IMG/VR virus record: IMGVR_UViG_3300045988_165974
Span: 32,001-96,000 of that record
Source of the DNA: a virus
Reading direction: 5' to 3' (one strand)
DNA length: 64,000 bases
This document shows, piece after piece, positions 1 through 64,000 of the stretch (the stretch's first letter is position 1; each line of letters starts with the position of its first letter). The notes below the pieces were generated by a model. That model did no database searches, was not told where the DNA came from, and was given only the letters and a program-made list of their open reading frames with translations. The translations under genes were made by a program, and so were the position numbers.

Positions 1-353
1 TCAGTTTCTTCATCTGTTTCATAAGTTATTTCTGTACTTTCAGGAATTACTCCAATTGCTCTTTCTTCATAAAAAGTTCTTACTTCTAATCCTTCAGAGG
101 TTCTTGACAGTTTTAGATATATTTTATGTCCTCCAAAATCAATAGCCTCGTCATCTTCGTCTCTTTCTATGTATCCCACTATTGGAATATTTTTTAAACT
201 TTCTTTAGCATTTTCAATTGCATCTTCGGTAATATTAAGACCCTTGCTATTTTCCCCAGCATGGACAATTTGAAGTTTTACATTTTGGAATCTTGAATCT
301 TCATCTTCATTTGAGAAAAAAGTTAATTTACAATTTATATTTTTTGTTTCCAA
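1..353 (-). CDS. head-module protein, 5' part (gene continues past the window start)
   Basis: Open minus-strand frame from TTG at 353 (AGGAGGG just upstream) to nt 1. It has no stop in the window, so it is absent from the ORF track. It lies directly downstream of the portal gene. The scaffold/protease-like function is guessed from position only. Confidence 0.4.
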   Translation of the reverse strand, partial: METKNINCKLTFFSNEDEDSRFQNVKLQIVHAGENSKGLNITEDAIENAKESLKNIPIVGYIERDEDDEAIDFGGHKIYLKLSRTSEGLEVRTFYEERAIGVIPESTEITYETDEET

Positions 354-381
354 ATAGCACCCTCCTTTCTTCGGAGTTTAT

Positions 382-591
382 CTATTTAATATTTAATAGT
401 ATTTCCTTTATTTCCTCGTTTGACACTCCTATGAGAATATAAAGATATACTATTAAAAAGAAAATATTTACTAATGGTGTGAATATAATTAAACCTACTG
501 TCAATAGAGTTGCACATATGTTAGATTTGCTTTTCATCGGTATTTCATTTTCACTAGCAACATATCCTATTTTTAAACAAGTTGCAATCAC
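382..591 (-). CDS. small hydrophobic (membrane) protein
   Basis: 69-aa ORF. Most of it is one long hydrophobic run (TLLTVGLIIFTPLVNIFFLIVYLYILIGV). Confidence 0.3.
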   Translation of the reverse strand: MIATCLKIGYVASENEIPMKSKSNICATLLTVGLIIFTPLVNIFFLIVYLYILIGVSNEEIKEILLNIK

Positions 592-646
592 ACTTATTTG
601 TTGTTAGAATACATATCATTGCATATAATTTTCCCATATCATTCTC

Positions 647-829
647 CTATACAAACATAACATCCGTAAATAAAAATTTAGTTTTATCAGATAATTTAGA
701 AATTTTGTTTTTATCGTTTTCATAATAATAAAAAATATCATTATCTATTTTTTCAGATGTTATGTACTTAAAATTATAAAAATCTAATTCACTTTTATCT
801 CTTTTGTTTAATGCTACTATAAATTTCAT
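647..829 (-). CDS. hypothetical protein
   Basis: 60-aa ORF co-oriented with and packed against the portal gene. Confidence 0.3.
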   Translation of the reverse strand: MKFIVALNKRDKSELDFYNFKYITSEKIDNDIFYYYENDKNKISKLSDKTKFLFTDVMFV

Positions 830-839
830 CCAATCTCAC

Positions 840-2375
840 CTATTTTCCATTCTTTTCAGAATTAGATTCTCCTGTATCTGATTTAGAAGGTCTACCTCCT
901 TCATCTACTTTTGCAGAACTTGGAGTCTTATCACTCGAATCTTGATTTGAATCTGTACCACTTGTTTGATATGCACTTTCTAATGGTTTCATATCTTCGG
1001 CAACTTTTTCTAATTCTTCTATTTTAAGTGTATTCATAGCTCTAAGAGGAGTAAATCCCATTGTTGCAAAATATTTCCATTTAGAACCATATATAGTTAA
1101 ACCATCTTTTTCGTCCTTAGCCAATTGTCTCCAATTATGTTCAGTTGTTTTTACAAACTCTACCATCCAATTTCTAGTTTTTGAACTAGTTCTAAGTTCA
1201 TCATTTATCCAATTTTCTATTGATTTTTGAATAAATAATGGCAATAACACATCTACAGTTTCTCCATAACTTACTGCCTCTGTATTAGTTGAATTTCCAT
1301 TAAATATATCATTATTGATTCCTGCTGCATCATAAATAGTTTCTTTTACTTTATTAACATATTCAAGAGTTTTAGTTTGTGAATCACCTAATGTTATTTT
1401 TTCTAAAGGCATAGGAGTAGTAATTGCTCCACAACCTGTATTATTTAAGACTTTCTTTAAAGCTTCATGGAATTTTTGTAAAGTCTTTTTATCTAATTTC
1501 ATTCTACCTTTTTCATCGGTTTCTGCTTTTTGATATATTAAAATAAAGTTTTCTAATACTGCATTATTGTTTCGTAAATCTTCTAAATCTTCTAATGACA
1601 TTAAATTGTCAAATAAACTTGCAAAATAAGGAACTCCTTTTGTTCCCCAAACTTCTAATGAAAATGCAACTGCTTTATTATAATTACTTAAATCATACCA
1701 ACCATTATCAAAATTTTCATCATCAATTAATTGTCCATTAGTATATTTAATATATAGTTCCATAATTTCTTGAGGAAAATAGGCTAACTCTGTTGGAGAT
1801 ATGGCTGCTAAATTTATTTTATATCTTGAAACCATATTCCCAGTTTTGCTGCATATTTTACATAATTTATTAGGAATTTGTTGATATATAACACTATATC
1901 TATCCTTAATTATAAATAAAAAGATTTCTCCACAATCTAATATCTTTTCGGTAATCCATTTAGAATTATACTTTAAATTATATTTTTCTAATTCAGTAGC
2001 AGCCTTATATCTTGCCTCCCAAATATCTTCTTTTGTTTTATATTTACTTATATCTCTTGGAATTAAAAAATGGTCATATGTAAGAATTTTCGATTTGTAA
2101 TCTGTGAATTGTCTAACCATACCATTAGTATATTTAAATATTTCGGCTGCATCTTGCAATATTTCAATACTAGCAGTATTTGTTGGATTGGCTAAAGCTG
2201 TTCTTAATTGCTTTTTAGATATTTTTCTTCTTCTTGCTATTGAATCATATGTTGAGCCTATATATCCAACATTATTGTATACATAATTCGCAAAGGATTC
2301 GAATTCCTGTTTTTCAAAAGTAACTATATCACTTTCTGATTCGTTGATTTTCTTCTCTAAATCCAACTGATACAC
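840..2375 (-). CDS. portal protein (probable)
   Basis: 511-aa ORF starting 3 nt after the terminase large subunit stop. Its size and its Ser/Asp/Glu-rich C-terminal tail fit a portal. The GTG at 2375 overlaps the AGGAGG RBS, so TTG at 2366 is the likelier start. Confidence 0.65.
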   Translation of the reverse strand: MYQLDLEKKINESESDIVTFEKQEFESFANYVYNNVGYIGSTYDSIARRRKISKKQLRTALANPTNTASIEILQDAAEIFKYTNGMVRQFTDYKSKILTYDHFLIPRDISKYKTKEDIWEARYKAATELEKYNLKYNSKWITEKILDCGEIFLFIIKDRYSVIYQQIPNKLCKICSKTGNMVSRYKINLAAISPTELAYFPQEIMELYIKYTNGQLIDDENFDNGWYDLSNYNKAVAFSLEVWGTKGVPYFASLFDNLMSLEDLEDLRNNNAVLENFILIYQKAETDEKGRMKLDKKTLQKFHEALKKVLNNTGCGAITTPMPLEKITLGDSQTKTLEYVNKVKETIYDAAGINNDIFNGNSTNTEAVSYGETVDVLLPLFIQKSIENWINDELRTSSKTRNWMVEFVKTTEHNWRQLAKDEKDGLTIYGSKWKYFATMGFTPLRAMNTLKIEELEKVAEDMKPLESAYQTSGTDSNQDSSDKTPSSAKVDEGGRPSKSDTGESNSEKNGK

Positions 2376-2378
2376 CTC

Positions 2379-3490
2379 CTATGTTAAGAATACAAATGTA
2401 TCATCATCTGTGGTACTATTTGCATTTTCTTCTTCTTCTAGGTAGTCTGCTAAGAAGTTAGCATATCCAAGGCTAGAATATCTATCTTTTCTAGCTCTAC
2501 CTCTTTCTTTTATCTTGATGTATTTACCACCTTCAATACTATGGTCTAAATTTATAAGCTCATTAACTAAAGCTGTTGTTTGTAAAAATGGAGACATATA
2601 TTTAGCCTCTAATTCTGCTCTTAAATTAATATCTGTTATATCTCCTATCTTTTCTTCAAATATCATTTCCTTGGCATCTAAATGATTTAAAGGAAGTTCT
2701 ATTGTCTTATTCATAAGATTTTCTCTTAAACTCATAGCCACTTTATGATTTATTTCAGAATTTGGTTTCAATGAATATACAACAGGAAGGGAATTTCTTG
2801 CAGCAAATTCATCTACTGTATTGTCCTTATTAAAACAAGTAAAACCATCATACCAAACATCTCTTTCGTTATCATAATTGCTTTTTTGTAAATAACTCCA
2901 TACGGTTAACCCTAACCCTTGAGTATCTATTATCATATAATCTGCATCAAAATCATTAAATAATTGTTTTAATCTTATAGCTTGTGTTTCGGCTTCCATC
3001 CCATTATAACTTTCAATATTTACAACTATTCTTCTGAATTTTCCGTCAGAAGGAATTAATCTCATACAAGTATATACTGAGTTGTCATTTACAGAGCCTT
3101 TTGATAAAGCTATATCGGCAGATATTATTCTTATTTCTCCATTTAATTTTCTTAAATATCCTCTTTTATCTTTTTTCTTTTTCTTTTTATCCTCCATGTA
3201 CTCAATTGGAGTGGGAGGATAAAACATACTCTCTTGAGTTCTACAGTTATTGACAAATGAAGATTTAAAGAAAGCATCTTCTGATTCTCCATAGAATAAT
3301 CCACAATATTCCATAGCAAAACTTGCTTCTGTCATACTTTCTTTTTTCATTTCTCTTATTATTTTTTTCTTAGTTAATAATCCGTGGTCTAAACTACAAG
3401 TAAAAGGAATTGAACACATAAATGCATCTTCTCCTCTTACCATTGCATTTAAAACTTCCATACATTTAGCATAGCTCCAATGTCCTTTAT
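2379..3490 (-). CDS. terL: terminase large subunit, exon 4 (C-terminal/nuclease half)
   Basis: The frame continues from exon 3 across the junction ...LSSGW|YKGHWSYAKC. The four exons are 213+261+193+1112 nt, giving 593 in-frame codons. Confidence 0.8.
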
Positions 3491-4730
3491 CATATTGTTA
3501 TTAACCAATGGCTTTTTATCCATTGCTCTGGAGATTTCTCTCATTTGAAATTATCTTATCGGTTGGTCAATTCCAACCCAGATTGGCGTACATTTTTATT
3601 CTCTAATATTTATATGGCGAATATCGAATACTCTTGTTGATATTATATTCTGTGGAGGATGGCTATTCCCCAAACAGGTTCAATCAATACGCTCTACGAT
3701 ACTAATAACTCTTTAATTTTATTAGTTATCTCGGTATTTTCTTTTCTAATATTGAATTTATTTCTTTAACTTGTGAGTAATTAATCCTTATTAAATTAAT
3801 GTCATTCTTCTTACAAAAATTATTTTTTATGACATCATGCTTTTGTCTAATTTTAAATTTTTCTTTTCCTCCATAAAAATCGGTCGGTCTATAATGTTGT
3901 TCTCCATCAAATTCGATTGCAATATTAAAGTCATTTAAATAAAAATCAAAAGGGAGTGGACGAATATCTTTACAATACTTAAATTTATATTCTTTTTCAT
4001 ATTGTATATTATTCTTATCCAACCGTTCTGAAATTTTTATAACTCCAACACTTTCTTTTGATTGACAATTTGGACACTTTATTGTTTTCCCATTAAAATT
4101 TGAAAAAGCTCTAGTAAAAACACATCCACAATCTTCGTGTTTTAATGTTACTTTTCTTTGTGTATTAATTTCAATAATTTTAAATCCTTGATTATTTTTA
4201 TTTAAAACATTTTGCATATCTTCTATTGTTAATGTTTTATTTTTGCTTTCACATCTAGGACATATTACTTTTCTGTTTAAAAATCCTTTTAAATTTCTCT
4301 TAAAAACAAAATTACATTTCTTATGTTTTAAAGTTAAATAAGATTTATGAATACCATTGTATTCTAAATTAATTAATTCATAATCTTCTCCTATTTTTGA
4401 ATAAATATCTTCTAAAACTTTTTCAATAGGCTTGAACATTTTTGAGTTTGCATTTTCCTTAGAACAATCATTACATTGTATTTTATCTTGATTTTTAATG
4501 TTATAAAAATTTCTCTCAAAAATCTTTCCACATTTACATCTTAAAATTAATTTTTCAGAACCATTTTTATATTCTTTTGATAGCAACTCACAATCGGAAT
4601 TTTCTTCAATATAAGATTTTACTTGTTCATATGTAAATTTACTCATATTAACTCCTTTAAAGATTTTTACCGATATTACTCGATTACGGCTATAAGCACC
4701 CATATTTTACTTATAGCTAGGCAAAAGTTT
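3491..4730 (-). mobile_element. group I-like intron 3 of terL, carrying a homing endonuclease ORF
   Basis: The upstream exon ends in T and the intron ends ...TTAATAACAATATG (terminal G). A GC-richer structured core lies at 3491-3725, and its block at 3526-3563 is nearly identical to 6462-6499 in intron 1. Confidence 0.7.
3726..4703 (-). CDS. intron-encoded homing endonuclease: three Zn-ribbon repeats plus a DUF559/Vsr-like PD-(D/E)xK domain
   Basis: Repeated CxxC...CPxC units. C-terminal FDFYL..IAIEFDGEQH...K motif typical of Vsr/DUF559-fold nucleases. The ORF lies inside intron 3. Confidence 0.6.
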   Translation of the reverse strand: MGAYSRNRVISVKIFKGVNMSKFTYEQVKSYIEENSDCELLSKEYKNGSEKLILRCKCGKIFERNFYNIKNQDKIQCNDCSKENANSKMFKPIEKVLEDIYSKIGEDYELINLEYNGIHKSYLTLKHKKCNFVFKRNLKGFLNRKVICPRCESKNKTLTIEDMQNVLNKNNQGFKIIEINTQRKVTLKHEDCGCVFTRAFSNFNGKTIKCPNCQSKESVGVIKISERLDKNNIQYEKEYKFKYCKDIRPLPFDFYLNDFNIAIEFDGEQHYRPTDFYGGKEKFKIRQKHDVIKNNFCKKNDINLIRINYSQVKEINSILEKKIPR

Positions 4731-4923
4731 ACCATCCAGAACTTAAATATATCTCTTTGTTCTCTTCGATATATTTCTTCTTTAACATTGGATTATTTGC
4801 ATATTGAGGAAGACTTAAAAAACCTGGTTGTCTTGGATTTGTTAAGAAAGGTAATAAAACATCATCTAATATTTTTTGGTCTACCATTCTATATTCATCT
4901 ACAATCAAAATGTTGGCACGTTC
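4731..4923 (-). CDS. terL: terminase large subunit, exon 3 (Walker B)
   Basis: Encodes [13 protein letters not shown]... (Walker B ILIVDE). The junction DARG|ERAN with exon 2 is in frame. Confidence 0.8.
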
Positions 4924-6166
4924 CAATTTGTTATCCCATAAGCTCTTTATCTTATGGTTCTCATAAATTTCTTTATAAGTTCAGAGTACATTATCACTCT
5001 CATTTCATCTTAGCTCTCAATGAGTGTCGGAGGCTCTTGGAAGGATTATTGCTTTCATTTTGTCGCTCACCCTCTACTCGTTACGGACAATATTAGATAT
5101 TATTGCCCTCGGTATTACCACTACCCATTTTAGGGGTTAGGCTTTCTTACCAGTCTATCCCTCCTATTTCTAGGTTATATTTTTATGTACTTTCGACTAT
5201 GACCGATACACCCCGATTACGGCAATATGCACTTGAGAGTTTACATATTGCTAGGCTATTTGTAATATTTTGTTTGCTTTTATGTATTTTCTATCAAGAT
5301 AAATGGTTGCATTATCATACAATAAATGTACCAATTTCTTACATTCATTCTGTCGAGAAAAAGACAATTTATAACATGTATTGCTTAAATAAATTATTGA
5401 ATGTAATTCAAAATCTTTCTCCATTTTTTCTTTAATAAATTCAAAAATAGCTAAATTATTCCCTGCTATTGAGATATTAGGATATGATTTGTTTTTATTT
5501 TTCTTAAAACAATATGTACCATCTCCATCAATATACCCTCTTAGAAAATGTAAAAACAAAGTATTGTCTTCTATTCTTGGAAACACCTCTGAATAACTTT
5601 TATTTTGAACTATATTTTTATCTAATAAATCTAAATAAATTGATTTACTGTATACTCTAATAATGCAATTTACGCATTGTTTATTTCTAATTTTTTGGCC
5701 ATTTAAACGGTCAAGGGAATTATAATTACTAATTTTAGAATTAACTTTATAATAGTTATTAAAGTTTTTATTAAATTTATGTAAATGATTTATATCTTTA
5801 TAACTTAATTCTATTCCTAATTCATAGGTTCTATTTGAATGACTAATATATCCATCTGCATAAATAAATCCCAACCGATATGCTTTTTCTTCATTGTCAA
5901 TTTTATCAAAAAAACGTTGATTTCCTTTATCTTTATCAGAAATACTTTGTCTTAATTCTAGCTTGCCTTTTTGATAATCTATTGATTTTTCACTTCTTCC
6001 GATTAGTTTAGATAATTCTTTATTAGTATATTTTTTATAATTTTCTTTTAAAAATAAAATTTCTTCATCTTTCCGTTTTTTACTCACTTCGATTTCCTCC
6101 TAATTTTTTAAATTAGAAGGAATAAAGGCTTATACTCCTTTAAATTCCTAAGCAAACTTGAAAATA
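4924..6166 (-). mobile_element. group I-like intron 2 of terL, with a LAGLIDADG ORF
   Basis: The upstream exon ends ...AGAGGT and the intron ends ...GATAACAAATTG. A structured GC-richer core lies at 4924-5250. Confidence 0.7.
5251..6087 (-). CDS. LAGLIDADG homing endonuclease (double-motif)
   Basis: Two LAGLIDADG-type motifs (LGFIYADGYI and LRGYIDGDGT) in a 278-aa intron ORF. Confidence 0.85.
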   Translation of the reverse strand: MSKKRKDEEILFLKENYKKYTNKELSKLIGRSEKSIDYQKGKLELRQSISDKDKGNQRFFDKIDNEEKAYRLGFIYADGYISHSNRTYELGIELSYKDINHLHKFNKNFNNYYKVNSKISNYNSLDRLNGQKIRNKQCVNCIIRVYSKSIYLDLLDKNIVQNKSYSEVFPRIEDNTLFLHFLRGYIDGDGTYCFKKNKNKSYPNISIAGNNLAIFEFIKEKMEKDFELHSIIYLSNTCYKLSFSRQNECKKLVHLLYDNATIYLDRKYIKANKILQIA

Positions 6167-6427
6167 ACCTCTGGCATCTTGATTAGCTACAATAGCTTCT
6201 ATTCTACTTCCATTCCAAAATGTAATAGAAACCTCTTTACTATTAATCTGAATATCTTTAATTTCTTTTTGTAGAGCCTCGGATGTTTTATATAACTCTC
6301 CAATTATCTTATCTGTAATTATCTTTTGAGCTTGTTTCTTTCTCTTAGCTGCGACGATTATCTTTGTTCCTGGTTTTAAAGTGCAAATTAAAACTGAAAA
6401 AACTGAAATTAGCCACGTTTTGCCAAG
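6167..6427 (-). CDS. terL: terminase large subunit, exon 2 (Walker A)
   Basis: Minus-strand translation LGKTWLISVF...ANQDARG, 87 codons, with no ATG so it is not in the ORF track. It completes Walker A as CTRG|LGKTW. Confidence 0.8.
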
Positions 6428-7738
6428 CGATTGTTATTAACTGTAAGTTTTTTACCTTACACTCTGGAGGTTTCCCTCATTTGAAGTTATCTAATCGGTA
6501 TGTTAATTCATACCCAGTCTAGCATACACCTTCACCCTCGTTTAACGTTAGGAGATTAGATTTTACTCTATATCTAATAATTCTTTAAATTATTGTGTCG
6601 GAGGCTCGTGTTAGTATTATATTCTGCATAACAGTTTCAACTATAATGCGTTACGAATTCTAAATCCTTTTAAAGACTTAGTTCATCTCGGTATTAGCAT
6701 ATTTATTAATATAGAATCGAACAGTAGTATCACTAACATTCAATTCTTTTGATATTTCATCTATTGTATTATTCTTTTTAAAATACATGTCAATAATTTT
6801 ATTTTTTATTTTTGAAGTAATCTTTTGATTATAATTATAAGGATTAGAAACACCTCTAAGATAACCATTTACAGTACTACTAGGCAATTTTACAATATTT
6901 ATAATTTCACATTCTCTTAGTCCTTGTTCTTTTAATCTCATAACTTCATCATATTTTTTTAATCTTTCTTCATATGCTATTTGTTTTGTATTTCTATTTT
7001 CATATACAACCTTTTCTACAACACTTGAAGTATATCCTTCTGATGAAACTATTTCACAAATTCTCATACCACTATCATACAATTTTAAAATTTTTTCATT
7101 TCTTTCTTGTATAAGCTTCTTTTTCATTTTGTACATTAGTGGGTTTAATTCAGGATTTATATATTTAAAAATATTTCCTCTCGCAATTTTATCAATTTGA
7201 GATTTTGAGGTATTAAAAATTTTAGCAATTTCTTTTCTATCCATTAAGTTATATATTAAAAGTTTAATTCTTCTTATATCAGATTCAGATAGTTTGGAAT
7301 GTTTCATTCTTTTAGTATTACTTAACTTGATTCTACTTTCTATTGACATAGTTCCACCACCTTCTCCTCCTTCGGTAAGATTATACCCAAAATTTGGATT
7401 AGCAGTATTGAATTTATCAATATAAAACATTTCTTTATCATTTAATTCTTCTTTAGTTGTCTCTTCTAGTAATTCAAAAATAAAACTTTCTTTTCCATAT
7501 TTATCAAAAGCATTTTGTAAATGACAATTATAATGTTTACCTCTTCTTAACAGACCTTTATGTGCTAATATTCTGTCTTTAACATGAATTGATTGACCTA
7601 TGTATTTTTTATTATCTTTTATATTTGTTATACAATAAATTCCTACCATATTCCCTCCGATTACATTAATAAATTTAGCCTCCACCGATTCCCCCCGATT
7701 TATTACCCTTATATTTCTATAAGGGAGGGCATTGGTCT
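6428..7738 (-). mobile_element. group I-like intron 1 of terL, with a GIY-YIG ORF
   Basis: Exon 1 ends ...AGGGGT and the intron ends ...TTAATAACAATCG. It shares its 3' tail and core block with intron 3. Confidence 0.7.
6678..7685 (-). CDS. GIY-YIG homing endonuclease with C-terminal HTH repeats
   Basis: N-terminal GIYCITN...KYIGQS (GIY-YIG) and a conserved R/E/N core. The C-terminal half has repeated helix-turn-helix-like units. It is intron-encoded. Confidence 0.85.
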   Translation of the reverse strand: MEAKFINVIGGNMVGIYCITNIKDNKKYIGQSIHVKDRILAHKGLLRRGKHYNCHLQNAFDKYGKESFIFELLEETTKEELNDKEMFYIDKFNTANPNFGYNLTEGGEGGGTMSIESRIKLSNTKRMKHSKLSESDIRRIKLLIYNLMDRKEIAKIFNTSKSQIDKIARGNIFKYINPELNPLMYKMKKKLIQERNEKILKLYDSGMRICEIVSSEGYTSSVVEKVVYENRNTKQIAYEERLKKYDEVMRLKEQGLRECEIINIVKLPSSTVNGYLRGVSNPYNYNQKITSKIKNKIIDMYFKKNNTIDEISKELNVSDTTVRFYINKYANTEMN

Positions 7739-7951
7739 ACCCCTAGTACAGGACATTAAAAATTGGTCGCTTTTAAACATAAAGTATATTAATATCTGTT
7801 GGAATATATGAAGTGGAAATTCAAAATAATCCAAAGCGAATCTATGAGGGTTAGCTAAATAAAATCCACCCCAATATTCACCTATTCCTTCTAATAGATT
7901 TTCAGACGAATCATTAGATGTCAATTCTCTATCTTCATATTTAGTCCTCAT
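7739..7951 (-). CDS. terL: terminase large subunit, exon 1
   Basis: 71 codons, MRTKYED...ANPHRFALDYF...MSCTRG. Its start overlaps the stop of the upstream gene, the usual terS-terL arrangement. Confidence 0.8.
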
Positions 7952-8859
7952 TTACATCACTCGCTTTTTCTAATTCTTCTTCAAATTCTTTACTTAATTC
8001 AATGGCAGTATCTCCATCTTCAATTGTATATTCCCCTGTAGCAAGTCCTAAGAACTTAGCTAAAGGTTTTATAAGATATTTAGTTATATACTTTCCAATT
8101 CCATCTATATCTTCATACTCTTCTAATTTTACTAGGATTGGCTTCGTTCTTTCATAAATTTGCATTTTAGTACCAAAAGTTTCTCCTGCCGTTTCTCCAG
8201 CTTTTTTCTTTTGATTTGGTTTTACATCGGCATCTTGCATTTTAGAAGAAACTAATTTAGACATTTTTTCAAAGGTAGCCATATCTCCATTGATTCTAGC
8301 TTTCTGACCTTCTAATTCAATCACACACAGTTCCTTAAATAGTTTCTTTGTAGTAAGTTCTCTTGGAGCATAGAACTCGTCATACTCTTTATACGCCCTT
8401 TCTAGTATACGATATTCGTCATCCGTATACCCTTTGCCCCATTTAATTCTGATTGAATAGGTGATTGGAAATTCATCCTCTGCCCCTAATTCATCTAAAA
8501 TCTTTATTTCAAATAAACTATCTAAAGAAGTCTTTCCTTTATATTTCCTATGATTAGAACCCATTCTTCTCATGTAAACAACCATAAGAGGCTCACTACC
8601 ACCCCTCAACGGCTTTGCTAGTTCTTCATCATAATAAATATCAAAGTTCATGCAAAAGTGTCTTAAAGCCAGTAATTCATTCCCTTTATATAAACCTTCT
8701 AAAACTTTATATCTTTCAAGAAGGCAATCTTTACATATCGGAATCTTTTCATCTTCATATAAGGCACTATATGTACTGTAAAAATGTCTTTGCATTTCTT
8801 TTTCTTCTTTACAATCGTTGCATTTTAATTTTGGTTTTTCTACTCTTTTCTTCTTCAAT
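7941..8859 (-). CDS. possible terminase small subunit
   Basis: Lies immediately upstream of terL and overlaps it. The track ORF runs to 8969, but that extension crosses a terminator hairpin. TTG at 8859 with an AGAGGTGAG RBS is the plausible start. It carries CxxC...CxxC. Confidence 0.45.
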
Positions 8860-8873
8860 TGTTTCTCACCTCT

Positions 8874-8902
8874 AAAAAATAGACTGCCCAGAAGGGGCAG
8901 CC
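8874..8902 (-). terminator. intrinsic terminator after the ClpP-like gene
   Basis: Minus strand reads GGCTGCCC-CTTCT-GGGCAGTC followed by TATTTTTT. Confidence 0.6.
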
Positions 8903-8994
8903 TTGATAGGGAGATTGATATGATTAGTTCTACTTTAAGAACTAAAAAAAGCCTATGTAATATATACATAAGCTCGATTAATTCTTAAAATTAA

Positions 8995-9606
8995 TTAGTC
9001 TATTTCAGGATTCTCAAAATTATATACATCATGTGTATAAAATCCTTTTTTCTTAGCTTCTTTATATCCAAAGAATTTTAGACATGTTTCTGATTCTCTT
9101 AATTCTTTTCTTGTAAGTTTAGTTTTCTCTAACACTATACTATCTAACTCTCTTGATAGTTGTTTATCTGCTTTTATTATTGATTCCATTTCTTCTAAGT
9201 ATCCAGTCAATCCAAGTCCTTGATATCCTGTTCCATGTATTGCAATTTGAGAAAATCTAGTACCTGTTCTTATATCACATGATAAAAATAAATAAACTGC
9301 CATACTTGCACATTGTCCTATTATATGTCCAATTACAGGAGCTTCTAATTCTTCCATTATACTAAGTATTGCACATCCTGCATTTACACTTCCTCCTGGG
9401 GAATTAAAGTAAATTTCAACAGGTTCTAAAGACTCTTTATACTTATCTGTTTTTTCCATATTTCTAGCAACTATTTCTTCATCTTCATCTATAATATCTC
9501 TAAGCGATTTGATGATTTCAATTGCCATTTTATTATCTATTACTCCATATATTTCTAATCTTCTGTTAACTTTGTCTTTTATTTTATCTTTATTGCAATC
9601 ACTCAT
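8995..9606 (-). CDS. ClpP-family serine protease (prohead protease type)
   Basis: FNSPGGSVNAG, QCASMA (Ser) and IAIHG (His) match ClpP/S14 motifs. 203 aa, AGGAGG-type RBS. Confidence 0.85.
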   Translation of the reverse strand: MSDCNKDKIKDKVNRRLEIYGVIDNKMAIEIIKSLRDIIDEDEEIVARNMEKTDKYKESLEPVEIYFNSPGGSVNAGCAILSIMEELEAPVIGHIIGQCASMAVYLFLSCDIRTGTRFSQIAIHGTGYQGLGLTGYLEEMESIIKADKQLSRELDSIVLEKTKLTRKELRESETCLKFFGYKEAKKKGFYTHDVYNFENPEID

Positions 9607-9622
9607 ATAAATGCCTCCAATC

Positions 9623-9886
9623 TTAGTATTCTGTATCTACTGTTATTGATACATTTATTTTTTCTTTATCAATGTAATTTTTTAATATTTCTTTTATTTC
9701 ATGAACATCCATATCATTTTTTGTATCTATTGTTAATTTTAAATCTTCTTCTTTTTCTAATTTGTCTAAGACTTCATCTAATCCATAGACATTTTCTCCT
9801 ACTTTTGTTTTTTCTACAACAATTAGTTCTCCATTTTCTTCTCTAATTGTTGCATCTTTAATTGTTAATTTTGATACTTTTTTCAT
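9623..9886 (-). CDS. hypothetical acidic protein
   Basis: 87-aa ORF with an RBS, packed upstream of the protease gene. Confidence 0.45.
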   Translation of the reverse strand: MKKVSKLTIKDATIREENGELIVVEKTKVGENVYGLDEVLDKLEKEEDLKLTIDTKNDMDVHEIKEILKNYIDKEKINVSITVDTEY

Positions 9887-9912
9887 AACATCATTTCTCC
9901 CTATTTTTTATT

Positions 9913-9986
9913 TGGTAGCAGAAAAAGGATTCGAACCTTTAGTTTTGGATAATGAGTCCAATGTGTTACCATTACACTATTCTGCG
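9913..9986 (-). tRNA. tRNA with CAT anticodon (Met or Ile2)
   Basis: Cloverleaf read by hand: D arm GTGT-AATGGTA-ACAC, anticodon arm TTGGA-CTCATTA-TCCAA, T arm AAAGG-TTCGAAT-CCTTT. CCA is encoded. There is a C1:U72 mismatch. Confidence 0.8.
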
Positions 9987-9999
9987 ATAATATCTTTAT

Positions 10000-10031
10000 A
10001 AAAAAAGAGAAGGAGTTACCAGTTCCTTCTC
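10000..10031 (-). terminator. hairpin terminator between tRNA-Asp and tRNA-Met
   Basis: GAGAAGGA-N9-TCCTTCTC, with a T run on the minus strand. It adjoins the only opposite-orientation copy of the ACAGCAAT motif (10039-10046). Confidence 0.55.
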
Positions 10032-10102
10032 TTGTATAACAGCAATTTTTTAGATAATACTATTTACTTATTTAGCAACTTCAACTCAACTAAATAAGCG
10101 AA

Positions 10103-10177
10103 TGGCGACCTACAAGGGAATCGAACCCTTATCTTTGGATAGACAGTCCAACATAATAACCTTTATACGAGTAAGCC
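10103..10177 (-). tRNA. tRNA-Asp (GTC)
   Basis: Acceptor GGCTTAC/GTAGGTC, anticodon arm TTGGA-CTGTCTA-TCCAA, T arm AAGGG-TTCGATT-CCCTT, G73 and an encoded CCA. Confidence 0.8.
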
Positions 10178-10193
10178 ATAACTGGGATTGAAC

Positions 10194-10330
10194 TGGAAAC
10201 AGTTGGATTTGAACCAACACCCTCTTCTTGACCTATAAGATTTAATTTCTTCTTTTAAATATATTGCTGTATGTGTCCCATAATCCCACTAGACACATAA
10301 TTATTTGTGCTACCATTACACCATGTTTCC
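10194..10330 (-). ncRNA. tRNA-like gene with about 64 extra nt between D arm and T arm
   Basis: Acceptor GGAAACA/TGTTTCC, D arm GTGT-AATGGTA-GCAC and T arm GTTGG-TTCAAAT-CCAAC are intact. The middle holds the hairpin ATGTGTC..GGACACAT plus ACAGCAAT. No standard anticodon arm is present. Confidence 0.6.
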
Positions 10331-10476
10331 ATATTCGAGAGAGGAAATTATTCCTCTCTGTTTGTATATCTTGGAGGTTTTAAAATGATGAATAATAATT
10401 ACAATACACTTATTTATATTTTCAAAATGTTTTGTGGTTGAAAAATTAAATTAATATTGCTGTATGTGTATTTATA

Positions 10477-11991
10477 TTATACAGTTATGCAAGAATATCT
10501 TTCTTGATTTACTGCTTCCATCATTAATTCATACCCTGTTTTACCTGTTAATATTATTTCAAATGTAGATGGTGAAAATCCACTTACATATGAAATTCTT
10601 CCACTTCCTAGCATTGGAATATTATTTTGTCTTGCATCGACATTCCAATATATTAAATGTGGTATTTCATATCCATGTGATTGCCATTTTTTAGCTATTG
10701 ATTCCATTAATGTTTCATGTGAGCTATATTTTTGTTCACTTCTACTACTTCTCCAGCTCCAACAATTGAATTCATCAACTCCATTGTCAAATTCCATATC
10801 TGAAATTATAGCAATATTTTGTGGCAAATCTTCTTGAGATAAATTATTTTTTAATGCAGTATTTAATACTAAATCAAATACAGATTCAATATTTGTATTT
10901 TCACATAAATTAGTATCGTATATTCTTCTAACTTTATCTACAAAGTCAATTCCTTCAACTTCTACTAATCTAGCCTTTCTACTAAAACTTATGTAATGGT
11001 CTTTAAATGGACCTTTATTTCTTTCTGCACAATAAATTCCAAGTGAAATTGCTACATTTATTGGAGTCCCCCACATAGAACCTGATGTATCTACAACAGG
11101 TAATAAACTACAAGATTTCCCATTAAAGTAATCTTTTAAATTATCCCAATATTTATTTACAACATTTCTTTCAGTAGTTGAAGTTGAGAAACTATGTCTT
11201 AGTCCAATAGCTTTTTCTACGACTTCATAAGGATATAATGTAGCTGCATTTACAGTAGTCTTATCACTATTCATAAAAGCACTATATCTTTCTTCACAAT
11301 GTCTTTCAAAAGCTTTTCTATATTTAAGTCCTGCTTTACTTGGAAGTTTATCAAATTCTATTTCATGCCAATTATTAGAACTCATTTGTGTTTCAACTAA
11401 TCTTATATGATTTCTTAATTTCACTAATGTTTTTCTATATTTTTTAGCATTCATATTCAACTTTTTAGCAAAATATTTAGCTTTAAGTTTAGTATTAACA
11501 CTACTTGCTCCAAGTGAAGGCATCCACTTAGCTAATAAAGATATTGGTTTATTATTGTTCATATCTTTAAGGTCTGTTTCTAATTGATTTTTAACAATAG
11601 ATAAAACTTCTTTTTCGAACTTAGAACCTTTATATCCTAATTCTAATAAATCGTCCCATCTCCCAAACTCTGCAAAATAAATTAAATTCTTTTTTAATGC
11701 TTTAGAATTATTTTTTTCTAACCATTTTGTTATAACTCTAAATAATCTTCTTTCACCTTGTCCTCCTCGGACATCTCTAAAATAAAATAATAATTTCATT
11801 GATATTAAAGGATTTTCTTTATATGCTTTTTTAAATTGTAAAATTACATCTTCTTCACTACGATTTCTCATAGCTCCCCCAAAAGCGAAAAAATCTAAAC
11901 AATTACTAAAAGTAGTAACATGAGTAGTAGCTCCGTTTTCAGTTAAAGTATAATTTTCTTCTTCTTTTAAATTTCTTAAAAGTTTATTCAT
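10477..11991 (-). CDS. vWA-domain protein with an N-terminal DUF2828/TROVE-like region
   Basis: MIDAS motif VVDTSGSM in the C-terminal half. The N-terminus (TENGA..T..N.LDFF..GGAMR...LFYFRDVRGGQGERRLF) matches my memory of DUF2828 proteins, which are Ro60-like (TROVE + vWA). Confidence 0.55.
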   Translation of the reverse strand: MNKLLRNLKEEENYTLTENGATTHVTTFSNCLDFFAFGGAMRNRSEEDVILQFKKAYKENPLISMKLLFYFRDVRGGQGERRLFRVITKWLEKNNSKALKKNLIYFAEFGRWDDLLELGYKGSKFEKEVLSIVKNQLETDLKDMNNNKPISLLAKWMPSLGASSVNTKLKAKYFAKKLNMNAKKYRKTLVKLRNHIRLVETQMSSNNWHEIEFDKLPSKAGLKYRKAFERHCEERYSAFMNSDKTTVNAATLYPYEVVEKAIGLRHSFSTSTTERNVVNKYWDNLKDYFNGKSCSLLPVVDTSGSMWGTPINVAISLGIYCAERNKGPFKDHYISFSRKARLVEVEGIDFVDKVRRIYDTNLCENTNIESVFDLVLNTALKNNLSQEDLPQNIAIISDMEFDNGVDEFNCWSWRSSRSEQKYSSHETLMESIAKKWQSHGYEIPHLIYWNVDARQNNIPMLGSGRISYVSGFSPSTFEIILTGKTGYELMMEAVNQERYSCITV

Positions 11992-12058
11992 ATCATCTCT
12001 CCAATCAAGATACCTTTGTGTTTCCCTTTTGCTGATTGTATCTTTATATTATTTTTTA

Positions 12059-12132
12059 TGGCAGACTAAAATGGATTTGAACCATTATCTTCAAGATTCG
12101 GAGTCTCGATGTTTTACTTAAACCATTAGCCT
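12059..12132 (-). tRNA. tRNA-Arg (CCG)
   Basis: Acceptor AGGCTAA/TTAGTCT, anticodon arm CGAGA-CTCCGAA-TCTTG, T arm AATGG-TTCAAAT-CCATT, CCA encoded. Confidence 0.75.
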
Positions 12133-12453
12133 ATAAAAATTTCTAGCTAGAAAATAATTAAAATTAATTAGATTAAAATTCATTATACTTGGTTAACTCC
12201 CTGATTTCTTTTAGTTGTGTATCAGGGGAAAACAACAAGTAATTACTATATTAACTTAATAGGATATTATACTTCCGACATTCTTATTAATCGCTATCGG
12301 ATGTGCGATTTATTTTGTTTGCAAACATCTTTAGTGTAGTTCCCGTAAAAAACTTACTTGCTATAAAAAAAACTTTCAGAAATCACTACACATGACAGAT
12401 TATGTAGGTGGGGTCTGTCTCCATACACCATACAAACGAGATGATTTTTTCTT

Positions 12454-12519
12454 TGGACTTAATCGGAATTGAACCGATAACATCATGCCTGATAATTTTC
12501 CCCATTAAACTATAAGTCC
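12454..12519 (-). ncRNA. tRNA-like gene lacking an anticodon (4-nt loop)
   Basis: Acceptor GGACTTA/TAAGTCC, a D arm, and T arm ATCGG-TTCAATT-CCGAT. The anticodon arm is only TATCA-GGCA-TGATG. Total length is 66 nt. Confidence 0.55.
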
Positions 12520-12525
12520 ATATAA

Positions 12526-12597
12526 TGACCTATGAGGGAATTGAACCCTCGCCCTCACCGTGAAAGGGTGATGTCTTAGCCACTTGACTAATAGGTC
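12526..12597 (-). tRNA. tRNA-Glu (TTC)
   Basis: Acceptor GACCTAT/ATAGGTC, anticodon arm TCACC-CTTTCAC-GGTGA, T arm GAGGG-TTCAATT-CCCTC. Confidence 0.8.
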
Positions 12598-12602
12598 ATG
12601 CT

Positions 12603-12679
12603 TGGTCTAAGTAGAGGGACTCGAACCCCCAGTCTCCACATCCCAAATGTGGCGGTCTACCAAATTAACCTATACCTAG
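12603..12679 (-). tRNA. tRNA-Pro (TGG)
   Basis: Acceptor CTAGGTA/TACTTAG, anticodon arm CCACA-TTTGGGA-TGTGG, T arm GGGGG-TTCGAGT-CCCTC, A73 and an encoded CCA. Confidence 0.8.
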
Positions 12680-12851
12680 ATATTAGAGTCTAGCATCAAA
12701 ATACTAGGCTTAATCATAACAATAATTTTTAATCAAGACTCTATTTAATACTCGTTTTTAACAGAAACGTAATTAATAAATTGCTGTTAGAGTCTTTTTA
12801 TAAATATTTAGCCAGAAAACCCATTCCCTTTAGGTGATGGGATGAATGGCG

Positions 12852-14114
12852 TTAAATTGCTACTGTCTGTACCATTTGTGATGTTCTTGCAGTGACTCGC
12901 TTACAGTTACTTAACTTTGGCGTTTTAAAACCTCTTGGCATTGCTGAAAAAACAATCTTATTCCCATCAATGTCCATAAGAATTGCATATCCTGTAAACA
13001 TTCTTCCCTTAATAAAGTATTCCTTGCCAAAGTATTTTACTTTGTCATATTTTCTAAAACCGTATATTTTACCAGTTGTAATAGGCTGTTCTGAACGAAC
13101 ACCTTTTGTTTTTCGAAAATCACCATCAGAAACACATTTCTTTTTGTAAAGATTACTCCTTACATAAAAAGCATTCCCTTGTGTTGATATAGTACAAGCA
13201 TCATAATAATGTTTTTTGTCTATCCCTAAATGTAAACGATTAGTCTTTGTCACATATCCAAAAGTTTCAATAGCATTTGGATAGAATCTGAAAAGCTGCT
13301 TACGGATAGAATTCATTTGCGTAGCATATTTAAGATTACCCTTAACTTTACCGCTTAATTTAGGGTTAATCTTCTCACTATGTAAATCTTTATGACAGGT
13401 GTGACATAAAGTAATTAAATTACTTTCTTCGTCAGAACCACCTTGACTACGAAATACAATATGATGAACTTCTAATTTGCTATCCTTATGCTTGCCTTTA
13501 CAATATTGACAAGTATAGTTATCTCTATTAAGTACCATTGCTTTTGTATTTTCAAATCCATAGTTAACACCTTTCTGATACCCCCAATGTCTAACCTTGG
13601 AATTTGCAAGTATTGGATTTTTCATTAAATGCATATCAAACTTCCCTGTTTCAAATACTAAAGTTGTAATTGGTAAAATAGATTTAATATATTCTATTTC
13701 CTTTACATGACTATGAAGTTTGCTCTGCATTGTAGGACTAAATCTATCCTTTCTAATAGAATTTGCACGATTTAACCATCTTGCTTTTCTATAACGAGTT
13801 TTACGATTTCGTCTGTTTCTACGATACTTTGCTCTTTGTGTCATTTTGTTAGTAATGTCGTTTCTTACAACAATTTCCGACATATAAACAATATTTCCTT
13901 TTTCATCTGATACTGCTGTTCCTATTGTTCCACTACCTGTATCTACACCTAAAATTAAATCTTGAGTGTAGTTTGTACTGTCATACAATAGTTTAATTGT
14001 AAACGGACAACGACTAACAACTTTAGCTTTTCTATCTTTTAACAGATGTCTGATTTTCCCATACCTATTCGTAGGCATAAGTGGTTGTCCATCTTTGTTT
14101 AATACATATACCAT
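12852..14114 (-). CDS. iscB: IscB RNA-guided nuclease (RuvC + HNH; OMEGA system)
   Basis: N-terminal PLMP motif (DGQPLMPT). RuvC-I GVDTGSGTIG. Arg-rich bridge helix RRNRRNRKTRYRKARW. RuvC-II LVFETGKFD. HNH CQYC...HHIVFRSQGGSDEESNLITLCHTCH. RuvC-III HYYDAC. 420 aa. Confidence 0.9.
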   Translation of the reverse strand: MVYVLNKDGQPLMPTNRYGKIRHLLKDRKAKVVSRCPFTIKLLYDSTNYTQDLILGVDTGSGTIGTAVSDEKGNIVYMSEIVVRNDITNKMTQRAKYRRNRRNRKTRYRKARWLNRANSIRKDRFSPTMQSKLHSHVKEIEYIKSILPITTLVFETGKFDMHLMKNPILANSKVRHWGYQKGVNYGFENTKAMVLNRDNYTCQYCKGKHKDSKLEVHHIVFRSQGGSDEESNLITLCHTCHKDLHSEKINPKLSGKVKGNLKYATQMNSIRKQLFRFYPNAIETFGYVTKTNRLHLGIDKKHYYDACTISTQGNAFYVRSNLYKKKCVSDGDFRKTKGVRSEQPITTGKIYGFRKYDKVKYFGKEYFIKGRMFTGYAILMDIDGNKIVFSAMPRGFKTPKLSNCKRVTARTSQMVQTVAI

Positions 14115-14425
14115 AAACAGATATTCCTTTCATTAAATTAAATTAATAACTCAGCTACACAAGTAACTGTTATGCGTACTATACTGTACTGTTACCATAC
14201 AGTTGTTTCGACTTCAACTCGACAATGATATAAAGGCTTTTTACATATACATTACAAGGCTGTTCTTACTCTGACCTAACTTAAATGTATACGATAGAGC
14301 AATGGTCTGTTGCGTCAACCAAAGGTATCATGACTTAAATATCGTAGCCATCATTTCTGTGGCTTAGTCTGGTGAACCATTTAACAGAAGCCCATAAGCT
14401 TTAGCTTGTGGGTAGTTCACTTAAT
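14115..14425 (-). ncRNA. putative IscB omega-RNA scaffold
   Basis: About 300 nt directly 5' of iscB, locally GC-richer and ORF-free. It has several helices, e.g. GTGAAC..GTTCAC and CCCACAAGCT-AA-AGCTTATGGG. The position matches published IscB omega-RNAs. Confidence 0.65.
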
Positions 14426-14695
14426 TATTCCTGGAAGGAGATTTTTCAATTACAATGCACAAATATTATTAATAAAATCCTTTTTTTATCATAAACATAA
14501 TTGCTGTATGTGCATTTAATTATATTAACTTTAAGAAGGTACTTATCAAGACACTAAACATTATAAATATGAAACTTCCTAGAATTGTTCAATTTATTTT
14601 GAGGATTTGAACCTCTAAAGCACTTGTTTATTGACTTATTTACCTATTTGAATTAATTGCTGTAAGTGTCTTTTGAATGTATATTTTTAGAACAG

Positions 14696-14811
14696 GACGG
14701 GAAGTAGGAGTCGAATCTACAACCTACGGCTTAAATGGCAAATTAAAATGCTGTTAGTGTATCCCTTCTATACACATATTACGTTGCTCTACCCGTTGAG
14801 CTATTCCCGTC
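14696..14811 (-). ncRNA. tRNA-His-like gene with about 45 extra nt and degenerate anticodon and T arms
   Basis: G-1 plus ACGGGAA/TTCCCGT plus C73 (His signature). D arm GCTC-AACGGGTA-GAGC. Then hairpin GTGTAT-AGAAGGG-ATACAC followed by TAACAGCATT. Only 3 bp of anticodon stem remain. Confidence 0.5.
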
Positions 14812-14818
14812 ATAATGT

Positions 14819-14936
14819 TGCCGAAGAATAGATTTGAACTATTATCCTATAGCTTCCCTGTTTGAAATTGCTGCTTATGTATTTATCAATACATCTATTT
14901 ATTGGCTATTGCTCCAACCATTTGAGCTACTTCGGC
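14819..14936 (-). ncRNA. tRNA-like gene with a 51-nt anticodon loop
   Basis: Perfect acceptor GCCGAAG/CTTCGGC, D arm GCTC/GAGC, anticodon stem ATAGC/GCTAT and T arm AATAG-TTCAAAT-CTATT. The loop holds hairpin ATGTATT-GATA-AATACAT plus AAGCAGCAAT. Confidence 0.65.
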
Positions 14937-15002
14937 ATATTCTAGGGTAGAATTCCTCTACCCCATTTTTTAAACAAACAAAGAAAGAAACAGTAATAAC
15001 TT

Positions 15003-15043
15003 TGAGGTCTGTAGGATTTGAACCTACTGAAACCTTCGACCTC
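15003..15043 (-). ncRNA. acceptor/T-arm minihelix (tRNA top half only)
   Basis: GAGGTCG-AAGGTTTCA-GTAGG-TTCAAAT-CCTAC-AGACCTC-A. There is no D arm and no anticodon arm. Confidence 0.4.
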
Positions 15044-15205
15044 ACATTACTAGGGAAATTAATCCCTAGCATTCAAAAAGGGGAACAAAGAAATCAAACA
15101 ATGCACTATTTACATTCTTGCCAGTCATGTGGCATTTTTCAAAATCCAATTTGTTTTATTTTCTTCTCTTGTATATGTAATAATTGCTGTGAGTGCATTT
15201 ACCCC

Positions 15206-15490
15206 TTATATTTCTTTAGTTAATCTTTCTTTTGTACTCTTAGTGAATTTTATATAAGGTACTATTTTATCAGGTGTTTCATATTCATAACAACCTATTT
15301 GATTATCTATTTTACCTGCTCTACCTTTTCTTTCTTTAGTACCTATTTTTATACCACAAATTATTACTTCATCTCTATTTTCGATTACTCTATTTAATAA
15401 TCTTTCTAATCCGTCTACTACCTCTGCTGCTCTAACTTGTGTTATATCTAGTTCACTAGCTATTTCTTTTAACATATCTTTTTTTGTCAT
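15206..15490 (-). CDS. HU/IHF-family DNA-binding protein
   Basis: MTKKDMLKEIASELDITQ...GIKIGTKERKGRAGK...PYIKFTKSTKE follows the HU/IHF pattern. The ATG at 15490 has the best spacing from the AGGAG RBS; the track ORF starts at 15508. Confidence 0.75.
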   Translation of the reverse strand: MTKKDMLKEIASELDITQVRAAEVVDGLERLLNRVIENRDEVIICGIKIGTKERKGRAGKIDNQIGCYEYETPDKIVPYIKFTKSTKERLTKEI

Positions 15491-15592
15491 ATTCATTTCT
15501 CCTATCATTAAAAATTTTTAGAACTTCATTTCGGTAAGGAAAATACCGTCTTTTATCGTTCTTACATTTTTAATAAGGAGTTTTACTACCTT

Positions 15593-16786
15593 TTAACAAT
15601 GTTGCTTTGCACTATGTTTTTTATGTCTTTCCTCTGTCTCGCATTTTTTACACTTCGGTCTATATCTATCTTTGTTTTTTGAAAAGTGATGTATTAGTTT
15701 AGTTTCTCCACATTTAGAGCATTTTTTCCATGTTCCTTTTACAACATAAGTGTAATACCGTTCTCGGTACTCCTCCCAATATTTCTTCTCTATTACCTTA
15801 CAAATACTATTTATTGTTATGTTAACCAATTGTTGTTTCATATGTAAGATTTCTATTATCTGATAAGGTTTTACATTTCTTCTGTATAGATTTAAAACAT
15901 TCTGTTGATTCTTTGTAAAAGTACACCTACTAAGTACATCTTCAAAATCCATCATGACACAAACCATATCTGTATCATCTATTCCTTCATACTTCATTCT
16001 AAGTAAGCTTCTTATCTCTTTTTCTGTCGGAATATCAATTTCTTTAAACATCTGTGAACCAGTTGGGACTAAAGGACTTTTAAATGTTATTGGTCTTTCT
16101 AGCAATAATTTGCCATTATTTAAATCGTCTTTAACTCCATGAACTAGATAACTAAGTTCCATAGTTCCGTTTCCACTTTTCATTTTATCAATTAAGTGGA
16201 CATATAAATCGTAATAATTTTTTAAGACCTCGTGTTTTTCAATATCTTTCTTTTCAAACACAACATCTTTTACTTTATTATAATTATGTTCTACTGCTTG
16301 AAATATTGGAAAAGCTTCCCCATTATATGTTTCTTTATTATTTATATAAGGAACTCCTCCATTTCCTATCGCTAATTGATTCATAACTTTTTCTTCTTTG
16401 CAAGCTCTTCTAAACAGCTCTTTACTATTATAGATTTTATACTTTAATTCTTTCTTTTGTTGAACCTCTCCGTCTATTATGTGTTCCTTAGAATTAAGAA
16501 TATAAGTACCTAACCTCTCTAAATAGATTGCTACATTAGAAGTTGAATATAAGCTATCCTCTTTTGATAAGTGAATTTTTATTTTCTGTCTTTCTTCTGT
16601 ATCAAAAAGTTCCTCAAAGAATTCGTCATAAAACTCTTTTCCATTTATCTCATAAGTGCCTAACATATCTTTCACATATTTAACTCTATTGTCACTTCTT
16701 TGGATTGTATAGTCTAATTCATAATAATCTCTGATTGACTTCCCACACAGTTTTCCATAAAAATTGTTATTATGAAATTCATTCAA
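15593..16786 (-). CDS. hypothetical protein with a sigma-region-4-like HTH and a C-terminal Zn ribbon
   Basis: 397-aa ORF behind two TTGACA-17-TATAAT promoters. It carries an HTH-like LSRCTFTKNQQNVLNLYRRNVKPYQIIEIL and CSKCG...CKKC. Confidence 0.5.
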   Translation of the reverse strand: MNEFHNNNFYGKLCGKSIRDYYELDYTIQRSDNRVKYVKDMLGTYEINGKEFYDEFFEELFDTEERQKIKIHLSKEDSLYSTSNVAIYLERLGTYILNSKEHIIDGEVQQKKELKYKIYNSKELFRRACKEEKVMNQLAIGNGGVPYINNKETYNGEAFPIFQAVEHNYNKVKDVVFEKKDIEKHEVLKNYYDLYVHLIDKMKSGNGTMELSYLVHGVKDDLNNGKLLLERPITFKSPLVPTGSQMFKEIDIPTEKEIRSLLRMKYEGIDDTDMVCVMMDFEDVLSRCTFTKNQQNVLNLYRRNVKPYQIIEILHMKQQLVNITINSICKVIEKKYWEEYRERYYTYVVKGTWKKCSKCGETKLIHHFSKNKDRYRPKCKKCETEERHKKHSAKQHC

Positions 16787-16822
16787 TCATGTCCTCTTCT
16801 CTGTTGCCAACTTTATATCTTT

Positions 16823-16851
16823 ATTATAACAATTTTATTTCAGTATGTCAA
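16823..16851 (-). promoter_or_regulatory. sigma70-type promoter
   Basis: Minus strand reads TTGACA, a 17-nt spacer, then TATAAT. It lies about 35 nt upstream of the start at 16786. Confidence 0.6.
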
Positions 16852-16910
16852 CTTATTTTTTATTTAGTTGTTTTATTTAATTTTCTGATGTTGTTTAACT
16901 TTATACTTAC

Positions 16911-16939
16911 ATTATATATATTTAATATTAGTCTGTCAA
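16911..16939 (-). promoter_or_regulatory. sigma70-type promoter
   Basis: Minus strand reads TTGACA, a 17-nt spacer, then TATAAT. Confidence 0.55.
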
Positions 16940-16958
16940 CTACTTTTTTAAATATTTT

Positions 16959-17348
16959 CTATTTTTTCTTAAATATTCCTGCATAATCTACATCAATAAT
17001 TTCAAACAAAGGTAAATTGTTATGTATTTTTGAGTCAACTTCAATAAAAGTACTATTTATGATTTTACATTTATATTTTGTTTTTATATAACGCTTCTCA
17101 GACTCTCCAGGACTTGCTATGTTTGTGTCTATAATTATATCATAGATAATATCTTCCATTGATATACAACTCTTTAGGCATTGAATTACAAGTTCATATG
17201 ATTTAATAGTTAAAAATTCTACATTAATTTCTAAATATAATTTGTCATCCATTGAATATACTTTGTAAAAATTTGGAGATGGTATATCAATTCCATTTAT
17301 ACAAATATTCTTTATATCTCGCAAAATAAACATTTCTCTATTATCCAT
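16959..17348 (-). CDS. hypothetical protein
   Basis: 129-aa ORF, co-oriented and tightly packed. Confidence 0.45.
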   Translation of the reverse strand: MDNREMFILRDIKNICINGIDIPSPNFYKVYSMDDKLYLEINVEFLTIKSYELVIQCLKSCISMEDIIYDIIIDTNIASPGESEKRYIKTKYKCKIINSTFIEVDSKIHNNLPLFEIIDVDYAGIFKKK

Positions 17349-17360
17349 ATAAATCTCCTC

Positions 17361-17690
17361 CTATAATATATTTTCTTTTTTCATACAGTCTAACGAAATT
17401 GTTTGAAAATGTTTCATCAGTTTATTAATATGTATAGAAAGAAGTTCTGACTTAAGGTCTCTTTCTTTTAAACTATTTAAATATTCTATATTTTCTTCGG
17501 CATCTTGAGAGACTATGTTCATAAGGTTAGTATTGTCTTGATTCATTTCAATTACTTTAATAACAGAATCATTCATAAGAGCTGTTCTACATAGTTTTCT
17601 AAAATTATGATTTGAATCATCGTATCCTTGATTTTTCATATCCTCTATACATTGATTTATTTCATGTTGAAATTCTTTTACATGGTCCAT
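17361..17690 (-). CDS. hypothetical protein
   Basis: 109-aa ORF, co-oriented, with AGGAGAA upstream. Confidence 0.45.
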   Translation of the reverse strand: MDHVKEFQHEINQCIEDMKNQGYDDSNHNFRKLCRTALMNDSVIKVIEMNQDNTNLMNIVSQDAEENIEYLNSLKERDLKSELLSIHINKLMKHFQTISLDCMKKENIL

Positions 17691-17834
17691 GTTGTTCTCC
17701 TTTCGTAATATAAGGCTCTACAAGAGACATAGAGCTATTCCATTTTATTTCTTGACCATTTTATTGATGAATGATTTTAATTTGCTTAAAACAGATACAG
17801 GGCGATGCCCTGCATGTCATAAGATAAGTGTGAA

Positions 17835-18596
17835 TTATTTTTCTAAGTATTTCACGAACTCTTCTCCATTTGTGCAGAAAGTTTTTATCATAGCCTTCAT
17901 TAAGCTATATGACATTTCAGAATGATTTTGGCTGTCTAATTCTGCACTTGCTTGTTTGAAACTATCTTCTGTATTTTTCTTTAATATTTCTTCTATAAAT
18001 AAAGTACAACTTAACTCCATTCCTTCATAAAGGTCACTGGCTCTGATTGGAACTACTTTATCCCACTCTTCCCATTTGTCATGAGAAAGAACTTTATGAC
18101 CTTCTTCAATCCATTTCTCAATATCTTTAACTCCTTCTAAACTTTTTAGGCACATCTTCTTATTTAAATAATTAGCAACTTCTTCTAATGAATTAAAATA
18201 TTTCCCACCATTTCTTTTTACCATTTTTCCAACTTTATCTAAAGACTTTAATTCATCTTCATCAAAATATAATTCAGTTTCATCTAGTTCATCTAAGTCA
18301 TGTGGTAATATTTTATCATCATCTGCAAAATCTCTATCTAATATACAAAATATTGTTTTTGCTGGTCTTTTGTTGCTATCATCTATTACTTCTGCAATAG
18401 AATATACTCCATTCATTCTAGGAGTTATAACATATAGACAATAATCACACATTTCTCTTTGTCTTAACTCTTCTTGATAACATTCTTCTGTCCAATCGTC
18501 TACGACTGGATTGAAATAATCCACTTTCAACATTGGAATTAATTTTTCTCTCCATTTACTATTATTGCATGTTCCGCCTAAAAATACTTTACTCAT
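17835..18596 (-). CDS. nucleoside 2-deoxyribosyltransferase-like domain protein
   Basis: The N-terminal pattern VFLGGTCNNSKWR..LIP.L..DYFNP......DYCLYVITP...G.YSIAEV resembles the Nuc_deoxyri_tr2 family. The C-terminal half is unknown. Confidence 0.45.
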   Translation of the reverse strand: MSKVFLGGTCNNSKWREKLIPMLKVDYFNPVVDDWTEECYQEELRQREMCDYCLYVITPRMNGVYSIAEVIDDSNKRPAKTIFCILDRDFADDDKILPHDLDELDETELYFDEDELKSLDKVGKMVKRNGGKYFNSLEEVANYLNKKMCLKSLEGVKDIEKWIEEGHKVLSHDKWEEWDKVVPIRASDLYEGMELSCTLFIEEILKKNTEDSFKQASAELDSQNHSEMSYSLMKAMIKTFCTNGEEFVKYLEK

Positions 18597-18630
18597 TGTT
18601 ATCTCCTTTCATTTATTGAATTTTATATTG

Positions 18631-18680
18631 TGTCCAAAAAATGTAGCGCCTCTATATTAGGTGCTACAAAAATGGACATT
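18631..18680. repeat. 50-bp quasi-palindromic element, copy 1
   Basis: TCCAAAAAATGTAGC-GCCTCTATATTAGGT-GCTACAAAAATGGA. See the finding for the pair. Confidence 0.7.
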
Positions 18681-19170
18681 TTAATTTTTTATAATTGTTT
18701 TATGACTTTTTATATACTCTCTTTTAAGGAATGTAAAAATTAGACTATCATTTTAGGTAAGTTTTTTCTATCTAAAACACATTTGTAAAATCGCATTTAT
18801 GCATTTTATTTTCTTAACCATTCTTGTAATAAATTTCTCATTCTCTTTGAAGGTATGTATAAATTAATTTCATTTTCTTCTCTTATAGCACTTCTAAATA
18901 GCCATTGTATTAATTCAGATAATGCCCATGTTTCTTCATCAATGTTTACACCCTTTTTTCTGTAAAAGTTTAAATAAGTTTAACCGTTTCTGTCGTGGTA
19001 CATAATACATAACAGTCAAACTACAAAAAAGTGTATTTTAGATAGGATTTTTCTATTTAAAATGTATTTTAAAATACTGTGCCTAATACCATGCGCTACT
19101 TAATCATACAGTATTTTATGGTTTTGATATTTTTTACACTTTCTCTGCAAAGAATCTATTTGTCGATTTT

Positions 19171-19228
19171 TGTCATATCCAAAAAATGTAGCACCTAATA
19201 TAGAGGCGCTACAAAAAATGGATATTTT
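19171..19228. repeat. 50-bp quasi-palindromic element, copy 2 (core inverted)
   Basis: TCCAAAAAATGTAGC-ACCTAATATAGAGGC-GCTACAAAAAATGGA. The flanks are direct repeats of copy 1; the core is its reverse complement. Confidence 0.7.
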
Positions 19229-19255
19229 AGCCTTATAGGTAATAATTTTCTATCT

Positions 19256-20494
19256 CTATTTTTTTATTATTTCACAATTAACTTGTTTTCCGTTTATAAC
19301 AGGTTTAACCTTTTTAATAATATATCCATTATTCAACAAAATTTCTTTTACAGTAGTCCATTTAAGTTGTCTCCTCGCTTCGTTGTATAAATTAAATTCT
19401 TTACATAATTGAGCTTTATCAATTCTTGTCAAAGGAATATCTAACCATTTTTTAGGTAGATTAACTATTTGACTTTCCATAACTTGTGTTGGATTTTTAG
19501 TCCTCACGACAATCAAGTCTATATCATGTCTAACCCTACCTCTAGCTTGTATCTGTTCTGTGATATTGGTAGTATTTATAACAACTAATTCGATGTCTTT
19601 ATCTTTAATATTAACTCCTGTTTCCATAGATTTATTAATTATGATTACATTATAAGGTTCTATCACATACCCTGTCTGCAATAAATATTTTCTAGCTTCT
19701 TCTTGTTTTTCATTTAAAATGTGTTTAGTATTATTCTTAGACCAAATTGAAATAGGATTTAAATTAATCCTTTTACACATAGTTTCAATCTTTTTTATAT
19801 CAGAAATAGTTTTAGTATATATCAGGCATTTAAGTCCTCCATATTCAAAACCCTCTCTATATTGTTTAAGCTGTGTTTCTATTTGACTTATGTGGTTTAT
19901 ATATACTTTTCTTTTGTTTATATATCTCACTATATTTTTGTTTTCATCAAAATCAAACACTTCAAAACTAGATAAAGTTGAAGGAAACTTACTTTGTATA
20001 TTTTCTATATAATAAGGCGTTGCTGTCAATAATACAATTGTTGCATTTTCATATTCTTTAGTAAAAAGCAACTCCATAAGCCTCCATAAATTTTTGTTGT
20101 CTGTAAAATTTTGATAATCAACTAAACTATGAATTTCATCTGCTATAATTAAATCATACTTTTCAAATATTTTCATGCTTTCACAAATATCTAAATTAGC
20201 AACCCTTTTTGCAAAAGAATTATAACACACAACTTCAACTTGAGTTTCCGAATCAATAAATTCATTTTCGTATTCTGATTTTCTGCTAAATGTTTCTTTT
20301 CTTTTGCTATTTAAAACCTGTTCTTCTAAATTACAGTTGTCACATAAATAGAGTTTTTTACCATTATATCTTGGAATTAATTTATTGAATATAAATTCTG
20401 TTTTCCCACTTCCCACAGGAGATATAATGATATTATTGTTTTTGATTTTACTCATGTCAAATAATTCTGATAAATAAAATTTGTCTCTTTTCAA
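19256..20494 (-). CDS. superfamily-2 DEAD/DEAH-box helicase
   Basis: Walker A SPVGSGKT, motif II ADEIH, motif III TAT, motif VI QARGRVRH. TTG start. Confidence 0.8.
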   Translation of the reverse strand: MKRDKFYLSELFDMSKIKNNNIIISPVGSGKTEFIFNKLIPRYNGKKLYLCDNCNLEEQVLNSKRKETFSRKSEYENEFIDSETQVEVVCYNSFAKRVANLDICESMKIFEKYDLIIADEIHSLVDYQNFTDNKNLWRLMELLFTKEYENATIVLLTATPYYIENIQSKFPSTLSSFEVFDFDENKNIVRYINKRKVYINHISQIETQLKQYREGFEYGGLKCLIYTKTISDIKKIETMCKRINLNPISIWSKNNTKHILNEKQEEARKYLLQTGYVIEPYNVIIINKSMETGVNIKDKDIELVVINTTNITEQIQARGRVRHDIDLIVVRTKNPTQVMESQIVNLPKKWLDIPLTRIDKAQLCKEFNLYNEARRQLKWTTVKEILLNNGYIIKKVKPVINGKQVNCEIIKK

Positions 20495-20576
20495 GATTTT
20501 TCTCCTTTTCTATGTATCTTCCTTTATTTGTATAGGATTTTTCTATCTTAAAAAACAATAAATTTATTTAAATTTG

Positions 20577-20837
20577 TCAACTAACATATTCTTCGAATCC
20601 ATCGAAATATAATTCTCCGTCTATAATTCCTGCCCATGCATAACAGTTTATATCACAACCAGGAGAATCGAACCCTCCTATGTATTTAAAATCTAATTCA
20701 ACATCAAACATTTTCTCAACATGAATTATTACATCATCTACTGTTTCTATTCCATTTTCTTCATCTATTCTTATATATCCAGTTTCATCATCTAAATAAT
20801 AAGAAATTTCTGTTTTTATTCTTTCTATTTTATTCAT
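20577..20837 (-). CDS. hypothetical protein
   Basis: 86-aa co-oriented ORF. Confidence 0.4.
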   Translation of the reverse strand: MNKIERIKTEISYYLDDETGYIRIDEENGIETVDDVIIHVEKMFDVELDFKYIGGFDSPGCDINCYAWAGIIDGELYFDGFEEYVS

Positions 20838-20954
20838 TATGTTATCCTCTTTCTTTATAGATTTTAACTTCCTTCCTCATTTTTACCTTACATACCTAAT
20901 TTACTTATTATCCATAATACTATGATAAATATAATTATTACATCTGCTATTGCT

Positions 20955-21140
20955 CTATTCATGAAATCCTCCTCTTATAATCCAATCCTCTGGAACTTCC
21001 TCTTGAGTACAATCTCCTAATATTTCACATATAGGACAATTCCCAAATTTTCGCATATTATTGCAATCCTTGCTTGGTACAGATTTACAAGTTTTCTTAA
21101 TTAATTCAAGTGCTTTTATTAACTCTTTTCTATCTTCCAT
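20955..21140 (-). CDS. hypothetical Cys-rich protein
   Basis: 61-aa co-oriented ORF with AGGTG upstream. Confidence 0.4.
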   Translation of the reverse strand: MEDRKELIKALELIKKTCKSVPSKDCNNMRKFGNCPICEILGDCTQEEVPEDWIIRGGFHE

Positions 21141-21158
21141 TATTTCACCTCCAATATT

Positions 21159-21998
21159 TTATTTAACATATTTTGTTCTCTCTTTCGATAATTCTTCTTT
21201 AGTTATTTTTCTAAGTAATTTAACCCTTTCACAACGAATTTTCCCATCTGTATTATACGGAACACAAACTCCACTTAGCCATTCAAATGGTATTAATACT
21301 TTCCAAATATTTGTTTCTTCGTTGTTAGAGAAAATCTTATATAAATTATTAAAAGAAATTAAATTTTCTTCTATCCATTCTAATGTTGCAACATTTATTC
21401 CATAACTGCAAGTATCAAACCTGTTGGCATCAACTACTTCATTAAGAATCCCATTTTCTTTTATGTCCCAATATTCAGGAATTTTATATTGAAATTCAAA
21501 TAATTTATATGCAATATATCCTTCTTTTGTTTTTTCGAAATTTTTATTTAAATAATCTATTGAATTGATTAATCCTTTTGCATTTGAAAGTTGGCTAGAT
21601 ATAAAGGAACAATGCGAAAATTCTGTATTTGTAAAATCTATTTCTCTAGTTCTTATAAAATCAAAATTACTAGCTGCTAAAGATGCATTTAAAAAATTTA
21701 CATTATCAATTTCTGCTCCTTTAAATAAAGTTCCATCTATAACAGAAGATGAAAAAGAACAATTTTTTATCATAGAATAAGATAGATTTGTATTAATGAT
21801 AAATGAATCATTAAAATCAACATTTTTAAAAATTGCATCTGTTAAGTCTAAGTTTTCAATTCTTTTTTTAGATAAATCTATATTAATCAATGTTAGTCTG
21901 CTAGATTCTTCTGCTTGTCCATTTAACCATTTTTTATGCTCTTTCGCTCTTTCTATGAATTCGTTTATTGACATTTTTGTTTTCATACTTACCTCCAA
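21159..21998 (-). CDS. pentapeptide-repeat protein with an extra C-terminal domain
   Basis: Residues ~40-145 are tandem A(D/N)LxX-type pentapeptides (LDLTDAIFKNVDFNDSFIINTNLSYSMIKNCSFSSS...). Confidence 0.65.
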   Translation of the reverse strand: MEVSMKTKMSINEFIERAKEHKKWLNGQAEESSRLTLINIDLSKKRIENLDLTDAIFKNVDFNDSFIINTNLSYSMIKNCSFSSSVIDGTLFKGAEIDNVNFLNASLAASNFDFIRTREIDFTNTEFSHCSFISSQLSNAKGLINSIDYLNKNFEKTKEGYIAYKLFEFQYKIPEYWDIKENGILNEVVDANRFDTCSYGINVATLEWIEENLISFNNLYKIFSNNEETNIWKVLIPFEWLSGVCVPYNTDGKIRCERVKLLRKITKEELSKERTKYVK

Positions 21999-22820
21999 TC
22001 ATATAGCTTCTTTAGCTAAATTTTCTTTTAATATTTTTCTTACTTTATCTAAGCCTTTTGTTCCATAAGTTCTATATACTCTTGATTTAATAGATTTAGG
22101 AGATTTTTTATTTATCTCTCTAGCTATTGATAAATAATCATACCCTTGCAGTATTAAATTCTCCAAAGTATCTACTTCATTGTCTGTCCAAAATTCCATT
22201 TCTTTTTTTATTGGTCTTGCTTTTGTGTTCATTCTTTTCACTTTTTGGAGTATCCCATCTTCTGTTCTGCATAGTCTTTGAGCTATCTCATAACAAGAGT
22301 ATTTATATTCATTCACTAAGAAAAATAAGTATTCTTCATCTTTTTGAGTCCATTCTCTATTGTATTTTGATATTTCTACTTGATTCATTCTATCTCTGTT
22401 TCTTTTTGGTTCTACCCAATCTGGTTCTTTTCCTAACATAAATCTATCGAACTTAGAGAAGTCAAGAAATACTTGATTATCTTCTGCCCACTTCCAAAAG
22501 TTTTTTATATGTACACATTTAACCTTTTTGCTTTCTATTGTTTTAGTTAAAATTGGAAAGTCCCTCTTTATCCAAGCTTTTATGGAATTAGGAGAAGGAC
22601 TATCACAATATCCTGTATATCCTAGTGTCTCAAATAATTCTCTTAAAGTTATATAGTCACTACCTTTAAGGAATGGCCCTAGATTTAATCTACTTCTTCT
22701 TCTTTTAATGCCAGGTATTGTTCTTTCTAATTTTTTAGACAATTGAGGAAGGCTCATGACTCCCCAATTTTCTGCCAGATATTCATCTTCTTCTTTTGTC
22801 CACTTTTTATATGTTCTCAT
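21999..22820 (-). CDS. DNA-binding protein with three Myb/SANT-like repeats
   Basis: Three W-x-x-x-E-(D/E)-x-x-L units (WTKEEDEYL, WTQKDEEYL, WTDNEVDTL), each followed by an HTH-like segment. Confidence 0.5.
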   Translation of the reverse strand: MRTYKKWTKEEDEYLAENWGVMSLPQLSKKLERTIPGIKRRRSRLNLGPFLKGSDYITLRELFETLGYTGYCDSPSPNSIKAWIKRDFPILTKTIESKKVKCVHIKNFWKWAEDNQVFLDFSKFDRFMLGKEPDWVEPKRNRDRMNQVEISKYNREWTQKDEEYLFFLVNEYKYSCYEIAQRLCRTEDGILQKVKRMNTKARPIKKEMEFWTDNEVDTLENLILQGYDYLSIAREINKKSPKSIKSRVYRTYGTKGLDKVRKILKENLAKEAI

Positions 22821-22838
22821 TTTGTCCCCCTTTATTAA

Positions 22839-23264
22839 TTATTGAATAAGTCTTGCCTTATCGTAAAAATTACAAGAATTAGTCATTTCATTATATACAT
22901 AATAACTTTTAGCAAATTCGTCATATTTTATAAATCGAACTTTGGTCCACTTATTTTCTTCATTTAATATTTCTATCTTGTCTCCAAACTTTAAATTGTT
23001 TAAAAATTTAACTTCAACTCTTTCCCAGATAAGTCGTTCTCCTAAATATATTTTCATTATGTCATATTCTGAACGGAATCTATGAGTGAAATCGTTTTTA
23101 TACTCTCCTAAATCTCCTAATATACAGATATCTCCAGTAGTTGTTGGATTCCCCGTAAAACGAGTTATATTAGGAATACTAATTATTTCTCCTTTTATTA
23201 AAAAGTAATTAAAGCCATTTCTAAGTTTTAATTCCATACCATTTTTTAAGTCATTAAGTTTCAA
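22839..23264 (-). CDS. hypothetical protein
   Basis: 141-aa co-oriented ORF. Confidence 0.45.
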   Translation of the reverse strand: MKLNDLKNGMELKLRNGFNYFLIKGEIISIPNITRFTGNPTTTGDICILGDLGEYKNDFTHRFRSEYDIMKIYLGERLIWERVEVKFLNNLKFGDKIEILNEENKWTKVRFIKYDEFAKSYYVYNEMTNSCNFYDKARLIQ

Positions 23265-23270
23265 AACCTA

Positions 23271-23501
23271 TCACCCCACGGTATAATATTTGCATAATTT
23301 TGCATTTAATCCTTTAAATAGGATATATGTTTCTTTAATGGGACACCCAACATTCCCTACGGCATCTTCTTCATGAAATACGCAATTATTACATTTTCTT
23401 TTAACTCTAAATCTAAAAGGATGTTTATTTCTATAATCTTGTTTTGCTTTTTCTAAGGTCCATGTTTCTTTCTTAGGTTCTTTATCTTCAATAATAATCA
23501 T
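23271..23501 (-). CDS. hypothetical Cys-containing protein
   Basis: 76-aa ORF abutting its neighbours. Confidence 0.4.
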   Translation of the reverse strand: MIIIEDKEPKKETWTLEKAKQDYRNKHPFRFRVKRKCNNCVFHEEDAVGNVGCPIKETYILFKGLNAKLCKYYTVG

Positions 23502-23502
23502 T

Positions 23503-23751
23503 TTAAAATCCTTTCTTTATAGTTCCATCTGCCTTATATACAGGACACATAAATCCTTCATGAGAAGATGTATTTACATAATAATGAATCTTTGTTTCAT
23601 TATCCATAACTTCTGTTACAGGGAAGCCATCTATCTTCTTTTCTTCTGAAATAATAGTAAATCCTTTTGTTTCAGTCATTCCTTTACATCCTGTTGTACT
23701 AAAACAGAATATACCAATTATTCCAATTAGTAATATTTTTTTGATTTTCAT
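23503..23751 (-). CDS. lipoprotein (probable)
   Basis: Signal peptide MKIKKILLIGIIGIFCFSTTGC with a lipobox Cys. Confidence 0.65.
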   Translation of the reverse strand: MKIKKILLIGIIGIFCFSTTGCKGMTETKGFTIISEEKKIDGFPVTEVMDNETKIHYYVNTSSHEGFMCPVYKADGTIKKGF

Positions 23752-23767
23752 GTTTATTTCCTTTCTG

Positions 23768-23953
23768 TTAAACTAAAATACATATTGTTTTGCCACATTT
23801 TGAACATGTGATATAAATACAATATTCACCTTTTGTTATTTCAAAGTTCTTTACATTTCCTAATTGAACTTCTCCATATTCATCAAAGCTATTTGTTTCT
23901 TTTATTTCACTTTCATTTCCACAGTCACATATAATTTTCATATCATTCACCAT
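23768..23953 (-). CDS. hypothetical Zn-ribbon-like protein
   Basis: 61 aa with CDCG...CSKCG. Overlaps the upstream gene. Confidence 0.4.
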   Translation of the reverse strand: MVNDMKIICDCGNESEIKETNSFDEYGEVQLGNVKNFEITKGEYCIYITCSKCGKTICILV

Positions 23954-24143
23954 TATCTGTACTATAATAAATTAAAATTATTCTTCCATATCTTAAACTA
24001 TTATCACACAATATTGAAATTATTGATTTAGGATATATTTTATTTTCATTTAAATAATCTTTTAAATCCATATAATCATCAAAATATTCTACTTTATATT
24101 CCATAAGACACCCCCTATTTCTTAGATAAATTGTAATTATCAA
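23943..24143 (-). CDS. hypothetical protein
   Basis: 66-aa ORF in a chain of overlapping genes. Confidence 0.35.
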   Translation of the reverse strand: MIITIYLRNRGCLMEYKVEYFDDYMDLKDYLNENKIYPKSIISILCDNSLRYGRIILIYYSTDNGE

Positions 24144-24513
24144 CTAGCCAACTGAAACGGCAATTGCATTCGTTGTTTTTACTTGAGCTATAATCACATT
24201 TAGAACAATATGTTTCATAACAGTATGTTCTAAATTCATCATCTATTTCTTTATTTATTGTCTTCTCATTAGGAGCTAATTTAGCATACTTCCAAGAGAC
24301 TACAATAAGATTGTTTGGACGTGAAGTACTCCAAGATGTAGCTCCATTTGTAAAAGTGAAAACTTTCCCATTTTCATATTTAGCAAAGTATCGTCTATCC
24401 CATTTTACATTTTCGCTATTCTTTACTAAAACTTTTGTATCGACTGGGATTTTACTCCAATCTATTTCATCTCTTTTCCAAATCGTTTTACCCCTATTAT
24501 CAAATATTTTCAC
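24115..24513 (-). CDS. hypothetical protein
   Basis: 132-aa ORF in a chain of overlapping genes. Confidence 0.45.
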   Translation of the reverse strand: MKIFDNRGKTIWKRDEIDWSKIPVDTKVLVKNSENVKWDRRYFAKYENGKVFTFTNGATSWSTSRPNNLIVVSWKYAKLAPNEKTINKEIDDEFRTYCYETYCSKCDYSSSKNNECNCRFSWLVDNYNLSKK

Positions 24514-24743
24514 TATATCGAAATTAGATGATTTTTTTTTGAGATTAAGTCATCTTCATAAGTTTCTAAGAAGTCCCACAATGTTTCACATGGAACTAAA
24601 GTATGTTCAATAGTTTTAATATATACCATGCCTTCAATAACATAATAAGTACTACCCATTCTTAATTCAAAAAGCATTCCATTTGTTATTTGTGATTTTT
24701 GCATATTAAACCTCCTTTGTAACATCGTTAATACTTCCACCAA
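24513..24743 (-). CDS. hypothetical protein
   Basis: 76-aa ORF sharing 1 nt with the next gene. Confidence 0.4.
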   Translation of the reverse strand: MVEVLTMLQRRFNMQKSQITNGMLFELRMGSTYYVIEGMVYIKTIEHTLVPCETLWDFLETYEDDLISKKNHLISI

Positions 24744-25404
24744 AAGAACTATCTTGGCTTTCTATGAAATCTATAAATTTTTCATAAAAATCTCTTAGAG
24801 ACAAATCTGTATTTATTGTTCCTGATATTTCCAACATATTTTTTGGATTAATCCATTCTACTATTGTAAATCCTTCGCTTTGATAAAATCCTTTGGAAGA
24901 ATATTCTATGTTTTGTCTTTCTTTTATATATTCAAAACATACTTTATCATTGTAATCTCGCCATCCAAAATAACACGAACTAATTAATTTTCCTGTCTTT
25001 TGGTCTCTGACTTTTAGAACCCAAGCTAGGAATTCTTCTATTTCGGATTGTGTTTTACAGTGAATTGCAACGCTTTCAGAAACAAATATATCCCATGTTA
25101 AATTTTTTCTAGTTATGGCTTTATCTGGTCTCCATTCATAATAAGTTTTCTCAAAATCATCCATCAATCCCCAACTTACTCTTTTATTTAGTCTATTAAC
25201 ATTATAAAATGTTTTTCCCTTGTATGTATTCCAATAAGTATTATTTAATGTTTCAAAGTCATTTCCAGTTACTGCCCACTTGAAACCATTTTCACCTAAG
25301 AAGTTCAATAAATCCATAGCTTCTCTTTCTGTTTTACAGTTGATATTAACTTCTGTTAAATCACCAGTAAATTCTTTAAATATATTCCTATTTAATATTG
25401 CCAT
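24706..25404 (-). CDS. hypothetical protein
   Basis: 232-aa ORF in a chain of overlapping genes. Confidence 0.5.
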   Translation of the reverse strand: MAILNRNIFKEFTGDLTEVNINCKTEREAMDLLNFLGENGFKWAVTGNDFETLNNTYWNTYKGKTFYNVNRLNKRVSWGLMDDFEKTYYEWRPDKAITRKNLTWDIFVSESVAIHCKTQSEIEEFLAWVLKVRDQKTGKLISSCYFGWRDYNDKVCFEYIKERQNIEYSSKGFYQSEGFTIVEWINPKNMLEISGTINTDLSLRDFYEKFIDFIESQDSSFGGSINDVTKEV

Positions 25405-25967
25405 TTTCCTACCTCTTTCTTATACACATAGTAATAAAAAATATTATCAATAGCTATTCCAATAAACATTAGAAAGAATCCTAACTTTGTTGGTAATACT
25501 ATTAAAGAACTAAATGCATATCCAATAATACAAGCTATATTATTATAATAAACAGTCTTGTTATCAAATTTTTCCCTGTCTTCTCCTTCGTATCTTAACG
25601 ATTTTAAACGAACTCCTGCACATATGATATTTCTTGTTATTAAGGAGCTTAATATAGCATCTGACATAAAGAAGAATAATGGAGATATTCCATCTACTAT
25701 AAACAAATAAATCAATATGCCATATAGAATAACTTCTATTGATAAGAAAAAGGAAAAAGCTCTATAAAGAACTTTTCCTTTAGATAACCAAATCTTTGTT
25801 ATTAATACAGTAAGAACACAATTTAACAAACTAGCTATGCTAAGAAGATTAGAAGTTATTGCACTTACAGTTACTGTATGAACAATTGGATATGTAATAG
25901 AATAAAACAAGCTACTAGAAAATCCTGCTATTAATAGCTTATCTTTATTTTTATTTATTTGCACCAA
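25392..25967 (-). CDS. polytopic membrane protein
   Basis: 191 aa with at least 5 hydrophobic segments. Confidence 0.5.
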   Translation of the reverse strand: MVQINKNKDKLLIAGFSSSLFYSITYPIVHTVTVSAITSNLLSIASLLNCVLTVLITKIWLSKGKVLYRAFSFFLSIEVILYGILIYLFIVDGISPLFFFMSDAILSSLITRNIICAGVRLKSLRYEGEDREKFDNKTVYYNNIACIIGYAFSSLIVLPTKLGFFLMFIGIAIDNIFYYYVYKKEVGKWQY

Positions 25968-26133
25968 ACCACCATACTCCCATTATGAATCCTATACATA
26001 TTCCAATTATAAGTTTAATCATATTATCACCTCTTTAGTTAGTATTTTTATATCTATTCTTATGATTTAATTATATAATTTTAATATTAATGTGTCAACA
26101 TAAAAATGGTAAGAAAAGAGAGGAAATTCCTCT

Positions 26134-26403
26134 CTAATCCTTCATGCTATCATATATATTACTTATAGTCTTTTTAAAAGCATTATCTTTATTCTCTTTT
26201 GGTTTAGTAACCTTTGTAACAGGCTTACTCTTTTGAGGGGGAGTAGCTGCTAAAACTACCCCCTTAAGCATAAACTTTCTTTCTAATAACATTCTTTCAA
26301 GTGCTTGACTGTTTGTAGAAAGTCCATTTTCCTCTTTATAAGCTTTCACATCCTCATACAAGTCTTTAGAGAGAGAATAACTAGTCGTTATCTTCTTCGC
26401 CAT
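26134..26403 (-). CDS. parR: ParR-like centromere-binding protein (probable ribbon-helix-helix)
   Basis: 89-aa basic protein that overlaps the parM stop. This is the typical parM-parR order. Confidence 0.5.
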   Translation of the reverse strand: MAKKITTSYSLSKDLYEDVKAYKEENGLSTNSQALERMLLERKFMLKGVVLAATPPQKSKPVTKVTKPKENKDNAFKKTISNIYDSMKD

Positions 26404-27334
26404 CTATCTCGCCTCCAAACTGCTCTGAACAGATGTAATAAAGTCCTTCGGCAGTAGCCATTTGAGGATTCTCTATCATCTTATATTTATTGTCAAAATT
26501 AAGTCTCATAGAAGTTCCTCCTGCTATTCTAATATCCATTTCATCTGTATTCTTCCAGATGTCAGAAATGTATTGATTAAGTTTTTCTGACATAAGTTCA
26601 TAAGCAGATTCTTTCATTTCTTCTGTGGCTGGCTCTGTATCGAAGTCTATTTCAAAAGTTTCCTTAGAAAGATTCTTCTTCATAAGTCTATCTCTAACTA
26701 TCTTTAATGCATCTTTATTCCCATATTCCAATGTAGAAGATAAGCTATCTCTAAATCTACCCCCTCTTTCAAAATAACTAAATTCAGAAGTATTAAAACC
26801 AACTGAAACAAGACCAACATGATTATGCTCATTATCTATAAGTCCTTTGTATCTAAGTCCCATAAGAGCAGCATCTGCTTCTCTGAATATATTTATATTA
26901 TTTACAGTAACTCTCTTAGTAGTATTATTTATAGCATCTTGTATTTCAAATGTTTTCCCTTGATATTTATTTATTACCTTATGCATCTCTGATTTTCTAA
27001 AACTCTTATTAGGGACTCCTAGCATGATAGAAACATTATCTTCAACTGCTGCTTGAAGAAGTCCTGTAACAAATAATAATTCAGCAGTTCTTGAAACCTT
27101 AGAATCATTGTTATTTCTGATTGGTGAATAGCTTTCTTTTTCAGATAGTTCTCCTACAAAATACTTCTTACTTTCATATCCTATACAGATAGGAGCTTCA
27201 TATTTATCAAAATCTATATCTTCTGTTCTTCCATCTCCCACGATACTTTTGAATACAAATTCTTTAGGTTTGTTGTTAATAACTGTAAATATCTTTACAA
27301 ACCCTCTCCCAATATCCATACCTATATATTGCAT
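26381..27334 (-). CDS. parM: ParM/Alp-family actin-like segregation ATPase
   Basis: MQYIGMDIGRGFVKI (phosphate-1), VGFNTSEF and IAGGTS (actin-fold motifs). ATG at 27334 follows a GGAGG RBS; the track ORF's upstream extension is unlikely. Confidence 0.75.
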   Translation of the reverse strand: MQYIGMDIGRGFVKIFTVINNKPKEFVFKSIVGDGRTEDIDFDKYEAPICIGYESKKYFVGELSEKESYSPIRNNNDSKVSRTAELLFVTGLLQAAVEDNVSIMLGVPNKSFRKSEMHKVINKYQGKTFEIQDAINNTTKRVTVNNINIFREADAALMGLRYKGLIDNEHNHVGLVSVGFNTSEFSYFERGGRFRDSLSSTLEYGNKDALKIVRDRLMKKNLSKETFEIDFDTEPATEEMKESAYELMSEKLNQYISDIWKNTDEMDIRIAGGTSMRLNFDNKYKMIENPQMATAEGLYYICSEQFGGEIDGEEDND

Positions 27335-27362
27335 ATTATTACCTCCAATATGTTTTTCTTTA

Positions 27363-27391
27363 ATAGTAGCATATATAATTTTTATTCGCAA
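27363..27391 (-). promoter_or_regulatory. parM promoter
   Basis: Minus strand reads TTGCGA, a 17-nt spacer, then TACTAT. It abuts the iterons. Confidence 0.5.
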
Positions 27392-27401
27392 TAATTTTTT
27401 G

Positions 27402-27531
27402 TTAATATATCGTTAATTTTTCATTAGTGTTTTTTAAACATATTAATATATCATTGAGAAACAATTAATATCTTGTGAATATATCATTAACATTCCTGAT
27501 GCACTATATTTTTCTGTGAATATATCATTAG
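27402..27531. repeat. parC-like centromere iterons
   Basis: (T/G)(T/G)AATATATC(G/A)TT(A/G)A at 27402, 27442, 27475 and 27516, plus a degenerate copy near 27464. Spacing is 33-41 bp. Confidence 0.6.
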
Positions 27532-27740
27532 TAAACCATGAGTATATAACTGACACTCTCTATACAAGATTTAGAGCGTTTTGTTTTTCTTCCCTTTGTA
27601 ATTTATCAATGTTATTATAGTTAAACTCTTAGAATGGCTCTGACAGGGTTGTATAGGAAGTATGTAAACATTCTATTTTCCATATAGATTTTGCCGTTTT
27701 TAAATTATGAATTTTATAATATCATTTCTTGCATTTTTTA

Positions 27741-27897
27741 TTTGGGGATTTGGGATTAGGAGGAGATGTGTGGGGTTTTATTGAGTGTTGGAGGGGTGAT
27801 TTTGTAGTGTGTCTGCTGTGTGTCTGCTGTGTAAACAACTGTTGTCTCCTGCCTGAAATACTCGGAAAAAAAATCCTAAAAGTAGGGGGGAGGGGGA
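27741..27897 (+). other. G/T-rich strand-biased island with G runs
   Basis: TTTGGGGATTTGGGA...GTGTGGGG...GGAGGGG...a tandem 11-mer GTGTCTGCTGT x2 (27809-27830)...GTAGGGGGGAGGGGG. It sits in an otherwise AT-rich hub. Confidence 0.6.
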
Positions 27898-28526
27898 TAA
27901 ATTCTATATAATAATTATATTATATCTACTATTTGAAAATAGGAGCATGATTTTTAAAAAAGGCTACTGGGGAGTGTTCTAAATTTTTTCATGCATTTTT
28001 TATAGGGAATAATGGAAAAATTGCAATTGTTTATAAATTGAAACCTCTTACAATTTTCCCGTCAATTTACTTCAATTGTCAGAAAACTTACTACAATTGC
28101 ATAATCCACTCTTAAACTTGCATTTTTAAAACTCCAATAATTCCAATAAAAAATATAACAATACTTAATAATTTATTTAAAAAAATAATCCCTTTATTGT
28201 CTAAAATTCTATATAATCCTTCTATATAACTTTATTGATTTTATGATATAATATAGACAATATAATATATTATTTTTACATTTATTCATAGAATTAAAAT
28301 ACTAATATAATATACTATTATAATTTATAATTAAATATTAAACAATAACTCATATTATATAATAAAGTGTCGAATATATATAACATTTATTAAAAATAGT
28401 AACTGTCTATATGGCTTTTTAAAGTCCTTGTATTCACTTCTTAATACATCTATACCTTTAAAGCTTTAAACTCTTTATAAGCTTAATAACAGGTCATAAG
28501 GTTAATAACCTATAATTTACTATTTA

Positions 28527-28700
28527 TAAACAAATAGTTTACTAATACTATACTTTAAAAAAAATTAGTATTTATATACTAAAAGTTTACTAATACTATA
28601 CTAAAATAAGTTTAATATTTTTAAACAAATAGTATAGTATTAGTAAACTTTAAACAAGTATATTTATATTAAACAAATAGTATATAAATATTAAACTTTA
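28527..28700. repeat. iteron cluster in the hub
   Basis: AGTTTACTAATACTATACT at 28536 and 28584, with its inverted copy at 28631. TAAACAAATAGT occurs three times (plus a degenerate TAAACAAGTA copy at 28651). AGTATAT(TT/AA)ATATTAAAC occurs twice. Confidence 0.6.
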
Positions 28701-29441
28701 AAATTGGGTTTTTACCTTCTAAAATCCAGTTTAAAAAGCCTATTTTATAAAGGTATAAAAGTACTATATATATTTATAGTACTTTTATATTGTCAATTAA
28801 GGAATATATAACAGGCTTTTTATCCCTGTTATATTATATCTAACAACTAACTGGTAAAAGATTATATATTAATAGAGGGGATATATAATTATATAAGTAT
28901 GATAACAATATAAGGCTTTACAATGTAAATAATATAAATAATCTAGTTATCGTCCATTTTTAGATCAATGGACGATAACTAGGCTTTTTACCGACTAATT
29001 ACCTAATAGACTATACATTACATAATTAACATTAGGTTAATAGGTTAATCAATGCATTAGAGGGAATATTGTAGCTTTATAGCCTGTTATATAGATAACT
29101 CTAATTATTTACAACTGGATAATAGATTAACACTAGTTAATAACTAGTACTCTATATAAGAATATAATAGCCTTATGCTTTATTAATAATATAAATTATC
29201 CATAAGCTATATAAAACCTCTTACATTGGCAATACGGGGATATTTTAACCTATATAGTATTTTCAGGAATATATGACCATACCATATAAATTTATTTTTA
29301 TGGATAAATAAAGTTTTTTAAGAAATTTTATTTTTATTATTGAAATACTAGAATAAAAGTAGTACTATATAAATATCTTAATTGATAAAACATCTTATAT
29401 TAATAGCTTAAAACTTTTTTAAAAACTTTTTTATAAAGTAG

Positions 29442-29470
29442 TTGACAATATAAAGTATATAAGCTACAAT
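29442..29470 (+). promoter_or_regulatory. early promoter 1
   Basis: TTGACA, a 17-nt spacer, then TACAAT. An AAAACTTTT-rich UP-like tract lies upstream. Confidence 0.6.
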
Positions 29471-29542
29471 ATAAGAAACAGTACTTTTAATATATTAGTT
29501 AACAGGCTTTTAAAAAAAGTTTAAAAACTTTTAAAAAAGTAG

Positions 29543-29571
29543 TTGACAGAGGATTAAAAAAGTACTATACT
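29543..29571 (+). promoter_or_regulatory. early promoter 2
   Basis: TTGACA, a 17-nt spacer, then TATACT, with the same UP-like tract upstream. Confidence 0.6.
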
Positions 29572-29637
29572 TAAATTAATAAATGAGTTGATAGTTTTAC
29601 ACTAAAAACTTATTTATTACATATTAACCATAGGAAG

Positions 29638-29667
29638 TTGACTTATTCAACTACTATACTTTATAAT
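29638..29667 (+). promoter_or_regulatory. early promoter 3
   Basis: TTGACT, a 17/18-nt spacer, then TATAAT. Confidence 0.5.
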
Positions 29668-30042
29668 AAAGGGGACTAGTAAAGTATTAGTTATCTTATA
29701 TCCTCACCTAAACAACTTGTAGCTTTATAACTTGTACGGTAAAATAAAATATTCGACAACTTTGGGAAATCCTTCAATATACCGACTACTCTTTTATGTA
29801 GTAGCTCATTTCAGTATATTAAAAGCCTGTATCTTGAAGTGCTTAAGAGTGCTTGGAGTTAGGAGTATAAGAGTAACAACTCTTTGGATTAAGAATAAAT
29901 TTTTATCTTTAACCTTTTAACCCTTTTTAAAGGTGTGTGGGTTACCTATTGAAAACCCACTAACATTTTAAAATTAATCTTTGGGTATAAGGTGACAACT
30001 TTATACTCAAACACTAGTTTTAAAATAAAAGGGGGATATAAA

Positions 30043-30246
30043 ATGATAAATTTAAGAAAAAAACCAGTAGAGACTAAAAATTATAGTGTGGAATTAGACA
30101 ATAACAACTCTATGTTATTTAAAAATTTCTTACATGGATTAGGAGCAACTTTTGAAACAAGTTCATGTTATAATCTTGTACATTTTAGTTTAAATTTAAC
30201 TCATAGACAATATGTAAGAGTTAGTAACTTTTTAGATTTATTATAA
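30043..30246 (+). CDS. small hypothetical protein
   Basis: ATG 7 nt after AAAGGGGGA. The track ORF's upstream extension lacks an RBS. Confidence 0.5.
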   Translation: MINLRKKPVETKNYSVELDNNNSMLFKNFLHGLGATFETSSCYNLVHFSLNLTHRQYVRVSNFLDLL

Positions 30247-30254
30247 TTATTCAA

Positions 30255-30335
30255 GGGACTTTAAAAGTCCCTTCATGGTATTAGTGGTTGATAACCTTCT
30301 CGTGGTGATACCGTTTAAACTAATTTTAATCAACC
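30255..30335 (+). ncRNA. cap hairpin + HDV-like ribozyme candidate (copy A1, most divergent)
   Basis: Hairpin GGGACTTTAAAAGTCCC. P1 GGTATTA/TGATACC, P2 GGTTGAT/ATCAACC, L3 TTCTCGT, J4/2 CTAA. It lacks the G1.U wobble and the GG for P1.1. Confidence 0.5.
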
Positions 30336-30362
30336 AAATTTTAAGATAAAAGGGGATAAAAA

Positions 30363-30494
30363 ATGAAAAAATCATTAATTTTAGCTTTAATCATAACTAT
30401 ATTTTGCATGAGTTTAACTTGCTATCAAGTTTCAAGTGATGAAATTCAAGCAACTTTTTTAAACGGATTATTTGATATTACAATTTCATTATAA
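30363..30494 (+). CDS. small secreted/lipoprotein-like peptide (43 aa)
   Basis: ATG after AAAAGGGGA. MKKSLILALIITIFCMSLTC... Below the ORF-track length cutoff. Confidence 0.45.
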   Translation: MKKSLILALIITIFCMSLTCYQVSSDEIQATFLNGLFDITISL

Positions 30495-30507
30495 GGGGGA
30501 TAAAAAA

Positions 30508-30807
30508 ATGAAAACTATGCTAGATATTAATACAAGTGGAGATTATAGAATACATTTAGGACTTGACAAAGGATTTTTAGTAGTGCTAGATAATCAACCT
30601 GTAAATACTATAGGAGTTAAACCAATAAATTGTTGTATTTATAAATTTCCTGAAAATGCGAACTTTGAAGAGTCTGAAATTGTTGAAAATATGCAAGACT
30701 ATATTTTCGTTGCTCCAGTTCGATTTTATGTAGACTTTGATAAAATTGACACTAACATGATGGAGAAAATAACAACTCGAGCATTAAATCATGTTGGTAG
30801 ATATTAA
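30508..30807 (+). CDS. small hypothetical protein
   Basis: ATG after AAGGGGGA. Confidence 0.5.
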   Translation: MKTMLDINTSGDYRIHLGLDKGFLVVLDNQPVNTIGVKPINCCIYKFPENANFEESEIVENMQDYIFVAPVRFYVDFDKIDTNMMEKITTRALNHVGRY

Positions 30808-30812
30808 ATGAG

Positions 30813-30886
30813 GGGACTTTAAAAGTCCCATATGGTAACAAGAGTCAACCTCCCCGTGGTGTTACTGGATAACCAACTAATGACTC
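30813..30886 (+). ncRNA. cap hairpin + HDV-like ribozyme candidate (A2)
   Basis: P1 GGTAACA/TGTTACT (G1.U), P2 GAGTCA/TGACTC, P3/L3 ACC-TCCCCGT-GGT, GG for P1.1, CTAA. Predicted cut at 30833/30834. Confidence 0.65.
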
Positions 30887-30914
30887 AAATATAATAAAGT
30901 AAAGGGGATTAAAG

Positions 30915-31256
30915 ATGATGTTAAAAGAAAAATTAAACGAAATGAAAGCTAATTCAGAAGGAATAAAACTATTTGTAATTGACGATATTTTAAAATTCAA
31001 CGAAAGTGATGACGATATAAAAGCATATATTAACGATGCATTAACTTATGGTTGTTCTAGTGGTTGTGTATCTTGTTTAATCTACTATGTAGATACTCAA
31101 AAATTCTTTGATAAATATCAAGACGAAATTCTTGAAATGCTTGAAAATGCTAAAGTTGAATATGGAATAACTTTCGAAATTAATTCAAATAATCTAGCAT
31201 GGTTTGGCTATGAAGAGACTTTACGAAACATAGCAACTGAATTAGGTATTTGGTAA
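30915..31256 (+). CDS. small acidic hypothetical protein
   Basis: AAAGGGGA RBS, ATGATG start. Confidence 0.55.
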   Translation: MMLKEKLNEMKANSEGIKLFVIDDILKFNESDDDIKAYINDALTYGCSSGCVSCLIYYVDTQKFFDKYQDEILEMLENAKVEYGITFEINSNNLAWFGYEETLRNIATELGIW

Positions 31257-31262
31257 AATGAA

Positions 31263-31345
31263 GGGACTTTTAAAGTCCCTAAATGATAACAAGAGTTTAC
31301 CTCCCCGTGGTGTTATTGGAAACAAGGAAACTTGGCTAAAAACTC
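31263..31345 (+). ncRNA. cap hairpin + HDV-like ribozyme candidate (A3)
   Basis: P1 GATAACA/TGTTATT (G1.U), P2 GAGTTT/AAACTC, the same L3, P4 CAAG-GAAA-CTTG, GGCTAA. Predicted cut at 31284/31285. Confidence 0.65.
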
Positions 31346-31374
31346 AAATTTAAGATAAAAAGGGGATAAAAAAG

Positions 31375-31929
31375 ATGATGAAAAATTTAGTAAATTTAAA
31401 CGAGTTTGAATTGAATAGGGATAATGTAAAAGCTATACTTGAAAATAATTCAGAGTTTAGAAATAGCCTTGAAAGTGATTATTTTGATAGTGAAGTTTAT
31501 TATTATACAACTGAGTTATTAGACAGAATAGATGGCATAAACTGGAGAATAGATTTTGGTTCAGTTGAAATTTGGAAAGGTTTTAGCTCAAATATACTTG
31601 ATATTGTAAAAAGCATATTAGATATTGATTATTTCTTTATAAATGATACGGATATTCTTTTACAAAAATTAGAAGTTTTCTATAATGCTTTATACACTTG
31701 TCCACAGTATGGTAATCGTTTCGATAGACTAGAAGGAAGAACAGAGCAACTTTTAGAAATATTATTTACTAAAATAGAAGATAGCATTAAATCAAGTTTA
31801 GATTACATGGATGATATTGATAATCTTACAGACTGGTATATTGATTCAGGCTATGATGAAAGTTTAACTTGGAGTGGAATGTATATCAATCCAAAGACTT
31901 TCGAATTGTACGAGTTAAAACATTTATAG
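31375..31929 (+). CDS. acidic hypothetical protein
   Basis: 184 aa. RBS AAAGGGGA, ATGATG start. Confidence 0.55.
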   Translation: MMKNLVNLNEFELNRDNVKAILENNSEFRNSLESDYFDSEVYYYTTELLDRIDGINWRIDFGSVEIWKGFSSNILDIVKSILDIDYFFINDTDILLQKLEVFYNALYTCPQYGNRFDRLEGRTEQLLEILFTKIEDSIKSSLDYMDDIDNLTDWYIDSGYDESLTWSGMYINPKTFELYELKHL

Positions 31930-31971
31930 AAATGAAGGTAAAAATCATGACAAGGGCTGCGGTCCTTGTCT

Positions 31972-32025
31972 ATTTGTAAACCTACCGAGGGCGGTCCAAA
32001 GTCCGTGTAAAAGGTGATGGCAAAT
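31972..32025 (+). ncRNA. twister ribozyme candidate (C1)
   Basis: P1 ATTTG/CAAAT, T|AA, P2 ACCT/AGGT, P4 GCGG/CCGT with loop TCCAAAGT, then GATGG. Predicted cut at 31977/31978. Confidence 0.7.
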
Positions 32026-32045
32026 TATAAAGGGGGATAAAAAAG

Positions 32046-32213
32046 ATGAAAAAAAGAATTATAGCAATTTCAGGATTATTAGTAATAGGAATGATGGTAT
32101 TTCATAAGCCATTAAGCTTAAAAGCTATGGATATAGTAGACTATTATGGAGAAAAAACTGGTAAAAATGTTGTATCCGTGATAGACTTTTTAAATGAAGT
32201 TTATTATCTATAA
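32046..32213 (+). CDS. small membrane/secreted peptide (55 aa)
   Basis: ATG after AAAGGGGGA. Hydrophobic N-terminus. Below the ORF-track cutoff. Confidence 0.45.
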   Translation: MKKRIIAISGLLVIGMMVFHKPLSLKAMDIVDYYGEKTGKNVVSVIDFLNEVYYL

Positions 32214-32218
32214 ATGAT

Positions 32219-32303
32219 GGGACTTTCAAAGTCCCTATATGGTAGTAATTGGTTCGCCTCCACGTGGCACTACTGGAAACAAGTTTACTTGGCTAAGAAC
32301 CAA
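32219..32303 (+). ncRNA. cap hairpin + HDV-like ribozyme candidate (A4)
   Basis: P1 GGTAGT/ACTACT (G1.U), P2 TTGGTTC/GAACCAA, L3 TCCACGT, P4 CAAG-TTTA-CTTG, GGCTAA. Predicted cut at 32240/32241. Confidence 0.65.
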
Positions 32304-32323
32304 AAAAAGAAGGGATAAAAAAG

Positions 32324-32644
32324 ATGATAAAAAAGATTGAAGAAAAAATTAAAGAATTAGGCTTCGTTGTAGGTTGTTACAATGATAAAATTGATGACAT
32401 TTTAACTCCAGGAGCAACACGTAAAGTTTGTGGGTTACTAGAAGAAGAATACACAGACGAATTGATGCGAATTAGAGGTAAACTATATAAAGTCTGTATA
32501 GCAACTGTTGACAATGAAAAAGATATCAATATATATCATGCATTAGACTATTACAGACAATACGGAGAAGAACATCTGGATAATGACTATGAAGAAAAAA
32601 TGATGACTTTAAAGGAATATAAAGCTTTAAAAATGATGGTATAA
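32324..32644 (+). CDS. small acidic hypothetical protein
   Basis: RBS AAGGGA. Confidence 0.5.
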   Translation: MIKKIEEKIKELGFVVGCYNDKIDDILTPGATRKVCGLLEEEYTDELMRIRGKLYKVCIATVDNEKDINIYHALDYYRQYGEEHLDNDYEEKMMTLKEYKALKMMV

Positions 32645-32723
32645 GGCAAAAAATTCGAAACCGTGGGTTTTCCACGGTCTACAAATGATAGGCTAATTGT
32701 ACTGACGAGATAGCCTTTGTCTT
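32643..32723 (+). ncRNA. type II hammerhead ribozyme candidate (B1)
   Basis: Open stem II AAGGCAA/TTGTCTT. CGAAAC-stem III-GTC. Stem I TACAA/TTGTA. CTGACGAG. Loop I/stem II pseudoknot TAGGCT/AGCCTA. Predicted cut at 32679/32680. Confidence 0.75.
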
Positions 32724-32754
32724 TTGTAAAAATGATGATGAAAAGGGGATAAGA

Positions 32755-33042
32755 ATGATGAGAGAACATGCAATATATAAAGATTATATCAGATATATAG
32801 GAGATGGATTTAATTTTTCAGAATTATATTCATATGAAGACGGTAAAGAATTACATTTCAATAAATTTATGGATTATTGGGAAGACTCTAAAACTGGTAG
32901 ATTTTATCGTTGGAAAAATTCAAAAGATAATAAAATTATAAAAGAATGTCATGAAGAAACGCTTGATTATTTTGGATTTAAATCTAGTCGACTAAATGAT
33001 GATAAAGAATCTTTAGAAGATGAAGAATATCTACCATTCTAA
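32755..33042 (+). CDS. small hypothetical protein
   Basis: RBS AAAGGGGA, ATGATG start. Confidence 0.5.
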   Translation: MMREHAIYKDYIRYIGDGFNFSELYSYEDGKELHFNKFMDYWEDSKTGRFYRWKNSKDNKIIKECHEETLDYFGFKSSRLNDDKESLEDEEYLPF

Positions 33043-33044
33043 TG

Positions 33045-33126
33045 AAGGTAATAAATTCGAAACAAGGGATTTTCCCTTGTCTGTAAATGATAGGCTCTTT
33101 ATACTGACGAGATAGCCTATTACCTT
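33045..33126 (+). ncRNA. type II hammerhead ribozyme candidate (B2)
   Basis: Stem II AAGGTAAT/ATTACCTT, stem III AAGGGA/CCCTT, stem I TGTAAA/TTTATA, CTGACGAG. Predicted cut at 33081/33082. Confidence 0.75.
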
Positions 33127-33153
33127 TACAATAGAAATGAAGGGGGATTAAAG

Positions 33154-33408
33154 ATGATGAAAAATTTAGAGTGTGTATATGATAGCAGAAAATCATTTTA
33201 TGGAAAGGCAAAAGTTGAAACTAATTCAAATGAAGGTATAATTACTTTATATAGCTACGGAACAAAAGTAGCTTGTATAAAAGATGGTAAACCAGAACTT
33301 TTATGGAATGGATATTCCCAAACAACTTACAGACATATAGCCGAATTCTTTAAACAAAATGGTTTTATGGAATATAGTTCAAAAGCAGTAATTCAAACTT
33401 TATTGTAA
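33154..33408 (+). CDS. small hypothetical protein
   Basis: RBS AAGGGGGA, ATGATG start. Confidence 0.5.
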   Translation: MMKNLECVYDSRKSFYGKAKVETNSNEGIITLYSYGTKVACIKDGKPELLWNGYSQTTYRHIAEFFKQNGFMEYSSKAVIQTLL

Positions 33409-33416
33409 TTTTTTAA

Positions 33417-33445
33417 TTGACATTTTTACACAAAAATGATACTAT
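33417..33445 (+). promoter_or_regulatory. internal promoter of the early operon
   Basis: TTGACA, a 17-nt spacer, then TACTAT. Confidence 0.6.
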
Positions 33446-33448
33446 TAA

Positions 33449-33551
33449 ATCAAGAGGAGTAATCCCCTGGTTCTTAATGCAGTAGCTAATAGCTAGAGGT
33501 CGCAACTCCTCATAAAACATATGCAGAGCGAGAAAATGAAAGGGGATAAAG
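33449..33551 (+). promoter_or_regulatory. structured 5' leader (riboswitch-like?)
   Basis: GAGGAGT...ACTCCTC and GAGG..CCTC are competing helices. TCCCCT is complementary to the downstream SD AGGGGA. See the finding. Confidence 0.4.
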
Positions 33552-33998
33552 ATGATGAAAATAAAAGAATTATATGAAAACATTAGTAACTGTTTAGATT
33601 GGATTAAAATCAATAATAGTGATTTAAAAGACATATTTGAAGGTGCTAAGGCATTAAGAAGAGGAATTCAAGTCCTAGAATATGACAAAGAAATGATAGG
33701 CAAAATTGATGATAACTATTTTATTTCAAATTTTATTATGGATATTTTAGAAAAAAATCTTCCAGAGTACCAATTAAGTTTAGACATGATTGATGACATT
33801 TTAGAAGAACTAGATATAGATGATGATACTTTAGAAGAATTAGATGAAAGCGAATTTGAAAATCATGTTATAATCAAAAATACTTTCGTAGATGTAAAAG
33901 AGTCAATTTCTTTTGATGATTACTGGGATGGATTAGACTTTGATAGTCTTTTAAAAAGATTTGAGTTTGCAAAAGAGGAAATTGGTTACTTATTATAA
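33552..33998 (+). CDS. very acidic hypothetical protein
   Basis: 148 aa, rich in D/E. Confidence 0.55.
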   Translation: MMKIKELYENISNCLDWIKINNSDLKDIFEGAKALRRGIQVLEYDKEMIGKIDDNYFISNFIMDILEKNLPEYQLSLDMIDDILEELDIDDDTLEELDESEFENHVIIKNTFVDVKESISFDDYWDGLDFDSLLKRFEFAKEEIGYLL

Positions 33999-34090
33999 GT
34001 TTAAATTCGAAACAGGGAATACAGGAAATCCTGTATTGCTTGTCTATAAGTAACAGGCTGCTTGTACTGATGATGATAGCCTAAGCTTAT
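33995..34090 (+). ncRNA. type II hammerhead ribozyme candidate (B3)
   Basis: Stem II ATAAGTTTA/TAAGCTTAT, a 14-bp stem III, stem I TATAAG/CTTGTA, CTGATGA+T. Predicted cut at 34044/34045. Confidence 0.7.
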
Positions 34091-34115
34091 AAATATAACG
34101 ATAAAAGGGGATAAA

Positions 34116-34373
34116 ATGATGAACAATTTAAAATGGCAAAAACTTATAAGTAATTTGGATACAGAAGAAGGTAGACAAGAGTTTATAAAAATTGCTTCTT
34201 CTGGAATGTATTCAGGTGAAAATATTGATGGTGAAAAAGTCATAACCATTGTTTCTCAGGGAGTGGGAATGATAGTAAAAACTAAACATCACGAAAAGCC
34301 AAACTGGTGGGAATGTGTTGATTATGACGAACTTGGCTGCATGGAGTGTGTAACATACGAAAGAGCCGAATAA
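34116..34373 (+). CDS. small hypothetical protein
   Basis: RBS AAAGGGGA, ATGATG start. Confidence 0.5.
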   Translation: MMNNLKWQKLISNLDTEEGRQEFIKIASSGMYSGENIDGEKVITIVSQGVGMIVKTKHHEKPNWWECVDYDELGCMECVTYERAE

Positions 34374-34376
34374 ATT

Positions 34377-34468
34377 GAAGGATAAATTCGAAACAAGTGA
34401 TACGGGTTTTCTGTATTACTTGTCTATAAGGTTAAGCTACTTATACTGACGAGATAGCTTAATCCTTC
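34377..34468 (+). ncRNA. type II hammerhead ribozyme candidate (B4)
   Basis: Stem II GAAGGAT/ATCCTTC, stem I TATAAG/CTTATA. The pseudoknot covaries here to TAAGCT/AGCTTA. Predicted cut at 34424/34425. Confidence 0.75.
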
Positions 34469-34491
34469 TAAAATGAAAGGGGATAAAAAAG

Positions 34492-35019
34492 ATGATGAAA
34501 AAAGAAAACATTGAAAGATTTTTAAAGTTATTAAATTCAGAAGAAATAAGCGATAAAATAAAAGATATGTATCTTGACTTACTAGAGAGTCATATAGATG
34601 ATGACCTTGGAGTCAAAATAGAAATCATATTAAGCCTAGATGGAGAAGTAGATAACAGATTTTTTACAGGTAATTCAACTAGAATGGACGTATATGAAGG
34701 CAACTCAATTGTTGTGGCAGCCATCAGACATGATGTAAATATTACTGATGAAATGATGGGAGAAATAGTCGATGTATTAAGTAATGATGTATATGAAGAA
34801 TTTGTTCAATATCTTTATGGATTAGACGATATTCCAGAAGAAGAGCAAGAAGAATATCTTGAAGAAAATCTTACTTGGGATAATTTCTATGACTTTGATT
34901 CTATAATATATGGAGAAATTCAGAGAGAAGCTTGGGAAAACAATGTTGACTACTATGGAAATGAAGAAATTGACCAAAAGCTTTATGAATGTATTCAACA
35001 ATTAGAAAATCTTTTATAG
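34492..35019 (+). CDS. very acidic hypothetical protein
   Basis: 175 aa, rich in D/E. Confidence 0.55.
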   Translation: MMKKENIERFLKLLNSEEISDKIKDMYLDLLESHIDDDLGVKIEIILSLDGEVDNRFFTGNSTRMDVYEGNSIVVAAIRHDVNITDEMMGEIVDVLSNDVYEEFVQYLYGLDDIPEEEQEEYLEENLTWDNFYDFDSIIYGEIQREAWENNVDYYGNEEIDQKLYECIQQLENLL

Positions 35020-35034
35020 GAGCAGCAATGCTCC

Positions 35035-35095
35035 ACTCTAAACTCACTTGGCACATGTCAAAAGGTCCAAAGTCCTTGAAAAGAGTGATGGGAGT
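35035..35095 (+). ncRNA. twister ribozyme candidate (C2)
   Basis: Preceded by hairpin GGAGCA-GCAA-TGCTCC. P1 ACTC/GAGT, P2 ACTC/GAGT, P3 TGGC-ACAT-GTCA, P4 AAGG/CCTT with loop TCCAAAGT. Predicted cut at 35039/35040. Confidence 0.7.
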
Positions 35096-35156
35096 AAAGG
35101 CGAAGTTACCAAAATGCTCGTCTAAATATAATGGTAACAATAAAAAGGGGGTAAAT

Positions 35157-35471
35157 ATGAAGGTATATTTAGGAAATGCATTTAGTTTGCAAATGATAAG
35201 TACAACAAAGGATACAGACATAAGAGTTTCACCAGTTGATGTTCAAACTGTAAAAGATAGTGATTTTATATCAATTGTAGGTCATCAAGATACTGCATCT
35301 GTAGTTGGAAACATCTTAGGAAAAGATGTACCTTGCAATCGAGTTTCTGTTAGTTTGAGTAAAGGAGATATTTTATATGTAGCACAAATTGTTGGTGGCA
35401 GACTTCCTGTGGGAGCTACTTGTTTACCAAACGGCTTTAAATTAACATTCTTGAAAGTAACTATCTTGTAA
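35157..35471 (+). CDS. DUF1874 / AcrIII-1-family ring nuclease (cyclic tetra-adenylate degrading anti-CRISPR)
   Basis: MKVYLGNAFSLQMI...IVGHQDTA...NRVSVSLSKGDILYVAQ...GRLPVG parallels SIRV1 gp29 as I remember it (KVYLANAFSINML...SIGHDST...NRVEIKLEKEDKLYVVQ...RLEEG). ATG at 35157 follows AAAGGGGG. Confidence 0.8.
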   Translation: MKVYLGNAFSLQMISTTKDTDIRVSPVDVQTVKDSDFISIVGHQDTASVVGNILGKDVPCNRVSVSLSKGDILYVAQIVGGRLPVGATCLPNGFKLTFLKVTIL

Positions 35472-35537
35472 ATAATATGAGGTTTGGGAGTCCTTTTAAA
35501 ACTCCCCCTAAATATGAAAATGAAGGGAGAAATAAAA

Positions 35538-35675
35538 ATGGAAGAAAAAAGAGAAATGACAATAGAAGAAGAATTTGAAAAACATATGAAGACTATGGAA
35601 GGACATGTATGCTACGGTTGTAGTGGTTGTAAATTTGCTTTCTATGGAGTTTGTCCATATGCTTTAGAGGGGTAA
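35538..35675 (+). CDS. small Cys-rich peptide (45 aa)
   Basis: ATG after AAGGGAGA. Contains CYGCSGC...C. Confidence 0.4.
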   Translation: MEEKREMTIEEEFEKHMKTMEGHVCYGCSGCKFAFYGVCPYALEG

Positions 35676-35683
35676 AACCTCTC

Positions 35684-35746
35684 TTGCTTTAAACTAGCCA
35701 CCAGAAGGTGAGAGTCCAAAGCCTCTGTGAATAGTGATGGGAGTAA
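35684..35746 (+). ncRNA. twister ribozyme candidate (C3)
   Basis: P1 TTGCTT/GAGTAA (with G.U pairs), P2 ACTA/TAGT, P3 CACC-AGAA-GGTG, P4 AGAG/CTCT with loop TCCAAAGC. Predicted cut at 35690/35691. Confidence 0.7.
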
Positions 35747-35766
35747 ATAAAAGGGGGTAAACGATA

Positions 35767-35967
35767 ATGATGAAGAATGAAAATAATTTTGAAAGGATAA
35801 TATGTGATAGCTTATGGGACATAAAACAGAATTATCCAAATATTGAATTGTCTAAACATCTATTCTATATAGACACCTTTGAAAGATTAGGATATGGCAA
35901 AAAAGGAATAGAAATAACTTTAAATAACAATGATAAGTATATTATTACTAAAGTTGAAAATGATTAA
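35767..35967 (+). CDS. small hypothetical protein
   Basis: RBS AAGGGGG, ATGATG start. Confidence 0.5.
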   Translation: MMKNENNFERIICDSLWDIKQNYPNIELSKHLFYIDTFERLGYGKKGIEITLNNNDKYIITKVEND

Positions 35968-35968
35968 T

Positions 35969-36063
35969 ATAGTCTAAATTCGAAACAGAGGAAAGAATGA
36001 AGGTTCTTTTCTTTGTCTATAATAAGATAGGCTCTTTATACTGATGATGATAGCCTAGACTAT
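35969..36063 (+). ncRNA. type II hammerhead ribozyme candidate (B5)
   Basis: Stem II ATAGTCT/AGACTAT, stem I TATAA/TTATA, CTGATGA+T. Predicted cut at 36017/36018. It is the last element before the operon terminator. Confidence 0.7.
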
Positions 36064-36205
36064 TATAAAAGGTTAGATAAAATGCTATCAAGAACTCATG
36101 AAAGTGAGTGTTGAATATATTATCATTTTTTGGGAGAGGGTTGCCCTCTCCTATCCCCAATATAGTAGATAAATGATAGTGATATCATTAAATATATATT
36201 ATGTA

Positions 36206-36236
36206 ATCTCTCCAATTGAGAGGTTATTTTTTTTTA
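36206..36236 (+). terminator. intrinsic terminator of the early operon
   Basis: CTCTC-CAATT-GAGAG followed by T10. Confidence 0.7.
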
Positions 36237-36256
36237 CTTAAATTTATAAAAAGTAC

Positions 36257-36285
36257 TTGCAAGTCTTACACAAAAATGCTACAAT
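36257..36285 (+). promoter_or_regulatory. promoter
   Basis: TTGCAA, a 17-nt spacer, then TACAAT. Confidence 0.55.
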
Positions 36286-36307
36286 TAAATCAAAGGTGGT
36301 GAAGAAT

Positions 36308-36631
36308 ATGAAATACAATTCAATGGAAATACATGACAGAACTTGGAACTTATTTAATCCAAATAAAAAATATAAATGGAGTGACATTTACAAAAATGAA
36401 GAAGAAATGATAGCAGATTTACATTATGTTGAATCAGATGCTTATGAAAAGGTACTTAATCCATCTGCTCCAATTTATGTTGGTTATCAATATATTCACT
36501 CTTTTGCAAAACAAGTAAAAGAAGGTAAAGAATTAAGTAAAAAACAAATAACTCAATGTAAAAGATTAGCAAAAGAAATTAAAAAGGCTAGAGTATTTGG
36601 AGAATATATAAGAGAAATAAAAGAACAATAA
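36308..36631 (+). CDS. hypothetical protein
   Basis: ATG after GGTGGTGA. Confidence 0.5.
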   Translation: MKYNSMEIHDRTWNLFNPNKKYKWSDIYKNEEEMIADLHYVESDAYEKVLNPSAPIYVGYQYIHSFAKQVKEGKELSKKQITQCKRLAKEIKKARVFGEYIREIKEQ

Positions 36632-36667
36632 CAGAGCCCTCATTAGGGGGTTCTTAGGAGGTATAAT

Positions 36668-36958
36668 ATGAACAATATTTCTTTAGTGCAGCTTAGAAAA
36701 GATTATGATTATCTAAATAGCAAAATTTCTTATCATGTGTTAAATGAAGACGAATTATTAAATGAAGTTGTTCCTAAAATGTTGAGTGGGAAAATGGATT
36801 TAAAAAACTTTATTCTGTGGGCAATAAAAGATACGATAAAATATGTAGTAGAAGACAGAGAGGCAATGAACACAAAAGAAGACATTGAATTTATTGAATC
36901 AGATAAAAGATTTAAAAGGATTCTTGACAGATACGATATTGATATAGAGGAGGTTTAA
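36668..36958 (+). CDS. hypothetical protein (paralogue of the next gene)
   Basis: LRKDYDYLN...LKNFILWAIKD...SDKRFKRILDRY aligns with the following ORF. Confidence 0.5.
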   Translation: MNNISLVQLRKDYDYLNSKISYHVLNEDELLNEVVPKMLSGKMDLKNFILWAIKDTIKYVVEDREAMNTKEDIEFIESDKRFKRILDRYDIDIEEV

Positions 36959-36959
36959 T

Positions 36960-37280
36960 ATGAATATAGAGCAACAATTAAAAGGATTAGAAATAAAACA
37001 ATCTACAACTACTCTAAGAGCAGATTTTGAATATTTAGATGATAATATCAATTGGTATCTAATTGATGAAGCAATATTAGTAACAGAAATTGCTCCAGGA
37101 TTGCAATATGGAACATTAAATCTAAAACAATTTTTGCTTTGGAGCATCTGGGACATTATTGCTTTTGTTATTATAGAAAATCATGACGAAGATGATGTTA
37201 ATTTTGTTAAAACAGACAGTAGGGTTAAAAGAATCATAAGAAAATATGGTTTAAAAGAAAGCATAGAAGAATTAATATAG
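36960..37280 (+). CDS. hypothetical protein (tandem paralogue)
   Basis: LRADFEYLD...LKQFLLWSIWD...TDSRVKRIIRKY. Confidence 0.5.
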   Translation: MNIEQQLKGLEIKQSTTTLRADFEYLDDNINWYLIDEAILVTEIAPGLQYGTLNLKQFLLWSIWDIIAFVIIENHDEDDVNFVKTDSRVKRIIRKYGLKESIEELI

Positions 37281-37291
37281 GAGGAGTAGAT

Positions 37292-37579
37292 ATGAAATAT
37301 AGAATATGGTGGATACCGCAAGTAGGATATGAAGGTACTTTTTATGTACCTGTAAATTCTCCAGAAGAAGGATTAAAAATGATGTCAGTTTTAGGAGCAT
37401 ATGATTTATTTCAATTAAAGAATAATATTAAACCAGACTTTTCAAATACAGGTGGCTTAGAAGTCTTTGAAAACGGAGAATGGGTAGATTACTATGACGA
37501 AGACGGCAGAGATATAGATGAACATTTTGAAGAAGATGTGGATATGCAAGACTTTATAGAAAAAGTTTATAATTTTTAA
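37292..37579 (+). CDS. hypothetical protein
   Basis: 95-aa ORF with a GGAGGAG RBS. Confidence 0.5.
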   Translation: MKYRIWWIPQVGYEGTFYVPVNSPEEGLKMMSVLGAYDLFQLKNNIKPDFSNTGGLEVFENGEWVDYYDEDGRDIDEHFEEDVDMQDFIEKVYNF

Positions 37580-37613
37580 AAGGAATAATTACAAAAGGGG
37601 TGGGGGTAAGACT

Positions 37614-38453
37614 ATGAAACAATTAGAGGATTTAACAGGAATGAAGTTTGGACTATTAACTGTAATAGAACTCGACCATAGAGAAAATGGTCACTCATAT
37701 TATAAATGCAAATGTGAGTGTGGCAATGAATGTATTATATATTCATATAGCCTTAAAAATGGGAATACAAGAAGTTGTGGCTGTTTAAGAAAAAAGGAAT
37801 CAGAAGATTTAACTGGTAAAAAATTTGGTATGCTTACAGCTATAGAAAAGGTTAAATCTAATGATGATAGTCATAAAAGCTATTGGAAGTGGCAATGTGA
37901 GTGTGGTAATCAAAAAATTATAAGAGCTGACTCAGTTAAAAGTGGTTACGTAAAGAGCTGTGGTTGTTTAAATAAAAAAAATCAACTTGATATTCCAGAA
38001 GGTAGTAGATACGGGAAACTTACAGTTATTAAAAAAGTAGGACAAAATAAACAAAATTATATTATGTATAAATGCAAATGTGATTGTGGTAATACAGTAA
38101 TTGTTAAAGGTTCTAGTTTATGTAGGGGAGCAACTCAATCTTGTGGATGTATAGCTACAGAACGTATTAAAAAGATGCAGCCTATTGCAAAAGACGTCGG
38201 AAGATATGCTGGAACTAAAATTGGTATTATTAGTAATAATAAACTGAATAGGAACAACACTAGCGGAACAAAAGGTGTTTACTACATTAAACAACGTGAT
38301 AAATGGAGAGCCGCTATAGGGTTTAGGGGTAAAACTATACATTTAGGAGAGTTTAAAAACAAAGAAGATGCTATTGAAGCTAGAAAAAAAGCAGAATTAA
38401 AATATTTCAAGCCAATAATAGAAGAATATAACGAGATTAAAGGAAATAATTAA
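37614..38453 (+). CDS. free-standing homing-endonuclease-like DNA-binding protein: three Cys-cluster repeats + AP2 domain
   Basis: Three LT(V/A)I...C(K/E)C(E/D)CGN...SCGC repeats. The C-terminal TSGTKGVYY...WRAAIGFRGKTIHLGEFKNKEDAIEARKKAE resembles an AP2/ERF-type domain. No catalytic motif was seen. Confidence 0.5.
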   Translation: MKQLEDLTGMKFGLLTVIELDHRENGHSYYKCKCECGNECIIYSYSLKNGNTRSCGCLRKKESEDLTGKKFGMLTAIEKVKSNDDSHKSYWKWQCECGNQKIIRADSVKSGYVKSCGCLNKKNQLDIPEGSRYGKLTVIKKVGQNKQNYIMYKCKCDCGNTVIVKGSSLCRGATQSCGCIATERIKKMQPIAKDVGRYAGTKIGIISNNKLNRNNTSGTKGVYYIKQRDKWRAAIGFRGKTIHLGEFKNKEDAIEARKKAELKYFKPIIEEYNEIKGNN

Positions 38454-38489
38454 TATTCCAAAATAAAAAATAAAATATATAAGGGATAG

Positions 38490-38519
38490 AGCAGCTTAAT
38501 TGCTGCTTTATTTTTTTTT
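38490..38519 (+). terminator. intrinsic terminator
   Basis: AGCAGC-TTAATT-GCTGCT followed by a T run. Confidence 0.7.
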
Positions 38520-38539
38520 ATAAAAATTCCATATAATAG

Positions 38540-38568
38540 TTGACATACTTACATAAAAGTATTAATAT
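38540..38568 (+). promoter_or_regulatory. promoter
   Basis: TTGACA, a 17-nt spacer, then TAATAT. Confidence 0.55.
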
Positions 38569-38622
38569 ATAAATATAGTTAGTTTTACACAAAAACAAAA
38601 TTTCTAAAAGGGGGATGGAGAT

Positions 38623-39357
38623 ATGTTTACACTAGGCAACAGTAAAATTAAAACGGCACTAAGAAATATATCACAAAGGAAGTATGATTGTGATGTGTTT
38701 AAAATGGAAGTAAATAGTATATCAGAAATATGTAAAAAAGAATTTCAAGCAGAATATAGTAAGATGGAAAAATTCTCTTTCAACAAAGGATATCTTGAAT
38801 TTACATTTAAAGACCAAGCAGTAATTGGCTATTTTGAAATACAAGGATTTAATATAAGTTTAATTATTGCTCCCACAAATAATGTTTATGGCAGTAGTTT
38901 TATCTTTAATGCAAATATAAAAGATATGCAAGGAGAAGTTGGATATGTAAAGAATTCTTTATTAATATTAGTGGAAGAAGATGAATCTTTGCATAAGAAA
39001 ATTAGTGCAATTGGAAAGACATTATGCGAAGGAATCTTAGTTGCAAATTATTTAGCTCAAACAAATCCAACAATAATAAAAGACAATGAAACTAGGATTG
39101 TTAAAAAGTCAAATAAAAAGAGAAAACATAAAAATAAAACTATCAGGAAAATAAACCTTACTAATATAAGACATGTAAAAGAATACAGTAATACTAATAT
39201 AAATACAGATAAAAGAAATTACGAAAGACATACTGAATCTTGGACTGTAAGAGGGCATTACAGACATTATAAAAGTGGTAAGGTAGTTTGGATAGAACCA
39301 TCTACTAGAGGGACTGGAAAACCTCAAGGAAAAGTTTACAATATAAATGTTGAATAA
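38623..39357 (+). CDS. hypothetical protein with a basic C-terminal region
   Basis: 244-aa ORF with a GGGGGATGGAG RBS. Confidence 0.5.
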   Translation: MFTLGNSKIKTALRNISQRKYDCDVFKMEVNSISEICKKEFQAEYSKMEKFSFNKGYLEFTFKDQAVIGYFEIQGFNISLIIAPTNNVYGSSFIFNANIKDMQGEVGYVKNSLLILVEEDESLHKKISAIGKTLCEGILVANYLAQTNPTIIKDNETRIVKKSNKKRKHKNKTIRKINLTNIRHVKEYSNTNINTDKRNYERHTESWTVRGHYRHYKSGKVVWIEPSTRGTGKPQGKVYNINVE

Positions 39358-39370
39358 GGGGGACTAAAAC

Positions 39371-39745
39371 ATGGTAGAAGTAAATAAATTATACAGATGC
39401 AGACAAGATATAGTTTTAAATCCAAGTACAGTTGATAAAATCAATATATCATTAGACTTAGATATGGGAAATACAGTTATGGCAACTATTGATGATGTTG
39501 GGATATATAAACCTATAACAATTTCAGAATTTAATTTAGCAAAAGAAATACTTAAGAAAAAAGCAGAGCAGCTAATTATAGAGAATAAAGAAGTGGACCA
39601 TGTAATATACTCTATAGTAGAAACTGACTATGAAGGTTATTGTAATCGAATAATTATATGTCTTATTCCTCTTACTCATGAAGAATATGTTAGAAGAATG
39701 AGACTTTTAAACGACACAACAAAGTGTTTTGTATTAAATAGATAA
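39371..39745 (+). CDS. hypothetical protein
   Basis: 124-aa ORF. Confidence 0.45.
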   Translation: MVEVNKLYRCRQDIVLNPSTVDKINISLDLDMGNTVMATIDDVGIYKPITISEFNLAKEILKKKAEQLIIENKEVDHVIYSIVETDYEGYCNRIIICLIPLTHEEYVRRMRLLNDTTKCFVLNR

Positions 39746-39759
39746 TAGGAGGGTTTTAT

Positions 39760-40707
39760 ATGAGTAATTGTTATAAAGAGTTTTTAGGATATATGAAAGA
39801 TGTGCAAGGAGTTGATAATAAAACTCTAGTATGTTACGAAAAAAATTTAAAAGACTTTAACGAGTATATTTTTGGTGGGAAAGCAGATACTACTTTTGAA
39901 GAAATAGCAAACTTAAAAGTATCTGAAATACAAACAAAATGGCTCAATAGACTTAAAGATGAAAAAGGATATAAATCAAATACCTTAAACAACCGCATAA
40001 TTACACTTACAAGACTTTACACATATATGGTAGGAGAAAACTATACTACTGTAAATAAAGGCAAACTAATACCTCATTACAAAGGCGACAAGAAAGTTAA
40101 AAAAGAAATATCAACTGATGATTATATATCTTTATTAGAAGAACTTAGAAAAAATAGAGATAAAAACTTCACTAGTCTTAGAAATTGGTTTATGGTAGAA
40201 TTCTTTTTAGCAACTGGACTTCGTAGAGCGGAAATCATAGCATTAGACATCGAAGATGTAAATATTCTTACTGGTGAAATAAAAGTCACTAGAAAATATG
40301 ACGAAGGTGTTAAATTTGGTAAAGAAAGAATAGAGTATCTTCCAGAAATACTTTTAGATGATTTACACTATTATCTTTCACATAGATTAGACATAGAAAC
40401 AGATAGTGATGCTTTCTTTATTTCTACTCATAAAAAAAGAATGTGCGCATCTAATATCAATAAGCTGCTTAATAAGATAGCAGATAATAACGGCATGAAA
40501 ATACACCCTCATATGCTTAGAGCGGGATTTTCAAGCAATACCATTAATAGTGGTAGGGTAGAATCATATGAAGTCGCAGAAGCGATGGGACACAGTAATA
40601 AGACTACTACTTTGAACTATTATCATAAGTCTAATACAGAAGTATTAAAGAAAGTTGCCAACAGTAATATGATATTTGACAAAAGACAAGATGATAATGT
40701 AATATAA
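39760..40707 (+). CDS. tyrosine recombinase / integrase (XerC/D-like)
   Basis: TGLRRAEIIALDIEDV (Arg I), HPHMLRAGF (H-x-x-R), GHSN (His) and TTLNYYH (Tyr). Confidence 0.85.
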   Translation: MSNCYKEFLGYMKDVQGVDNKTLVCYEKNLKDFNEYIFGGKADTTFEEIANLKVSEIQTKWLNRLKDEKGYKSNTLNNRIITLTRLYTYMVGENYTTVNKGKLIPHYKGDKKVKKEISTDDYISLLEELRKNRDKNFTSLRNWFMVEFFLATGLRRAEIIALDIEDVNILTGEIKVTRKYDEGVKFGKERIEYLPEILLDDLHYYLSHRLDIETDSDAFFISTHKKRMCASNINKLLNKIADNNGMKIHPHMLRAGFSSNTINSGRVESYEVAEAMGHSNKTTTLNYYHKSNTEVLKKVANSNMIFDKRQDDNVI

Positions 40708-40731
40708 AAATAGTATAAATAAAATATAGAG

Positions 40732-41430
40732 GTGATTAATATGATGAAAAACAAAAACTCAATTGGGTTCTATATAGAAAGTTTAGGATTCGATTTAGAT
40801 AAAGTTTGGGATTTTGAAAAGAATACAAAAAATCCTGATGAAGTTACAAAAATGTCAAATGTTGAAATATGGTTAAAATGTGTTAATCATGATTATCACG
40901 GCAGCTATAAAACAACTGCTAAGGCTTACTATTATTCCTCTTCTACAGAGGGATATGGTTGCCCTTACTGTTCTAAAATAAGTCCAAATAGAAAGGTCCA
41001 TATACTTGATAGTTTTGCATATAAACATCAAGATTGGGCAAAATGGTGGGATAGTTCTAATAAGAAAACTCCTTTTGAATGCAAAGGAAATGAACAACAT
41101 GAGACATTTAAATTTACTTGTCCTGTTTGTGGCTACAGTTTTGAAAGTACATTAATGTTCCTTTCTGATTTAAAATTTAAACATGTATGTGAATCAGATA
41201 AAACAAGAGGTAAGGGGTATGATGAATATCAAGATTACAGAAAACAACAACAGTTTGAAAGAGCAGCAAAGCACATAAAGAAATCTGGTAAAGGAGAATG
41301 GGAACTTATAGAATTCAATGGAACAAACAGACCTGGTACTGTTAAGCATCATTGTGGAGCAACTAAGACAGTTACTAGAATATCTTCTTTATATAATAAA
41401 AATATAGTTTGTCCTAATTGTGATAAATAG
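40732..41430 (+). CDS. multi-Zn-ribbon protein
   Basis: GCPYCSK, CPVCGY and CPNCDK ribbons, similar to the N-terminal repeats of the intron ORF at 3726-4703. Confidence 0.45.
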   Translation: MINMMKNKNSIGFYIESLGFDLDKVWDFEKNTKNPDEVTKMSNVEIWLKCVNHDYHGSYKTTAKAYYYSSSTEGYGCPYCSKISPNRKVHILDSFAYKHQDWAKWWDSSNKKTPFECKGNEQHETFKFTCPVCGYSFESTLMFLSDLKFKHVCESDKTRGKGYDEYQDYRKQQQFERAAKHIKKSGKGEWELIEFNGTNRPGTVKHHCGATKTVTRISSLYNKNIVCPNCDK

Positions 41431-41459
41431 TTGACATACTTATAAAAAAATAGTAAGAT
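41431..41459 (+). promoter_or_regulatory. promoter
   Basis: TTGACA, a 17-nt spacer, then TAAGAT. Confidence 0.5.
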
Positions 41460-41620
41460 AAAAAAAAGAGGTAGATGTCGAACCCATCTACCTTAAACAA
41501 TATTGATATAATCAATCTTTAGAATTGTTTTTAGAGTTAATCTTTTTAAATTGTATTTTTATAATACCATAAAAGGATTGATTATGTCAAGAAGTACTGC
41601 TATTTTTTAAGGAGAATTTT

Positions 41621-42577
41621 ATGAAAAAAAAGGAAGAGAAATTAGAACACTTAAGAGAATACGGCATAGTCAATTTAAATGACGGCAGATTAGTATTTTC
41701 GGCTTGTCATGATGTATCAAAAGAAGAAAATCTTACGATAATTAACGATTTAAACAAAGAAGACAAAGAAAAGAGAAACAAAATATTAGAATTCAAAAGA
41801 TTTAATAGAAAGTTAGGAGGATTTTATTTTATGGTTTACAGTAATAACAAAGCTTTATTTTCTGAAATTCCAGAAGTTAAAAATGAGGACTTACCTAAAT
41901 TGCTTTATTTAGCCTCATACATGGATTATGAGAATAGACATGGTAATAAGGTATGTAAGGTAATAGGAGGAAATAAAAAAGTCCCTATGCCTAAGAGAGA
42001 AGTTTTTAAGCTAATAAGATTTGCAGATTCAACAAAGGCAAAAAATTGGTTTTTAAAAATGGAGAAATTAGGACTATTATATATTTATGATGATTCAGTA
42101 GAACTAAATGAAAAATATTTTATTAAAGGCTGTACTGGAACAGAATATAAATATAGTCGAGTTTATATTAACACGATAAGGGGATTATATACTAATTGTG
42201 ATTTAAGAAAACATAGACAAATTGGCTTAATATTAAGACTATTGCCTTATATGAATATAAATTCAAATATACTTTGTAGCACTAGTGAAGATGAAATTCA
42301 CAAACTAGATAGATATGAAATTGCAGAAATACTTGATGTAAAAGACGATAAGAGAAATTTATCTAAAATGATAAGAACTCTTTTAAATCTTAAAGTTGAT
42401 TTTGAAAATTATAAATTGCAGGTATTTAAATTAGTAAAAGTATATGACACCAATTTTGTTGAAGAATATTTTGTAGTCAATCCAATTTTAGCATATAAAG
42501 GAGATGACTATTATAAGATGCAAGAAATCCTAAAAACATATTTCTTTGATGAAGATGATATTAAAGTAATAAGATAA
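41621..42577 (+). CDS. Rep-like protein, paralogue 1 (possible replication initiator)
   Basis: 318 aa, collinear with the ORF at 50510-51445 (LGGF..., L(L/I)YLA(S/T)Y(M/I)DY(E/N)NR, ...NP(I/L)L..KG). It is followed by an iteron field. Confidence 0.45.
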   Translation: MKKKEEKLEHLREYGIVNLNDGRLVFSACHDVSKEENLTIINDLNKEDKEKRNKILEFKRFNRKLGGFYFMVYSNNKALFSEIPEVKNEDLPKLLYLASYMDYENRHGNKVCKVIGGNKKVPMPKREVFKLIRFADSTKAKNWFLKMEKLGLLYIYDDSVELNEKYFIKGCTGTEYKYSRVYINTIRGLYTNCDLRKHRQIGLILRLLPYMNINSNILCSTSEDEIHKLDRYEIAEILDVKDDKRNLSKMIRTLLNLKVDFENYKLQVFKLVKVYDTNFVEEYFVVNPILAYKGDDYYKMQEILKTYFFDEDDIKVIR

Positions 42578-42596
42578 ATAGATTCGCTCTGATTAA

Positions 42597-43060
42597 TTTC
42601 AGGGCGATTTTTAATATTTTTGAACATTGGTGTATTTGAGGACGATTTTAAAAAATAAAAAACCACTCAAATGCCGATAAGAGTGGTTTAAACTAAAAAA
42701 CTTTTCATCTTAAGGAACTATCACTCTACGACCAAATAGATTACAGTTCTCTTATTTTTATTATATCATGTATAGAAAAATTTTGCAAGAATTTATTTTT
42801 TAAACAACTTCATGTTTTTGAACATCGGTGTATTTGAGGCAGACTTTTTATATAAAATCCATGTTTTTAAACATTAGTGTATTTGAGGACGATTTTAGAA
42901 AAAAACACATTAAAAACATTGATATTTCAACGATTGCATAGCAATAGGATTTGATTAGGTTAAATTTAATGGTCTACTTTGAGGCAGAAAAAAACAACGA
43001 TTTTGACACTTTGAGGCAGATTTTTAAAATGGCAGAGAATGTTGATATTTCAACAATAAC
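42597..43060. repeat. iteron field (candidate origin)
   Basis: TTTTTGAACATTGGTGTATTTGAGGACGATTTTA-type 34-mers at 42617, 42815 and 42864. Short TTTGAGGCAGA copies at 42978 and 43010. TTGATATTTCAAC occurs twice. Confidence 0.6.
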
Positions 43061-43310
43061 TCCAATTTTAGGTAGTTGCATCATTATTATTATTCTCTCT
43101 ATATAGCTAACGCCAAATTCTTTTCCGATAAACGAGAAATATTCTTTAAATTTTCCCAAGTGATTAATTAGTTTTCGTGATATAAAAACACATGGAAAAT
43201 TCTGTTCAGATTTATTTTTATCTTCCCTCACTTCATAACAAATAGATAAGATAGAAACAACTAGATGTTCAGTCCAGCTAAAAAAACATCTGAACTTTTA
43301 CAAATTATTC

Positions 43311-43339
43311 TTGACATTTTTATATTAAAATACTATAAT
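43311..43339 (+). promoter_or_regulatory. promoter
   Basis: TTGACA, a 17-nt spacer, then TATAAT. Confidence 0.6.
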
Positions 43340-43451
43340 CTACTTATAAACAGTAAAGGAGAGATTCAATCATGAAAAATAACTCTTCATTTTATAGGAA
43401 ATAAGGGTTTTATACTTGTTGTATAATTCCCAAATAAAAAGGAGAAGGAAA

Positions 43452-44369
43452 ATGAAAGAAATCAATATTTATAACGAAAAAAAAGTAGAAGAAGTTATGT
43501 CAACATGGAAACCAACTGCAAGAAATTCTGCTAAAGGTGGTTATAAAAAATTACTTTTTTACTTAAAAAGAGAAGGTTCTTTAAAAGTAAAAGGGAAAAA
43601 CTATTATACAACAAAAGACATGTTAGACAGATATTTAGAAGAGACAACAAATAAGAGTTCGTATCAGGCTATGAGTATTATTAAAACTTATATGAACAAA
43701 CTGTTTAGAGAGTTGGAAATTGATTATCAATTCGAAGCAATATCTAGTAAGCAATACATTAGAAATACAGACTTTTACAACAAAGAAGAAGTAAAACAAA
43801 TAGCTCTATTAACTAGAAATGCACAGGATAGATTTATAATCTACGGACTGTTTAGCGGTCTAAAAGGCAGCAAGTTTTGTGAGTTATTAGATTTAAAAAC
43901 GAAAGACATAGATTTTAAGCACAATCTAATTAAAATAAACAATAGAAAAATAGAAATGGATGAATTCATGACTATGATAGCTAAAGATACAGTTAATCAA
44001 GAAATTTATTATAAGAAAGGGGAGAAAGAAAACACTAGTAAGTCATCTATGTTTTATGAACTTAATATGCATAGTGAATATGTTTTAAAACCAAAGCCAT
44101 ACGCTAAAAACAATAAAGGTTTAAAGCCATTTAGTTTATGTGGATTTAAAACAAAGCTAGAAAAAATAAGTGCAGATTTAGAGGGTTCTAGTTTTTATCC
44201 AGTTTTAGCAGACAAACTGTATAAGTCAGGAATCTTATATCAAATGAAAAAAATAGAAGAAGAAACAGGTATAGTATGGAAAAATAAAAATCTTGATGAC
44301 TGGAAAAAAACAGAAGGCTTAATTTTTGGTACTTCTGAAATTCTAAATATCTATAGACAAATGAATTAA
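43452..44369 (+). CDS. hypothetical protein (degenerate integrase-like N-terminus?)
   Basis: ATG after AAAGGAGAAGG. The box-I-like GLKGSKFCELLDLKTKDIDF lacks the catalytic Arg, and no H-x-x-R or Tyr was seen. Confidence 0.45.
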   Translation: MKEINIYNEKKVEEVMSTWKPTARNSAKGGYKKLLFYLKREGSLKVKGKNYYTTKDMLDRYLEETTNKSSYQAMSIIKTYMNKLFRELEIDYQFEAISSKQYIRNTDFYNKEEVKQIALLTRNAQDRFIIYGLFSGLKGSKFCELLDLKTKDIDFKHNLIKINNRKIEMDEFMTMIAKDTVNQEIYYKKGEKENTSKSSMFYELNMHSEYVLKPKPYAKNNKGLKPFSLCGFKTKLEKISADLEGSSFYPVLADKLYKSGILYQMKKIEEETGIVWKNKNLDDWKKTEGLIFGTSEILNIYRQMN

Positions 44370-44392
44370 CATTTCGGAAAGGGTTTTGTTGT

Positions 44393-44734
44393 ATGTTAAG
44401 AAATATTGAGGGAAATAATGTTTTAGATATGCTAAAAACATTAGAAAGAGTAGAAAAAAATAAAACAAATGAGGAATATTATATTCCTAAGTTTGAGCAA
44501 CTAAAAGGGTTTTTATACAGAAAAGAAATATTTAAAGCAATAGAAGTATTTGAAGAACTTTTTAGTGAAAAAATCAATATCTGTTTTAGAGACATACTAA
44601 CACAATATTTAAGAAACAAAACTAAGGCAGATATTGACAAAGACATTCAAAGATGGATGACAGAATACAAAAATAGAGCCGAATGGGGTTTCATAACCTG
44701 TATAGGAGCAGAAATGCATAAAAACATAGGCTAG
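44393..44734 (+). CDS. hypothetical protein
   Basis: 113-aa ORF. Confidence 0.45.
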   Translation: MLRNIEGNNVLDMLKTLERVEKNKTNEEYYIPKFEQLKGFLYRKEIFKAIEVFEELFSEKINICFRDILTQYLRNKTKADIDKDIQRWMTEYKNRAEWGFITCIGAEMHKNIG

Positions 44735-44802
44735 GGTTCTCCCTAGTCTTTAGGAGGTAATTATAAGAACTTTTAAATTTAGTAAGAAATGGAGATGATT
44801 AG

Positions 44803-45723
44803 ATGAATAATTACAGTACAGAAGTTAAGAAAAGATTTTGTAAAGACTTTGACATTCCAATTAAGATATATAGCGAGCCTTACTGGAGTTACTTGACAAA
44901 CTTATATGAAAACTATTTTGGATTGTCAGATAAGTTTATTTTACTAGATGAAGAAATCAGTAAATGCAATTCAGAGCAAGAGTTTTTAGATAAAATGTTT
45001 CATCTTAGAGACGATATTATAACAAAAACAAAAGAGACGGATGCTTATAAACATTTTTTAGAAATGGATATGAATAAATATGGGGTTAAATCAAAATTTT
45101 CAAGTAAGCACATTTATAATAATCAAAATGTTGGAAAAGTCTTTATATCAATTGACTTGATAAAAGCAAACTTTCAAGCATTAAAATATATTGATAAAGA
45201 CCTCGTATTTGGCTCTGAGACATACGGAGAGTACCTTGACGGGTTTACCGATAGTAAGTATCTAAAAGAGAGTAAAAGGCTAAGACAGGTCATTTTTGGG
45301 AATATGAATCCTAAGCGACAAGTTACAGTAGAAAAATTTCTAATGAATCAAGTCCTAGGCTTATTGGAAAGAAAATATGAATTAGGGACAATAGTTTCTT
45401 TTTCCAATGATGAAATCATATATCAAGCAGATGATTTTGTTGCAGAATATTTAACTAATTTTCTTCCTGAAAATATAAAAAACATAGTAAAGGCAAATTT
45501 AGGATTAGATGTTCGTGTTGAAATATTTAAACTTTGCAAAATAGAAAATTCAGACTTCTATGTAAAAGAGGATTTAAATACAAATGGATATAAATTGATG
45601 TGTGTTCCAGCGAATTACTTTTCTCAAGCATATAAAAAATATAACGGATTACAAATTGTTGATATGGATTTAACTTTCTGGTATGAAAATCAATTGTGTA
45701 AATTTATAAATCCATTGTTTTAG
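44803..45723 (+). CDS. hypothetical protein with faint family-A polymerase-like motifs
   Basis: SIDLIKANFQAL resembles motif A, KRLRQVIFGNMN motif B, and FSNDEIIY motif C. The resemblance is weak. Confidence 0.45.
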   Translation: MNNYSTEVKKRFCKDFDIPIKIYSEPYWSYLTNLYENYFGLSDKFILLDEEISKCNSEQEFLDKMFHLRDDIITKTKETDAYKHFLEMDMNKYGVKSKFSSKHIYNNQNVGKVFISIDLIKANFQALKYIDKDLVFGSETYGEYLDGFTDSKYLKESKRLRQVIFGNMNPKRQVTVEKFLMNQVLGLLERKYELGTIVSFSNDEIIYQADDFVAEYLTNFLPENIKNIVKANLGLDVRVEIFKLCKIENSDFYVKEDLNTNGYKLMCVPANYFSQAYKKYNGLQIVDMDLTFWYENQLCKFINPLF

Positions 45724-45733
45724 GAGGAAGAAA

Positions 45734-46903
45734 TTGCTAAAGAGTTACAAAACGGAAATAAACCCAACACAGGAACAAATACAAAAGATAAATAAAACAA
45801 TTGGAACTTGTAGATTTATTTATAATTTTTACATCGCTCATAATAAAGAACTCTATAACAAGGGCGAAAAATTTATGACGGCAAAATCATTCAGTGTTTG
45901 GTTAAATAATGAATTTCTACCAAATAATCCGAATTATTCATGGATAAAAGAAGTAAGTTCTAAATCAGTTAAAAAATCTATGGAAAATGCTTATACTGCT
46001 TTTAATAAGTTTTTTAAGAAACAAAGTAAGTTTCCTAGATTTAAGAAAAAGAATAAATCTGATGTAAAAATGTACTTTGTAAAAAATAATCCAAAAGATT
46101 GTTTCTGTGAAAGACATAGAATTAATATTCCTACTCTTGGATGGATTAAATTAAAAGAAAAGGGATATATTCCTACTACTAAAGACGGATATGTAATTAA
46201 AAGTGGTACGGTTTCTTGCAAAGCTGGAAGATATTATGTATCAGTTTTAATTGATACTTCTGATACAGAAAAACCACAATTAAATGACTTTGGATTAGGA
46301 ATTGATTTAGGTGTTAAAGAATTTGCGGTAATTAGTAATGGAACTATAAAGAAAAATATAAATAAAACTGCTAAATTAAAAAAAATAGAAAAACAATTAA
46401 AAAGAGAACAGCGTTGCCTATCGAGAAAATACGAAGGATTAAAGAAACGCAACAATAAAATGAAAGGAGAAGCCACTAGGCAAAATATTAAAAAACAAGT
46501 CTTAAAGGTACAGAAACTTCATCAAAGAATGGATAATATTCGTACTGATTATATCAATAAATGTGTAAATGAGATAGTGAAAACCAAGCCATCTTATATT
46601 ACCATTGAAGATTTGAATGTAAAAGGAATGATGAAGAATAAACATCTCTCTAAGGCAGTTGCTTCACAGAAATTCTATGAATTTAGAACTAAACTTGAAA
46701 CAAAATGCAAAGAATTAGGAATTGAATTAAGAATTGTAAATAGGTGGTATCCATCGAGTAAATTGTGTCATGAATGTGGTTGTATCAATAAAGATTTAAA
46801 ACTTTCTGACAGAGAATATATTTGTGGATGTGGATACCATGCTGATAGAGATTATAATGCAAGTCTTAATTTGAGAGATGCAATATCCTACAAAATAGCA
46901 TAA
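45734..46903 (+). CDS. tnpB: TnpB RNA-guided nuclease (IS200/IS605 OrfB family)
   Basis: RuvC D (GIDLGVKEFAV), E (ITIEDLNVKGM), Zn finger CHECG...CGCG, and DRDYNASLNL. TTG start. Confidence 0.9.
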   Translation: MLKSYKTEINPTQEQIQKINKTIGTCRFIYNFYIAHNKELYNKGEKFMTAKSFSVWLNNEFLPNNPNYSWIKEVSSKSVKKSMENAYTAFNKFFKKQSKFPRFKKKNKSDVKMYFVKNNPKDCFCERHRINIPTLGWIKLKEKGYIPTTKDGYVIKSGTVSCKAGRYYVSVLIDTSDTEKPQLNDFGLGIDLGVKEFAVISNGTIKKNINKTAKLKKIEKQLKREQRCLSRKYEGLKKRNNKMKGEATRQNIKKQVLKVQKLHQRMDNIRTDYINKCVNEIVKTKPSYITIEDLNVKGMMKNKHLSKAVASQKFYEFRTKLETKCKELGIELRIVNRWYPSSKLCHECGCINKDLKLSDREYICGCGYHADRDYNASLNLRDAISYKIA

Positions 46904-47090
46904 ACAAGCATTTGTAGGTATGTACCGATGGCTTTAGTCGGGAATTTACGACTGTGGACTGTACAAGAACTTGTGAGTAGTGTATTACTTTGTAATCACA
47001 AAAGCATACAGGATGAAACAGTAAGAAAAGTTTGTGAAAACTTTCAATATCTCGATATGGGTATATTTGTCCATATTTTGAGTGGCAGGA
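46780..47090 (+). ncRNA. putative TnpB omega/reRNA scaffold and right end
   Basis: ORF-free, GC-richer stretch overlapping and following the tnpB 3' end. Hairpin CCGATGGCTTTAGTCGG (46925-46941) and AATTTACGAC..TGGA, also seen after the second tnpB. Ends are uncertain. Confidence 0.45.
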
Positions 47091-47094
47091 AGAC

Positions 47095-47349
47095 ATGCAG
47101 CTATATAGAACAAAGAGAAATGAGTTAAATGATAAGTTAAGAAATACAAAAACTATGGACCAGTTGTTATCTCTTGAAGGAGAAACTCTGTGTCATGGGT
47201 TTGGTTTCTATTCAAAACGTTGCCAAGATAGACAAATAAGTAATTTCAGAAATGGAGTTGACGGCAAAGTCCAATATCTATATGTTGATGACAAGAAGTT
47301 AGGATATTCTCAAATAAAAAATCTATATAAATATTTTGAAATCAGATAA
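47095..47349 (+). CDS. hypothetical protein
   Basis: 84-aa ORF upstream of the sigma factor gene. Confidence 0.4.
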   Translation: MQLYRTKRNELNDKLRNTKTMDQLLSLEGETLCHGFGFYSKRCQDRQISNFRNGVDGKVQYLYVDDKKLGYSQIKNLYKYFEIR

Positions 47350-47360
47350 AGGAGGCTATT

Positions 47361-48059
47361 ATGAATTTTAAAACAGATGAAGAAAGAAATAACTTTGTAA
47401 CAGATAATATGAGCCTTGTACCATTTTTAGTAAATAGATATTTCATGAATTATGTTGGAATAGATTCCGCATGGGAATATGAGGATATTTTACAGCTTGG
47501 ATATATTTCATTAATAAAAGCTACAAATAAATTTGATGAAAATGTAAATATAAAATTTTCATATTGGCTAAGACTTTTCATGAAAAGAGAATTTCAAAAC
47601 ACTTTTAGAGAAGTCAGATGTGGAATTAGATATAAGAGAGACATACCTAAGAAAAGAGATATGGTAATTAAATTAGCAAATAATGGTTTTACAGATAAAG
47701 AAATATCTAAAAAGACAGGAATGTCTTTAAAAGATATAGATAGCATGAAACAAATCTCATATAATGGCATTAGTTTAGATGCATTAGACGATGACGGAGA
47801 AGAAACAGATTTTACATCTATTGATAGACTTATGTACAAATCTAAGAATTATTCTACTTTGGATATAGAAGAGGATATTTTAGAAGGCTTTTCAGAAAGA
47901 GATAAAGACATTTTTAAATTAGCTAAAATAGGTGGGTTTACACATAAAGAAATTGCTAAAAAATATAATATGTCTGCCAAGAATGTTGGAAGAATAATAT
48001 GTGATATAAAAAAAGGAATGAAAGAAAAGGCAAATCCAGATATGAAAAAAGTTAGCTAA
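47361..48059 (+). CDS. sigma-70 family (group 4-like) sigma factor
   Basis: Region 2-like LQLGYISLIKATNKFD...FSYWLRLFMKREF. Region 4 HTH FTHKEIAKKYNMSAKNVGRIICDIKK. Confidence 0.75.
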   Translation: MNFKTDEERNNFVTDNMSLVPFLVNRYFMNYVGIDSAWEYEDILQLGYISLIKATNKFDENVNIKFSYWLRLFMKREFQNTFREVRCGIRYKRDIPKKRDMVIKLANNGFTDKEISKKTGMSLKDIDSMKQISYNGISLDALDDDGEETDFTSIDRLMYKSKNYSTLDIEEDILEGFSERDKDIFKLAKIGGFTHKEIAKKYNMSAKNVGRIICDIKKGMKEKANPDMKKVS

Positions 48060-48074
48060 ATTTAAAAAATAATG

Positions 48075-48103
48075 TTGACAAACTAGTATAAAAAACATAT
48101 AAT
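48075..48103 (+). promoter_or_regulatory. promoter
   Basis: TTGACA, a 17-nt spacer, then TATAAT. Confidence 0.6.
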
Positions 48104-48170
48104 ATAATTAAGTTAAATACTTAATAGAATTTAACAAATAACAAATTTCCTCATATATCTTATCTATCTC

Positions 48171-48205
48171 GGCTCAAGATTATCCCCCTTGAGCCTATTT
48201 TTTTT
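48171..48205 (+). terminator. leader terminator/attenuator
   Basis: GGCTCAAG-ATTATCCCC-CTTGAGCC followed by T8. It lies between the promoter and the antirepressor RBS. Confidence 0.65.
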
Positions 48206-48244
48206 AAGTATTTGACTAAACTATAAAGATTGGAGAAGACAAAA

Positions 48245-49078
48245 ATGAATGAATTAATAAAAGTATTTAATTTTGAAGGAAAAGAATTAGAAGTATTAAT
48301 GTATAACAATGAAGCTCTATTTAATCCAAGAGATGTTGGAAGATGCTTAGAAATCTCTGATGTAACAGTTAGAAGACATATGCAAAATATGAATCAAAAA
48401 CAATTTATTAAGCTTACAAATTCAGATGTTCAAGATATGAACTTCCGAAAATTAAATAATGCAGGAGAAAACTTCTTAACAGAATCTGGTGTTTATAAGC
48501 TTATTTTTAAGTCCCATAAAGAATCCGCAGAGAAATTTCAAGACTGGATAACAGATGAAGTTCTTCCAAGTATAAGAAAACATGGAACATATATGACGGA
48601 TAATGTATTAGAACAAGCAATATCAAACCCAGATTTTTTAATAGGATTACTACAAAATTTAAAGGAAGAACAACAACAAAGAAAAATAGCAGAAGAAAAA
48701 GCTAAAGTATTAGAAATTGAAGTAGACCATAAAGAGGATGTTATTGTTGGTCTTTGTCAAGATATATCTTTAGCAGAAAAAAGACAAAGAATAAAACAAA
48801 TTATAAATCATAATTCAAACGGTAGATATTCAGACAGATATAATCTTTTATATAAAGAATTCCAAGACAAATACCACATAGATTTAAAAAGACGTATGAA
48901 TAATCTTGAAGTCAAATCAATTAATGAAAATAGACATCATGAATATATTAAAATTACATCAAAAATTAAAACTAATAAAATGGAATATATAGATAAAATA
49001 TTATGCATGATTCCTGAACTGTACGAAATCAGCTGCAAGATATTTGAAAACGATGTCGCAGAACTAATGAAAGAATAG
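48245..49078 (+). CDS. Bro-N / antirepressor (Ant-like)
   Basis: FNFEGKELEVL...FNPRDVGRCLEI...FLTESGVYKLIFKS...KFQDWITDEVLPSIRKHG is the Bro-N pattern. The C-terminal half is Ant-like. Confidence 0.85.
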   Translation: MNELIKVFNFEGKELEVLMYNNEALFNPRDVGRCLEISDVTVRRHMQNMNQKQFIKLTNSDVQDMNFRKLNNAGENFLTESGVYKLIFKSHKESAEKFQDWITDEVLPSIRKHGTYMTDNVLEQAISNPDFLIGLLQNLKEEQQQRKIAEEKAKVLEIEVDHKEDVIVGLCQDISLAEKRQRIKQIINHNSNGRYSDRYNLLYKEFQDKYHIDLKRRMNNLEVKSINENRHHEYIKITSKIKTNKMEYIDKILCMIPELYEISCKIFENDVAELMKE

Positions 49079-49109
49079 GAAACAACAATAATATAAATTG
49101 GAGGACAAA

Positions 49110-49436
49110 ATGAGAAAAGAAATAACTAAAGAAGAATGGTTTCAATATGAATTAAAGGTACATTTTTCGGATGGAGCATACAGAAAAAGAACCTTAGAAA
49201 GATACAGCCCGTTAGACGAAGAGAATTTTTTATATTACCAAATGAAATTACCAATTTGGAAAATGGACACAGGAGAATATTACAATACGAATTTTATTAC
49301 ATCTATAGAAATTGGAATTAAAGATATTCAAAATGTAATTGGAGATTCAGAATTGGGCCTTGGATTATATGCAACGTTAGAAGGAATAGAGAAATATAAC
49401 GAGGAGGTTTTGAAAAAGAAAAAATGGCAATTTTAA
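49110..49436 (+). CDS. hypothetical protein
   Basis: ATG after GGAGGA. Confidence 0.45.
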   Translation: MRKEITKEEWFQYELKVHFSDGAYRKRTLERYSPLDEENFLYYQMKLPIWKMDTGEYYNTNFITSIEIGIKDIQNVIGDSELGLGLYATLEGIEKYNEEVLKKKKWQF

Positions 49437-50362
49437 CGATAACTCAAAAAGATTACGATTTAATTAAGATTAAAAAGGGGAAAAGAGGTTATACAACACT
49501 TGAAGATTTTTTAGATTATGGAAAAGAAAAATTTAATTTAGAAGAAGAAAGAATTAAAGGAATATTTTTTGAAAACATTCAAGCAAAAATTTCAGATTTA
49601 ATTTATTTAGATAATGAGAATAAATCAATTTGTGAAATTCATATAACTCATTGTGAAATAGAGAATATAAAATTAGAAGGAATCAAACATTTAAGAATAA
49701 AAAAATCTAAAATAGGAACAGTTTGTGCAGAAGAAATAAAAACAATAGGTCTTCTTAATTCAACAATTTTCTTTTTACAATTGTCTGAAAGTATTGTGAA
49801 CATAACTCTTTCAGATACTACAAATATAGGAACATTACATTTATTTTGTTGTATTTATAAAATTTTTACTGATTCTCCCTTCTGTACGCTAGAAAAGATT
49901 CATGTAGAAAATAGTTATGTTACAAATATATGTAGGAACACTTCTTTATTAATGAAGGAAAGTAAGAAAATAACTAATTGTGGAAACAATCTATATCCTA
50001 TAGTTCCAGAAACGGGTTCTTTTATTGGATACAAAAAAGCACTTAGTTGTATTACTCCAGGAAGACATTTTCCTGTAATTATAAAGCTGGAAATACAAGA
50101 AGATAGTTTAAGAAATTCTGCTTGTGGTAGAAAATGCAGAGCAAGTAAGGTAAAGGTTTTAGATATTTATAGTATTAAAGATAAAAATATAAAATACGAA
50201 ATTGCTTATAGTAAATTTGGTTTATGTTCCGAAAATTCATTAAAATATGAAATTGGGAAAATAGTTGAGCCAAATTCTTTTGAAGAAGACAGATGGATTG
50301 AGTGTGCTCCAGGTATTCATTTCTTTATAACAGAAGAAGAAGCAATAAATTATGATTTTTAG
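49424..50362 (+). CDS. repeat protein with a C-terminal CAPGIHFF domain
   Basis: Loosely repetitive N-terminal half. The C-terminus is GSFIGYKKA...CGRKCRASKVKVL...ECAPGIHFFITEEEA. Possibly related to the C-terminal domain of 21159-21998. Confidence 0.5.
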   Translation: MAILTITQKDYDLIKIKKGKRGYTTLEDFLDYGKEKFNLEEERIKGIFFENIQAKISDLIYLDNENKSICEIHITHCEIENIKLEGIKHLRIKKSKIGTVCAEEIKTIGLLNSTIFFLQLSESIVNITLSDTTNIGTLHLFCCIYKIFTDSPFCTLEKIHVENSYVTNICRNTSLLMKESKKITNCGNNLYPIVPETGSFIGYKKALSCITPGRHFPVIIKLEIQEDSLRNSACGRKCRASKVKVLDIYSIKDKNIKYEIAYSKFGLCSENSLKYEIGKIVEPNSFEEDRWIECAPGIHFFITEEEAINYDF

Positions 50363-50391
50363 TTGACAAACTTAAATAAAAAATATATAAT
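50363..50391 (+). promoter_or_regulatory. promoter
   Basis: TTGACA, a 17-nt spacer, then TATAAT. Confidence 0.6.
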
Positions 50392-50463
50392 GTATATATA
50401 TTCAATTAAATACTCTCCCCAGTATTTAGTTATCAATAATATATATCATTAATATATTCCTCA

Positions 50464-50495
50464 GACCCAAGAATTCCCCTTGGGTCCATTTTTTT
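50464..50495 (+). terminator. leader terminator/attenuator
   Basis: GACCCAAG-AATTCCC-CTTGGGTC followed by T7, immediately before the RBS of Rep-like paralogue 2. Confidence 0.65.
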
Positions 50496-50509
50496 AAGGA
50501 GATGAACAG

Positions 50510-51445
50510 ATGCCAAACTACAAAAGAATTTACAAAGAAAATGAAACAGGAGGGCAAGATGTTATTGGTTATATAAAACCCAATGAAACAGTAAGAGTTG
50601 TAAAGAATCTAACTCCTCAACAAATAGCTATTATAAATCAAAAAGACGAACTTAAAGAGCATTGTAGAGAATTAGGTGGATTTATTCATGTTTGTTATGT
50701 AAAAAATGAATTGCTATTTAATAATTTAAATTTAACAAGACCCACAATCACGAGACTAATTTACTTAGCTACATATATTGATTATAATAACAGGGATTCA
50801 AATTTATTAGTAAAATACGGAAAGAATCACAAATTAGAACCATTGAAGAAAAAAGATATAGAAAATCTAATGAGACTTTCAAACCCATCTTTTCTTAAAT
50901 TTTTTAATGAAATAAAAGAAAAGGGAATATTATTTGAAGACAATAAGAAATATTATTTATCAAATAAATATTTTTCTAAAGGGCAAAGTATTTATAAAAA
51001 GAAAGAATATACTAGAATTTTTATTGACTCTACCAGATTTTTCTATCAAAATTCAACTAGTAGGCAACACACACAATTGTCATATGTTTTTCAATTAATT
51101 CCATTTTTGCATTACGAAACAAATATTTTATGTAGAAATCCAGATGAACTAGATATAGATAATTTAGATATATTATCTTTGAGGGATATATGTGAATTAC
51201 TTAAAATTAAAACAAGCTACGAACAAATGAGTAGAGTTGAAAATTCTTTATTAAAATTCAAGTTAATATTTAACGATAAAAAATACCATTTATTTAAAAG
51301 AATAATAGTCAAAGGAGAAGATGAAAAAGTAGATTATTTTATAACTAATCCGCTATTGATTTGGAAAGGAAGTGATGTGGATAAAAACAAAGAAACTATT
51401 GAAAAATTGTATTTTTCTAACAAAAAGAACAAGGTTTCACACTAA
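50510..51445 (+). CDS. Rep-like protein, paralogue 2
   Basis: 311 aa, collinear with the ORF at 41621-42577. Confidence 0.45.
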   Translation: MPNYKRIYKENETGGQDVIGYIKPNETVRVVKNLTPQQIAIINQKDELKEHCRELGGFIHVCYVKNELLFNNLNLTRPTITRLIYLATYIDYNNRDSNLLVKYGKNHKLEPLKKKDIENLMRLSNPSFLKFFNEIKEKGILFEDNKKYYLSNKYFSKGQSIYKKKEYTRIFIDSTRFFYQNSTSRQHTQLSYVFQLIPFLHYETNILCRNPDELDIDNLDILSLRDICELLKIKTSYEQMSRVENSLLKFKLIFNDKKYHLFKRIIVKGEDEKVDYFITNPLLIWKGSDVDKNKETIEKLYFSNKKNKVSH

Positions 51446-51613
51446 GTTTTGAAAAATAGCCTAAAACCTCACACTAAATTTTATGTTAAAAACAGTTAAT
51501 TAGATAGAAAAATATAACCAGATAGTATATTTTTTATTGCTCGACTGTTATTATTATTAGACTACATACTACTAAACCATTCATACAGTATAATATTTTT
51601 AAGGAGGAAAATT

Positions 51614-52579
51614 ATGAATAAATTTTTAAAAGAAATTGAGAAAACAAATAAAATAGCCTTATTAACTTACGGAGGTAGCTATGCATATGGAACAAATGTA
51701 GAGGGCTCTGACATTGATTTAAGGGGCATATTTTTACCATCTAAATTAGAAATACTATCTATGACTTGCTGCGACAAGGCTCTTACGGATAATGAAACAG
51801 ATACTGTTATGTATCCCTTAAAACAAATGATTCAATTATTATGTAATGCAAATCCTAATACAATTGAAATATTAGGGACTAGAGAACAGGATATATTTAA
51901 GATATCTAAAGAGGGACAAATGCTTAAAGATAATGTAGATTTATTTTTAACAAAAGGAAAAGTTCATTCTGCACTCTTAGGATATGCTCAAAATCAATTG
52001 AGAAGATTAAAAAATGCAATAGCTCGAGATGATTTAGAACAGACAGAAAAAGAGAAACATATTTTACAGTCTGTTGAAAAGAGAATGTCTACTTTCGAGC
52101 AATCATATGCTCCAATAACAAACGGAGAATTAAAGCTGCACATAGAAAAATCAAATAAAGAAGATTTAGAAGAGGAAATTATGATAGACATGTGCTTAAA
52201 AAATTATCCATTACGAGACTGTAAAAAAATGTTAGATGAAATGGCAATAACCTTAAAACAATATGGAAAATTAAATCACAGAAATAAAAAGAAAGACGAA
52301 CAACATCTTCTGAAACATTCTATGCACCTTGTGAGACTTTATTTAATGGGAATTGATATATTACAAGGAAATGGAATTAAAACTTACAGAGAGGACGACA
52401 GGGAGTTATTATTAGATATTAGAAATGGCAAATATTCTTATGAACAAATTTATAATATGGCAGAAAAATTAGAAGAAGAATTTAAAGATGCATTACAGAC
52501 AAGCAGCTTACCTGAGAAATTAGATTATGATAAAATAAATAATTTAGTTGCAGAAATAAACAAACAAATATTGAAATAA
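51614..52579 (+). CDS. Pol-beta-fold nucleotidyltransferase, RlaP-like (RNA-ligase-associated family)
   Basis: LLTYGGSYAYGTNVEGSDIDLRGIF is the GS...SD.D signature of the PF10127-type predicted nucleotidyltransferases. Confidence 0.6.
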   Translation: MNKFLKEIEKTNKIALLTYGGSYAYGTNVEGSDIDLRGIFLPSKLEILSMTCCDKALTDNETDTVMYPLKQMIQLLCNANPNTIEILGTREQDIFKISKEGQMLKDNVDLFLTKGKVHSALLGYAQNQLRRLKNAIARDDLEQTEKEKHILQSVEKRMSTFEQSYAPITNGELKLHIEKSNKEDLEEEIMIDMCLKNYPLRDCKKMLDEMAITLKQYGKLNHRNKKKDEQHLLKHSMHLVRLYLMGIDILQGNGIKTYREDDRELLLDIRNGKYSYEQIYNMAEKLEEEFKDALQTSSLPEKLDYDKINNLVAEINKQILK

Positions 52580-52604
52580 AAATATTATTTTTTTAGAAAT
52601 CCAC

Positions 52605-52633
52605 TTGATAGTTTAATATAAAAATGCTATTAT
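52605..52633 (+). promoter_or_regulatory. promoter
   Basis: TTGATA, a 17-nt spacer, then TATTAT. Confidence 0.45.
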
Positions 52634-52658
52634 TTATGTATGTAGAGGGGGTTATAAA

Positions 52659-52916
52659 ATGAGAATGACAAGTAGAAGATTCAATAATATGGTTAAGAAA
52701 GTCATCGAAAGAAAAAAAGATAAATTAAAGGACTACAGAGTTGACGATGTTGCTTTTTATAATGTAAACATCAGAAAACAATATAAAAAAGACGAATATG
52801 AAATTATCGTATCTGTTGATGAAATAGAAGTACCAAATATACTTATTCGTGATATCGTAGAAGAAACAGCAGAAATATTAGGGATTAAGGTATATCGAAT
52901 ATTAGTAGAATTATAA
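52659..52916 (+). CDS. hypothetical protein
   Basis: 85-aa ORF with a GAGGGGG RBS. Confidence 0.45.
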   Translation: MRMTSRRFNNMVKKVIERKKDKLKDYRVDDVAFYNVNIRKQYKKDEYEIIVSVDEIEVPNILIRDIVEETAEILGIKVYRILVEL

Positions 52917-52957
52917 AAGTAAGGAGGAGATTTTCTCCTCTTTATTAAAAAAAGAAG

Positions 52958-52986
52958 TTGACATATTATTATAAAAATGCTAATAT
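52958..52986 (+). promoter_or_regulatory. promoter
   Basis: TTGACA, a 17-nt spacer, then TAATAT. A hairpin AGGAGA-TTT-TCTCCT lies upstream. Confidence 0.55.
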
Positions 52987-53004
52987 ATAAATATACAAGG
53001 GAGG

Positions 53005-53961
53005 TTGAAAATGCTAAAACTTATAACTCATAATGATTTAGATGGAGTTGGGTGTGGGATTATTGCAAGCTACATACTAGGGAATGGAATAGACATAAGT
53101 TATTGCAGTAATCATCAGGTCGATAAAGTTTTTTCAGATACATTATCTAGTGGAGAATATGAAATGATAATTTTAACAGATGTAAGTATCAATAAAGAAA
53201 ATGCAGAAAAAGTTAAAGAATCAGATATGAATGTTCTTTTATTAGACCATCATCCAACTGCACTTTGGTTAAATGAATATCCGTTTGCTAAAGTTCTTAT
53301 AGGAGATACAGATGGAACAAAGACTTGTGGAACTCAATTATTTGCAAGTTTCCTTTATCAATCAATGGAGGAAGATAAAGATTTCCACAAAGGTAGAAAA
53401 ATGTTTGAAATGGTTACAAATAAAGTTCTTTGGAAATTTGTAAAACTAGTAACCTATTGGGACACATGGCAATGGAAAGAAGAAAATATATTAGAAGCAA
53501 AAGAGCTTAATATGTTATTTGACATTTATGGACTTGAAGAATTTTCAAAGTTAATTAAAAAGAAATTTGAAAACTATGAACTATATGGAGACGATTCTAG
53601 TTTCTTTGGAATGGCAGAAAGGCATGTATTAAAATTAAGACAAAGAGAAATAGATGATTTGTTCAAAAAGAAAAACAAATCACTAAAGAAAACTAAATTC
53701 GAAGGTTATAATGTTGGAGTTATATTCTGTGATAGATTTTATTCAGAAATAGGAAATAGAATTTGTGAAGAGAATTCTGACATAGATTTTGTAGTTATGT
53801 TACAAGACCATACTACAAGCCTTAGAGGTATAGATAAAGTTAATTTAGGAGATATCGCCAAAAAATATGGTGGTGGAGGACATAATAATGCCGCAGGATT
53901 CCCAATTGGTGCGGTAAATTTTATAGATGAAATATTGGGTGATATGAATGATTTCTTATAA
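53005..53961 (+). CDS. DHH/DHHA1-family phosphoesterase (NrnA-like)
   Basis: ITHNDLDGVGCG (motif I), TDVS, LLLDHHP (DHH), GGGHNNAAGF (DHHA1). Confidence 0.85.
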   Translation: MKMLKLITHNDLDGVGCGIIASYILGNGIDISYCSNHQVDKVFSDTLSSGEYEMIILTDVSINKENAEKVKESDMNVLLLDHHPTALWLNEYPFAKVLIGDTDGTKTCGTQLFASFLYQSMEEDKDFHKGRKMFEMVTNKVLWKFVKLVTYWDTWQWKEENILEAKELNMLFDIYGLEEFSKLIKKKFENYELYGDDSSFFGMAERHVLKLRQREIDDLFKKKNKSLKKTKFEGYNVGVIFCDRFYSEIGNRICEENSDIDFVVMLQDHTTSLRGIDKVNLGDIAKKYGGGGHNNAAGFPIGAVNFIDEILGDMNDFL

Positions 53962-54514
53962 GGTTGCATTTACTGGACATAGACCAAATGGTTTATATGG
54001 GTATGATATGAATGCCTATAAATATATTGAATTAGAACTTAAAATTGAGCAAATTATCAGATGGTTAATTCAAAAGTATGGTTCTAATGATTTTTATACA
54101 GGTGGAGCTTTAGGATTTGATACACTTGTAGCAAAAATCTTAATAAACTTTAGAAAAAATGAATATCCAAATATTCAAGATTATGTATGTGTTCCTTTTA
54201 AAGAGCAATATAAGGCTTGGAGTAAAGAACAAATAAAAGAATGGTTATATATTGTAAATAATTGTTATAAATCATTTGCAATTGATACAATAGAAGGTTA
54301 TACTTGTAATAAGGCAGAAATTGGAAAATATCATCCATATAAAATGGAATTAAGAAACCAATATATGGTAGATAATTGCGATATTCTTATTGCTTGTTGG
54401 AATGAGGAGAAACATGGAGGAACTTACAACTGTGTTAGATATGCTTTAGAGAATAATAAAAAAGTTTTAGTCATAAACCCTCAAACCTTAAAAACAAATA
54501 AAATTAACTTTTAG
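53948..54514 (+). CDS. SLOG-fold DUF1273 (YpsA/YoqJ-like) protein
   Basis: VAFTGHRP...YTGGALGFDTL...CDILIACWN..KHGGTYN fits the DUF1273 pattern. Confidence 0.65.
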   Translation: MISYKVAFTGHRPNGLYGYDMNAYKYIELELKIEQIIRWLIQKYGSNDFYTGGALGFDTLVAKILINFRKNEYPNIQDYVCVPFKEQYKAWSKEQIKEWLYIVNNCYKSFAIDTIEGYTCNKAEIGKYHPYKMELRNQYMVDNCDILIACWNEEKHGGTYNCVRYALENNKKVLVINPQTLKTNKINF

Positions 54515-54528
54515 GAGGAGACAAAGAA

Positions 54529-55035
54529 ATGGAAGTTTACAAATTATTAGAAAAAGGAATTGGAAGTTTCCCAGGAGATAATGGGACAGAATGGATGAAT
54601 AAAGAATTCGCCCTTATACACAAAGGAGCTATAGCTACTACATTATTTGGGCCACTAGAGTCATCTGATGCAGAATTATTTGGAATTTCAGAACTTACAT
54701 TCAAAAATCACTTTGTAAGAACTGGAGAAACAAATAATCCAATAGTAGAAAAAATAGCAACAATGTATAAAGAAATTTCAACAGATATAGAAAAAGATAT
54801 ATTGTCTGATATGTTAAAAACAAAATTAGAAATATCTGATAAAGAAGAAAAGAAAAAGGAAACAGTAAATAAGAGTTTAGATTTCTTAGACTTTTTAAAT
54901 AAAATATTTGATGTAGATACTGATTCAGATGAAGAATGTGATGTAGATATAGAAGAAAGATTAGACAGAATGGAGCAAAAATTAGATAGAATAGAATCTG
55001 TAATAGATAGAATTGCAGCTTTCTGTAAGCTATAA
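54529..55035 (+). CDS. acidic hypothetical protein
   Basis: 168-aa ORF with a GGAGGAG RBS. Confidence 0.5.
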   Translation: MEVYKLLEKGIGSFPGDNGTEWMNKEFALIHKGAIATTLFGPLESSDAELFGISELTFKNHFVRTGETNNPIVEKIATMYKEISTDIEKDILSDMLKTKLEISDKEEKKKETVNKSLDFLDFLNKIFDVDTDSDEECDVDIEERLDRMEQKLDRIESVIDRIAAFCKL

Positions 55036-55046
55036 GATGTTTTCTA

Positions 55047-55076
55047 GGTAACTAAAATTTTAGTTACCATTTTTTT
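55047..55076 (+). terminator. intrinsic terminator
   Basis: GGTAACTAAA-ATTT-TAGTTACC followed by T7. Confidence 0.75.
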
Positions 55077-55086
55077 ATAAATTAAG

Positions 55087-55115
55087 TTGACATACTGATA
55101 TAAAAAATATATAAT
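55087..55115 (+). promoter_or_regulatory. promoter
   Basis: TTGACA, a 17-nt spacer, then TATAAT. Confidence 0.6.
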
Positions 55116-55145
55116 TAATATATAAAGATTGGAAGGAGGGCAAAA

Positions 55146-55943
55146 ATGTTAAAAGTTTTATATTGTAATGAAAACTTAATAATAGATTCTTTAGCAGAAA
55201 GCTTAGTCATAGGGGGATTGCCTATGTATGATAAAGTTCCTACTAAAGAAGGACTAGAAGATGAAATACAATCTTTAAAATGGAAATTAAAAGTTATATG
55301 GAAAAATAAAGTATATTTTACTTTCAATAAGGAAGTAAAACAAATAAGACTTAATAAATCTATTTTAGATATGGATTTAAATTATTTATCTAATGAATTT
55401 GGGATTGTAGGAATAAATTTAGAACAAAAAATGGACAAAATAAATTCAATATGTGAATCCTTAGATGTATATTGTAAAAGAGGTAGAACATTAGGTAATG
55501 TTTCAGTAGGAAGTGGGCATAATTCTTTATTTAAAGGGGTTCAATTTAACATGATTATTAACTTCCCATTATATTGGCTAAAGGAACTACAGAGGTATCA
55601 TTTTACAGATATAATATCAAGCCAATCTACTATGCATAAAGTTTTAAAATTTAATTTAAACGATATGTTTAGTGATGAAGTTGACCCAAGATGTATTGCA
55701 GTTATTGAAGATTTAAAAGAAAAATATAATATGGAATCAGATAAAGATAAGAAAAAACAAATATGGAGAAGAATTATTAACAGTTTGCCAGATGGGTTTA
55801 GTATGGCAATGGGCATCACAATGAATTATTTACAATTAACAACTATGATTCCCCAAAGAGAAAAACATAAGCTAAGTGAATGGTCCGAAGATTTAATTCC
55901 TTTCTTTAAATCTTTACCATATTATGATTTCTTTATACAATAA
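55146..55943 (+). CDS. divergent ThyX-like protein
   Basis: GHNSLFKGVQFNMIINFPLYWLKELQRYHFTDIISSQSTMH parallels the ThyX GH.S..E...F.F.I...SR....EL.RHR..S.SQ.SQRY, but the RHR arginines are replaced. Confidence 0.4.
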   Translation: MLKVLYCNENLIIDSLAESLVIGGLPMYDKVPTKEGLEDEIQSLKWKLKVIWKNKVYFTFNKEVKQIRLNKSILDMDLNYLSNEFGIVGINLEQKMDKINSICESLDVYCKRGRTLGNVSVGSGHNSLFKGVQFNMIINFPLYWLKELQRYHFTDIISSQSTMHKVLKFNLNDMFSDEVDPRCIAVIEDLKEKYNMESDKDKKKQIWRRIINSLPDGFSMAMGITMNYLQLTTMIPQREKHKLSEWSEDLIPFFKSLPYYDFFIQ

Positions 55944-55980
55944 ATAAAAAATATTTAGAAAGAAATTAGGAGGTAAAAAA

Positions 55981-56844
55981 ATGGCAAAAGTAAACATGAA
56001 GTCAACAAAAGCAGAAATATTTGAAAAATTACAAGAAGTTGAAAAGCAACTTGAAGTAGAAAGAAACTCTAAGAAAACAGCAGTAGATGTAGCTCAAGAA
56101 AAAGTTGCTACAGAAAGAAAAGTAAAAGCGAATAACCTAGTAGGGAAAGAAATTCTTTCACAAGAAATAATAGACGGATATAATGCTTTAAAAGAAGAAG
56201 AAGTGTCTATAAAGAAAAGAATAAAAGATTTATATGACATAGAAGTTAATTTAAATACTTTAGATGCTTTAAAAATAGTACATAAAGAAGAACTAGAAAA
56301 ACATAAAGCAGAATTAGAATCTATTAACGAAGAAATAAAAACTTCAAAACTTGAAACTCAAAGAGAAAGAGAAGAGGAAGAAAAAGAATATATATTCCAA
56401 AGAGATAAAAAGAGAAAAGCAGAACAAAGAGAATATGAAACTCAAAAGACAGAAAGAGAAATTGCTATCAGAGAAAAAGAAAGAGCAGTTGAAGTTAGGG
56501 AAAATGACATAGCAAATAAAGAAGAAGAAATTTCTAATTTATATAAAGAAATAACAGAGTTAAAACTTCTTGCAGAAGAAAAATACAAAGAAGGTTTAGA
56601 AAAAGGTAAGAAAGACGAATCTAAATCAAATGTGTTTGAAAAGAGAACTTTAGAAAATAAACATAGTGCTGAAATAGAAAAAATGCAAAATAAAATAGAA
56701 ATCTTAGAAGATAGCTTATCAACTGAAAAACAAAGAAATGTAGATTTATCTTCTAAGTTAGATAAAGCTTATGAAAAAATAAATAATACTGCTTTAGAAG
56801 TCGCTAAAAACTCAGGGACTAAAATCTTAAATGACAATAAATAA
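55981..56844 (+). CDS. coiled-coil protein
   Basis: 287 aa, rich in E/K with heptad character. Confidence 0.5.
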   Translation: MAKVNMKSTKAEIFEKLQEVEKQLEVERNSKKTAVDVAQEKVATERKVKANNLVGKEILSQEIIDGYNALKEEEVSIKKRIKDLYDIEVNLNTLDALKIVHKEELEKHKAELESINEEIKTSKLETQREREEEEKEYIFQRDKKRKAEQREYETQKTEREIAIREKERAVEVRENDIANKEEEISNLYKEITELKLLAEEKYKEGLEKGKKDESKSNVFEKRTLENKHSAEIEKMQNKIEILEDSLSTEKQRNVDLSSKLDKAYEKINNTALEVAKNSGTKILNDNK

Positions 56845-56867
56845 TATTTAGATGGGAGCTGATATAT

Positions 56868-57815
56868 TTGGCTAAAATAAAATTTAATGAAGTAGTTATA
56901 TCTGGGGAAGTTCTTGATTTATTTAATCCAAGAATAACTCCAATTAAATCTAAAGATGCAGATGGAGTTGAATTTGACAATGAAATGTTATCATATCAAA
57001 TTCAAGTAGAAACAGGAAAAGACGAAAGTAAAGTTGTTGATATTAATTCAAGAAAATTTAACTTTGACGGAACACCTTCTCAAGATTATATGAGAAAGAA
57101 AACTTTAGGGAATGACCTAGAAACTAGAGCAGAAAATGAAGAAGGTGGAGAATTAGTTAGATGTACAGGTTCTTTAATAGGAAATGTTTACTACAATAAA
57201 GAGGGCGAATTAGTGCAAGGATATAGAATAGACTGCCAATTCTGTAATAGAAAATCAGACAGTAAATTCAATATCTATAAAACTCAAAACTGGAAAGCAT
57301 ATGCTCTTATAAAAGAAATTGTAGAAATGGAAGATTCTCTAAACGGACAACCTTATTTATTAGTTACTTTAGCTATAAACAAATGGGTTAAAAAAGACAG
57401 AACAAATGCTGCTTGGAGTATAGTTAAAGCTAGAACTTATGACAATATAGAAGTATTCAAAAAAATGTATAAAGTTGGAGATGTAGCTTTCTTTAAAGGA
57501 AAATTTAGTTCTCATATGGTAGAAGAAACAGGTGCATTTGGTGAATGTAACACTAGGAAAACAGAATCCTTTTTAGAAATAAAAGGAGGGAAACCACCTG
57601 TACAAGAAACTCTTGAAAATGGAGAATTTTCTATATTAGATAAAGAAATATGTTCAGATGAAAAATATCCTTTTACAAAAGAACTTGTTGAAATACAAGA
57701 AAAAGCCTATGAAGAAGAATTAGCTAGAGCTAAAGAGAAATGGGTTAAGAAGAAACAAGAAGAAGTAGACACATCATCACAAATGGAAATAACTGACGAT
57801 GACATACCATTCTAG
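56868..57815 (+). CDS. SSB-like protein with a canonical acidic C-terminal tip
   Basis: Ends ...EITDDDIPF, matching the conserved SSB tail D-D-D-I-P-F. It lies next to recombination genes. TTG start. At 315 aa it is large for an SSB. Confidence 0.55.
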   Translation: MAKIKFNEVVISGEVLDLFNPRITPIKSKDADGVEFDNEMLSYQIQVETGKDESKVVDINSRKFNFDGTPSQDYMRKKTLGNDLETRAENEEGGELVRCTGSLIGNVYYNKEGELVQGYRIDCQFCNRKSDSKFNIYKTQNWKAYALIKEIVEMEDSLNGQPYLLVTLAINKWVKKDRTNAAWSIVKARTYDNIEVFKKMYKVGDVAFFKGKFSSHMVEETGAFGECNTRKTESFLEIKGGKPPVQETLENGEFSILDKEICSDEKYPFTKELVEIQEKAYEEELARAKEKWVKKKQEEVDTSSQMEITDDDIPF

Positions 57816-57911
57816 GAAGGGTTTTAACAGTTAAATAAAATATATAAATATCTATAAATATATTGTAAAATTTTATAGATTTCGATATAATACTATTGAG
57901 GTGATAAATAA

Positions 57912-58538
57912 ATGAAATATTACTCAATAGGAGAATTTGCGAACCAAATAGGCAAGACGGTTCAAACACTTAGAAATTGGGATAATAAAGGAACTTTAAA
58001 ACCGCATCATGTAACAGTAGGCGGAACAAGGTATTATTCTCAAGAACAACTTAATCATTTCTTAGGACTTAAAAATATGGAATCTAAAAATAAAAAAATT
58101 ATTGGTTATTGCAGAGTTAGTTCTTATAAACAAAAAGACGACCTTGAAAGGCAAATTGAAAATGTAAAAACATATATGTATGCAAAAGGTTATCAATTCG
58201 AGATTATTTCTGATATTGGAAGTGGAATAAACTATAATAAAAAAGGATTAAATCAATTAATAGATATGATTACTAATTCAGAAATAGATAAGATAGTAGT
58301 CCTTCATAAAGATAGATTAATTAGATTTGGATATGAATTAATAAAAAATCTTTGTGATAAGTATGGGACTACTATTGAAATTATAGATAATACCGAGAGG
58401 ACAGAAGAACAAGAATTAGTTGAAGATTTAATTCAGATAATCACTGTATTTAGCTGTAGACTTCAAGGTAAAAGAGCTAATAAAGCTAAGAAAATGATTA
58501 AGGAGTTGATAGAAGATGATACTTGCAAAGAAAGTTAG
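57912..58538 (+). CDS. tnpA: IS607-type serine recombinase TnpA (MerR-like HTH + resolvase domain)
   Basis: YYSIGEFANQIGKTVQTLRNWDNKG (MerR-type HTH). IIGYCRVSSYKQKDDLERQ (catalytic Ser). Confidence 0.9.
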   Translation: MKYYSIGEFANQIGKTVQTLRNWDNKGTLKPHHVTVGGTRYYSQEQLNHFLGLKNMESKNKKIIGYCRVSSYKQKDDLERQIENVKTYMYAKGYQFEIISDIGSGINYNKKGLNQLIDMITNSEIDKIVVLHKDRLIRFGYELIKNLCDKYGTTIEIIDNTERTEEQELVEDLIQIITVFSCRLQGKRANKAKKMIKELIEDDTCKES

Positions 58539-59631
58539 ATTGTGCCCAAGTGAACTACAAGAAGAAAAAATATGGCAATCAGTAGGGACTGCAAGATTTA
58601 TTTATAATTGGACTTTAAATAGGCAAGATGAAAATTATAAAGGTGGTGGTAAATTCATACCTGATAGTGTTCTTAGAAAAGAAATAACTCAATTAAAGAA
58701 AACTGACTTAAGTTGGTTAAATGAAGTATCTAATAATGTTGCAAAACAAGCTGTAAAAGATGCCTGTGATTCATATAAAAGATTCTTTAAAGGATTGTCA
58801 GGTAAACCTAGATTTAAAAGTAGAAAAAGAAGTAAGAAGTCTTTTTATCATGACAATGTTAAACTTAAAGTCAAGGATAATAAATTAGTTAAGATTGAAA
58901 AGATAGGTTGGATTAAAACTAATGAGCAACTATCTATTGGAGCTAAATATAGCAATCCAAGAATAAGTTATGATAACAAATATTGGTATTTATCAGTAGG
59001 TATAGAACAGGAAGAAATCCAAGAAGAATTAACAGATGCATCATTAGGAATAGATTTAGGATTGAAAAACTTAGCAATCTGTTCTGATGGCACAGTATAT
59101 AAAAATATAAATAAAACTTGTACAGTCAAAAAAATCGAAAAGAAACTAAAAAGATTACAAAGACAAATAAGTAGAAAGTATGAAAAAAATAAAAAAGGAA
59201 AGGAGTATGTCAAAACTAAAAATATTATAAAACTTGAAAAGCAGATACAACAGACACATAGAAGATTAGCTAATATTAGAAATAACTATCTTCATCAAAC
59301 TACTACAAGTATAGTGAAAACCAAACCATACAGAGTTGTAATAGAAGATTTAGCAGTTTCTGATATGATGAAAAATAAACATTTATCTGATGCTATAAGA
59401 AAACAAGGATTCTATGAATTTAGAAGACAACTTGAATACAAGTGCAATTTTAGAGGAATTAAGTTAGTCGTAGCAGATAGATTTTATCCATCGTCAAAAA
59501 TTTGTAGCCAATGTGGAGAGATTAAGAAGGATTTAAAGATATCCGATAGAGTATACAAGTGTAATTGTGGGCTTGTGATTGATAGAGATTTAAATGCAAG
59601 TATTAATCTTTCTAAATATAAATTAGCATAA
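58516..59631 (+). CDS. tnpB: TnpB RNA-guided nuclease
   Basis: GIDLGLKNLAI (D), VVIEDLAVSDM (E), CSQCG...CNCG, DRDLNASINL. Confidence 0.9.
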   Translation: MILAKKVRLCPSELQEEKIWQSVGTARFIYNWTLNRQDENYKGGGKFIPDSVLRKEITQLKKTDLSWLNEVSNNVAKQAVKDACDSYKRFFKGLSGKPRFKSRKRSKKSFYHDNVKLKVKDNKLVKIEKIGWIKTNEQLSIGAKYSNPRISYDNKYWYLSVGIEQEEIQEELTDASLGIDLGLKNLAICSDGTVYKNINKTCTVKKIEKKLKRLQRQISRKYEKNKKGKEYVKTKNIIKLEKQIQQTHRRLANIRNNYLHQTTTSIVKTKPYRVVIEDLAVSDMMKNKHLSDAIRKQGFYEFRRQLEYKCNFRGIKLVVADRFYPSSKICSQCGEIKKDLKISDRVYKCNCGLVIDRDLNASINLSKYKLA

Positions 59632-59806
59632 TATCATTAATAAGATAATGCTAATATGTAGGATGCGTTGTATCCAAATTTACGCCCTTGGAGAGTTATA
59701 TCAAACGAAAGTAGGTTGTTATTTATAATTTCCAAAATCGAATTCGTAGAACAGGGAATTAAACAAGATTTATAGATATTTATAGATTTTTGGCAACGGA
59801 GTAAAT

Positions 59807-60424
59807 ATGGAAGAAATAAAAGAAACACAAGTTGTTAATGAAGAATTAGAAAGCCTAAAAAAAGAAAAAGAAGCAACACTTAAAAGATTGACTGTTTTAT
59901 CACAAGAAAATGAAATGTTGAGTTCTATAATAGAAGATTATCAAAAAGAATCGGGAGTTAAATTCAATCTTAACAAAGGAAAATTACTTCCTGCTTTGGT
60001 AGCTACACAAATGGAATTAAAAGAGGTTGAAAAAAGTAGTGAAAACCCTTTCTTCAATTCTAGTTATGCAGATTTATCTACGATAATAAAAGAGACAAGA
60101 CCAATCCTAGCAAAACATGGCTTAGTAGTCGTACAAGCTCCGATTAATGGTAAAATGGGATTAGATAAGAAACCAACACTTACAGTAAAAACAATTCTTT
60201 TCCATGAGGATGGAGAATTTATAGAATATGATTCAACTACCTTTGCTCCAAAAAACCCAGCAGATATACAGGCTTGGGGTTCTGCTATGACTTATTTAAA
60301 ACGTTATACTTTGCAATCATTATTATGCATTTCTTTCAAAGTAGAGGACGATGACGGAAATTCAAATAGTGGAAAATCACCAGTTAAAGCTACTCCAACA
60401 AAGACAAAAGGTAATAGACTATAG
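59807..60424 (+). CDS. erf: ERF-family single-strand annealing protein
   Basis: NPFFNSSYADLSTIIKETRPILAKHGL...AWGSAMTYLKRYTLQSLL matches the ERF family core. Confidence 0.85.
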   Translation: MEEIKETQVVNEELESLKKEKEATLKRLTVLSQENEMLSSIIEDYQKESGVKFNLNKGKLLPALVATQMELKEVEKSSENPFFNSSYADLSTIIKETRPILAKHGLVVVQAPINGKMGLDKKPTLTVKTILFHEDGEFIEYDSTTFAPKNPADIQAWGSAMTYLKRYTLQSLLCISFKVEDDDGNSNSGKSPVKATPTKTKGNRL

Positions 60425-60435
60425 AAAAGGAATAG

Positions 60436-60999
60436 GTGAGCTTTCGGGTTCGCCTATTTTTTATGGCTAGAACTGTTAAATGTAAATATTGTAATAAAAA
60501 AATTTTAAATACAGAGGCTTTTAAGCAAGAAGTTTCTGTAGGGAGTAAAACTCAAAACTGGTATTTTTGCAATAAAGAAGAGGCAAGACAGTATAGAATA
60601 GATTTAGACACATGGAAAACTATCATGTTTGCACTTGATGTCTTAGCAAAAGACAAAATAGCACATAGCAGTAAAGCAAAGAAAATGAATGATATTTTGA
60701 ATCAAGGTTACACAAAAACAGATATATATTGTTGTTTAGTTGAAATGGTTAATGATATTTATCTTGAAAGTAAAATGAAGTATGACATAGAGACACCTTA
60801 TCAAAAATTGTGTTATCTTAGTGCAGTAATAGAAAACAACATAGCTAGGATTCACAAAGATAATACTAGAGCAGATATGGAGCAGCAATATACTCCAACT
60901 GTAGAAGTTTTTAAAGAGCAAACAAAGGTAAAAAATAATAGAAGAAAAACATTGAGGGATAAAATAAATGAAAAACTTCAAGATAATAACAAAGAATAG
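60436..60999 (+). CDS. hypothetical protein (N-terminal CxxC)
   Basis: Track ORF with a GTG start. An alternative ATG at 60463 follows a terminator-like hairpin, so the start is ambiguous. Confidence 0.45.
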   Translation: MSFRVRLFFMARTVKCKYCNKKILNTEAFKQEVSVGSKTQNWYFCNKEEARQYRIDLDTWKTIMFALDVLAKDKIAHSSKAKKMNDILNQGYTKTDIYCCLVEMVNDIYLESKMKYDIETPYQKLCYLSAVIENNIARIHKDNTRADMEQQYTPTVEVFKEQTKVKNNRRKTLRDKINEKLQDNNKE

Positions 61000-62548
61000 A
61001 AAACAAATAGAATCTCTTGTCTTAGGAGGTTTCTTAAGCAACTTAGATTTTTATGGAACTTACAATAAAATAAGTGACAAAGATTTTAGAATTGAAGAAA
61101 TTAAATTCTTTTTTAACATAGCAAAAACTATCAGTAAAAAATATAAAGAATTAGATGAATTTAGCATCATGGAATTAATTTCAGGGAACAAAGAATCTAA
61201 GATTAAATATGAAAAATATGGTGGTTGGGATGCAATAGAAGAATATATAGATAACTCAAATCCAAACAATATAGATGCATATATAGATAATTTAGCAAAA
61301 AATAATTATTTATTATATTTAGATGAAAAAGGCATTGATTTAGTTGAAGAAATTGAAATAGAGGGAACTATGATTTCTCCTTTAGATTTATTTTCTACAT
61401 GGACTTGTGCAGAAGTTGGAGCTTTTTACGAAGGAATAGTTGCAAAAGGAGAAGTTCAATCTATTAATAAAAAATACAAAAGAGAAAGTCTTCTGTTTAG
61501 TGATGAAGAAATAATAAACTTGCAAGATAAAGTCGAAGCAGGAACTCCATACAATGTCATATTTGAATATACAGACAAAGAAATCGGGATGGGAGATTCA
61601 GAAGAGCCAAGATATATTTATGGACTTCCTCTTACTTCTAATAAAACATCAGGAATGGGCAAAGGTGGAGGAGTTTCTTTTATAGCTGGTTATTCAGGTA
61701 TAGGGAAATCAACTTTAACTTTCATTGATATTATTCTACCGCTTATCTATCAAGGAGAGAAAATAGTTATGTTCTCCAATGAACAAGGCTCTTTATATTT
61801 TAAGACTATCTTATATTCATTTGTAGCTTATAATGTATTTGGATATAAAAACCTAAGAAGAAGTGACATTGTTAATGGAGAATTTGATGCCGAAAGTCTT
61901 GAAATTATGAAAAAAGTTAAAAAATTCCTTCAAGATAGAGAATATGACGAACTATTGACTTTTTATGAGTTAGAAGACTTTGACATTAGTGAAATTCTAA
62001 AAGTAGCAACAAGTTTAGTAACTCATGAAGGATATACTGGAATACTGGTAGATACTTTCAAAAGTGAAGATATGGCAGATGCACAATATGTTGGAAAAAT
62101 ATTAGAAAATGCGAAACAAATAGATAAATTTGGAAATAAATATAAAATATTAACTTTTTTAACTATGCAATTAACTCCCGCTACTACTGATAAAAACGCT
62201 TATTTGACCGTAGGAGAGCTTTCTGAATGTAAGGCAATAGTTACTGTGGCAGATTTATTATTTCTCGTTAGAAGGGTAATAAACGACTTAGAACTAGATG
62301 AAAAAAATAAAAAATATTATTTAAATCCATATAGGCTTAAATACAACGAAGCAACAGAAGAATATGAAAGAGAATATATACAATTTGATGAAGAAGATTT
62401 AAAGAAAGACTATAGACTTGTATTTCTTACAAAATCACGAAGAGGGGGAGATGGAATGATTATTTTATTAAGATTCAATGGGACAACAGGCTGGTTTAAA
62501 GAAATTGGCTATGTTAGTCATGTATATAGAGGGCCACTTAGTTATTGA
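60968..62548 (+). CDS. DnaB-like replicative helicase
   Basis: Walker A GYSGIGKSTL, Walker B GILVDTF, RecA-like C-terminal half. It overlaps the primase start. Confidence 0.75.
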   Translation: MKNFKIITKNRKQIESLVLGGFLSNLDFYGTYNKISDKDFRIEEIKFFFNIAKTISKKYKELDEFSIMELISGNKESKIKYEKYGGWDAIEEYIDNSNPNNIDAYIDNLAKNNYLLYLDEKGIDLVEEIEIEGTMISPLDLFSTWTCAEVGAFYEGIVAKGEVQSINKKYKRESLLFSDEEIINLQDKVEAGTPYNVIFEYTDKEIGMGDSEEPRYIYGLPLTSNKTSGMGKGGGVSFIAGYSGIGKSTLTFIDIILPLIYQGEKIVMFSNEQGSLYFKTILYSFVAYNVFGYKNLRRSDIVNGEFDAESLEIMKKVKKFLQDREYDELLTFYELEDFDISEILKVATSLVTHEGYTGILVDTFKSEDMADAQYVGKILENAKQIDKFGNKYKILTFLTMQLTPATTDKNAYLTVGELSECKAIVTVADLLFLVRRVINDLELDEKNKKYYLNPYRLKYNEATEEYEREYIQFDEEDLKKDYRLVFLTKSRRGGDGMIILLRFNGTTGWFKEIGYVSHVYRGPLSY

Positions 62549-63621
62549 TTGAACAAATAATAAATTCCTTCTCAAGTAACGATATCGTTAACTTCATGAA
62601 AATAGTCTTTGATGCCGACATTTTATTTGAAAATAACGAGAGATTAGTCTTTTCTACAGAAGTTTGTCATGGTGGAGATAGCCATAACTTAGTTTATTTT
62701 AAAAGTAATCATCTTTTCTTTTGTAGGACTCATTGTAATAATATCGGGTCACTTCTTGATTTAGTTATGAAAAATAAAAACTGTAATGAATCTGCTGCTA
62801 CTGATATTATATTAGAATTTGTAAATCTTAGAAGAGAAGGTTATGAGTTTGATTTTGATTCAAGTATAGAGAATGTTGAAAAACAAACTGTAGACGACAT
62901 TGAGATAGAATTTTTACCTACAATAGATAAACCATTCCTTCATAGAATATTTAGTAACAGAACTATTAAGTGTTGGGAATCTGAATTCATTACAAAAGAA
63001 ACTATGCAAAAATATGAAATAAGATATGACATAGAACGTAATCAAATTATAATTCCACACTTTTGTTGGAACTCTCGACATAGAGTGGTAGGGATTAGAG
63101 TTCGAAATTTAGATTCTAAGGTATCTGAAAAATATGGAAAGTATATTCCTTTGACTTATCATGGAGTATCTTATAATCATGCATTATCAAAGAATTTATA
63201 TGGATTTAATTTTAATAAAAAGTTCATTAAAAAAAAGAAAAAGGTAATTATTTTTGAAGGTGAGAAATCTGTTTTACAGATGGATTCATTTTATAGAGAT
63301 AAAAATTTAGCAGTAGCAGTTTGTGGAAGTGCTTTAAATATTTTTCAAAAGAAAATTCTTATAGACAATGGAGTTAAAGATATTACAATAGCTTTTGATA
63401 AGCAATTTCAAAAAACGGGGGACGAAGAATATTATATTTGGAAAGAAAAAATAAAGAAAATTACAATGGACTTAAGAGGGATTGTTGATGTTTATGTTAT
63501 TTGGGATACCAATAATATCCTCGATTATAAGGATAGTCCATCAGATAAAGGTAAGAAAATATTTGAACAATTGTACAAAGAAAGAATCAGATTGGAGGAT
63601 TTTTATGAGCAAGAGCTTTAA
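62545..63621 (+). CDS. DnaG-type primase (Zn-binding + TOPRIM)
   Basis: CHGGDSHNL...CRTHC zinc motif. TOPRIM IIFEGEKSVLQMDS and ...AFDKQ. TTG start. Confidence 0.75.
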   Translation: MIEQIINSFSSNDIVNFMKIVFDADILFENNERLVFSTEVCHGGDSHNLVYFKSNHLFFCRTHCNNIGSLLDLVMKNKNCNESAATDIILEFVNLRREGYEFDFDSSIENVEKQTVDDIEIEFLPTIDKPFLHRIFSNRTIKCWESEFITKETMQKYEIRYDIERNQIIIPHFCWNSRHRVVGIRVRNLDSKVSEKYGKYIPLTYHGVSYNHALSKNLYGFNFNKKFIKKKKKVIIFEGEKSVLQMDSFYRDKNLAVAVCGSALNIFQKKILIDNGVKDITIAFDKQFQKTGDEEYYIWKEKIKKITMDLRGIVDVYVIWDTNNILDYKDSPSDKGKKIFEQLYKERIRLEDFYEQEL

Positions 63622-63925
63622 GAAAATACCAATTTGTCTTGATAAAACAGGAAAGAAATATAAAAAATTAAGTAATAAAATCATTAGACGATATAATAGA
63701 GAGCTTGTACAAAATCTCCACTTAAACAACTATGATACAGATGATTATATTGGATTTTATGTAAAGGAAATTCCAAACGGAAATACATATAAACATGTGT
63801 TTCAAAGTTGGGATATTTGTGATTGGAAGATTGAAATATCTTTTGAGGAATATCTTGATTTTTGGAATATAGAATCCAATAAAGAGTCTTATAGGGATTG
63901 GTATACGAGATATATCATGAAATAG
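63605..63925 (+). CDS. hypothetical basic protein
   Basis: The ATG at 63605 overlaps the primase end. The track ORF's longer N-terminus lies inside the primase gene. Confidence 0.45.
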   Translation: MSKSFKKIPICLDKTGKKYKKLSNKIIRRYNRELVQNLHLNNYDTDDYIGFYVKEIPNGNTYKHVFQSWDICDWKIEISFEEYLDFWNIESNKESYRDWYTRYIMK

Positions 63926-64000
63926 TTGACAAACTTAAACGGAAAGGAAATAAAAAATGTATAATTATAAGTATGCTAGAATTATAGATTCTCTATGTAC

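Follow-up and report, generated by a model that had tools for sequence, protein, structure and literature searches.

HDV-like ribozyme sequences in a gut-phage early operon stand directly behind a cap hairpin, as do many of their relatives in other phages

Why should a phage place nearly the same short hairpin directly in front of four apparent self-cleaving RNAs, in the gaps between its small genes? The locus lies in a window of 64,000 nucleotides (the whole stretch of DNA analysed) from a large gut phage of low GC content, a relative of the C. difficile phiCD211 group; 6 kb of it matched no GenBank phage in blastn, and related-locus searches with the 184-aa ORF and with DnaB recovered no relatives. 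A sequence-only reading had taken the four copies, A1 to A4, for HDV-like ribozymes. That identification is supported by matches to a published list, by below-threshold matches to RF02682 and by covariation in P1 and P2, and we accordingly treat A1–A4 as HDV-like self-cleaving ribozyme sequences, with cleavage by these particular copies a prediction. The copies and their hairpins are as follows.

30253..30273, + strand: cap hairpin of A1, 9-bp stem AAGGGACUU/AAGUCCCUU, loop UAA, dG -11.4 kcal/mol, ends 3 nt before G1
30277..30335, + strand: A1, apparently degraded HDV-like copy; G1-C first pair, one-pair P1.1, weak canonical P2
30813..30829, + strand: cap hairpin of A2, 7-bp stem, loop UAA, dG -9.7 kcal/mol, ends 4 nt before G1
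30834..30887, + strand: A2, minimal P4-less theta-type HDV-like sequence; predicted cut 30833/30834; published no. 1824, row 1577
31262..31280, + strand: cap hairpin of A3, 8-bp stem, loop UUA, dG -10.9 kcal/mol, ends 4 nt before G1
31285..31346, + strand: A3, HDV-like with P4 CAAG-GAAA-CUUG; predicted cut 31284/31285; row 1578; RF02682 22.5 bits
32219..32235, + strand: cap hairpin of A4, 7-bp stem, loop UCA, dG -9.5 kcal/mol, ends 5 nt before G1
32241..32303, + strand: A4, HDV-like with P4 CAAG-UUUA-CUUG; predicted cut 32240/32241; row 1579; RF02682 37.7 bits

The ribozymes themselves are already known, a published table for the same genome containing three of the four: A2, A3 and A4 are identical in sequence and coordinates to rows 1577–1579 of Data File 4 in the study by Kienbeck et al. 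2024 (PMC10879173), where their positions in MGV-GENOME-0374426 (62834, 63285 and 64241) equal the window coordinate plus 32000, the window spanning 32001–96000 of that genome. A2 is also that study's non-tRNA theta ribozyme no. 1824 (ribo_nr, Data File 2) and is the only copy to match its final refined RNArobo theta motif; among the rows listed, A3 and A4, in which a P4 is present, match the looser first motif (Data File 4) only, and A1 is absent from the Data File 4 rows listed for this genome. A search with Rfam, which had been proposed as a check, recovered A4 (E 1.7e-4) and A3 with RF02682 (HDV-F-prausnitzii), both below the gathering score of 44, and did not report A1 or A2. From these features A2 is classed as a minimal theta-type ribozyme, A3 and A4 as the P4-bearing, drz-Fpra-like type. 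The mark of the tRNA-associated theta class, a tRNA 3' end at most 5 nt to either side of the cut, is absent from all four copies, and they have no + strand tRNA as a neighbour; the tRNAs of the window lie at 9.9–14.9 kb on the minus strand. The earlier remark that such ribozymes are rare in phages is out of date, since theta or minimal HDV-like ribozymes of gut Caudoviricetes are listed thousands of times from gut phages and metagenomes (PMC10879173).

All four copies follow the order P1, P2, P3/L3, P1.1, an optional P4 and a CUAA J4/2. The element starts were placed correctly (G1 at 30277, 30834, 31285 and 32241), and the predicted cut 5' of G1 agrees with the published convention. By the published domain parse, P1 has 6 bp in every copy (GGTAAC/GTTACT, GATAAC/GTTATT, GGTAGT/ACTACT and GGTATT/GATACC); the pairing proposed from sequence thus stands and its 7-bp length does not, the seventh pair borrowing the T of P3. 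The first pair is the expected G1.U wobble in A2–A4 and G1-C in A1, a pair also present in 13 of 89 family members. P3/L3, the GG for P1.1 and the CTAA directly before the 3' strand of P2 are as had been described: a 3-bp P3 closes a 7-nt L3 (U-C-C-N-C-G-Y), the CC of L3 and the GG after P1 make up P1.1 in A2–A4, and there the CUAA (C-N-R-A) adjoins a P2 of 6, 6 and 7 Watson-Crick pairs, respectively. In A1 the P1.1 is UC/GU, a variant carried by five of the 89 family members, some of them beside tRNAs; among the entries listed by Kienbeck et al. 2024 (PMC10879173), P1.1 covaries to UC/GA and GC/GC.

The caution already voiced over A1 was justified. Its parse (GGTATT-AGTG-GTTGATA-ACC-TTCTCGT-GGT-GATACC-GT-TTAAA-CTAA-TTTTAAT, the register ending at 30330) yields a weak canonical P2, GTTGATA/TTTTAAT, with two G.U pairs and one mismatch, in a register homologous to that of an apparently intact counterpart in a relative (MGV-GENOME-0374641, 70527–70581). 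The CUAA adjoins P2 in this weak register only: the strong P2 that had been drawn for A1 (GGTTGAT/ATCAACC, to 30335) leaves it 5 nt too far away, so that the P2 pairing as drawn survives for A2–A4 and needs correction here. A1 thus looks like a decayed copy, and its self-cleavage is probably poor or absent.

With P3-L3-P3' held fixed and the flanks shuffled 20000 times per copy, a descriptor made up of P1, P2 and CNRA was passed by five shuffles for A1, none for A2, two for A3 and one for A4. We also aligned 42 sequences, including A2, without gaps, anchored on the 3' sequence pattern only and not selected for pairing; 84% of the cells were paired, versus 60% in shuffled and 31–48% in slid controls, and in this subfamily alignment compensatory changes affect 5/6 pairs of P1 and 7/7 of P2. 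Full pairing of both helices was found in 37 of 60 matches to the pure sequence pattern. Compensated changes likewise distinguish A2 from A3 and the window from its relatives: L089 and MGV-0374641 carry a compensated change in the P1 of their A3 counterpart (GATAGC/GCTATT), and at A4 the relative carries one in P4 (CGAG/CUCG). In published assays, four tRNA-linked members of the family cleaved in vitro (PMC10879173). Non-pseudoknot MFE folding of the ribozyme parts gave Z-scores of -1.1 to +0.15, which carry no information for a double-pseudoknot fold. A MAFFT alignment of the four copies and their relatives misaligned P4 and the 3' regions; it was dropped, and the domain parse and the pattern-anchored alignment were used instead.

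The second component of the locus is the hairpin. The motif GGGACTTTAAAAGTCCC, with up to two mismatches, starts at 30255, 30813, 31263 and 32219 and nowhere else in the window, where shuffles expect 0. It forms GGGACUU-NNN-AAGUCCC, with a stem of 7–9 bp, a loop of 3 nt and a dG of -9.5 to -11.4 kcal/mol, and it ends 3–5 nt before G1; the A1 hairpin begins 7 nt past the stop codon at 30244–30246. Variation is confined to the loop, where A3 and A4 each differ at one base: the hairpin that had been called conserved in all copies is so in its stem, and strict invariance does not hold. Within a genome the stem sequence stays constant while P1 and P2 drift with compensation, a constancy that a purely structural role does not require and that may reflect concerted evolution or a reader specific for the sequence. 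A similar hairpin occurs without a ribozyme at one junction (approximately 35480–35510), and a scan of viruses for the hairpin alone returned 15 single matches, apparently unrelated.

The presence of an upstream cap hairpin with HDV-like ribozymes appears to be unreported so far; Kienbeck et al. 2024 (PMC10879173) do not mention it. That it is a widespread partner of such ribozymes is the one new point of this analysis. We scored hairpins with dG <= -8 that end no more than 6 nt before G1, leaving out the window copies and the tRNA-linked copies, and found one at 28/52 non-tRNA HDV-like ribozymes from other phage contigs (21 of the 42 contigs), with gaps of 1–4 nt; random positions passed at 10%, and in shift controls that moved the reference point by 10–60 nt only 1–3 of the 52 did so. 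An earlier criterion (at least 5 bp, G.U allowed) was discarded as too lax, 27% of random positions having passed. An obvious hairpin is missing in about half of the non-tRNA family members, and one non-tRNA subgroup has a conserved unstructured upstream block in its place. The hairpin sequences vary freely between phages. In L168, an unrelated phage of 55% GC, a 7.5-kb region holds 12 HDV-like cores, the majority preceded by a GGGGC-loop-GCCCC hairpin, and G1 follows the stop codon by 22–33 nt in the seven parsed copies; Clostridium phage Amboise, cultured on C. innocuum, has the same layout of hairpin and ribozyme.

A1–A4 lie inside an early operon of about 6.6 kb, between promoters at 29.4–29.7 kb and a terminator at 36.2 kb, which holds further ribozyme candidates.

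29442..29667, + strand: three sigma-70-like promoters, 11/12 matches each; two share a duplicated upstream block (family D5)
31949..32024, + strand: hairpin (31949–31970) and twister-P1 candidate (31973–32024), next intergenic gap
32650..32725, + strand: type II hammerhead-like candidate, CGAAAC - stem III - GUC / stem I - CUGACGAG, with a pseudoknot of loop I and the 3' tail
36203..36236, + strand: intrinsic terminator, end of the ribozyme-rich operon, 10-bp stem and T9

In total, 13 ribozyme candidates (four HDV-like, four twister-P1 and five type II hammerheads) occupy gaps among approximately 17 small ORFs of no assigned function. Each of the four HDV-like elements has a stop codon 27–31 nt upstream and the next Shine-Dalgarno sequence 6–20 nt downstream. 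The hairpin and twister-P1 layout recurs at 33455–33534, 35019–35095 and 35666–35744, and each of the four twisters, with its cut near the 5' edge, has its hairpin 5–8 nt upstream of that cut. More hammerhead-like copies are near 33045–33130, 34005–34090, 34385–34470 and 35975–36065; all five are candidates called on core motifs and on an architecture like that in PMC3088659, and Rfam reported none of them at E <= 10 or at E <= 1. After cleavage a hammerhead retains its stem III on the upstream product, 1 nt from the 3' terminus; together with the twister hairpins and the cap hairpins, therefore, all 13 sites would yield an upstream product that terminates in a hairpin. Among 40 larger ORFs of the window, which is part of the genome, no RNA repair or ligase gene was seen.

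We hypothesize, with a probability of roughly 0.6, that the ribozymes split a polycistronic transcript at the gaps between genes, and that the upstream mRNA thereby comes to end in the hairpin, which may also protect the folding of the ribozyme. A single early RNA of about 6.6 kb would carry the four elements, each nested double pseudoknot folding during transcription; the 2'-OH of the nucleotide before G1 would then act as the nucleophile, with the CUAA cytosine and a bound metal as catalysts. The upstream mRNA would be freed with a 3' UTR of little more than the 7–9 bp hairpin plus 3–5 nt and a 2',3'-cyclic phosphate end, and the downstream mRNA would have a 5'-OH start, its ribosome-binding site closely preceded by the compactly folded ribozyme. 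An HDV-like ribozyme leaves no structure of its own on the 5' product; a separate hairpin would therefore supply the 3'-terminal stem-loop, which would block 3' exonucleases, a protection that we infer from general knowledge of RNA decay, and would prevent mispairing between the ribozyme and coding sequence upstream of it. As a precedent, clusters of hammerheads have been proposed to process long phage transcripts, and such processing was demonstrated in vitro (PMC3088659).

Some of the same evidence would suit a narrower role, to which we give perhaps one-third of that weight: the ribozymes are real and the hairpin is a folding insulator only, one that blocks upstream pairing with P1 and P2 and allows fast co-transcriptional cleavage, with no part in mRNA stability. 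Hairpins that end 1–5 nt from the cleavage site are well placed for this, the acceptor stem holds the same place in tRNA-linked relatives, the operon twisters have upstream hairpins too, and in the genomic HDV ribozyme active folding is reportedly promoted by upstream structure (the work of Chadalavada and Bevilacqua). However, about half of the family members manage without any hairpin, the one at approximately 35480–35510 has no ribozyme to insulate, and the operon hammerheads provide the new 3' end with a hairpin of their own, which argues that the end of the product is the selected feature.

The constancy of the stem in 4/4 copies, with only the loop varying while P1 and P2 drift with compensation, and the similar pattern of GGGGC/GCCCC in L168, could instead point to a sequence-specific protein-binding or recombination site, or to a short conserved DNA block that allows cassette swapping together with a conserved ribosome-binding site, the ribozyme being a passenger or an expression insulator. 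In the close relative L089, gene order is not that of the window: the gene at 33154–33408 follows a hammerhead in the window and the A3 module in L089. Against this rather improbable proposal, hairpin sequences that differ freely between phages leave no room for a universal reader, 17 nt is short for homologous recombination, and no candidate binding protein was found, the small ORFs having no assigned function. Very much less probable still is that the hairpins are intrinsic terminators or attenuators followed by inactive HDV-like look-alike repeats. The Rfam scores are indeed below gathering, and a scan for terminators does pick out two of the four hairpins; both flags are on the minus strand, a by-product of the AAATGA before the hairpin, and no + strand T-run follows any of the four. 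Furthermore, P1, P2 and P4 are kept by compensatory changes, and A2 exactly matches a motif with a near-zero false-positive rate according to its authors. We rejected the terminator reading on these grounds.

Among the nearest known counterparts, theta ribozymes share the motif (P1 of 6–7 bp from G1, a P2 of 7 nt, NCC-UCCNCGY-GGN, GG, a short L4 and CNRA), but are defined by a tRNA 3' end no more than 5 nt from the cut, whereas here a 7–9 bp hairpin after a protein-coding gene takes that position (Kienbeck et al. 2024, PMC10879173). Prophage clustered hammerheads, which flank single genes (Perreault et al. 2011, PMC3088659), also place several ribozymes on one phage transcript, for which processing into single-gene mRNAs was proposed, and the window operon shares with them type II hammerheads with a loop I pseudoknot (its five candidates); that work concerns hammerheads only, whereas in the window operon three classes are interleaved and the 5'-edge cutters are paired with a separate hairpin.

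More tentatively, and with less than even odds in our estimation, the HDV-like ribozymes of phages may serve generally to form 3' ends, always against a pre-formed helix (a tRNA acceptor stem in the theta class, a dedicated cap hairpin behind a protein gene in the non-tRNA class), and may, with twisters and hammerheads, make up a punctuation system. If so, the early transcript would be converted into single-gene mRNAs with a 3' hairpin and cyclic phosphate and a 5'-OH followed by a folded ribozyme; host RNases that need a 5'-monophosphate or a 3'-OH would act poorly on such ends, and accessory-gene cassettes, no longer dependent on their neighbours, could for that reason be exchanged freely. 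Kienbeck et al. 2024 (PMC10879173) left the non-tRNA copies, thousands of occurrences in gut phages, with 'unknown biological functions', and the placed hairpin and mixed ribozyme array offer a concrete, testable model for what these do.

The P4-bearing copies also resemble drz-Fpra-1 (RF02682) in L3 CCUCNNCGUGG, in the GG and in AAC-P4-GGCUAAGA, and the alignment of A4 and A3 spans the full length of the model; yet their 37.7 and 22.5 bits fall short of 44, P1 is shorter in the window copies, and drz-Fpra-1 is a bacterial element upstream of glmM and not part of a phage gene array. In genomic HDV, with its upstream hairpin, and in synthetic insulators such as RiboJ, a local hairpin makes folding and the expression of neighbours independent of context; the former is a viral RNA replicon and the latter an engineered part, whereas the arrangement in the window is natural, repeated and intercistronic.

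The cap-hairpin motif occurs exactly four times in the 64 kb of the window, on the + strand at 30255, 30813, 31263 and 32219 (shuffle expectation, none), and each copy precedes an HDV-like ribozyme candidate whose first base, G1, lies at 30277, 30834, 31285 or 32241 (modules A1 to A4). RNA folding predicts a stem of 7–9 bp (GGGACUU/AAGUCCC) closed by a 3-nt loop, with a ΔG of −9.5 to −11.4 kcal/mol. The sequence-only reading described this hairpin as invariant, which is true of the stem but not of the loop, where one base is changed in A3 and one in A4; all hairpin variation is confined there. In all four modules the hairpin starts 5–7 nt after a stop codon and ends 3–5 nt before G1, and stop codon and G1 are 27–31 nt apart. 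From G1 the element order is P1, J1/2, P2, P3, L3, P3′, P1′, GG, L4 or P4, CUAA and P2′; the proposed P1 helices are present, but comprise 6 bp rather than 7. We kept P3-L3-P3′ fixed and shuffled the flanks (20000 shuffles per copy), using a descriptor that demands G1, pairing along the whole of P1, no fewer than 6 of the 7 P2 pairs, and C-N-R-A abutting P2′ on its 5′ side: 5, 0, 2 and 1 shuffles passed for A1, A2, A3 and A4, respectively. The four modules of hairpin plus ribozyme candidate are confirmed as sequence features, with small corrections to the length of P1, to the hairpin loop and to P2 of A1. We also noted AAUGA(A/G/U)GG following stop codons at 30805–30817, 31254–31267, 32211–32223 and other junctions (31927, 33040, 34373); this resembles the operon's ribosome-binding region (AAUGAAAGGGGA), so that a Shine-Dalgarno-like GGGA/GGGGA lies within the hairpin's 5′ arm.

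Support for the double pseudoknot comes from an alignment that was not selected for pairing: a fixed 54-nt frame was cut around every phage-contig match to CGTGG-N7-GGATAANCAACNAA, giving 42 distinct sequences, A2 among them, that were gapless after MAFFT. Across the full double pseudoknot, 84.1% of cells form standard pairs (59.9% when shuffled; 31–48% when the 3′ partners are slid), and the covariation score is 0.587 (0.163 and 0.096–0.154, respectively). Changes on both sides were observed for 5 of 6 P1 pairs and 7 of 7 P2 pairs, and 37 of the 60 matches to the pure sequence pattern are contained in a full P1+P2 descriptor match. One P1 pair and two P2 pairs are exchanged with compensation between A2 and A3; in relatives, the P1 helices of the A2 and A3 counterparts and the P4 helix of the A4 counterpart carry compensated changes.

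The Rfam check that the sequence-only reading had proposed gave a divided answer: no match in the ribozyme region at curated thresholds, and, in a permissive scan, alignment of the whole RF02682 model (HDV-F-prausnitzii) to A4 (37.7 bits, E = 1.7e-4) and A3 (22.5 bits), both below the gathering score of 44. A structure descriptor search of phage contigs led to the literature on theta ribozymes, a tRNA-linked or minimal HDV-like class (Kienbeck et al. 2024, PMC10879173). A2 is identical, base for base, to entry 1824 (61 occurrences) in that paper's Data File 2 of non-tRNA theta ribozymes, and Data File 4 lists MGV-GENOME-0374426 entries at 62834–62887, 63285–63346 and 64241–64303 whose sequences exactly equal A2, A3 and A4. 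Since the published coordinates are those of the window plus 32000, the window corresponds to bases 32001–96000 of that genome. At the level of sequence, these matches settle the HDV-like/theta identity, and with the covariation they support the HDV-like interpretation.

A1 is absent from the Data File 4 rows listed for MGV-GENOME-0374426. It is best read, from sequence comparison, as a decayed copy, because at the corresponding first list position the related MGV-GENOME-0374641 has an intact ribozyme with the J1/2 (AGTG) and L3 (UUCUCGU) of A1, in which P1.1 is proper (UC/GA) and P2 pairs better. The UC/GU P1.1 of A1 is itself a recurrent natural variant, which 5 of the 89 unique members of the family show, tRNA-linked ones included. 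In the canonical register, P2 of A1 contains two G.U pairs and one mismatch. Of the four strong P2 helices originally proposed, those of A2–A4 stand; the one chosen for A1 is out of register, displacing CUAA by 5 nt.

The word 'hairpin' is absent from PMC10879173, which says of the copies not linked to tRNAs that they 'likely serve unknown biological functions'. We parsed 92 unique HDV-like ribozymes, 88 of them in phage contigs and the others in the window; a tRNA 3′ end precedes 36, leaving 52 outside the window. A hairpin with ΔG ≤ −8 kcal/mol that ends ≤6 nt before G1 accompanies 28 of these 52, in 21 of 42 contigs, compared with 10% at random positions of the same loci (binomial p about 1e-14) and 1–3 of 52 when the reference point is moved 10–60 nt upstream. 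The hairpin-to-G1 gap in the surveyed non-tRNA ribozymes is 1–4 nt (mode 2). An unrelated phage contig of 55% GC (L168, IMGVR_UViG_3300043442_000931) packs 12 HDV-like cores into 7.5 kb among small ORFs:

Oriented 2200–9750, − strand: HDV-like array, 12 cores, most behind a GGGGC-loop-GCCCC hairpin

Its stop codon-to-G1 distance is 22–33 nt (seven parsed copies) versus 27–31 nt in the window; P1 is nearly constant (GGCACC/GGUGCU) and P2 differs in most copies. In Clostridium phage Amboise, a cultured phage of C. innocuum, UGUACAU-loop-AUGUACA is followed by UAU and then an HDV-like ribozyme. In a subgroup of the non-tRNA HDV-like ribozymes (L054, L136, L137, L139, L147, L154, L076, L221, L258), the place of the hairpin is taken by a shared upstream block (...CGAUAACAGCGAAGUAGCAACGAAGCCC-) that is conserved and apparently unstructured; another RNA may end there.

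The four modules belong to an operon of ~17 small ORFs, most without an assigned function, with 13 ribozyme candidates in between (four HDV-like, four twister-P1, five type II hammerhead-like):

29442–29667, + strand: three strong promoter-like sites, head of operon
31973–32024, + strand: intergenic twister-P1 candidate (RF03160); hairpin 31949–31970
33471–33534, + strand: intergenic twister-P1 candidate (RF03160); hairpin 33455–33468
35035–35095, + strand: intergenic twister-P1 candidate (RF03160); hairpin 35019–35034
35686–35744, + strand: intergenic twister-P1 candidate (RF03160); hairpin 35666–35682
~32650–32725, 33045–33130, 34005–34090, 34385–34470 and 35975–36065, + strand: five type II hammerhead-like elements, from core motifs
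36203–36236, + strand: canonical terminator, end of operon

The twister-P1 candidates score 36–45 bits, all below the RF03160 gathering score of 67; their predicted cut is near the 5′ edge, with the hairpin 5–8 nt ahead of it in each. The hammerhead-like elements, which Rfam did not report at E ≤ 10 (29–34 kb) or E ≤ 1 (34–64 kb), are laid out as CGAAAC, stem III, GUC, stem I and CUGAYGA. Their loop I sequence, AUAGGCU, complements AGCCUAU in the tail that follows stem II, fitting the type II architecture with a loop I/3′ tail pseudoknot described in PMC3088659. After cleavage, stem III would lie 1 nt before the 3′ end so created, and thus, given the cap and twister hairpins, all 13 sites would yield upstream RNA that ends in a stem-loop. 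A cap-hairpin-like GGGAGU-CCUUUUAAA-ACUCCC (~35480–35510, + strand) follows a stop codon with no ribozyme behind it. The next operon (36.3–37.6 kb) is tightly packed, and Rfam and hammerhead-motif scans reported no ribozyme there.

Most likely, co-transcriptional self-cleavage splits the polycistronic early RNA into mRNAs of one gene each. The 5′ product of an HDV-like ribozyme keeps no structure from it; here the cap hairpin would provide a 3′-terminal stem-loop: the upstream product would end in the hairpin and a 2′,3′-cyclic phosphate, and the downstream mRNA would begin with a 5′-OH and the folded ribozyme right before the ribosome-binding site. Judging by bacterial RNA decay in general, the hairpin would stabilise the upstream RNA. 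Its placement is equally compatible with a folding insulator for the ribozyme, a role compatible with stabilisation. Within a genome the stem stays constant as P1 and P2 drift, which would allow for a sequence-specific reader of the stem, or for concerted evolution. Shuffling of gene-plus-ribozyme units as cassettes fits a comparison with a close relative (L089, IMGVR_UViG_3300008482_000010), whose positions 1–3306 carry the small genes of window 30915–34100 rearranged: the gene at 33154–33408 lies behind a hammerhead in the window, and its ortholog in L089 lies behind the A3 module. The relative also has a RadC-like gene and, at ~2920–2990, a hairpin-less HDV-like ribozyme directly behind a promoter.

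The ribozyme class is known, and A2–A4 had previously been catalogued from this genome; the idea that clusters of ribozymes process long phage transcripts was put forward in 2011 for hammerheads (PMC3088659) and repeated in a 2019 review. Apparently unreported, in the literature searchable, are the cap hairpin as a widespread, positionally precise partner of non-tRNA phage HDV-like ribozymes, and the rule that each cut in the operon leaves a hairpin-ended upstream RNA. As an object the finding is known; the new angle is one of function, modest and testable.

This phage genome has a GC content of ~28%, and its DnaB-like helicase shares ~52% identity with the helicases of phiCD211 and phiCDIF1296T, two large C. 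difficile phages. At an AT-rich non-coding stretch (27.4–29.9 kb) the GC skew switches and transcription diverges. A minus-strand actin-like ORF (ALP_N, ParM/Alp-type) adjoins a 2.3 kb AT-rich non-coding region with a GC-skew switch (26381–29950 together); this region contains perfect AGTTTACTAATACTATACT copies, direct at 28536–28554 and 28584–28602 and inverted at 28631–28649, and a palindrome with a 17-bp stem (28942–28983); the ensemble suggests a plasmid-like partition and origin region. Within the phage tRNA cluster, a HEARO RNA (RF02033, 103.9 bits; 14207–14420, − strand) directly upstream of a 420-aa RRXRR + HNH ORF (12852–14114, − strand) is an IscB-type nuclease paired with its guide RNA. 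Two TnpB-like ORFs (OrfB_IS605 + Cas12f1-like TNB; 45734–47024 and 58516–59758, + strand) are each followed within ~50 nt by a RAGATH-18 RNA (74.9 and 67.6 bits). Rfam tRNA matches of 137 and 118 nt (10194–10330 and 14819–14936, − strand), not called by ARAGORN, may be tRNAs with insertions; a third, short match (12454–12519) was likewise not called. Near the tRNA region, a LAGLIDADG-like ORF adjoins a GIY-YIG + HTH ORF, both homing-endonuclease types (5251–7685, − strand).

What the first reader, a model, noticed from the sequence alone, without database searches (positions are those of the whole stretch)
31972..35746. Three twister (type P1) ribozyme candidates with P2 and T2-pseudoknot covariation
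**Copies:** 31972-32025, 35035-35095, 35684-35746.

**Resemblance to a known twister.** Read 5'-3', each parallels the rice Osa-1-4 twister as I remember it: P1, U|AA, CACU, GCC ... GG, UCCCAAGC, CC ... AAAAGUG, GAGGG, P1'.

**Helices**
- P1: ATTTG/CAAAT, ACTC/GAGT, TTGCTT/GAGTAA.
- An invariant T|AA follows P1.
- P2: ACCT/AGGT, ACTC/GAGT, ACTA/TAGT. Two positions covary cleanly.
- P3 is optional and present in two copies: TGGC-ACAT-GTCA and CACC-AGAA-GGTG.
- P4: GCGG/CCGT, AAGG/CCTT, AGAG/CTCT. It closes a conserved 8-nt loop TCCAAAG(T/C).
- The 3' side ends in an invariant GATGG.

**Pseudoknots**
- The last two loop nucleotides pair with the two nucleotides after P2, and they covary: GT with AC in C1 and C2, GC with GC in C3. 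This fits the T2 pseudoknot.
- Loop CC can pair with the GG of GATGG, which fits T1.

**Other points**
- Predicted cuts: 31977/78, 35039/40, 35690/91.
- Each copy is preceded by an unrelated perfect hairpin that would become the 3' end of the upstream product.
Basis: partly seen in the sequence, partly recalled or inferred. Interest (0 to 1): 0.75.

Follow-up and report, generated by a model that had tools for sequence, protein, structure and literature searches.

The report
Twister ribozymes punctuating a phage operon

Summary
Observation confirmed and interpretation supported. All three copies match Rfam's twister-P1 model end to end (42.6-45.4 bits, E about 1e-7). They fall below the 67.2-bit curated cut-off, but so do textbook-looking phage twisters (51-61 bits).

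About 68 distinct relatives with the same UCCAAAGY loop and GAUGG core occur in viral contigs. P1, P2, P4 and T2 covary strongly in them.

The loop A pairs with the U of GAUGG, a compensated form of the canonical C-G pair. Compensated combinations are abundant in viral contigs; uncompensated ones are nearly absent.

A divergent fourth twister lies at 33471-33534.

The copies belong to a promoter-to-terminator early operon (about 29.4-36.2 kb) of a low-GC phage. It holds 13 self-cleaving-ribozyme elements in 5.8 kb: 4 twisters, 5 type II hammerheads and 4 HDV-like candidates. Each lies between a stop codon and the next ribosome-binding site.

The likely role, inferred rather than shown, is cutting the polycistronic RNA into hairpin-capped upstream and 5'-OH downstream messages.

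Verdict: new members of a known kind, moderate interest. No cleavage was tested.

The parts
31972..32025 (+). Twister c1 (type P1, no P3). P1 31972-76/32021-25. Predicted cut U31977|A31978. P2 31980-83/32012-15. T2 A31984-C31985 with G32001-U32002. P4 31991-94/32003-06. L4 31995-32002. T1 C31996-C31997-A31998 with U32018-G32019-G32020. Catalytic G32016.
   Evidence: Rfam twister-P1 42.6 bits, E 4.6e-7, model 1-68. MFE fold gives P1/P2/P4. Row 1 of alignment A1.
35035..35095 (+). Twister c2 (type P1 with P3 UGGC/GUCA). Predicted cut U35039|A35040.
   Evidence: Rfam 45.4 bits, E 7.3e-8. MFE fold gives P1/P2/P3/P4. 91% identical to the L015/L185 copy.
35684..35746 (+). Twister c3 (type P1 with P3 CACC/GGUG, T2 GC/GC). 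Predicted cut U35690|A35691.
   Evidence: Rfam 44.8 bits, E 1.1e-7. Passes the descriptor with all helices paired.
33471..33534 (+). Twister c4, not in the original finding and divergent. T1 is CGC/GCG, the P4-P2 linker is longer, and T2 is imperfect in the canonical register. Predicted cut U33475|A33476, about 22 nt behind a promoter-like site.
   Evidence: Rfam 36.4 bits, E 2.8e-5. The L185 homolog differs inside the ribozyme only by a compensatory P1 change U-A to C-G. MFE fold gives P1/P2/P3/P4.
31949..31970 (+). Stable hairpin just upstream of c1. It would become the 3' end of the upstream (o5) message, followed by a 7-nt tail.
   Evidence: Fold -15.5 kcal/mol, z -4.1.
35019..35034 (+). 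Hairpin GGAGCA-GCAA-UGCUCC just upstream of c2. It overlaps the o12 stop codon.
   Evidence: Fold -10.4 kcal/mol, z -3.5.
35666..35683 (+). Hairpin just upstream of c3.
   Evidence: Fold -11.4 kcal/mol, z -2.5.
32651..32718 (+). Type II hammerhead A (AAAUUCGAAAC, stem III hairpin, GUC|, stem I, CUGACGA, then a tail pairing with loop I). Predicted cut 32679/32680.
   Evidence: Core motifs and pseudoknot read from sequence. The architecture is as published in PMC3088659. No Rfam hit.
33053..33120 (+). Type II hammerhead B. Predicted cut 33081/33082.
   Evidence: No Rfam hit even on a 111-nt input.
34003..34083 (+). Type II hammerhead C, with an extra U after CUGAUGA. Predicted cut 34044/34045.
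34384..34462 (+). Type II hammerhead D. Its pseudoknot UUAAGCUA/UAGCUUAA is compensatory relative to AGGCUA/UAGCCU in the other copies. Predicted cut 34424/34425.
35976..36057 (+). Type II hammerhead E, after the last gene of the operon. Predicted cut 36017/36018.
32219..32305 (+). HDV-like module 4: hairpin GGGACUUUCAAAGUCCC (32219-32235) plus an HDV-like ribozyme (32241-32305). Predicted cut 32240/32241.
   Evidence: Rfam HDV-F-prausnitzii 37.7 bits against a gathering score of 44, E 2e-4. P1 and P2 read from sequence.
31263..31348 (+). HDV-like module 3: hairpin plus ribozyme candidate (31285-31348).
   Evidence: Rfam 22.5 bits, E 0.69. The sister-phage copy has a compensatory P1 change A-U to G-C.
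30813..30896 (+). HDV-like module 2: hairpin plus candidate (30834-30896). P4 is absent or reduced.
   Evidence: Manual reading only: P1 GGUAAC/GUUACU, P2 GAGUCA/UGACUC, CCUCCCCGUGG. No Rfam hit.
30255..30340 (+). HDV-like module 1: hairpin plus candidate (30277-30340). P4 is absent or reduced.
   Evidence: Manual reading only. P2 UGGUUGAU/AUCAACCA becomes UGAUUGAU/AUCAAUCA in the sister phage, which is compensatory. No Rfam hit.
29442..29667 (+). Three strong sigma-70-like promoter matches (29442, 29543, 29638; 11 of 12 positions) upstream of the operon.
   Evidence: These are consensus matches only, and promoter-like sites are not enriched overall in the region.
33417..33445 (+). Internal promoter-like site TTGACA-17-TACTAT with a TG extension, conserved in L185, just upstream of c4.
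36203..36236 (+). Intrinsic terminator (10-bp stem plus a run of nine T) that ends the operon.

Best explanation
Copies c1-c3, and probably the divergent c4, are genuine type-P1 twister self-cleaving ribozymes.

**Fold and chemistry.** Each should fold into P1-P2-(P3)-P4, locked by two pseudoknots. T1 is loop CCA with UGG of GAUGG (CGC/GCG in c4). T2 is the last two loop nucleotides with the two nucleotides after P2. Each should cut between the U and the first A of U|AA, leaving a 2',3'-cyclic phosphate upstream and a 5'-OH downstream. This chemistry is established for the class and inferred for these copies.

**Setting.** They lie in one early operon of a low-GC phage. The operon is bounded by promoter-like sites at about 29.4-29.7 kb and a terminator at 36.2 kb. 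13 of its 15 gene junctions (counting the one after the last gene) carry one of three self-cleaving classes: 4 twisters, 5 type II hammerheads and 4 HDV-like candidates. The predicted cut lies 15-67 nt after the upstream stop codon. The ribozyme ends 17-36 nt (61 nt for c2) before the next start codon, except for the last hammerhead, which is followed by the terminator rather than a gene.

**Most likely function (inferred).** Co-transcriptional punctuation of the polycistronic RNA into single-gene messages.
- Each upstream product would end in a stable hairpin. For twister and HDV-like modules this is a separate hairpin; for hammerheads it is stem III itself.
- Each downstream product would begin with a structured 5'-OH leader just ahead of its Shine-Dalgarno sequence.
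- This would uncouple the stability and translation of neighbouring genes.
- c4 would additionally remove the triphosphorylated leader of transcripts from the internal promoter.
For: **Sequence and structure**
- Full-length twister-P1 model hits with E 7e-8 to 5e-7, and no such hits elsewhere in the 64 kb.
- Core pattern found 3 times against 0.01 expected.
- In an alignment of 68 distinct relatives, covariation is 0.69 against 0.17 for shuffles (0 of 500 reach it) and 0.07-0.14 for slid controls. Double changes occur in P1, P2, P4 and T2.

**T1 pseudoknot**
- Otherwise identical viral scans gave at least 119 loci for CCA+GAUGG and at least 122 for CCC+GAGGG.
- The uncompensated combinations gave 10 and 16 loci in complete scans, with 0 and 3 valid.
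- A search that ignored T1 found ten further fully complementary triplet types.

**Conserved residues and folding**
- The catalytic G, the A 3' of the cut and the conserved L4 nucleotides are invariant. Their roles are described in PMC5408937.
- MFE folds recover the helices.

**Copy 4**
- A compensatory P1 change relative to L185.

**Context**
- Coordinate table, promoters and terminator, and upstream hairpins.
- In 103 phage twisters the 36 nt just upstream fold to a median of -9.1 kcal/mol, against -4.2 further upstream and -1.9 downstream. Median gaps to the flanking ORFs are about 25 nt.
- The sister phage is about 77% identical across the array and keeps a ribozyme at each junction examined there.

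**Literature**
- Ribozymes flanking single genes in prophages have been shown to cleave, and polycistronic processing has been proposed (PMC3088659; PMC6765202).
Against: - No cleavage data exist for these sequences.
- Scores are below Rfam's 67.2-bit gathering score.
- The fold energies of the isolated ribozymes are unremarkable (z -0.8 to -1.6), and c3's MFE prefers an alternative inner pairing.
- c4 has an imperfect T2 in the canonical register and a long P4-P2 linker, so it may be slow or inactive.
- The third T1 pair is a weaker A-U.
- The function (punctuation and end protection) is inferred from layout only. The relative set used for covariation was pre-filtered on pairing, so its percentage paired is circular, although the diversity of pair types is not.
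Confidence: 0.87

Rival explanations
1. The elements are real ribozymes, but the trait under selection is not mRNA punctuation. One option is that the conserved junction modules (ribozyme plus Shine-Dalgarno sequence) act as homology blocks that let early-gene cassettes be shuffled between phages. Another is that the unusual RNA ends serve phage-host conflict, for example evading or engaging RNases or RNA-repair and defence systems that depend on end chemistry.
For: - In the sister phage the same genes occur in a permuted order (o4-o9-o8-o5-o10 against o4-o5-o6-o7-o8-o9-o10), with ribozyme modules at every junction.
- Different twister sequences occupy the same junction in the two phages.
- The array is about 77% identical while the DNA downstream is 97-98% identical.
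- The array genes are small proteins of unknown function typical of early or anti-defence regions.
- The literature calls the role unresolved.
Against: - Shuffling does not require catalytic cores, yet catalytic residues and both pseudoknots are kept by compensatory change.
- Three unrelated folds that share only the cleavage chemistry occupy equivalent positions. This argues that cleavage itself is what is selected.
- The window encodes no RtcB-type ligase; the candidate protein is DUF2828/DUF7788.
- This reading is not exclusive of punctuation.
Confidence: 0.2
2. The elements are twister-derived but catalytically inert. On this reading they are structured spacers that stabilise the ends of messages or bind a protein, and the twister resemblance is a relic.
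For: - Scores are below the Rfam cut-off.
- T1 has a weaker A-U pair.
- c4 has an imperfect T2.
- High-throughput testing shows that pseudoknot defects are what most often kill natural twisters (PMC11662667).
Against: - For c1-c3 both pseudoknots are fully paired and the catalytic G, the A, and the L4 nucleotides are intact.
- The CCA/UGG form is about as common as the canonical form in viral contigs and is maintained by compensation.
- Canonical phage twisters also fall below the cut-off.
Confidence: 0.07
3. The match is a chance resemblance. On this reading the elements are ordinary intergenic hairpins or weak terminators in AT-rich phage DNA.
For: - The hairpins upstream of c1 and c3 are flagged as terminator-like.
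- The fold z-scores of the ribozymes alone are unremarkable.
Against: - Pattern count is 3 against 0.01 expected.
- Model E-values are about 1e-7.
- Shuffled loci gave 2 descriptor hits in three replicates, against 147 in the real loci.
- Covariation is extensive, including both pseudoknots.
Confidence: 0.01

Closest known systems
Type-P1 twister ribozyme (Rfam RF03160; rice Osa-1-4, structure 4OJI; described by Roth et al. 2014 as summarised in PMC5408937)
   Same: - Same order of elements: P1, U|AA, P2, T2 strand, optional P3, P4, 8-nt L4, A-rich linker, P2', GA plus T1 strand, P1'.
- Same catalytic G and A.
- Same 2-bp T2 and 3-bp T1.
- When P3 is absent the 5-nt spacer is CNNNG: CGAGG here, and CAAUG in Osa-1-4 as I recall it.
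   Different: - The third T1 pair is A-U (loop UCCAAAGY, 3' GAUGG) instead of C-G (UCCCAAGC, GAGGG).
- This and short AU-rich helices lower the model score to 43-45 bits, below the 67.2-bit cut-off.
- Copy c4 has CGC/GCG in T1, a longer linker and a doubtful T2.
Clusters of hammerhead and twister ribozymes flanking single genes in prophages and phages (Perreault et al. 2011, PMC3088659; reviewed in PMC6765202)
   Same: - Several self-cleaving ribozymes in the same orientation flank individual small genes of variable identity in phage DNA.
- Type II hammerheads have a 1-2 bp stem II and a pseudoknot between loop I and the 3' tail.
- The proposed role is processing of polycistronic RNA.
   Different: - Here three classes (twister, type II hammerhead, HDV-like) share one operon at very high density: 13 elements in 5.8 kb, at 13 of its 15 junctions.
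- All three show the same layout: stop codon, hairpin, cut, ribozyme, Shine-Dalgarno sequence.
- I could not check whether an array of this density and mix has been described, because Roth 2014 and Weinberg 2015 are not held.
HDV-like ribozyme of Faecalibacterium prausnitzii (Rfam RF02682)
   Same: The four HDV-like modules share the nested P1/P2/P3/P4 layout, the CCUCnCGUGG P3/L3 segment and a C in a CUAA junction. The best copy scores 37.7 bits.
   Different: All are below the 44-bit cut-off, and two copies lack a clear P4 and get no model hit. Each is preceded by a conserved hairpin GGGACUUU(A/C)AAAGUCCC.
Synthetic ribozyme insulators placed in 5' leaders (RiboJ-type parts; from my own knowledge)
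   Same: Copy c4 sits about 22 nt downstream of a promoter-like site. It would cut off the promoter-derived leader to give a defined 5'-OH message.
   Different: This is a natural twister rather than an engineered hammerhead-derived part, and the promoter and the cleavage are both untested.

Membership tests
Twister ribozyme, type P1 | Nested helices P1, P2 and P4 (P3 optional) in the canonical order, with ends in P1 (the P1 permutation). | tested here: met
   The Rfam model aligns positions 1-68 in all copies. MFE folds recover the helices. In 68 relatives P1 (inner 4 bp), P2 and P4 carry compensatory changes.
Twister ribozyme, type P1 | Pseudoknot T1 between L4 and the strand 3' of the conserved GA. 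| tested here: met
   CCA/UGG in c1-c3 and CGC/GCG in c4. Compensated combinations are abundant and uncompensated ones nearly absent. Ten further complementary triplet types were found without constraining T1.
Twister ribozyme, type P1 | Pseudoknot T2 (2 bp) between the two nucleotides after P2 and the last two L4 nucleotides. | tested here: met
   c1 and c2 have AC/GU and c3 has GC/GC. In relatives that pair is G-C in 52 and A-U in 16, with no mismatches. For c4 the result is inconclusive: G.U plus a mismatch in the canonical register, or 2 bp if the register is shifted by one.
Twister ribozyme, type P1 | Strongly conserved L1 and L4 nucleotides: N|A at the cut followed by A, L4 U...AA, the A-rich linker, and the catalytic G of GA (features as listed in PMC5408937). 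| tested here: met
   The invariant columns of A1 include TAA, TCCAAAG, AA and GATGG.
Twister ribozyme, type P1 | Rfam curated gathering score of 67.2 bits. This is an operational database threshold, not a biochemical feature. | tested here: not met
   The copies score 42.6-45.4 bits, and c4 scores 36.4. The same threshold rejects well-formed phage twisters in L084 and L173, which score 51-61 bits, so it does not discriminate in this setting.
Twister ribozyme, type P1 | Site-specific self-cleavage at the N|A step, giving a 2',3'-cyclic phosphate and a 5'-OH. | not testable with these tools
   This needs transcription and cleavage assays or end-specific RNA-seq.
Twister-sister ribozyme | Twister-like stems without pseudoknots, with cleavage on the opposite strand of the loop. 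| tested here: not met
   Both pseudoknots are present and covary. No twister-sister hit appeared in the permissive Rfam scans.
Type II hammerhead (context elements) | Core CUGANGA, GAAA and UH| ; stems I and III closed by loops; stem II open and short; pseudoknot between loop I and the tail 3' of stem II. | tested here: met
   All core nucleotides are present in the five copies. The pseudoknot covaries in the window (AGGCUA/UAGCCU against UUAAGCUA/UAGCUUAA) and across about 30 viral relatives. The architecture is described in PMC3088659. Rfam's hammerhead models give no hit.
HDV-like ribozyme (context elements) | Nested double pseudoknot (P1, P1.1, P2, P3, P4) with a catalytic C in J4/2 and cleavage at the 5' end of P1. 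| tested here: inconclusive
   The best copy scores 37.7 bits against a cut-off of 44, a second has E 0.69, and two get no hit. P1 and P2 show compensatory changes between copies and against the sister phage. P4 is absent or reduced in two copies.

The most novel reading that the evidence does not exclude
The operon may be a 'ribozyme-punctuated' cassette system. On this reading any one of three unrelated self-cleaving folds can fill a junction, because only the cut and a shared end design matter: a hairpin-capped 3' end, and a structured 5'-OH leader directly before the ribosome-binding site. The same conserved junction modules would also act as the crossover points that let closely related phages permute and swap early-gene cassettes. 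If so, this locus and its sister phages would be a compact natural system for finally testing what bacterial and phage twister and hammerhead ribozymes are for.
Probability: 0.3. Interest if true: 0.6.

Novelty: new member of a known kind. Interest (0 to 1): 0.36.

Why it matters
The biological role of twister and hammerhead ribozymes in bacteria and phages is still described as unresolved (PMC6765202). These copies add nothing new in kind. They do sit in an unusually clean, dense example: one promoter-to-terminator operon with 13 ribozymes of three classes, a uniform stop-hairpin-cut-ribozyme-SD layout, and a sister phage with permuted cassettes. That makes the 'polycistronic punctuation' idea directly testable.

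There are also two practical points:
- Rfam's twister-P1 cut-off (67.2 bits) misses phage twisters wholesale.
- Its hammerhead models miss these short-stem-II type II hammerheads.

Automated annotation therefore leaves such arrays invisible.

Tried and rejected
- **Megablast against known phages.** A search of 30-40 kb found no match.
- **First viral scan.** Anchoring on TAAAC gave mostly chance matches, with only L015, L053 and L084 valid. I replaced it with a 3'-anchored pattern.
- **Single four-combination scan.** I ran three separate scans instead.
- **Descriptor bug.** The first T1-agnostic descriptor returned only one linker length per start. This was fixed.
- **Flawed control.** In one search the mean of the 'far upstream' control is unreliable because of a slicing artefact near contig ends, so I quote only medians and fractions.
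- **Genome collection.** The genome-contig scan was mostly chance, with 8 valid loci out of 120 sampled, and did not reveal the host.
- **RNA ligase idea.** I considered that the 504-aa 'RNA-binding protein' might be an RtcB-type ligase for ribozyme ends. Pfam shows DUF2828/DUF7788 instead.
- **Hammerhead models.** Rfam gives no hit for the five hammerhead elements even on a 111-nt input. They were identified from core motifs, covariation and the 2011 description.
- **Leader and first HDV-like modules.** Rfam finds nothing credible in the 5' leader or for HDV-like modules 1 and 2.
- **Literature gaps.** The Roth 2014 paper is not held, the CHiTA supplements are not held, and searching papers for the loop sequence returned only primer matches. 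I therefore could not establish whether the CCA/UGG form has been assayed.
- **HDV-like alignment.** The MAFFT alignment of the HDV-like copies is out of register at the 3' side, so no formal pair count was made on it.

Full report
**1. The observation**

- Helices P1, P2 and P4 are as listed, and P3 is present in c2 and c3.
- U|AA is invariant, the 8-nt loop is UCCAAAG(U/C), and GAUGG is invariant.
- The T2 pairs are AC/GU, AC/GU and GC/GC.

The predicted cuts fall at U31977|A31978, U35039|A35040 and U35690|A35691. A pattern made of the shared core (TAAAC...TCCAAAG...GATGG) occurs three times in the window against 0.01 expected from shuffles. The copies are only 63-64% identical to one another, and the identity is concentrated in the core, so they are not recent duplicates. 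The hairpins immediately upstream are real, with z = -4.1, -3.5 and -2.5.

**2. The proposed test**

At Rfam's gathering thresholds no twister is reported. In permissive mode all three copies match the twister-P1 model over its full length:
- 45.4, 44.8 and 42.6 bits
- E 7e-8 to 5e-7 in a 6-kb scan
- E 8e-7 to 5e-6 over the whole window

The only other hit of that family in 64 kb is a fourth copy at 33471-33534 in the same operon (36.4 bits).

The family's curated cut-off is 67.2 bits. I checked whether that threshold means much here. Well-formed twisters in other phage contigs (L084, L173) score 51-61 bits and also fail it. A sub-threshold score is therefore not evidence against membership in this setting.

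**3. Relatives and covariation**

A strict structural filter required P2 4/4, T2 2/2, and P1 and P4 at least 3/4. It passed 94 hits, of which 68 are distinct sequences.

On a MAFFT alignment of these 68 (A1), pair counting gave a covariation score of 0.69. Shuffles gave 0.17 (0 of 500 as high) and slid controls gave 0.07-0.14. Changes on both sides occur in the inner four pairs of P1, all four pairs of P2, three of the four pairs of P4, and one T2 pair (G-C 52, A-U 16). Because the set was filtered on pairing, its percentage paired is circular. The diversity of pair types is not.

**4. T1 is a 3-bp helix, and the variant is a compensated form**

Compared with the Rfam consensus (loop UCCCAAGC, 3' GAGGG), the window copies have loop CC**A** and GA**U**GG, which would be a C-G to A-U swap.

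I tested this with four viral scans identical except at those two positions.

| Loop / 3' strand | Loci with raw pattern | Structurally valid loci |
|---|---|---|
| CCA + GAUGG | at least 119 (capped) | 89 |
| CCC + GAGGG | at least 122 (capped) | 75 |
| CCA + GAGGG | 10 (complete scan) | 0 |
| CCC + GAUGG | 16 (complete scan) | 3 |

A descriptor that does not constrain T1 at all found 110 distinct twisters in the fetched loci. Outside the two pattern-selected types, the T1 triplets were:
- CAC/GUG (12 sequences)
- CGC/GCG, CUA/UAG and UCC/GGA (2 each)
- UAC/GUA, CUC/GAG, CUG/CAG, CCU/AGG, CCG/CGG and UCA/UGA (1 each)

All of these are fully complementary, with only a handful of exceptions. 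Shuffled loci gave 2 hits in three replicates. T1 is therefore supported at all three positions, and CCA/UGG is one common natural form of it.

**5. Conserved and catalytic residues**

A review of the class (PMC5408937) lists the defining features:
- P1, P2 and P4, with T1 and T2
- at least ten highly conserved nucleotides in L1 and L4
- a scissile U-A step with a conserved A
- a catalytic guanine, G45 in the rice ribozyme; by my reconstruction of the Osa-1-4 numbering this is the G of the 'GA' that precedes the T1 strand

All are present in c1-c3 (invariant columns). High-throughput testing of natural twisters (PMC11662667) found that helix imperfections are tolerated but pseudoknot and catalytic defects are not. 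c1-c3 have neither kind of defect.

**6. The fourth copy**

c4 (33471-33534) has T1 CGC/GCG, a P3, and a longer P4-P2 linker. Its T2 is imperfect in the canonical register: G.U plus a mismatch, or two Watson-Crick pairs if the register is shifted by one. Its homolog in the sister phage L185 differs inside the ribozyme at only two positions, which together convert a P1 U-A pair to C-G. I regard c4 as probably functional, but with less confidence.

**7. What surrounds the copies**

The window is phage DNA, 28% G+C. It encodes a portal protein, a sigma factor, a DnaB-like helicase and a primase. The portal is about 40% identical to those of the roughly 130-kb Clostridioides difficile phiCD211-like phages. 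No near-identical known phage exists.

Genes on the + strand start after a 2.3-kb AT-rich non-coding stretch. Strong promoter-like sites lie at 29442, 29543 and 29638, and a clean intrinsic terminator lies at 36203-36227 followed by nine T. Between them are 15 small ORFs of unknown function.

13 of the operon's 15 junctions, counting the one after the last gene, hold a ribozyme-like element on the same strand:
- four HDV-like modules, at about 30.28, 30.83, 31.29 and 32.24 kb
- four twisters
- five hammerheads, at about 32.65, 33.05, 34.00, 34.38 and 35.98 kb

That is 13 elements in 5.8 kb, and none occur elsewhere in the window.

- **Hammerheads.** They are missed by Rfam. They carry every core nucleotide. 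Their layout matches the published type II architecture: a 1-2 bp stem II and a pseudoknot between loop I and the tail just 3' of stem II (PMC3088659). That pseudoknot covaries within the window and across about 30 viral relatives.
- **HDV-like modules.** These are weaker. One has E 2e-4, one has E 0.69 and two get no hit. They do show compensatory P1 and P2 changes between copies and against the sister phage.

**8. Layout and likely mechanism**

Each predicted cut lies 15-67 nt after the upstream stop codon. Each ribozyme ends 17-36 nt (61 nt for c2) before the next start codon, just ahead of an AAAGGGGGAUAAA-type ribosome-binding site. The exception is the last hammerhead, which follows the final gene and precedes the terminator.

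In all three classes the upstream product would end in a stable hairpin. For twister and HDV-like modules this is a separate hairpin; for the hammerheads it is stem III. The downstream product would start with a 5'-OH and most of the ribozyme fold.

This layout is general for phage twisters, not particular to this window. In 103 of them the 36 nt just upstream fold to a median of -9.1 kcal/mol, against -4.2 further upstream and -1.9 downstream. 54% have z below -2, and the median gaps to the flanking ORFs are about 25 nt.

From this I infer co-transcriptional punctuation of the polycistronic RNA into single-gene messages with protected ends. The same idea has been proposed in the literature and remains unproven. 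c4 lies about 22 nt behind an internal promoter-like site (33417-33445, conserved in L185). It would trim that transcript's triphosphorylated leader.

**9. Sister phage**

L015, L382 and L406 come from one contig, and L185 from another. They are 97-98% identical to the window at 36.7-44 kb but only about 77% identical across the array. The same genes appear there in a permuted order (o4-o9-o8-o5-o10), with a ribozyme module at each junction examined. Different twister sequences occupy junctions equivalent to those of the window's c2 and c3.

This shows selection for having a ribozyme at each junction. It also raises the possibility, which does not exclude the first, that the conserved junction modules serve as recombination points for cassette shuffling.

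**10. Verdict**

- **Observation:** confirmed.
- **Twister-P1 interpretation:** supported by the model, by covariation in every helix and both pseudoknots, and by the conserved catalytic residues.
- **Novelty:** these are new members of a known ribozyme class in a known type of context (phage, next to hammerheads).
- **Not shown:** cleavage itself and the biological role.
- **Interest:** moderate, resting mainly on the density and regularity of the three-class array as a test bed for an open question.

Noticed in passing
window 32651-32718, 33053-33120, 34003-34083, 34384-34462, 35976-36057 (+): Five type II hammerhead ribozymes with a 2-bp stem II and a pseudoknot between loop I and the 3' tail, one per gene junction. 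Rfam's hammerhead models give no hit at all. Copies C and E have an extra U after CUGAUGA.
   Followed up: yes
window 30255-30340, 30813-30896, 31263-31348, 32219-32305 (+): Four HDV-like ribozyme candidates. Each is preceded by a nearly identical hairpin GGGACUUU(A/C)AAAGUCCC. Only one reaches E 2e-4 against the F. prausnitzii HDV model, and two lack a clear P4.
   Followed up: partly
window 30043-35967 compared with L406, L382, L015 and L185: The sister phage carries the same early-gene cassettes in a different order and with insertions and deletions, always with a ribozyme module at the junction. The array is about 77% identical while the DNA downstream is 97-98% identical. The junction modules may act as recombination points.
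   Followed up: partly
L173 3907-6309 (also L193, L084, L122, L201): Other phage contigs carry 3-5 twisters within 2-3 kb. In L173 the five copies the descriptor found each use a different T1 triplet (CAC, UCC, CCA, CUG, CGC). This hints that tandem ribozymes may diversify their pseudoknots to avoid mispairing with each other.
   Followed up: no
Rfam RF03160 (twister-P1) applied to window, L084, L173, L015, L185: The family's 67.2-bit gathering score excludes every phage twister examined, including canonical CCC/GGG ones at 51-61 bits. Standard annotation will therefore not report them.
   Followed up: partly
window 12852-14420 (-); 45734-47024 (+); 58516-59758 (+): An HNH-endonuclease ORF (presumably IscB-like) with an adjacent HEARO RNA, and two TnpB-type transposase genes each followed by a RAGATH-18 RNA. 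These RNA-guided-nuclease-type mobile elements inside the phage genome explain the non-tRNA Rfam hits at gathering threshold.
   Followed up: no
window 9916-14936 (-): A cluster of eight tRNA genes. Two are much longer than normal: 10194-10330 is 137 nt, and 14819-14936 is 118 nt with a 50-nt insert in the anticodon-arm region. This suggests introns or other insertions.
   Followed up: no
window 10477-11991 (-): A 504-aa protein next to the tRNA cluster. PHROGs names it 'RNA-binding protein' and Pfam shows DUF2828 plus DUF7788. It is not an RtcB-type ligase.
   Followed up: partly
window 27400-29700: A 2.3-kb AT-rich non-coding stretch lies between the divergent gene blocks. It contains many short direct and inverted repeats, for example GTGTCTGCTGTGTGTCTGCTGTG near 27810 and repeated AAACAAATAGT.../TAGTTTACTAATACTATAC units at 28520-28690. 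It may be an origin or a regulatory region.
   Followed up: no
window 29670-30042 (+), L406 1391-1449: The operon's leader of about 370 nt has no recognisable RNA element, and Rfam finds nothing credible there. The sister phage has a type II hammerhead directly upstream of the first gene (o1) at the equivalent place.
   Followed up: partly
window 35472-35537 (+): One of the two junctions in the array without a ribozyme carries only a hairpin, GGGAGUCCUUUUAAAACUCCC. The other, 30495-30507, is too tight to hold an element.
   Followed up: no

What the first reader, a model, noticed from the sequence alone, without database searches (positions are those of the whole stretch)
32643..36063. Five type II hammerhead candidates with covarying stems and a covarying loop I / stem II pseudoknot
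**Copies:** 32643-32723, 33045-33126, 33995-34090, 34377-34468, 35969-36063.

**Shared order:** stem II 5' strand, AAATTC, GAA, AC[stem III hairpin]GTC, cut, stem I hairpin, CTGA(C/T)GA, G..AGCCTA, stem II 3' strand.

**Core.** All invariant hammerhead core positions are present: C3 U4 G5 A6 N7 G8 A9, G12 A13 A14, A15.1/U16.1 and C17.

**Helices differ in sequence but stay paired.**
- Stem II: AAGGCAA/TTGTCTT, AAGGTAAT/ATTACCTT, ATAAGTTTA/TAAGCTTAT, GAAGGAT/ATCCTTC, ATAGTCT/AGACTAT.
- Stem I: TACAA/TTGTA, TGTAAA/TTTATA, TATAAG/CTTGTA, TATAAG/CTTATA, TATAA/TTATA.
- Stem III: 5-14 bp, unrelated sequences.

**Pseudoknot.** Loop I (TAGGCT) is complementary to an internal bulge of stem II (AGCCTA). 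In copy 4 both sides change together, to TAAGCT/AGCTTA. This is the loop I/stem II tertiary pseudoknot reported for type II hammerheads.

**Other points**
- Predicted cuts fall after GTC at 32679/80, 33081/82, 34044/45, 34424/25 and 36017/18.
- Copies 3 and 5 have one extra U after A9 (CTGATGA-T-G).
- In B1 the upstream stop codon lies inside stem II, so ribozyme folding and translation termination overlap.
Basis: partly seen in the sequence, partly recalled or inferred. Interest (0 to 1): 0.75.

Follow-up and report, generated by a model that had tools for sequence, protein, structure and literature searches.

The report
Five phage type II hammerhead ribozymes
Five short self-cutting RNAs of a well-known class (type II hammerhead ribozymes) sit between small genes of a phage operon that holds about 13 ribozymes of three classes; this arrangement is already described for phages, so the finding is real but mostly ordinary.

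Summary

**Identity**
- All five elements carry the complete hammerhead core: CUGAYGA, GAA, A15.1-U16.1 and C17.
- A 5-6 bp pseudoknot joins loop I to the nucleotides just 3' of stem II.
- This is the type II hammerhead architecture of Perreault et al. 2011.

**Tests**
- A covariance model built only from 40 unrelated viral sequences finds exactly these five sites in the 64-kb window. They score 53-70 bits (E 1e-12 to 1e-16); the next best hit scores 12.8 bits.
- Rfam's Hammerhead_II model misses all five. In control loci it also missed 21 of 22 hammerheads, so that miss carries little weight.

- The covarying 7-10 bp "stem II" is an extra closing helix outside the pseudoknot strand. It is specific to this phage lineage.

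**Context**
- The copies belong to a 6.5-kb operon that also holds four HDV-like and four twister ribozymes, roughly one per intergenic gap.

**Most likely role (inferred)**
- The ribozymes cut the polycistronic transcript into single-gene mRNAs whose ends are capped by hairpins.

**Verdict**
- New members of a known kind; moderate-to-low interest.

The parts
32643..32723 (+). Hammerhead 1 (type II). Closing helix 32643-32649 / 32717-32723. AAAUUC 32651-32656. GAA 32657-32659. Stem III hairpin 32660-32678. C17 at 32679, cut 32679/80. Stem I hairpin 32680-32701. CUGACGA 32702-32708. GA (10.1-10.2) 32709-32710. Pseudoknot strand within 32711-32716.
   Evidence: R2 70.1 bits, E 2e-16; fold z -3.4
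33045..33126 (+). Hammerhead 2 (type II). Closing helix AAGGUAAU 33045-33052 / AUUACCUU 33119-33126. Cut 33081/82.
   Evidence: R2 69.1 bits; fold z -4.1; orthologue L003:1067-1135
33995..34090 (+). Hammerhead 3 (type II, extra U between A9 and G10.1). Closing helix 33995-34002 / 34083-34090, which contains the upstream stop codon 33996-33998. Cut 34044/45.
   Evidence: R2 53.2 bits; fold z -4.7; orthologues L003:2309-2388 and L020:13865-13944 lack the extra U
34377..34468 (+). Hammerhead 4 (type II). Closing helix GAAGGAU 34377-34383 / AUCCUUC 34462-34468. The pseudoknot is changed on both sides (UAAGCU/AGCUUA). Cut 34424/25.
   Evidence: R2 62.0 bits; fold z -5.7; orthologue L001:375-453 has a different 14-bp stem III sequence that still pairs
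35969..36063 (+). Hammerhead 5 (type II, extra U). Closing helix AUAGUCU 35969-35975 / AGACUAU 36057-36063. Cut 36017/18. It follows the last gene of the operon.
   Evidence: R2 55.8 bits; fold z -3.4
30276..32305 (+). Context: four HDV-like ribozymes at about 30276-30334, 30834-30886, 31285-31346 and 32242-32305. Each lies 5-7 nt downstream of a GGGACUUUNAAAGUCCC hairpin.
   Evidence: The fourth scores 37.7 bits against Rfam HDV-F-prausnitzii, below the family threshold of 44. Alignment A5 shows a conserved core and a covarying P1. The first three are read by eye only.
31973..35744 (+). Context: four twister-P1-like ribozymes at 31973-32024, 33471-33534, 35035-35095 and 35686-35744.
   Evidence: Rfam RF03160 scores 36-46 bits, E 1e-6 to 3e-4, below the family threshold of 67.2. 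Orthologues occur in L001, L003 and L020.
29442..29667 (+). Three strong sigma-70-like promoters (11 of 12 matches each) at the head of the operon.
   Evidence: consensus scan only
33417..33445 (+). Internal promoter-like site TTGACA-17-TACTAT with an extended -10 TG. It lies about 25 nt upstream of the twister at 33471.
   Evidence: sequence
36203..36236 (+). Terminator-like hairpin plus a T9 run that closes the operon.

Best explanation
**What they are.** The five elements are cis-acting type II hammerhead ribozymes of the pseudoknot subclass. They are transcribed as part of a phage early-type operon on the + strand.

**How each one folds.**
- Stems I and III are hairpins.
- Stem II is a 2-bp helix (UC/GA).
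- Loop I pairs with the six nucleotides just 3' of stem II, which holds stems I and II parallel.
- A lineage-specific 7-10 bp closing helix pairs the two flanks and seals the module.

**The reaction.** The 2'-OH of C17 attacks its own 3' phosphate and cuts after GUC.
- The upstream RNA then ends in the stem III hairpin plus C with a 2',3'-cyclic phosphate.
- The downstream RNA begins with a 5'-OH at the first base of the stem I hairpin.

**Inferred role.**
- Together with four HDV-like and four twister ribozymes in the same operon, they cut the polycistronic transcript at nearly every intergenic gap.
- This gives single-gene mRNAs whose ends are buried in structure, each with a standard leader before a strong ribosome-binding site. 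The arrangement resembles a natural ribozyme insulator.

**Shown versus inferred.** Sequence, structure and family relationship are shown here. Cleavage itself is inferred from the family. The stability or insulation role is inferred from the anatomy.
For: **Core and helices.**
- The complete core is present in all five copies.
- Helices covary among the copies.
- Across 40 unrelated relatives, 99.1% of cells are paired, 218 cells change on both sides, and 0 of 500 shuffles reach this; slid controls give 27-50% paired.

**Pseudoknot.**
- Among 29 non-redundant unrelated relatives, 62% have a Watson-Crick match of at least 5 nt. Loops cross-paired with other sequences' tails give 5.5%. None of 20,000 permutations reached the observed mean.
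- The pseudoknot sequences differ widely between members: GAUCAA, GUUCAA, GCUCAA, GCCCA, AAACAC, GGCUAU and others.

**Independent model.** R2 finds only these five sites in the window, at 53-70 bits.

**Link to the curated family.** L010 has the same AAAUUCGAAAC...CUGAUGAGAUAG-pseudoknot layout and passes Rfam Hammerhead_II at 42.6 bits (threshold 37).

**Orthologues keep pairing despite sequence change.** The 14-bp stem III of copy 4 has a different sequence in L001, yet still pairs.

**Literature.**
- PMC3088659 describes type II hammerheads with a loop I / 3'-tail pseudoknot and stem II as short as 1-2 bp.
- It reports k_obs above 1.2 per min for a construct with a 1-bp stem II.
- It also describes arrays flanking prophage genes that cleave in vitro and in vivo.
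- PMC8782182 shows type II hammerheads near phage-like genes cleaving in vivo.
- An extra nucleotide between A9 and G10.1 has precedent: in the CChMVd hammerhead, a U at that position raised the rate 3-4-fold (PMC3705267).

**Anatomy supporting the role.**
- Every ribozyme lies between a stop codon and a ribosome-binding site. The next start codon is 30-37 nt after the pseudoknot strand.
- All three ribozyme classes have a hairpin within about 10 nt upstream of the cut.
- A twister sits directly after the internal promoter.
Against: - No cleavage assay or transcript-end data exist for this phage.
- Rfam Hammerhead_II gives no hit at all.
- In another type II hammerhead, adding one base pair to stem II, or inserting or deleting nucleotides around the pseudoknot, reduced activity (PMC3088659). 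The closing helix and the extra U could therefore slow copies 3 and 5.
- After the cut, the 7-10 bp closing helix could keep the two products together.
- From my own recollection, 5'-OH ends are substrates of RNase J1 in Firmicutes (the glmS ribozyme case). If so, protection would rest entirely on the 5' hairpin.
- The stability or insulation role is untested in any phage. The field regards the function of such arrays as open (PMC6765202).
Confidence: 0.8

Rival explanations
1. Translation-coupled or conditional ribozymes. The closing helix and the 5' edge of the ribozyme overlap the upstream stop codon. Ribosomes terminating there would melt the fold. Either they block cleavage while the upstream gene is being translated, or they release products that the closing helix would otherwise hold together. 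Cutting would then report on translation rather than being constitutive.
For: - Stop codons lie 7-13 nt upstream of AAAUUC in all five copies, in or within 3 nt of the closing helix.
- In at least 24 of 40 unrelated type II hammerheads, the stop codon UAA of an upstream ORF of at least 59 codons overlaps the (U)AAAUUC edge.
- The closing helix is predicted in every minimum-free-energy fold.
- PMC3088659 raises regulated cleavage as a possibility for phage hammerheads.
Against: - Tight packing of phage genes, together with an A-rich 5' edge, could produce the overlap without any coupling.
- Most relatives lack the closing helix.
- Natural hammerheads with tertiary contacts usually cleave during transcription, before ribosomes arrive (my own knowledge).
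Confidence: 0.12
2. The elements serve mainly as conserved boundary sequences for recombination that shuffles gene cassettes. Their hammerhead-like sequence would be a relic.
For: - Cassette order differs between the window and its relative L003, with joints at ribozyme edges and at the shared ribosome-binding-site/start region.
- The genes flanked by ribozymes are not shared with unrelated ribozyme-bearing loci.
Against: - A relic would not keep every core nucleotide invariant while stems III and I, the pseudoknot and the closing helix change by compensatory substitution.
- Recombination sites need sequence identity, not preserved pairing.
- The two roles are not exclusive.
Confidence: 0.04
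3. Ribozyme pairs flanking each gene produce 5'-OH and 2',3'-cyclic phosphate ends that an RtcB-type ligase rejoins. This would give circular or re-spliced RNAs.
For: - The end chemistry fits RtcB.
- The related phage phiCD211 is annotated with a tRNA splicing ligase and an RNA 2'-phosphotransferase.
- The window encodes an RlaP-family RNA-repair protein.
Against: - No RtcB was found among the window ORFs I scanned.
- Perreault et al. looked for spliced or circular products from hammerhead arrays and found none (PMC3088659).
- phiCD211 has no such hammerheads in the 50 kb I examined.
Confidence: 0.03
4. The stem III hairpins act as intrinsic terminators for antisense transcription.
For: On the - strand, the stem III hairpins of copies 1 and 2 are followed by a T-rich run (CGAATTTTTT) and were listed as terminator-like.
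Against: - Only two of the five copies were listed.
- The T-rich run is simply the complement of the conserved GAAAUUU.
- This reading explains none of the conserved core, stem I or the pseudoknot.
Confidence: 0.01

Closest known systems
Type II hammerhead ribozymes with a loop I / 3'-tail pseudoknot (Perreault et al. 2011, PMC3088659; Rfam RF02276)
   Same: - Full catalytic core.
- Open stem II of 2 bp, with hairpin-capped stems I and III.
- A 5-6 bp pseudoknot between loop I and the nucleotides just 3' of stem II.
- Location in phage DNA between genes, several per operon.
   Different: - An added 7-10 bp closing helix pairs the 5' flank with the sequence after the pseudoknot strand, so the pseudoknot strand becomes an internal loop.
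- The elements are A+U-rich, with long loop I (10-13 nt) and long stem III (8-14 bp).
- They score below any reportable level with the Rfam model.
- Two copies carry an extra U between A9 and G10.1.
Clustered hammerheads flanking prophage genes (Clostridium scindens, Agrobacterium tumefaciens ardA; PMC3088659), and the co-occurrence of twister and hammerhead ribozymes (PMC6765202)
   Same: Ribozymes flank single genes or short gene blocks whose identities vary. The transcript is predicted to be cut into gene-length pieces.
   Different: Here three classes (HDV-like, twister, hammerhead) share one 6.5-kb operon, with about 13 ribozymes and one in almost every gap. The density and the mix are at the high end of what the papers I could read describe.
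RiboJ-type synthetic ribozyme insulators
   Same: Works alike. A self-cleaving ribozyme between the promoter or upstream context and the ribosome-binding site removes variable upstream RNA. It leaves a fixed, structured 5' leader. The promoter at 33417 followed by a twister matches that layout.
   Different: This is a natural element. It is mostly intercistronic rather than promoter-proximal. The function is untested.
CChMVd (+) hammerhead with an extra nucleotide between A9 and G10.1 (PMC3705267, citing De la Pena and Flores 2001)
   Same: An extra base sits at the same core position as the U in copies 3 and 5. In that ribozyme, a U at this position was the most active variant.
   Different: That ribozyme is a viroid hammerhead with loop-loop contacts, not a pseudoknot. 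In the phage lineage the insertion comes and goes between orthologues.

Membership tests
Hammerhead ribozyme, type II | Conserved core C3 U4 G5 A6 N7 G8 A9 / G12 A13 A14 / A15.1-U16.1 / H17 | tested here: met
   All five copies carry CUGA(C/U)GA, GAA, A...U and C17. Copies 3 and 5 have one inserted U between A9 and G10.1.
Hammerhead ribozyme, type II | Three helices around the core with standard pairs next to the core (10.1-11.1, 1.1-2.1, 15.1-16.1), supported by covariation | tested here: met
   G10.1-C11.1, U1.1-A2.1 and A15.1-U16.1 are present in all five. 97% of cells are paired and 7 pairs change on both sides. In 40 relatives, 99.1% are paired and 218 cells change on both sides.
Hammerhead ribozyme, type II | [quoted passage not shown] | tested here: met
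   The order is 11.x - GAA - stem III hairpin - C17 - stem I hairpin - CUGANGA - 10.x.
Hammerhead ribozyme, type II | Pseudoknot between loop I and the nucleotides immediately 3' of stem II (present in most type II members) | tested here: met
   UAGGCU/AGCCUA in four copies and UAAGCU/AGCUUA in copy 4. Family-wide: none of 20,000 permutations reached the observed pairing.
Hammerhead ribozyme, type II | Score at or above the Rfam RF02276 gathering threshold (an operational criterion, not a biological one) | tested here: not met
   No hit even at E<=10. Control: only 1 of 22 hammerheads in 11 loci reached the threshold. The model consensus is G+C-rich, with a 9-bp stem I and a 3-nt loop.
Hammerhead ribozyme, type II | Match to an independent covariance model of the family | tested here: met
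   R2, built from 40 non-window viral sequences, scores the copies at 53-70 bits, E 1e-12 to 1e-16. One training member (L010) passes Rfam RF02276. Caveat: the training loci were fetched with a core pattern taken from the window, and they were aligned with a model (R1) built from the window copies.
Hammerhead ribozyme, type II | Site-specific self-cleavage giving 2',3'-cyclic phosphate and 5'-OH ends | not testable with these tools
   Requires transcription and cleavage assays, or end-specific RNA-seq.
Twister ribozyme, type P1 (context elements) | Score at or above the Rfam RF03160 gathering threshold | tested here: not met
   36.4-46.6 bits against a threshold of 67.2. The E-values (1e-6 to 3e-4) and full-length alignments support relatedness.
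HDV-like ribozyme (context elements) | Nested double-pseudoknot fold with a G at the cut site at the base of P1 and a catalytic C in J4/2 | tested here: inconclusive
   One copy scores 37.7 bits against a threshold of 44. Four aligned copies share the CCUCC...CGUGG core and a covarying P1. I did not model the full fold.
Intrinsic terminator | G+C-rich hairpin followed by a U run on the transcribed strand | tested here: not met
   On the + strand, stem III is followed by C|UAUAA, not a U run. Only the complement of two copies resembles a terminator.

The most novel reading that the evidence does not exclude
The hammerheads may be coupled to translation termination.

- In this lineage the closing helix lies on or beside the upstream stop codon.
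- In most unrelated type II hammerheads the stop codon UAA is itself the first three bases of the conserved (U)AAAUUC edge.
- A terminating ribosome must therefore unfold the ribozyme.
- Cutting, or release of the helix-tethered products, would then depend on whether the upstream gene is being translated. That would give the phage a per-gene link between translation and mRNA severing.
- This would assign a specific purpose to the long-unexplained ribozyme arrays of phages.
Probability: 0.12. Interest if true: 0.7.

Novelty: new member of a known kind. Interest (0 to 1): 0.38.

Why it matters
The purpose of self-cleaving ribozymes in bacteria and phages is still an open question (PMC6765202). 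This window offers:

- **A compact natural test bed.** One operon holds three ribozyme classes in equivalent positions, each with a hairpin just upstream of the cut and a strong ribosome-binding site downstream. That argues the cut itself and the shape of the new RNA ends are what matter, not the ribozyme class.
- **A gap in annotation.** The curated Rfam type II model missed 21 of 22 such A+U-rich phage hammerheads in the control loci, so their abundance in phage genomes may be underestimated.
- **Two small structural variants with simple experimental predictions.** These are the closing helix and a U insertion that comes and goes between orthologues.

Tried and rejected
**Rfam scans**
- The whole window at gathering thresholds, the whole window at E<=1, and sub-ranges at E<=10 gave no hammerhead hit. 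I traced this to model insensitivity with a control, so I do not treat it as evidence against.
- An Rfam scan of the 420-nt operon leader 29640-30060 for a hidden ribozyme gave only noise.

**Alignment**
- A MAFFT alignment of 22 relatives (A2) misaligned the hairpins. I dropped it in favour of model-guided alignment A4.

**Pseudoknot test**
- A first test that allowed G-U pairs at any offset gave weak separation: mean 4.9 against 3.9. Many members share GGC/GCC. I replaced it with a Watson-Crick, offset-limited test.

**Similarity searches**
- BLAST of the 5.4-kb region against GenBank phages and PLSDB plasmids gave no match.
- BLAST of a single copy against phages gave only chance hits.
- The closest cultured relatives by helicase are Clostridioides phage phiCD211 and its kin, at 52% amino-acid identity. 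No hammerhead was found in 50 kb of phiCD211.
- A pattern scan of 185,579 representative genomes found one locus, in a Bacillota MAG. I did not examine it further.

**Flanking genes**
- Pfam and PHROGs scans of the flanked ORFs found only STIV B116-like (35157-35471) and families of unknown function.
- None of these ORFs recurs next to hammerheads in unrelated loci.

**Literature**
- The Weinberg 2015 ribozyme-neighbourhood paper is not held in the library. Its content is cited only through the review PMC6765202.

Full report
**1. The observation**

Each has this order:
- a 7-8 nt flank strand;
- AAAUUC;
- GAA;
- a hairpin that opens with A and closes with U;
- C;
- a second hairpin;
- CUGA(C/U)GA;
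- in copies 3 and 5, one extra U;
- GAUAGCYU;
- a strand complementary to the first flank.

I recounted the predicted cut sites after GUC against the ruler and they are correct: 32679/80, 33081/82, 34044/45, 34424/25 and 36017/18. The 10-mer AATTCGAAAC occurs exactly five times in the window, all at these sites on the + strand.

On a trimmed alignment of the five copies (A3), the proposed structure including the pseudoknot behaves as follows:
- It pairs 97% of cells.
- When the 3' partners are slid by 1-3 columns, 35-51% of cells pair.
- Seven of 20 pairs change on both sides.
- No shuffle out of 500 reaches the observed values.

**2. Rfam does not recognise them, and why that carries little weight**

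No hammerhead family matched in any of these scans:
- the whole window at gathering thresholds;
- the whole window at E<=1;
- 4.6-kb and 0.5-kb sub-ranges at E<=10.

As a control I scanned 11 viral loci that hold 22 hammerheads by my own models. Only one, L010, reached the Hammerhead_II threshold: 42.6 bits against 37. The alignment printed there shows a G+C-rich consensus with a 9-bp stem I and a 3-nt loop. The phage copies here have 5-6 bp A+U-rich stems I with 10-13 nt loops, because the loop carries the pseudoknot strand. The miss is therefore a property of the model.

**3. An independent family test**

- A core pattern scan of IMG/VR (AAATTCGAAAC..GTC..CTGAYGA) returned 48 loci.
- About 38 of 48 distinct matches also have a stem III of at least 5 bp, a stem I of at least 4 bp, and loop I complementary to the 3' tail. 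None of these was part of the pattern. The rest are chance matches inside coding sequence.
- A first model (R1) built from the five copies found 40 matches in 35 loci unrelated to the window. Several of these lack the exact pattern.
- On that alignment (A4), 99.1% of cells pair, 218 cells carry changes on both sides, and slid controls give 27-50%.
- A second model (R2) was built only from those 40 non-window sequences. Run over the whole window with filters off, it found exactly the five copies at 53.2-70.1 bits (E 7e-12 to 2e-16). The next best hit scored 12.8 bits.
- Caveat: the training loci were fetched with a pattern derived from the window and aligned by R1, so the core match is partly by construction. 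The helices are not.

**4. The pseudoknot**

I used 29 non-redundant unrelated members. A Watson-Crick match of at least 5 nt between loop I and the first nucleotides after G10.1-A10.2 occurs in 62% of them. When loops are paired with other members' tails, the figure is 5.5%. None of 20,000 permutations reached the observed mean.

The paired sequences differ widely between members: GAUCAA, GUUCAA, GCUCAA, GCUAAA, GCCCA, AAACAC, GUGC, GGCUAU and AACCA. This is the tertiary contact that Perreault et al. demonstrated by mutation and rescue. They also showed that stem II can be as short as one or two base pairs (PMC3088659).

**5.

Canonical stem II in these copies is only C11.1-G10.1 and U11.2-A10.2. 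The 3' strand then runs UA, the pseudoknot strand (GCCU), and a further helix that pairs with the 5' flank.

- The closing helix is 7-10 bp in all five copies.
- It is also present in the related phage contigs (L001, L003, L039, L020), where it is 4-11 bp, with wobble and compensatory differences.
- It is absent as a rule from 39 unrelated type II hammerheads: mean 3.2 bp against 2.8 in cross-paired controls.
- Nested-structure folding predicts it in every copy, with z-scores from -3.4 to -5.7.

It is a lineage-specific addition that turns the pseudoknot strand into an internal loop.

**6. The extra U**

Copies 3 and 5 read CUGAUGA-U-GAUAG.
- The same insertion recurs in about a quarter of the unrelated relatives.
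- It comes and goes between orthologues. The L003 orthologue of copy 2 has it, while the L003 and L020 orthologues of copy 3 lack it.
- An extra base at this position is known in the CChMVd hammerhead, where a U was the most active variant (PMC3705267).

It is therefore likely to be tolerated.

**7. Surroundings**

Layout of the operon on the + strand:
- Three strong promoter-like sites lie at 29442-29667. Small genes on the + strand follow. A terminator-like hairpin with nine Ts lies at 36203.
- Four HDV-like ribozymes lie at about 30276, 30834, 31285 and 32242. Each sits 5-7 nt after a GGGACUUUNAAAGUCCC hairpin. One reaches 37.7 bits against Rfam HDV-F-prausnitzii, and the four align with a covarying P1.
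- Four twister-P1-like ribozymes lie at 31973, 33471, 35035 and 35686. They score 36-46 bits, below the gathering threshold but with E 1e-6 to 3e-4.
- With the five hammerheads, this gives about 13 ribozymes in 6.5 kb, one in nearly every gap. The gap at 35472-35538 holds only a hairpin.
- An internal promoter-like site at 33417 is followed about 25 nt later by a twister.
- The next operon's promoter at 36257 has no ribozyme.

Flanked genes:
- They are small and mostly of unknown function. One is STIV B116-like.
- They do not recur beside hammerheads in unrelated loci.

The replicon:
- It looks like a large phage or phage-plasmid of Clostridia. It carries terminase, Clp protease, homing endonucleases and an actin-like partition protein.
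- Its helicase is 52% identical to that of the Clostridioides phage phiCD211 group.
- It has no nucleotide match in GenBank phages or PLSDB.

**8. How it most likely works**

Shown here:
- the elements have the sequence and covarying structure of type II hammerheads;
- they lie in the sense orientation between a stop codon and a ribosome-binding site.

Inferred from the family: they cleave after C17.

Inferred from anatomy:
- The type II permutation leaves the upstream RNA ending in the long stem III hairpin (8-14 bp here).
- It leaves the downstream RNA starting at the first base of stem I.
- The HDV-like and twister units reach the same end state with a separate upstream hairpin.
- The next start codon follows 30-37 nt after the pseudoknot strand.

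Three unrelated ribozyme folds occupy equivalent positions, and one sits directly behind a promoter. This suggests that the useful product is a cut transcript with structured ends and a standard leader. The arrangement would amount to processing into single-gene mRNAs plus insulation from context. Perreault et al. and the 2019 review proposed the same idea in general terms, and both say it remains unproven (PMC3088659, PMC6765202).

**9. Rivals**

- **Translation-coupled variant.** It cannot be excluded. Stop codons sit in or beside the closing helix. In at least 24 of 40 unrelated relatives the upstream ORF ends in the UAA that overlaps the (U)AAAUUC edge.
- **Pure recombination-boundary role.** It has some support: cassette order differs between the window and L003, with joints at ribozyme edges and at the shared ribosome-binding-site/start region. 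However, it does not explain preserved pairing with changing sequence.
- **Circularisation by an RtcB-type ligase.** It fits the end chemistry. I found no RtcB in the window, and earlier work found no such products (PMC3088659).
- **Antisense terminator.** It fits only two copies and none of the conserved core.

**10. Novelty and score**

Already published (PMC3088659, PMC8782182):
- type II hammerheads;
- their pseudoknot;
- their clustering around phage genes.

The co-occurrence of twister and hammerhead ribozymes near the same genes is also published (PMC6765202).

What is new here:
- a set of members that the curated model misses;
- a lineage-specific closing helix;
- an unusually dense mix of three classes in one operon.

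I rate it a new member of a known kind, with interest about 0.38.

Noticed in passing
window 30252-32310 (+): Four HDV-like ribozymes lie in successive intergenic gaps. Each is preceded by a near-identical GGGACUUUNAAAGUCCC hairpin. Only the last was picked up by Rfam, below threshold. P1 covaries among the four.
   Followed up: partly
window 31973-32024, 33471-33534, 35035-35095, 35686-35744 (+): Four twister-P1-like elements score 36-46 bits, well under the Rfam threshold of 67.2 but with small E-values. One lies directly after an internal promoter-like site at 33417.
   Followed up: partly
loci L001, L003, L009, L010, L020, L031, L035, L039, L042, L044, L048: Rfam Hammerhead_II reached its threshold for 1 of 22 type II hammerheads that my models find in these viral loci. 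The model appears to miss most A+U-rich phage members.
   Followed up: yes
40 hammerheads in unrelated viral loci (alignment A4): In at least 24 of 40, an upstream ORF of at least 59 codons ends in a UAA that overlaps the first bases of the conserved (U)AAAUUC edge of the ribozyme (offset -3 to 0). The null model I used was informal.
   Followed up: partly
window 30968-34121 compared with L003 1-2428: The same gene cassettes occur in a different order in the related phage contig. Homology breaks fall at ribozyme edges and in the shared ribosome-binding-site/start region.
   Followed up: partly
window 12852-14420 (-): An IscB-like protein (RRXRR plus HNH domains) has a full-length HEARO RNA (103.9 bits) just upstream of it.
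   Followed up: no
window 45734-47024 and 58516-59758 (+): Two TnpB-like genes (OrfB_IS605 and Cas12f1-like TNB domains) are each followed within about 50 nt by a RAGATH-18 RNA (74.9 and 67.6 bits). The motif may be part of their guide RNA.
   Followed up: no
window 9916-14936 (-): This is a cluster of tRNA genes. Two (10194-10330 and 14819-14936) are far longer than the 71-position model. The alignment of the latter shows a 50-nt insertion after the anticodon stem, which may be an intron.
   Followed up: no
window 10477-11991 (-), 51614-52579 (+), 53005-53961 (+): Three genes stand out: DUF2828/DUF7788, an RlaP-family nucleotidyltransferase (RNA repair pathway), and a DHH/DHHA1 phosphoesterase. 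RlaP, and possibly the other two, point to RNA repair or RNA-end chemistry in a phage full of ribozymes that make 5'-OH and cyclic-phosphate ends.
   Followed up: no
window 29670-30040 (+): A 370-nt leader between the promoter cluster and the first gene has no Rfam match. The related contig L039 carries an extra hammerhead (1391-1458) just after the stretch that aligns with this leader, a copy the window lacks.
   Followed up: partly
window 33053-33119 and 34003-34083 compared with L003 and L020: The extra U between A9 and G10.1 is present in one orthologue and absent in the other, in both directions. In these pairs N7 changes from C to U along with it (CUGACGA-GA to CUGAUGAUGA).
   Followed up: partly
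window 35472-35538 (+): This is the one sizeable intergenic gap of the operon with no recognisable ribozyme. It holds only a GGGAGUCC...ACUCCC hairpin before the next ribosome-binding site.
   Followed up: no
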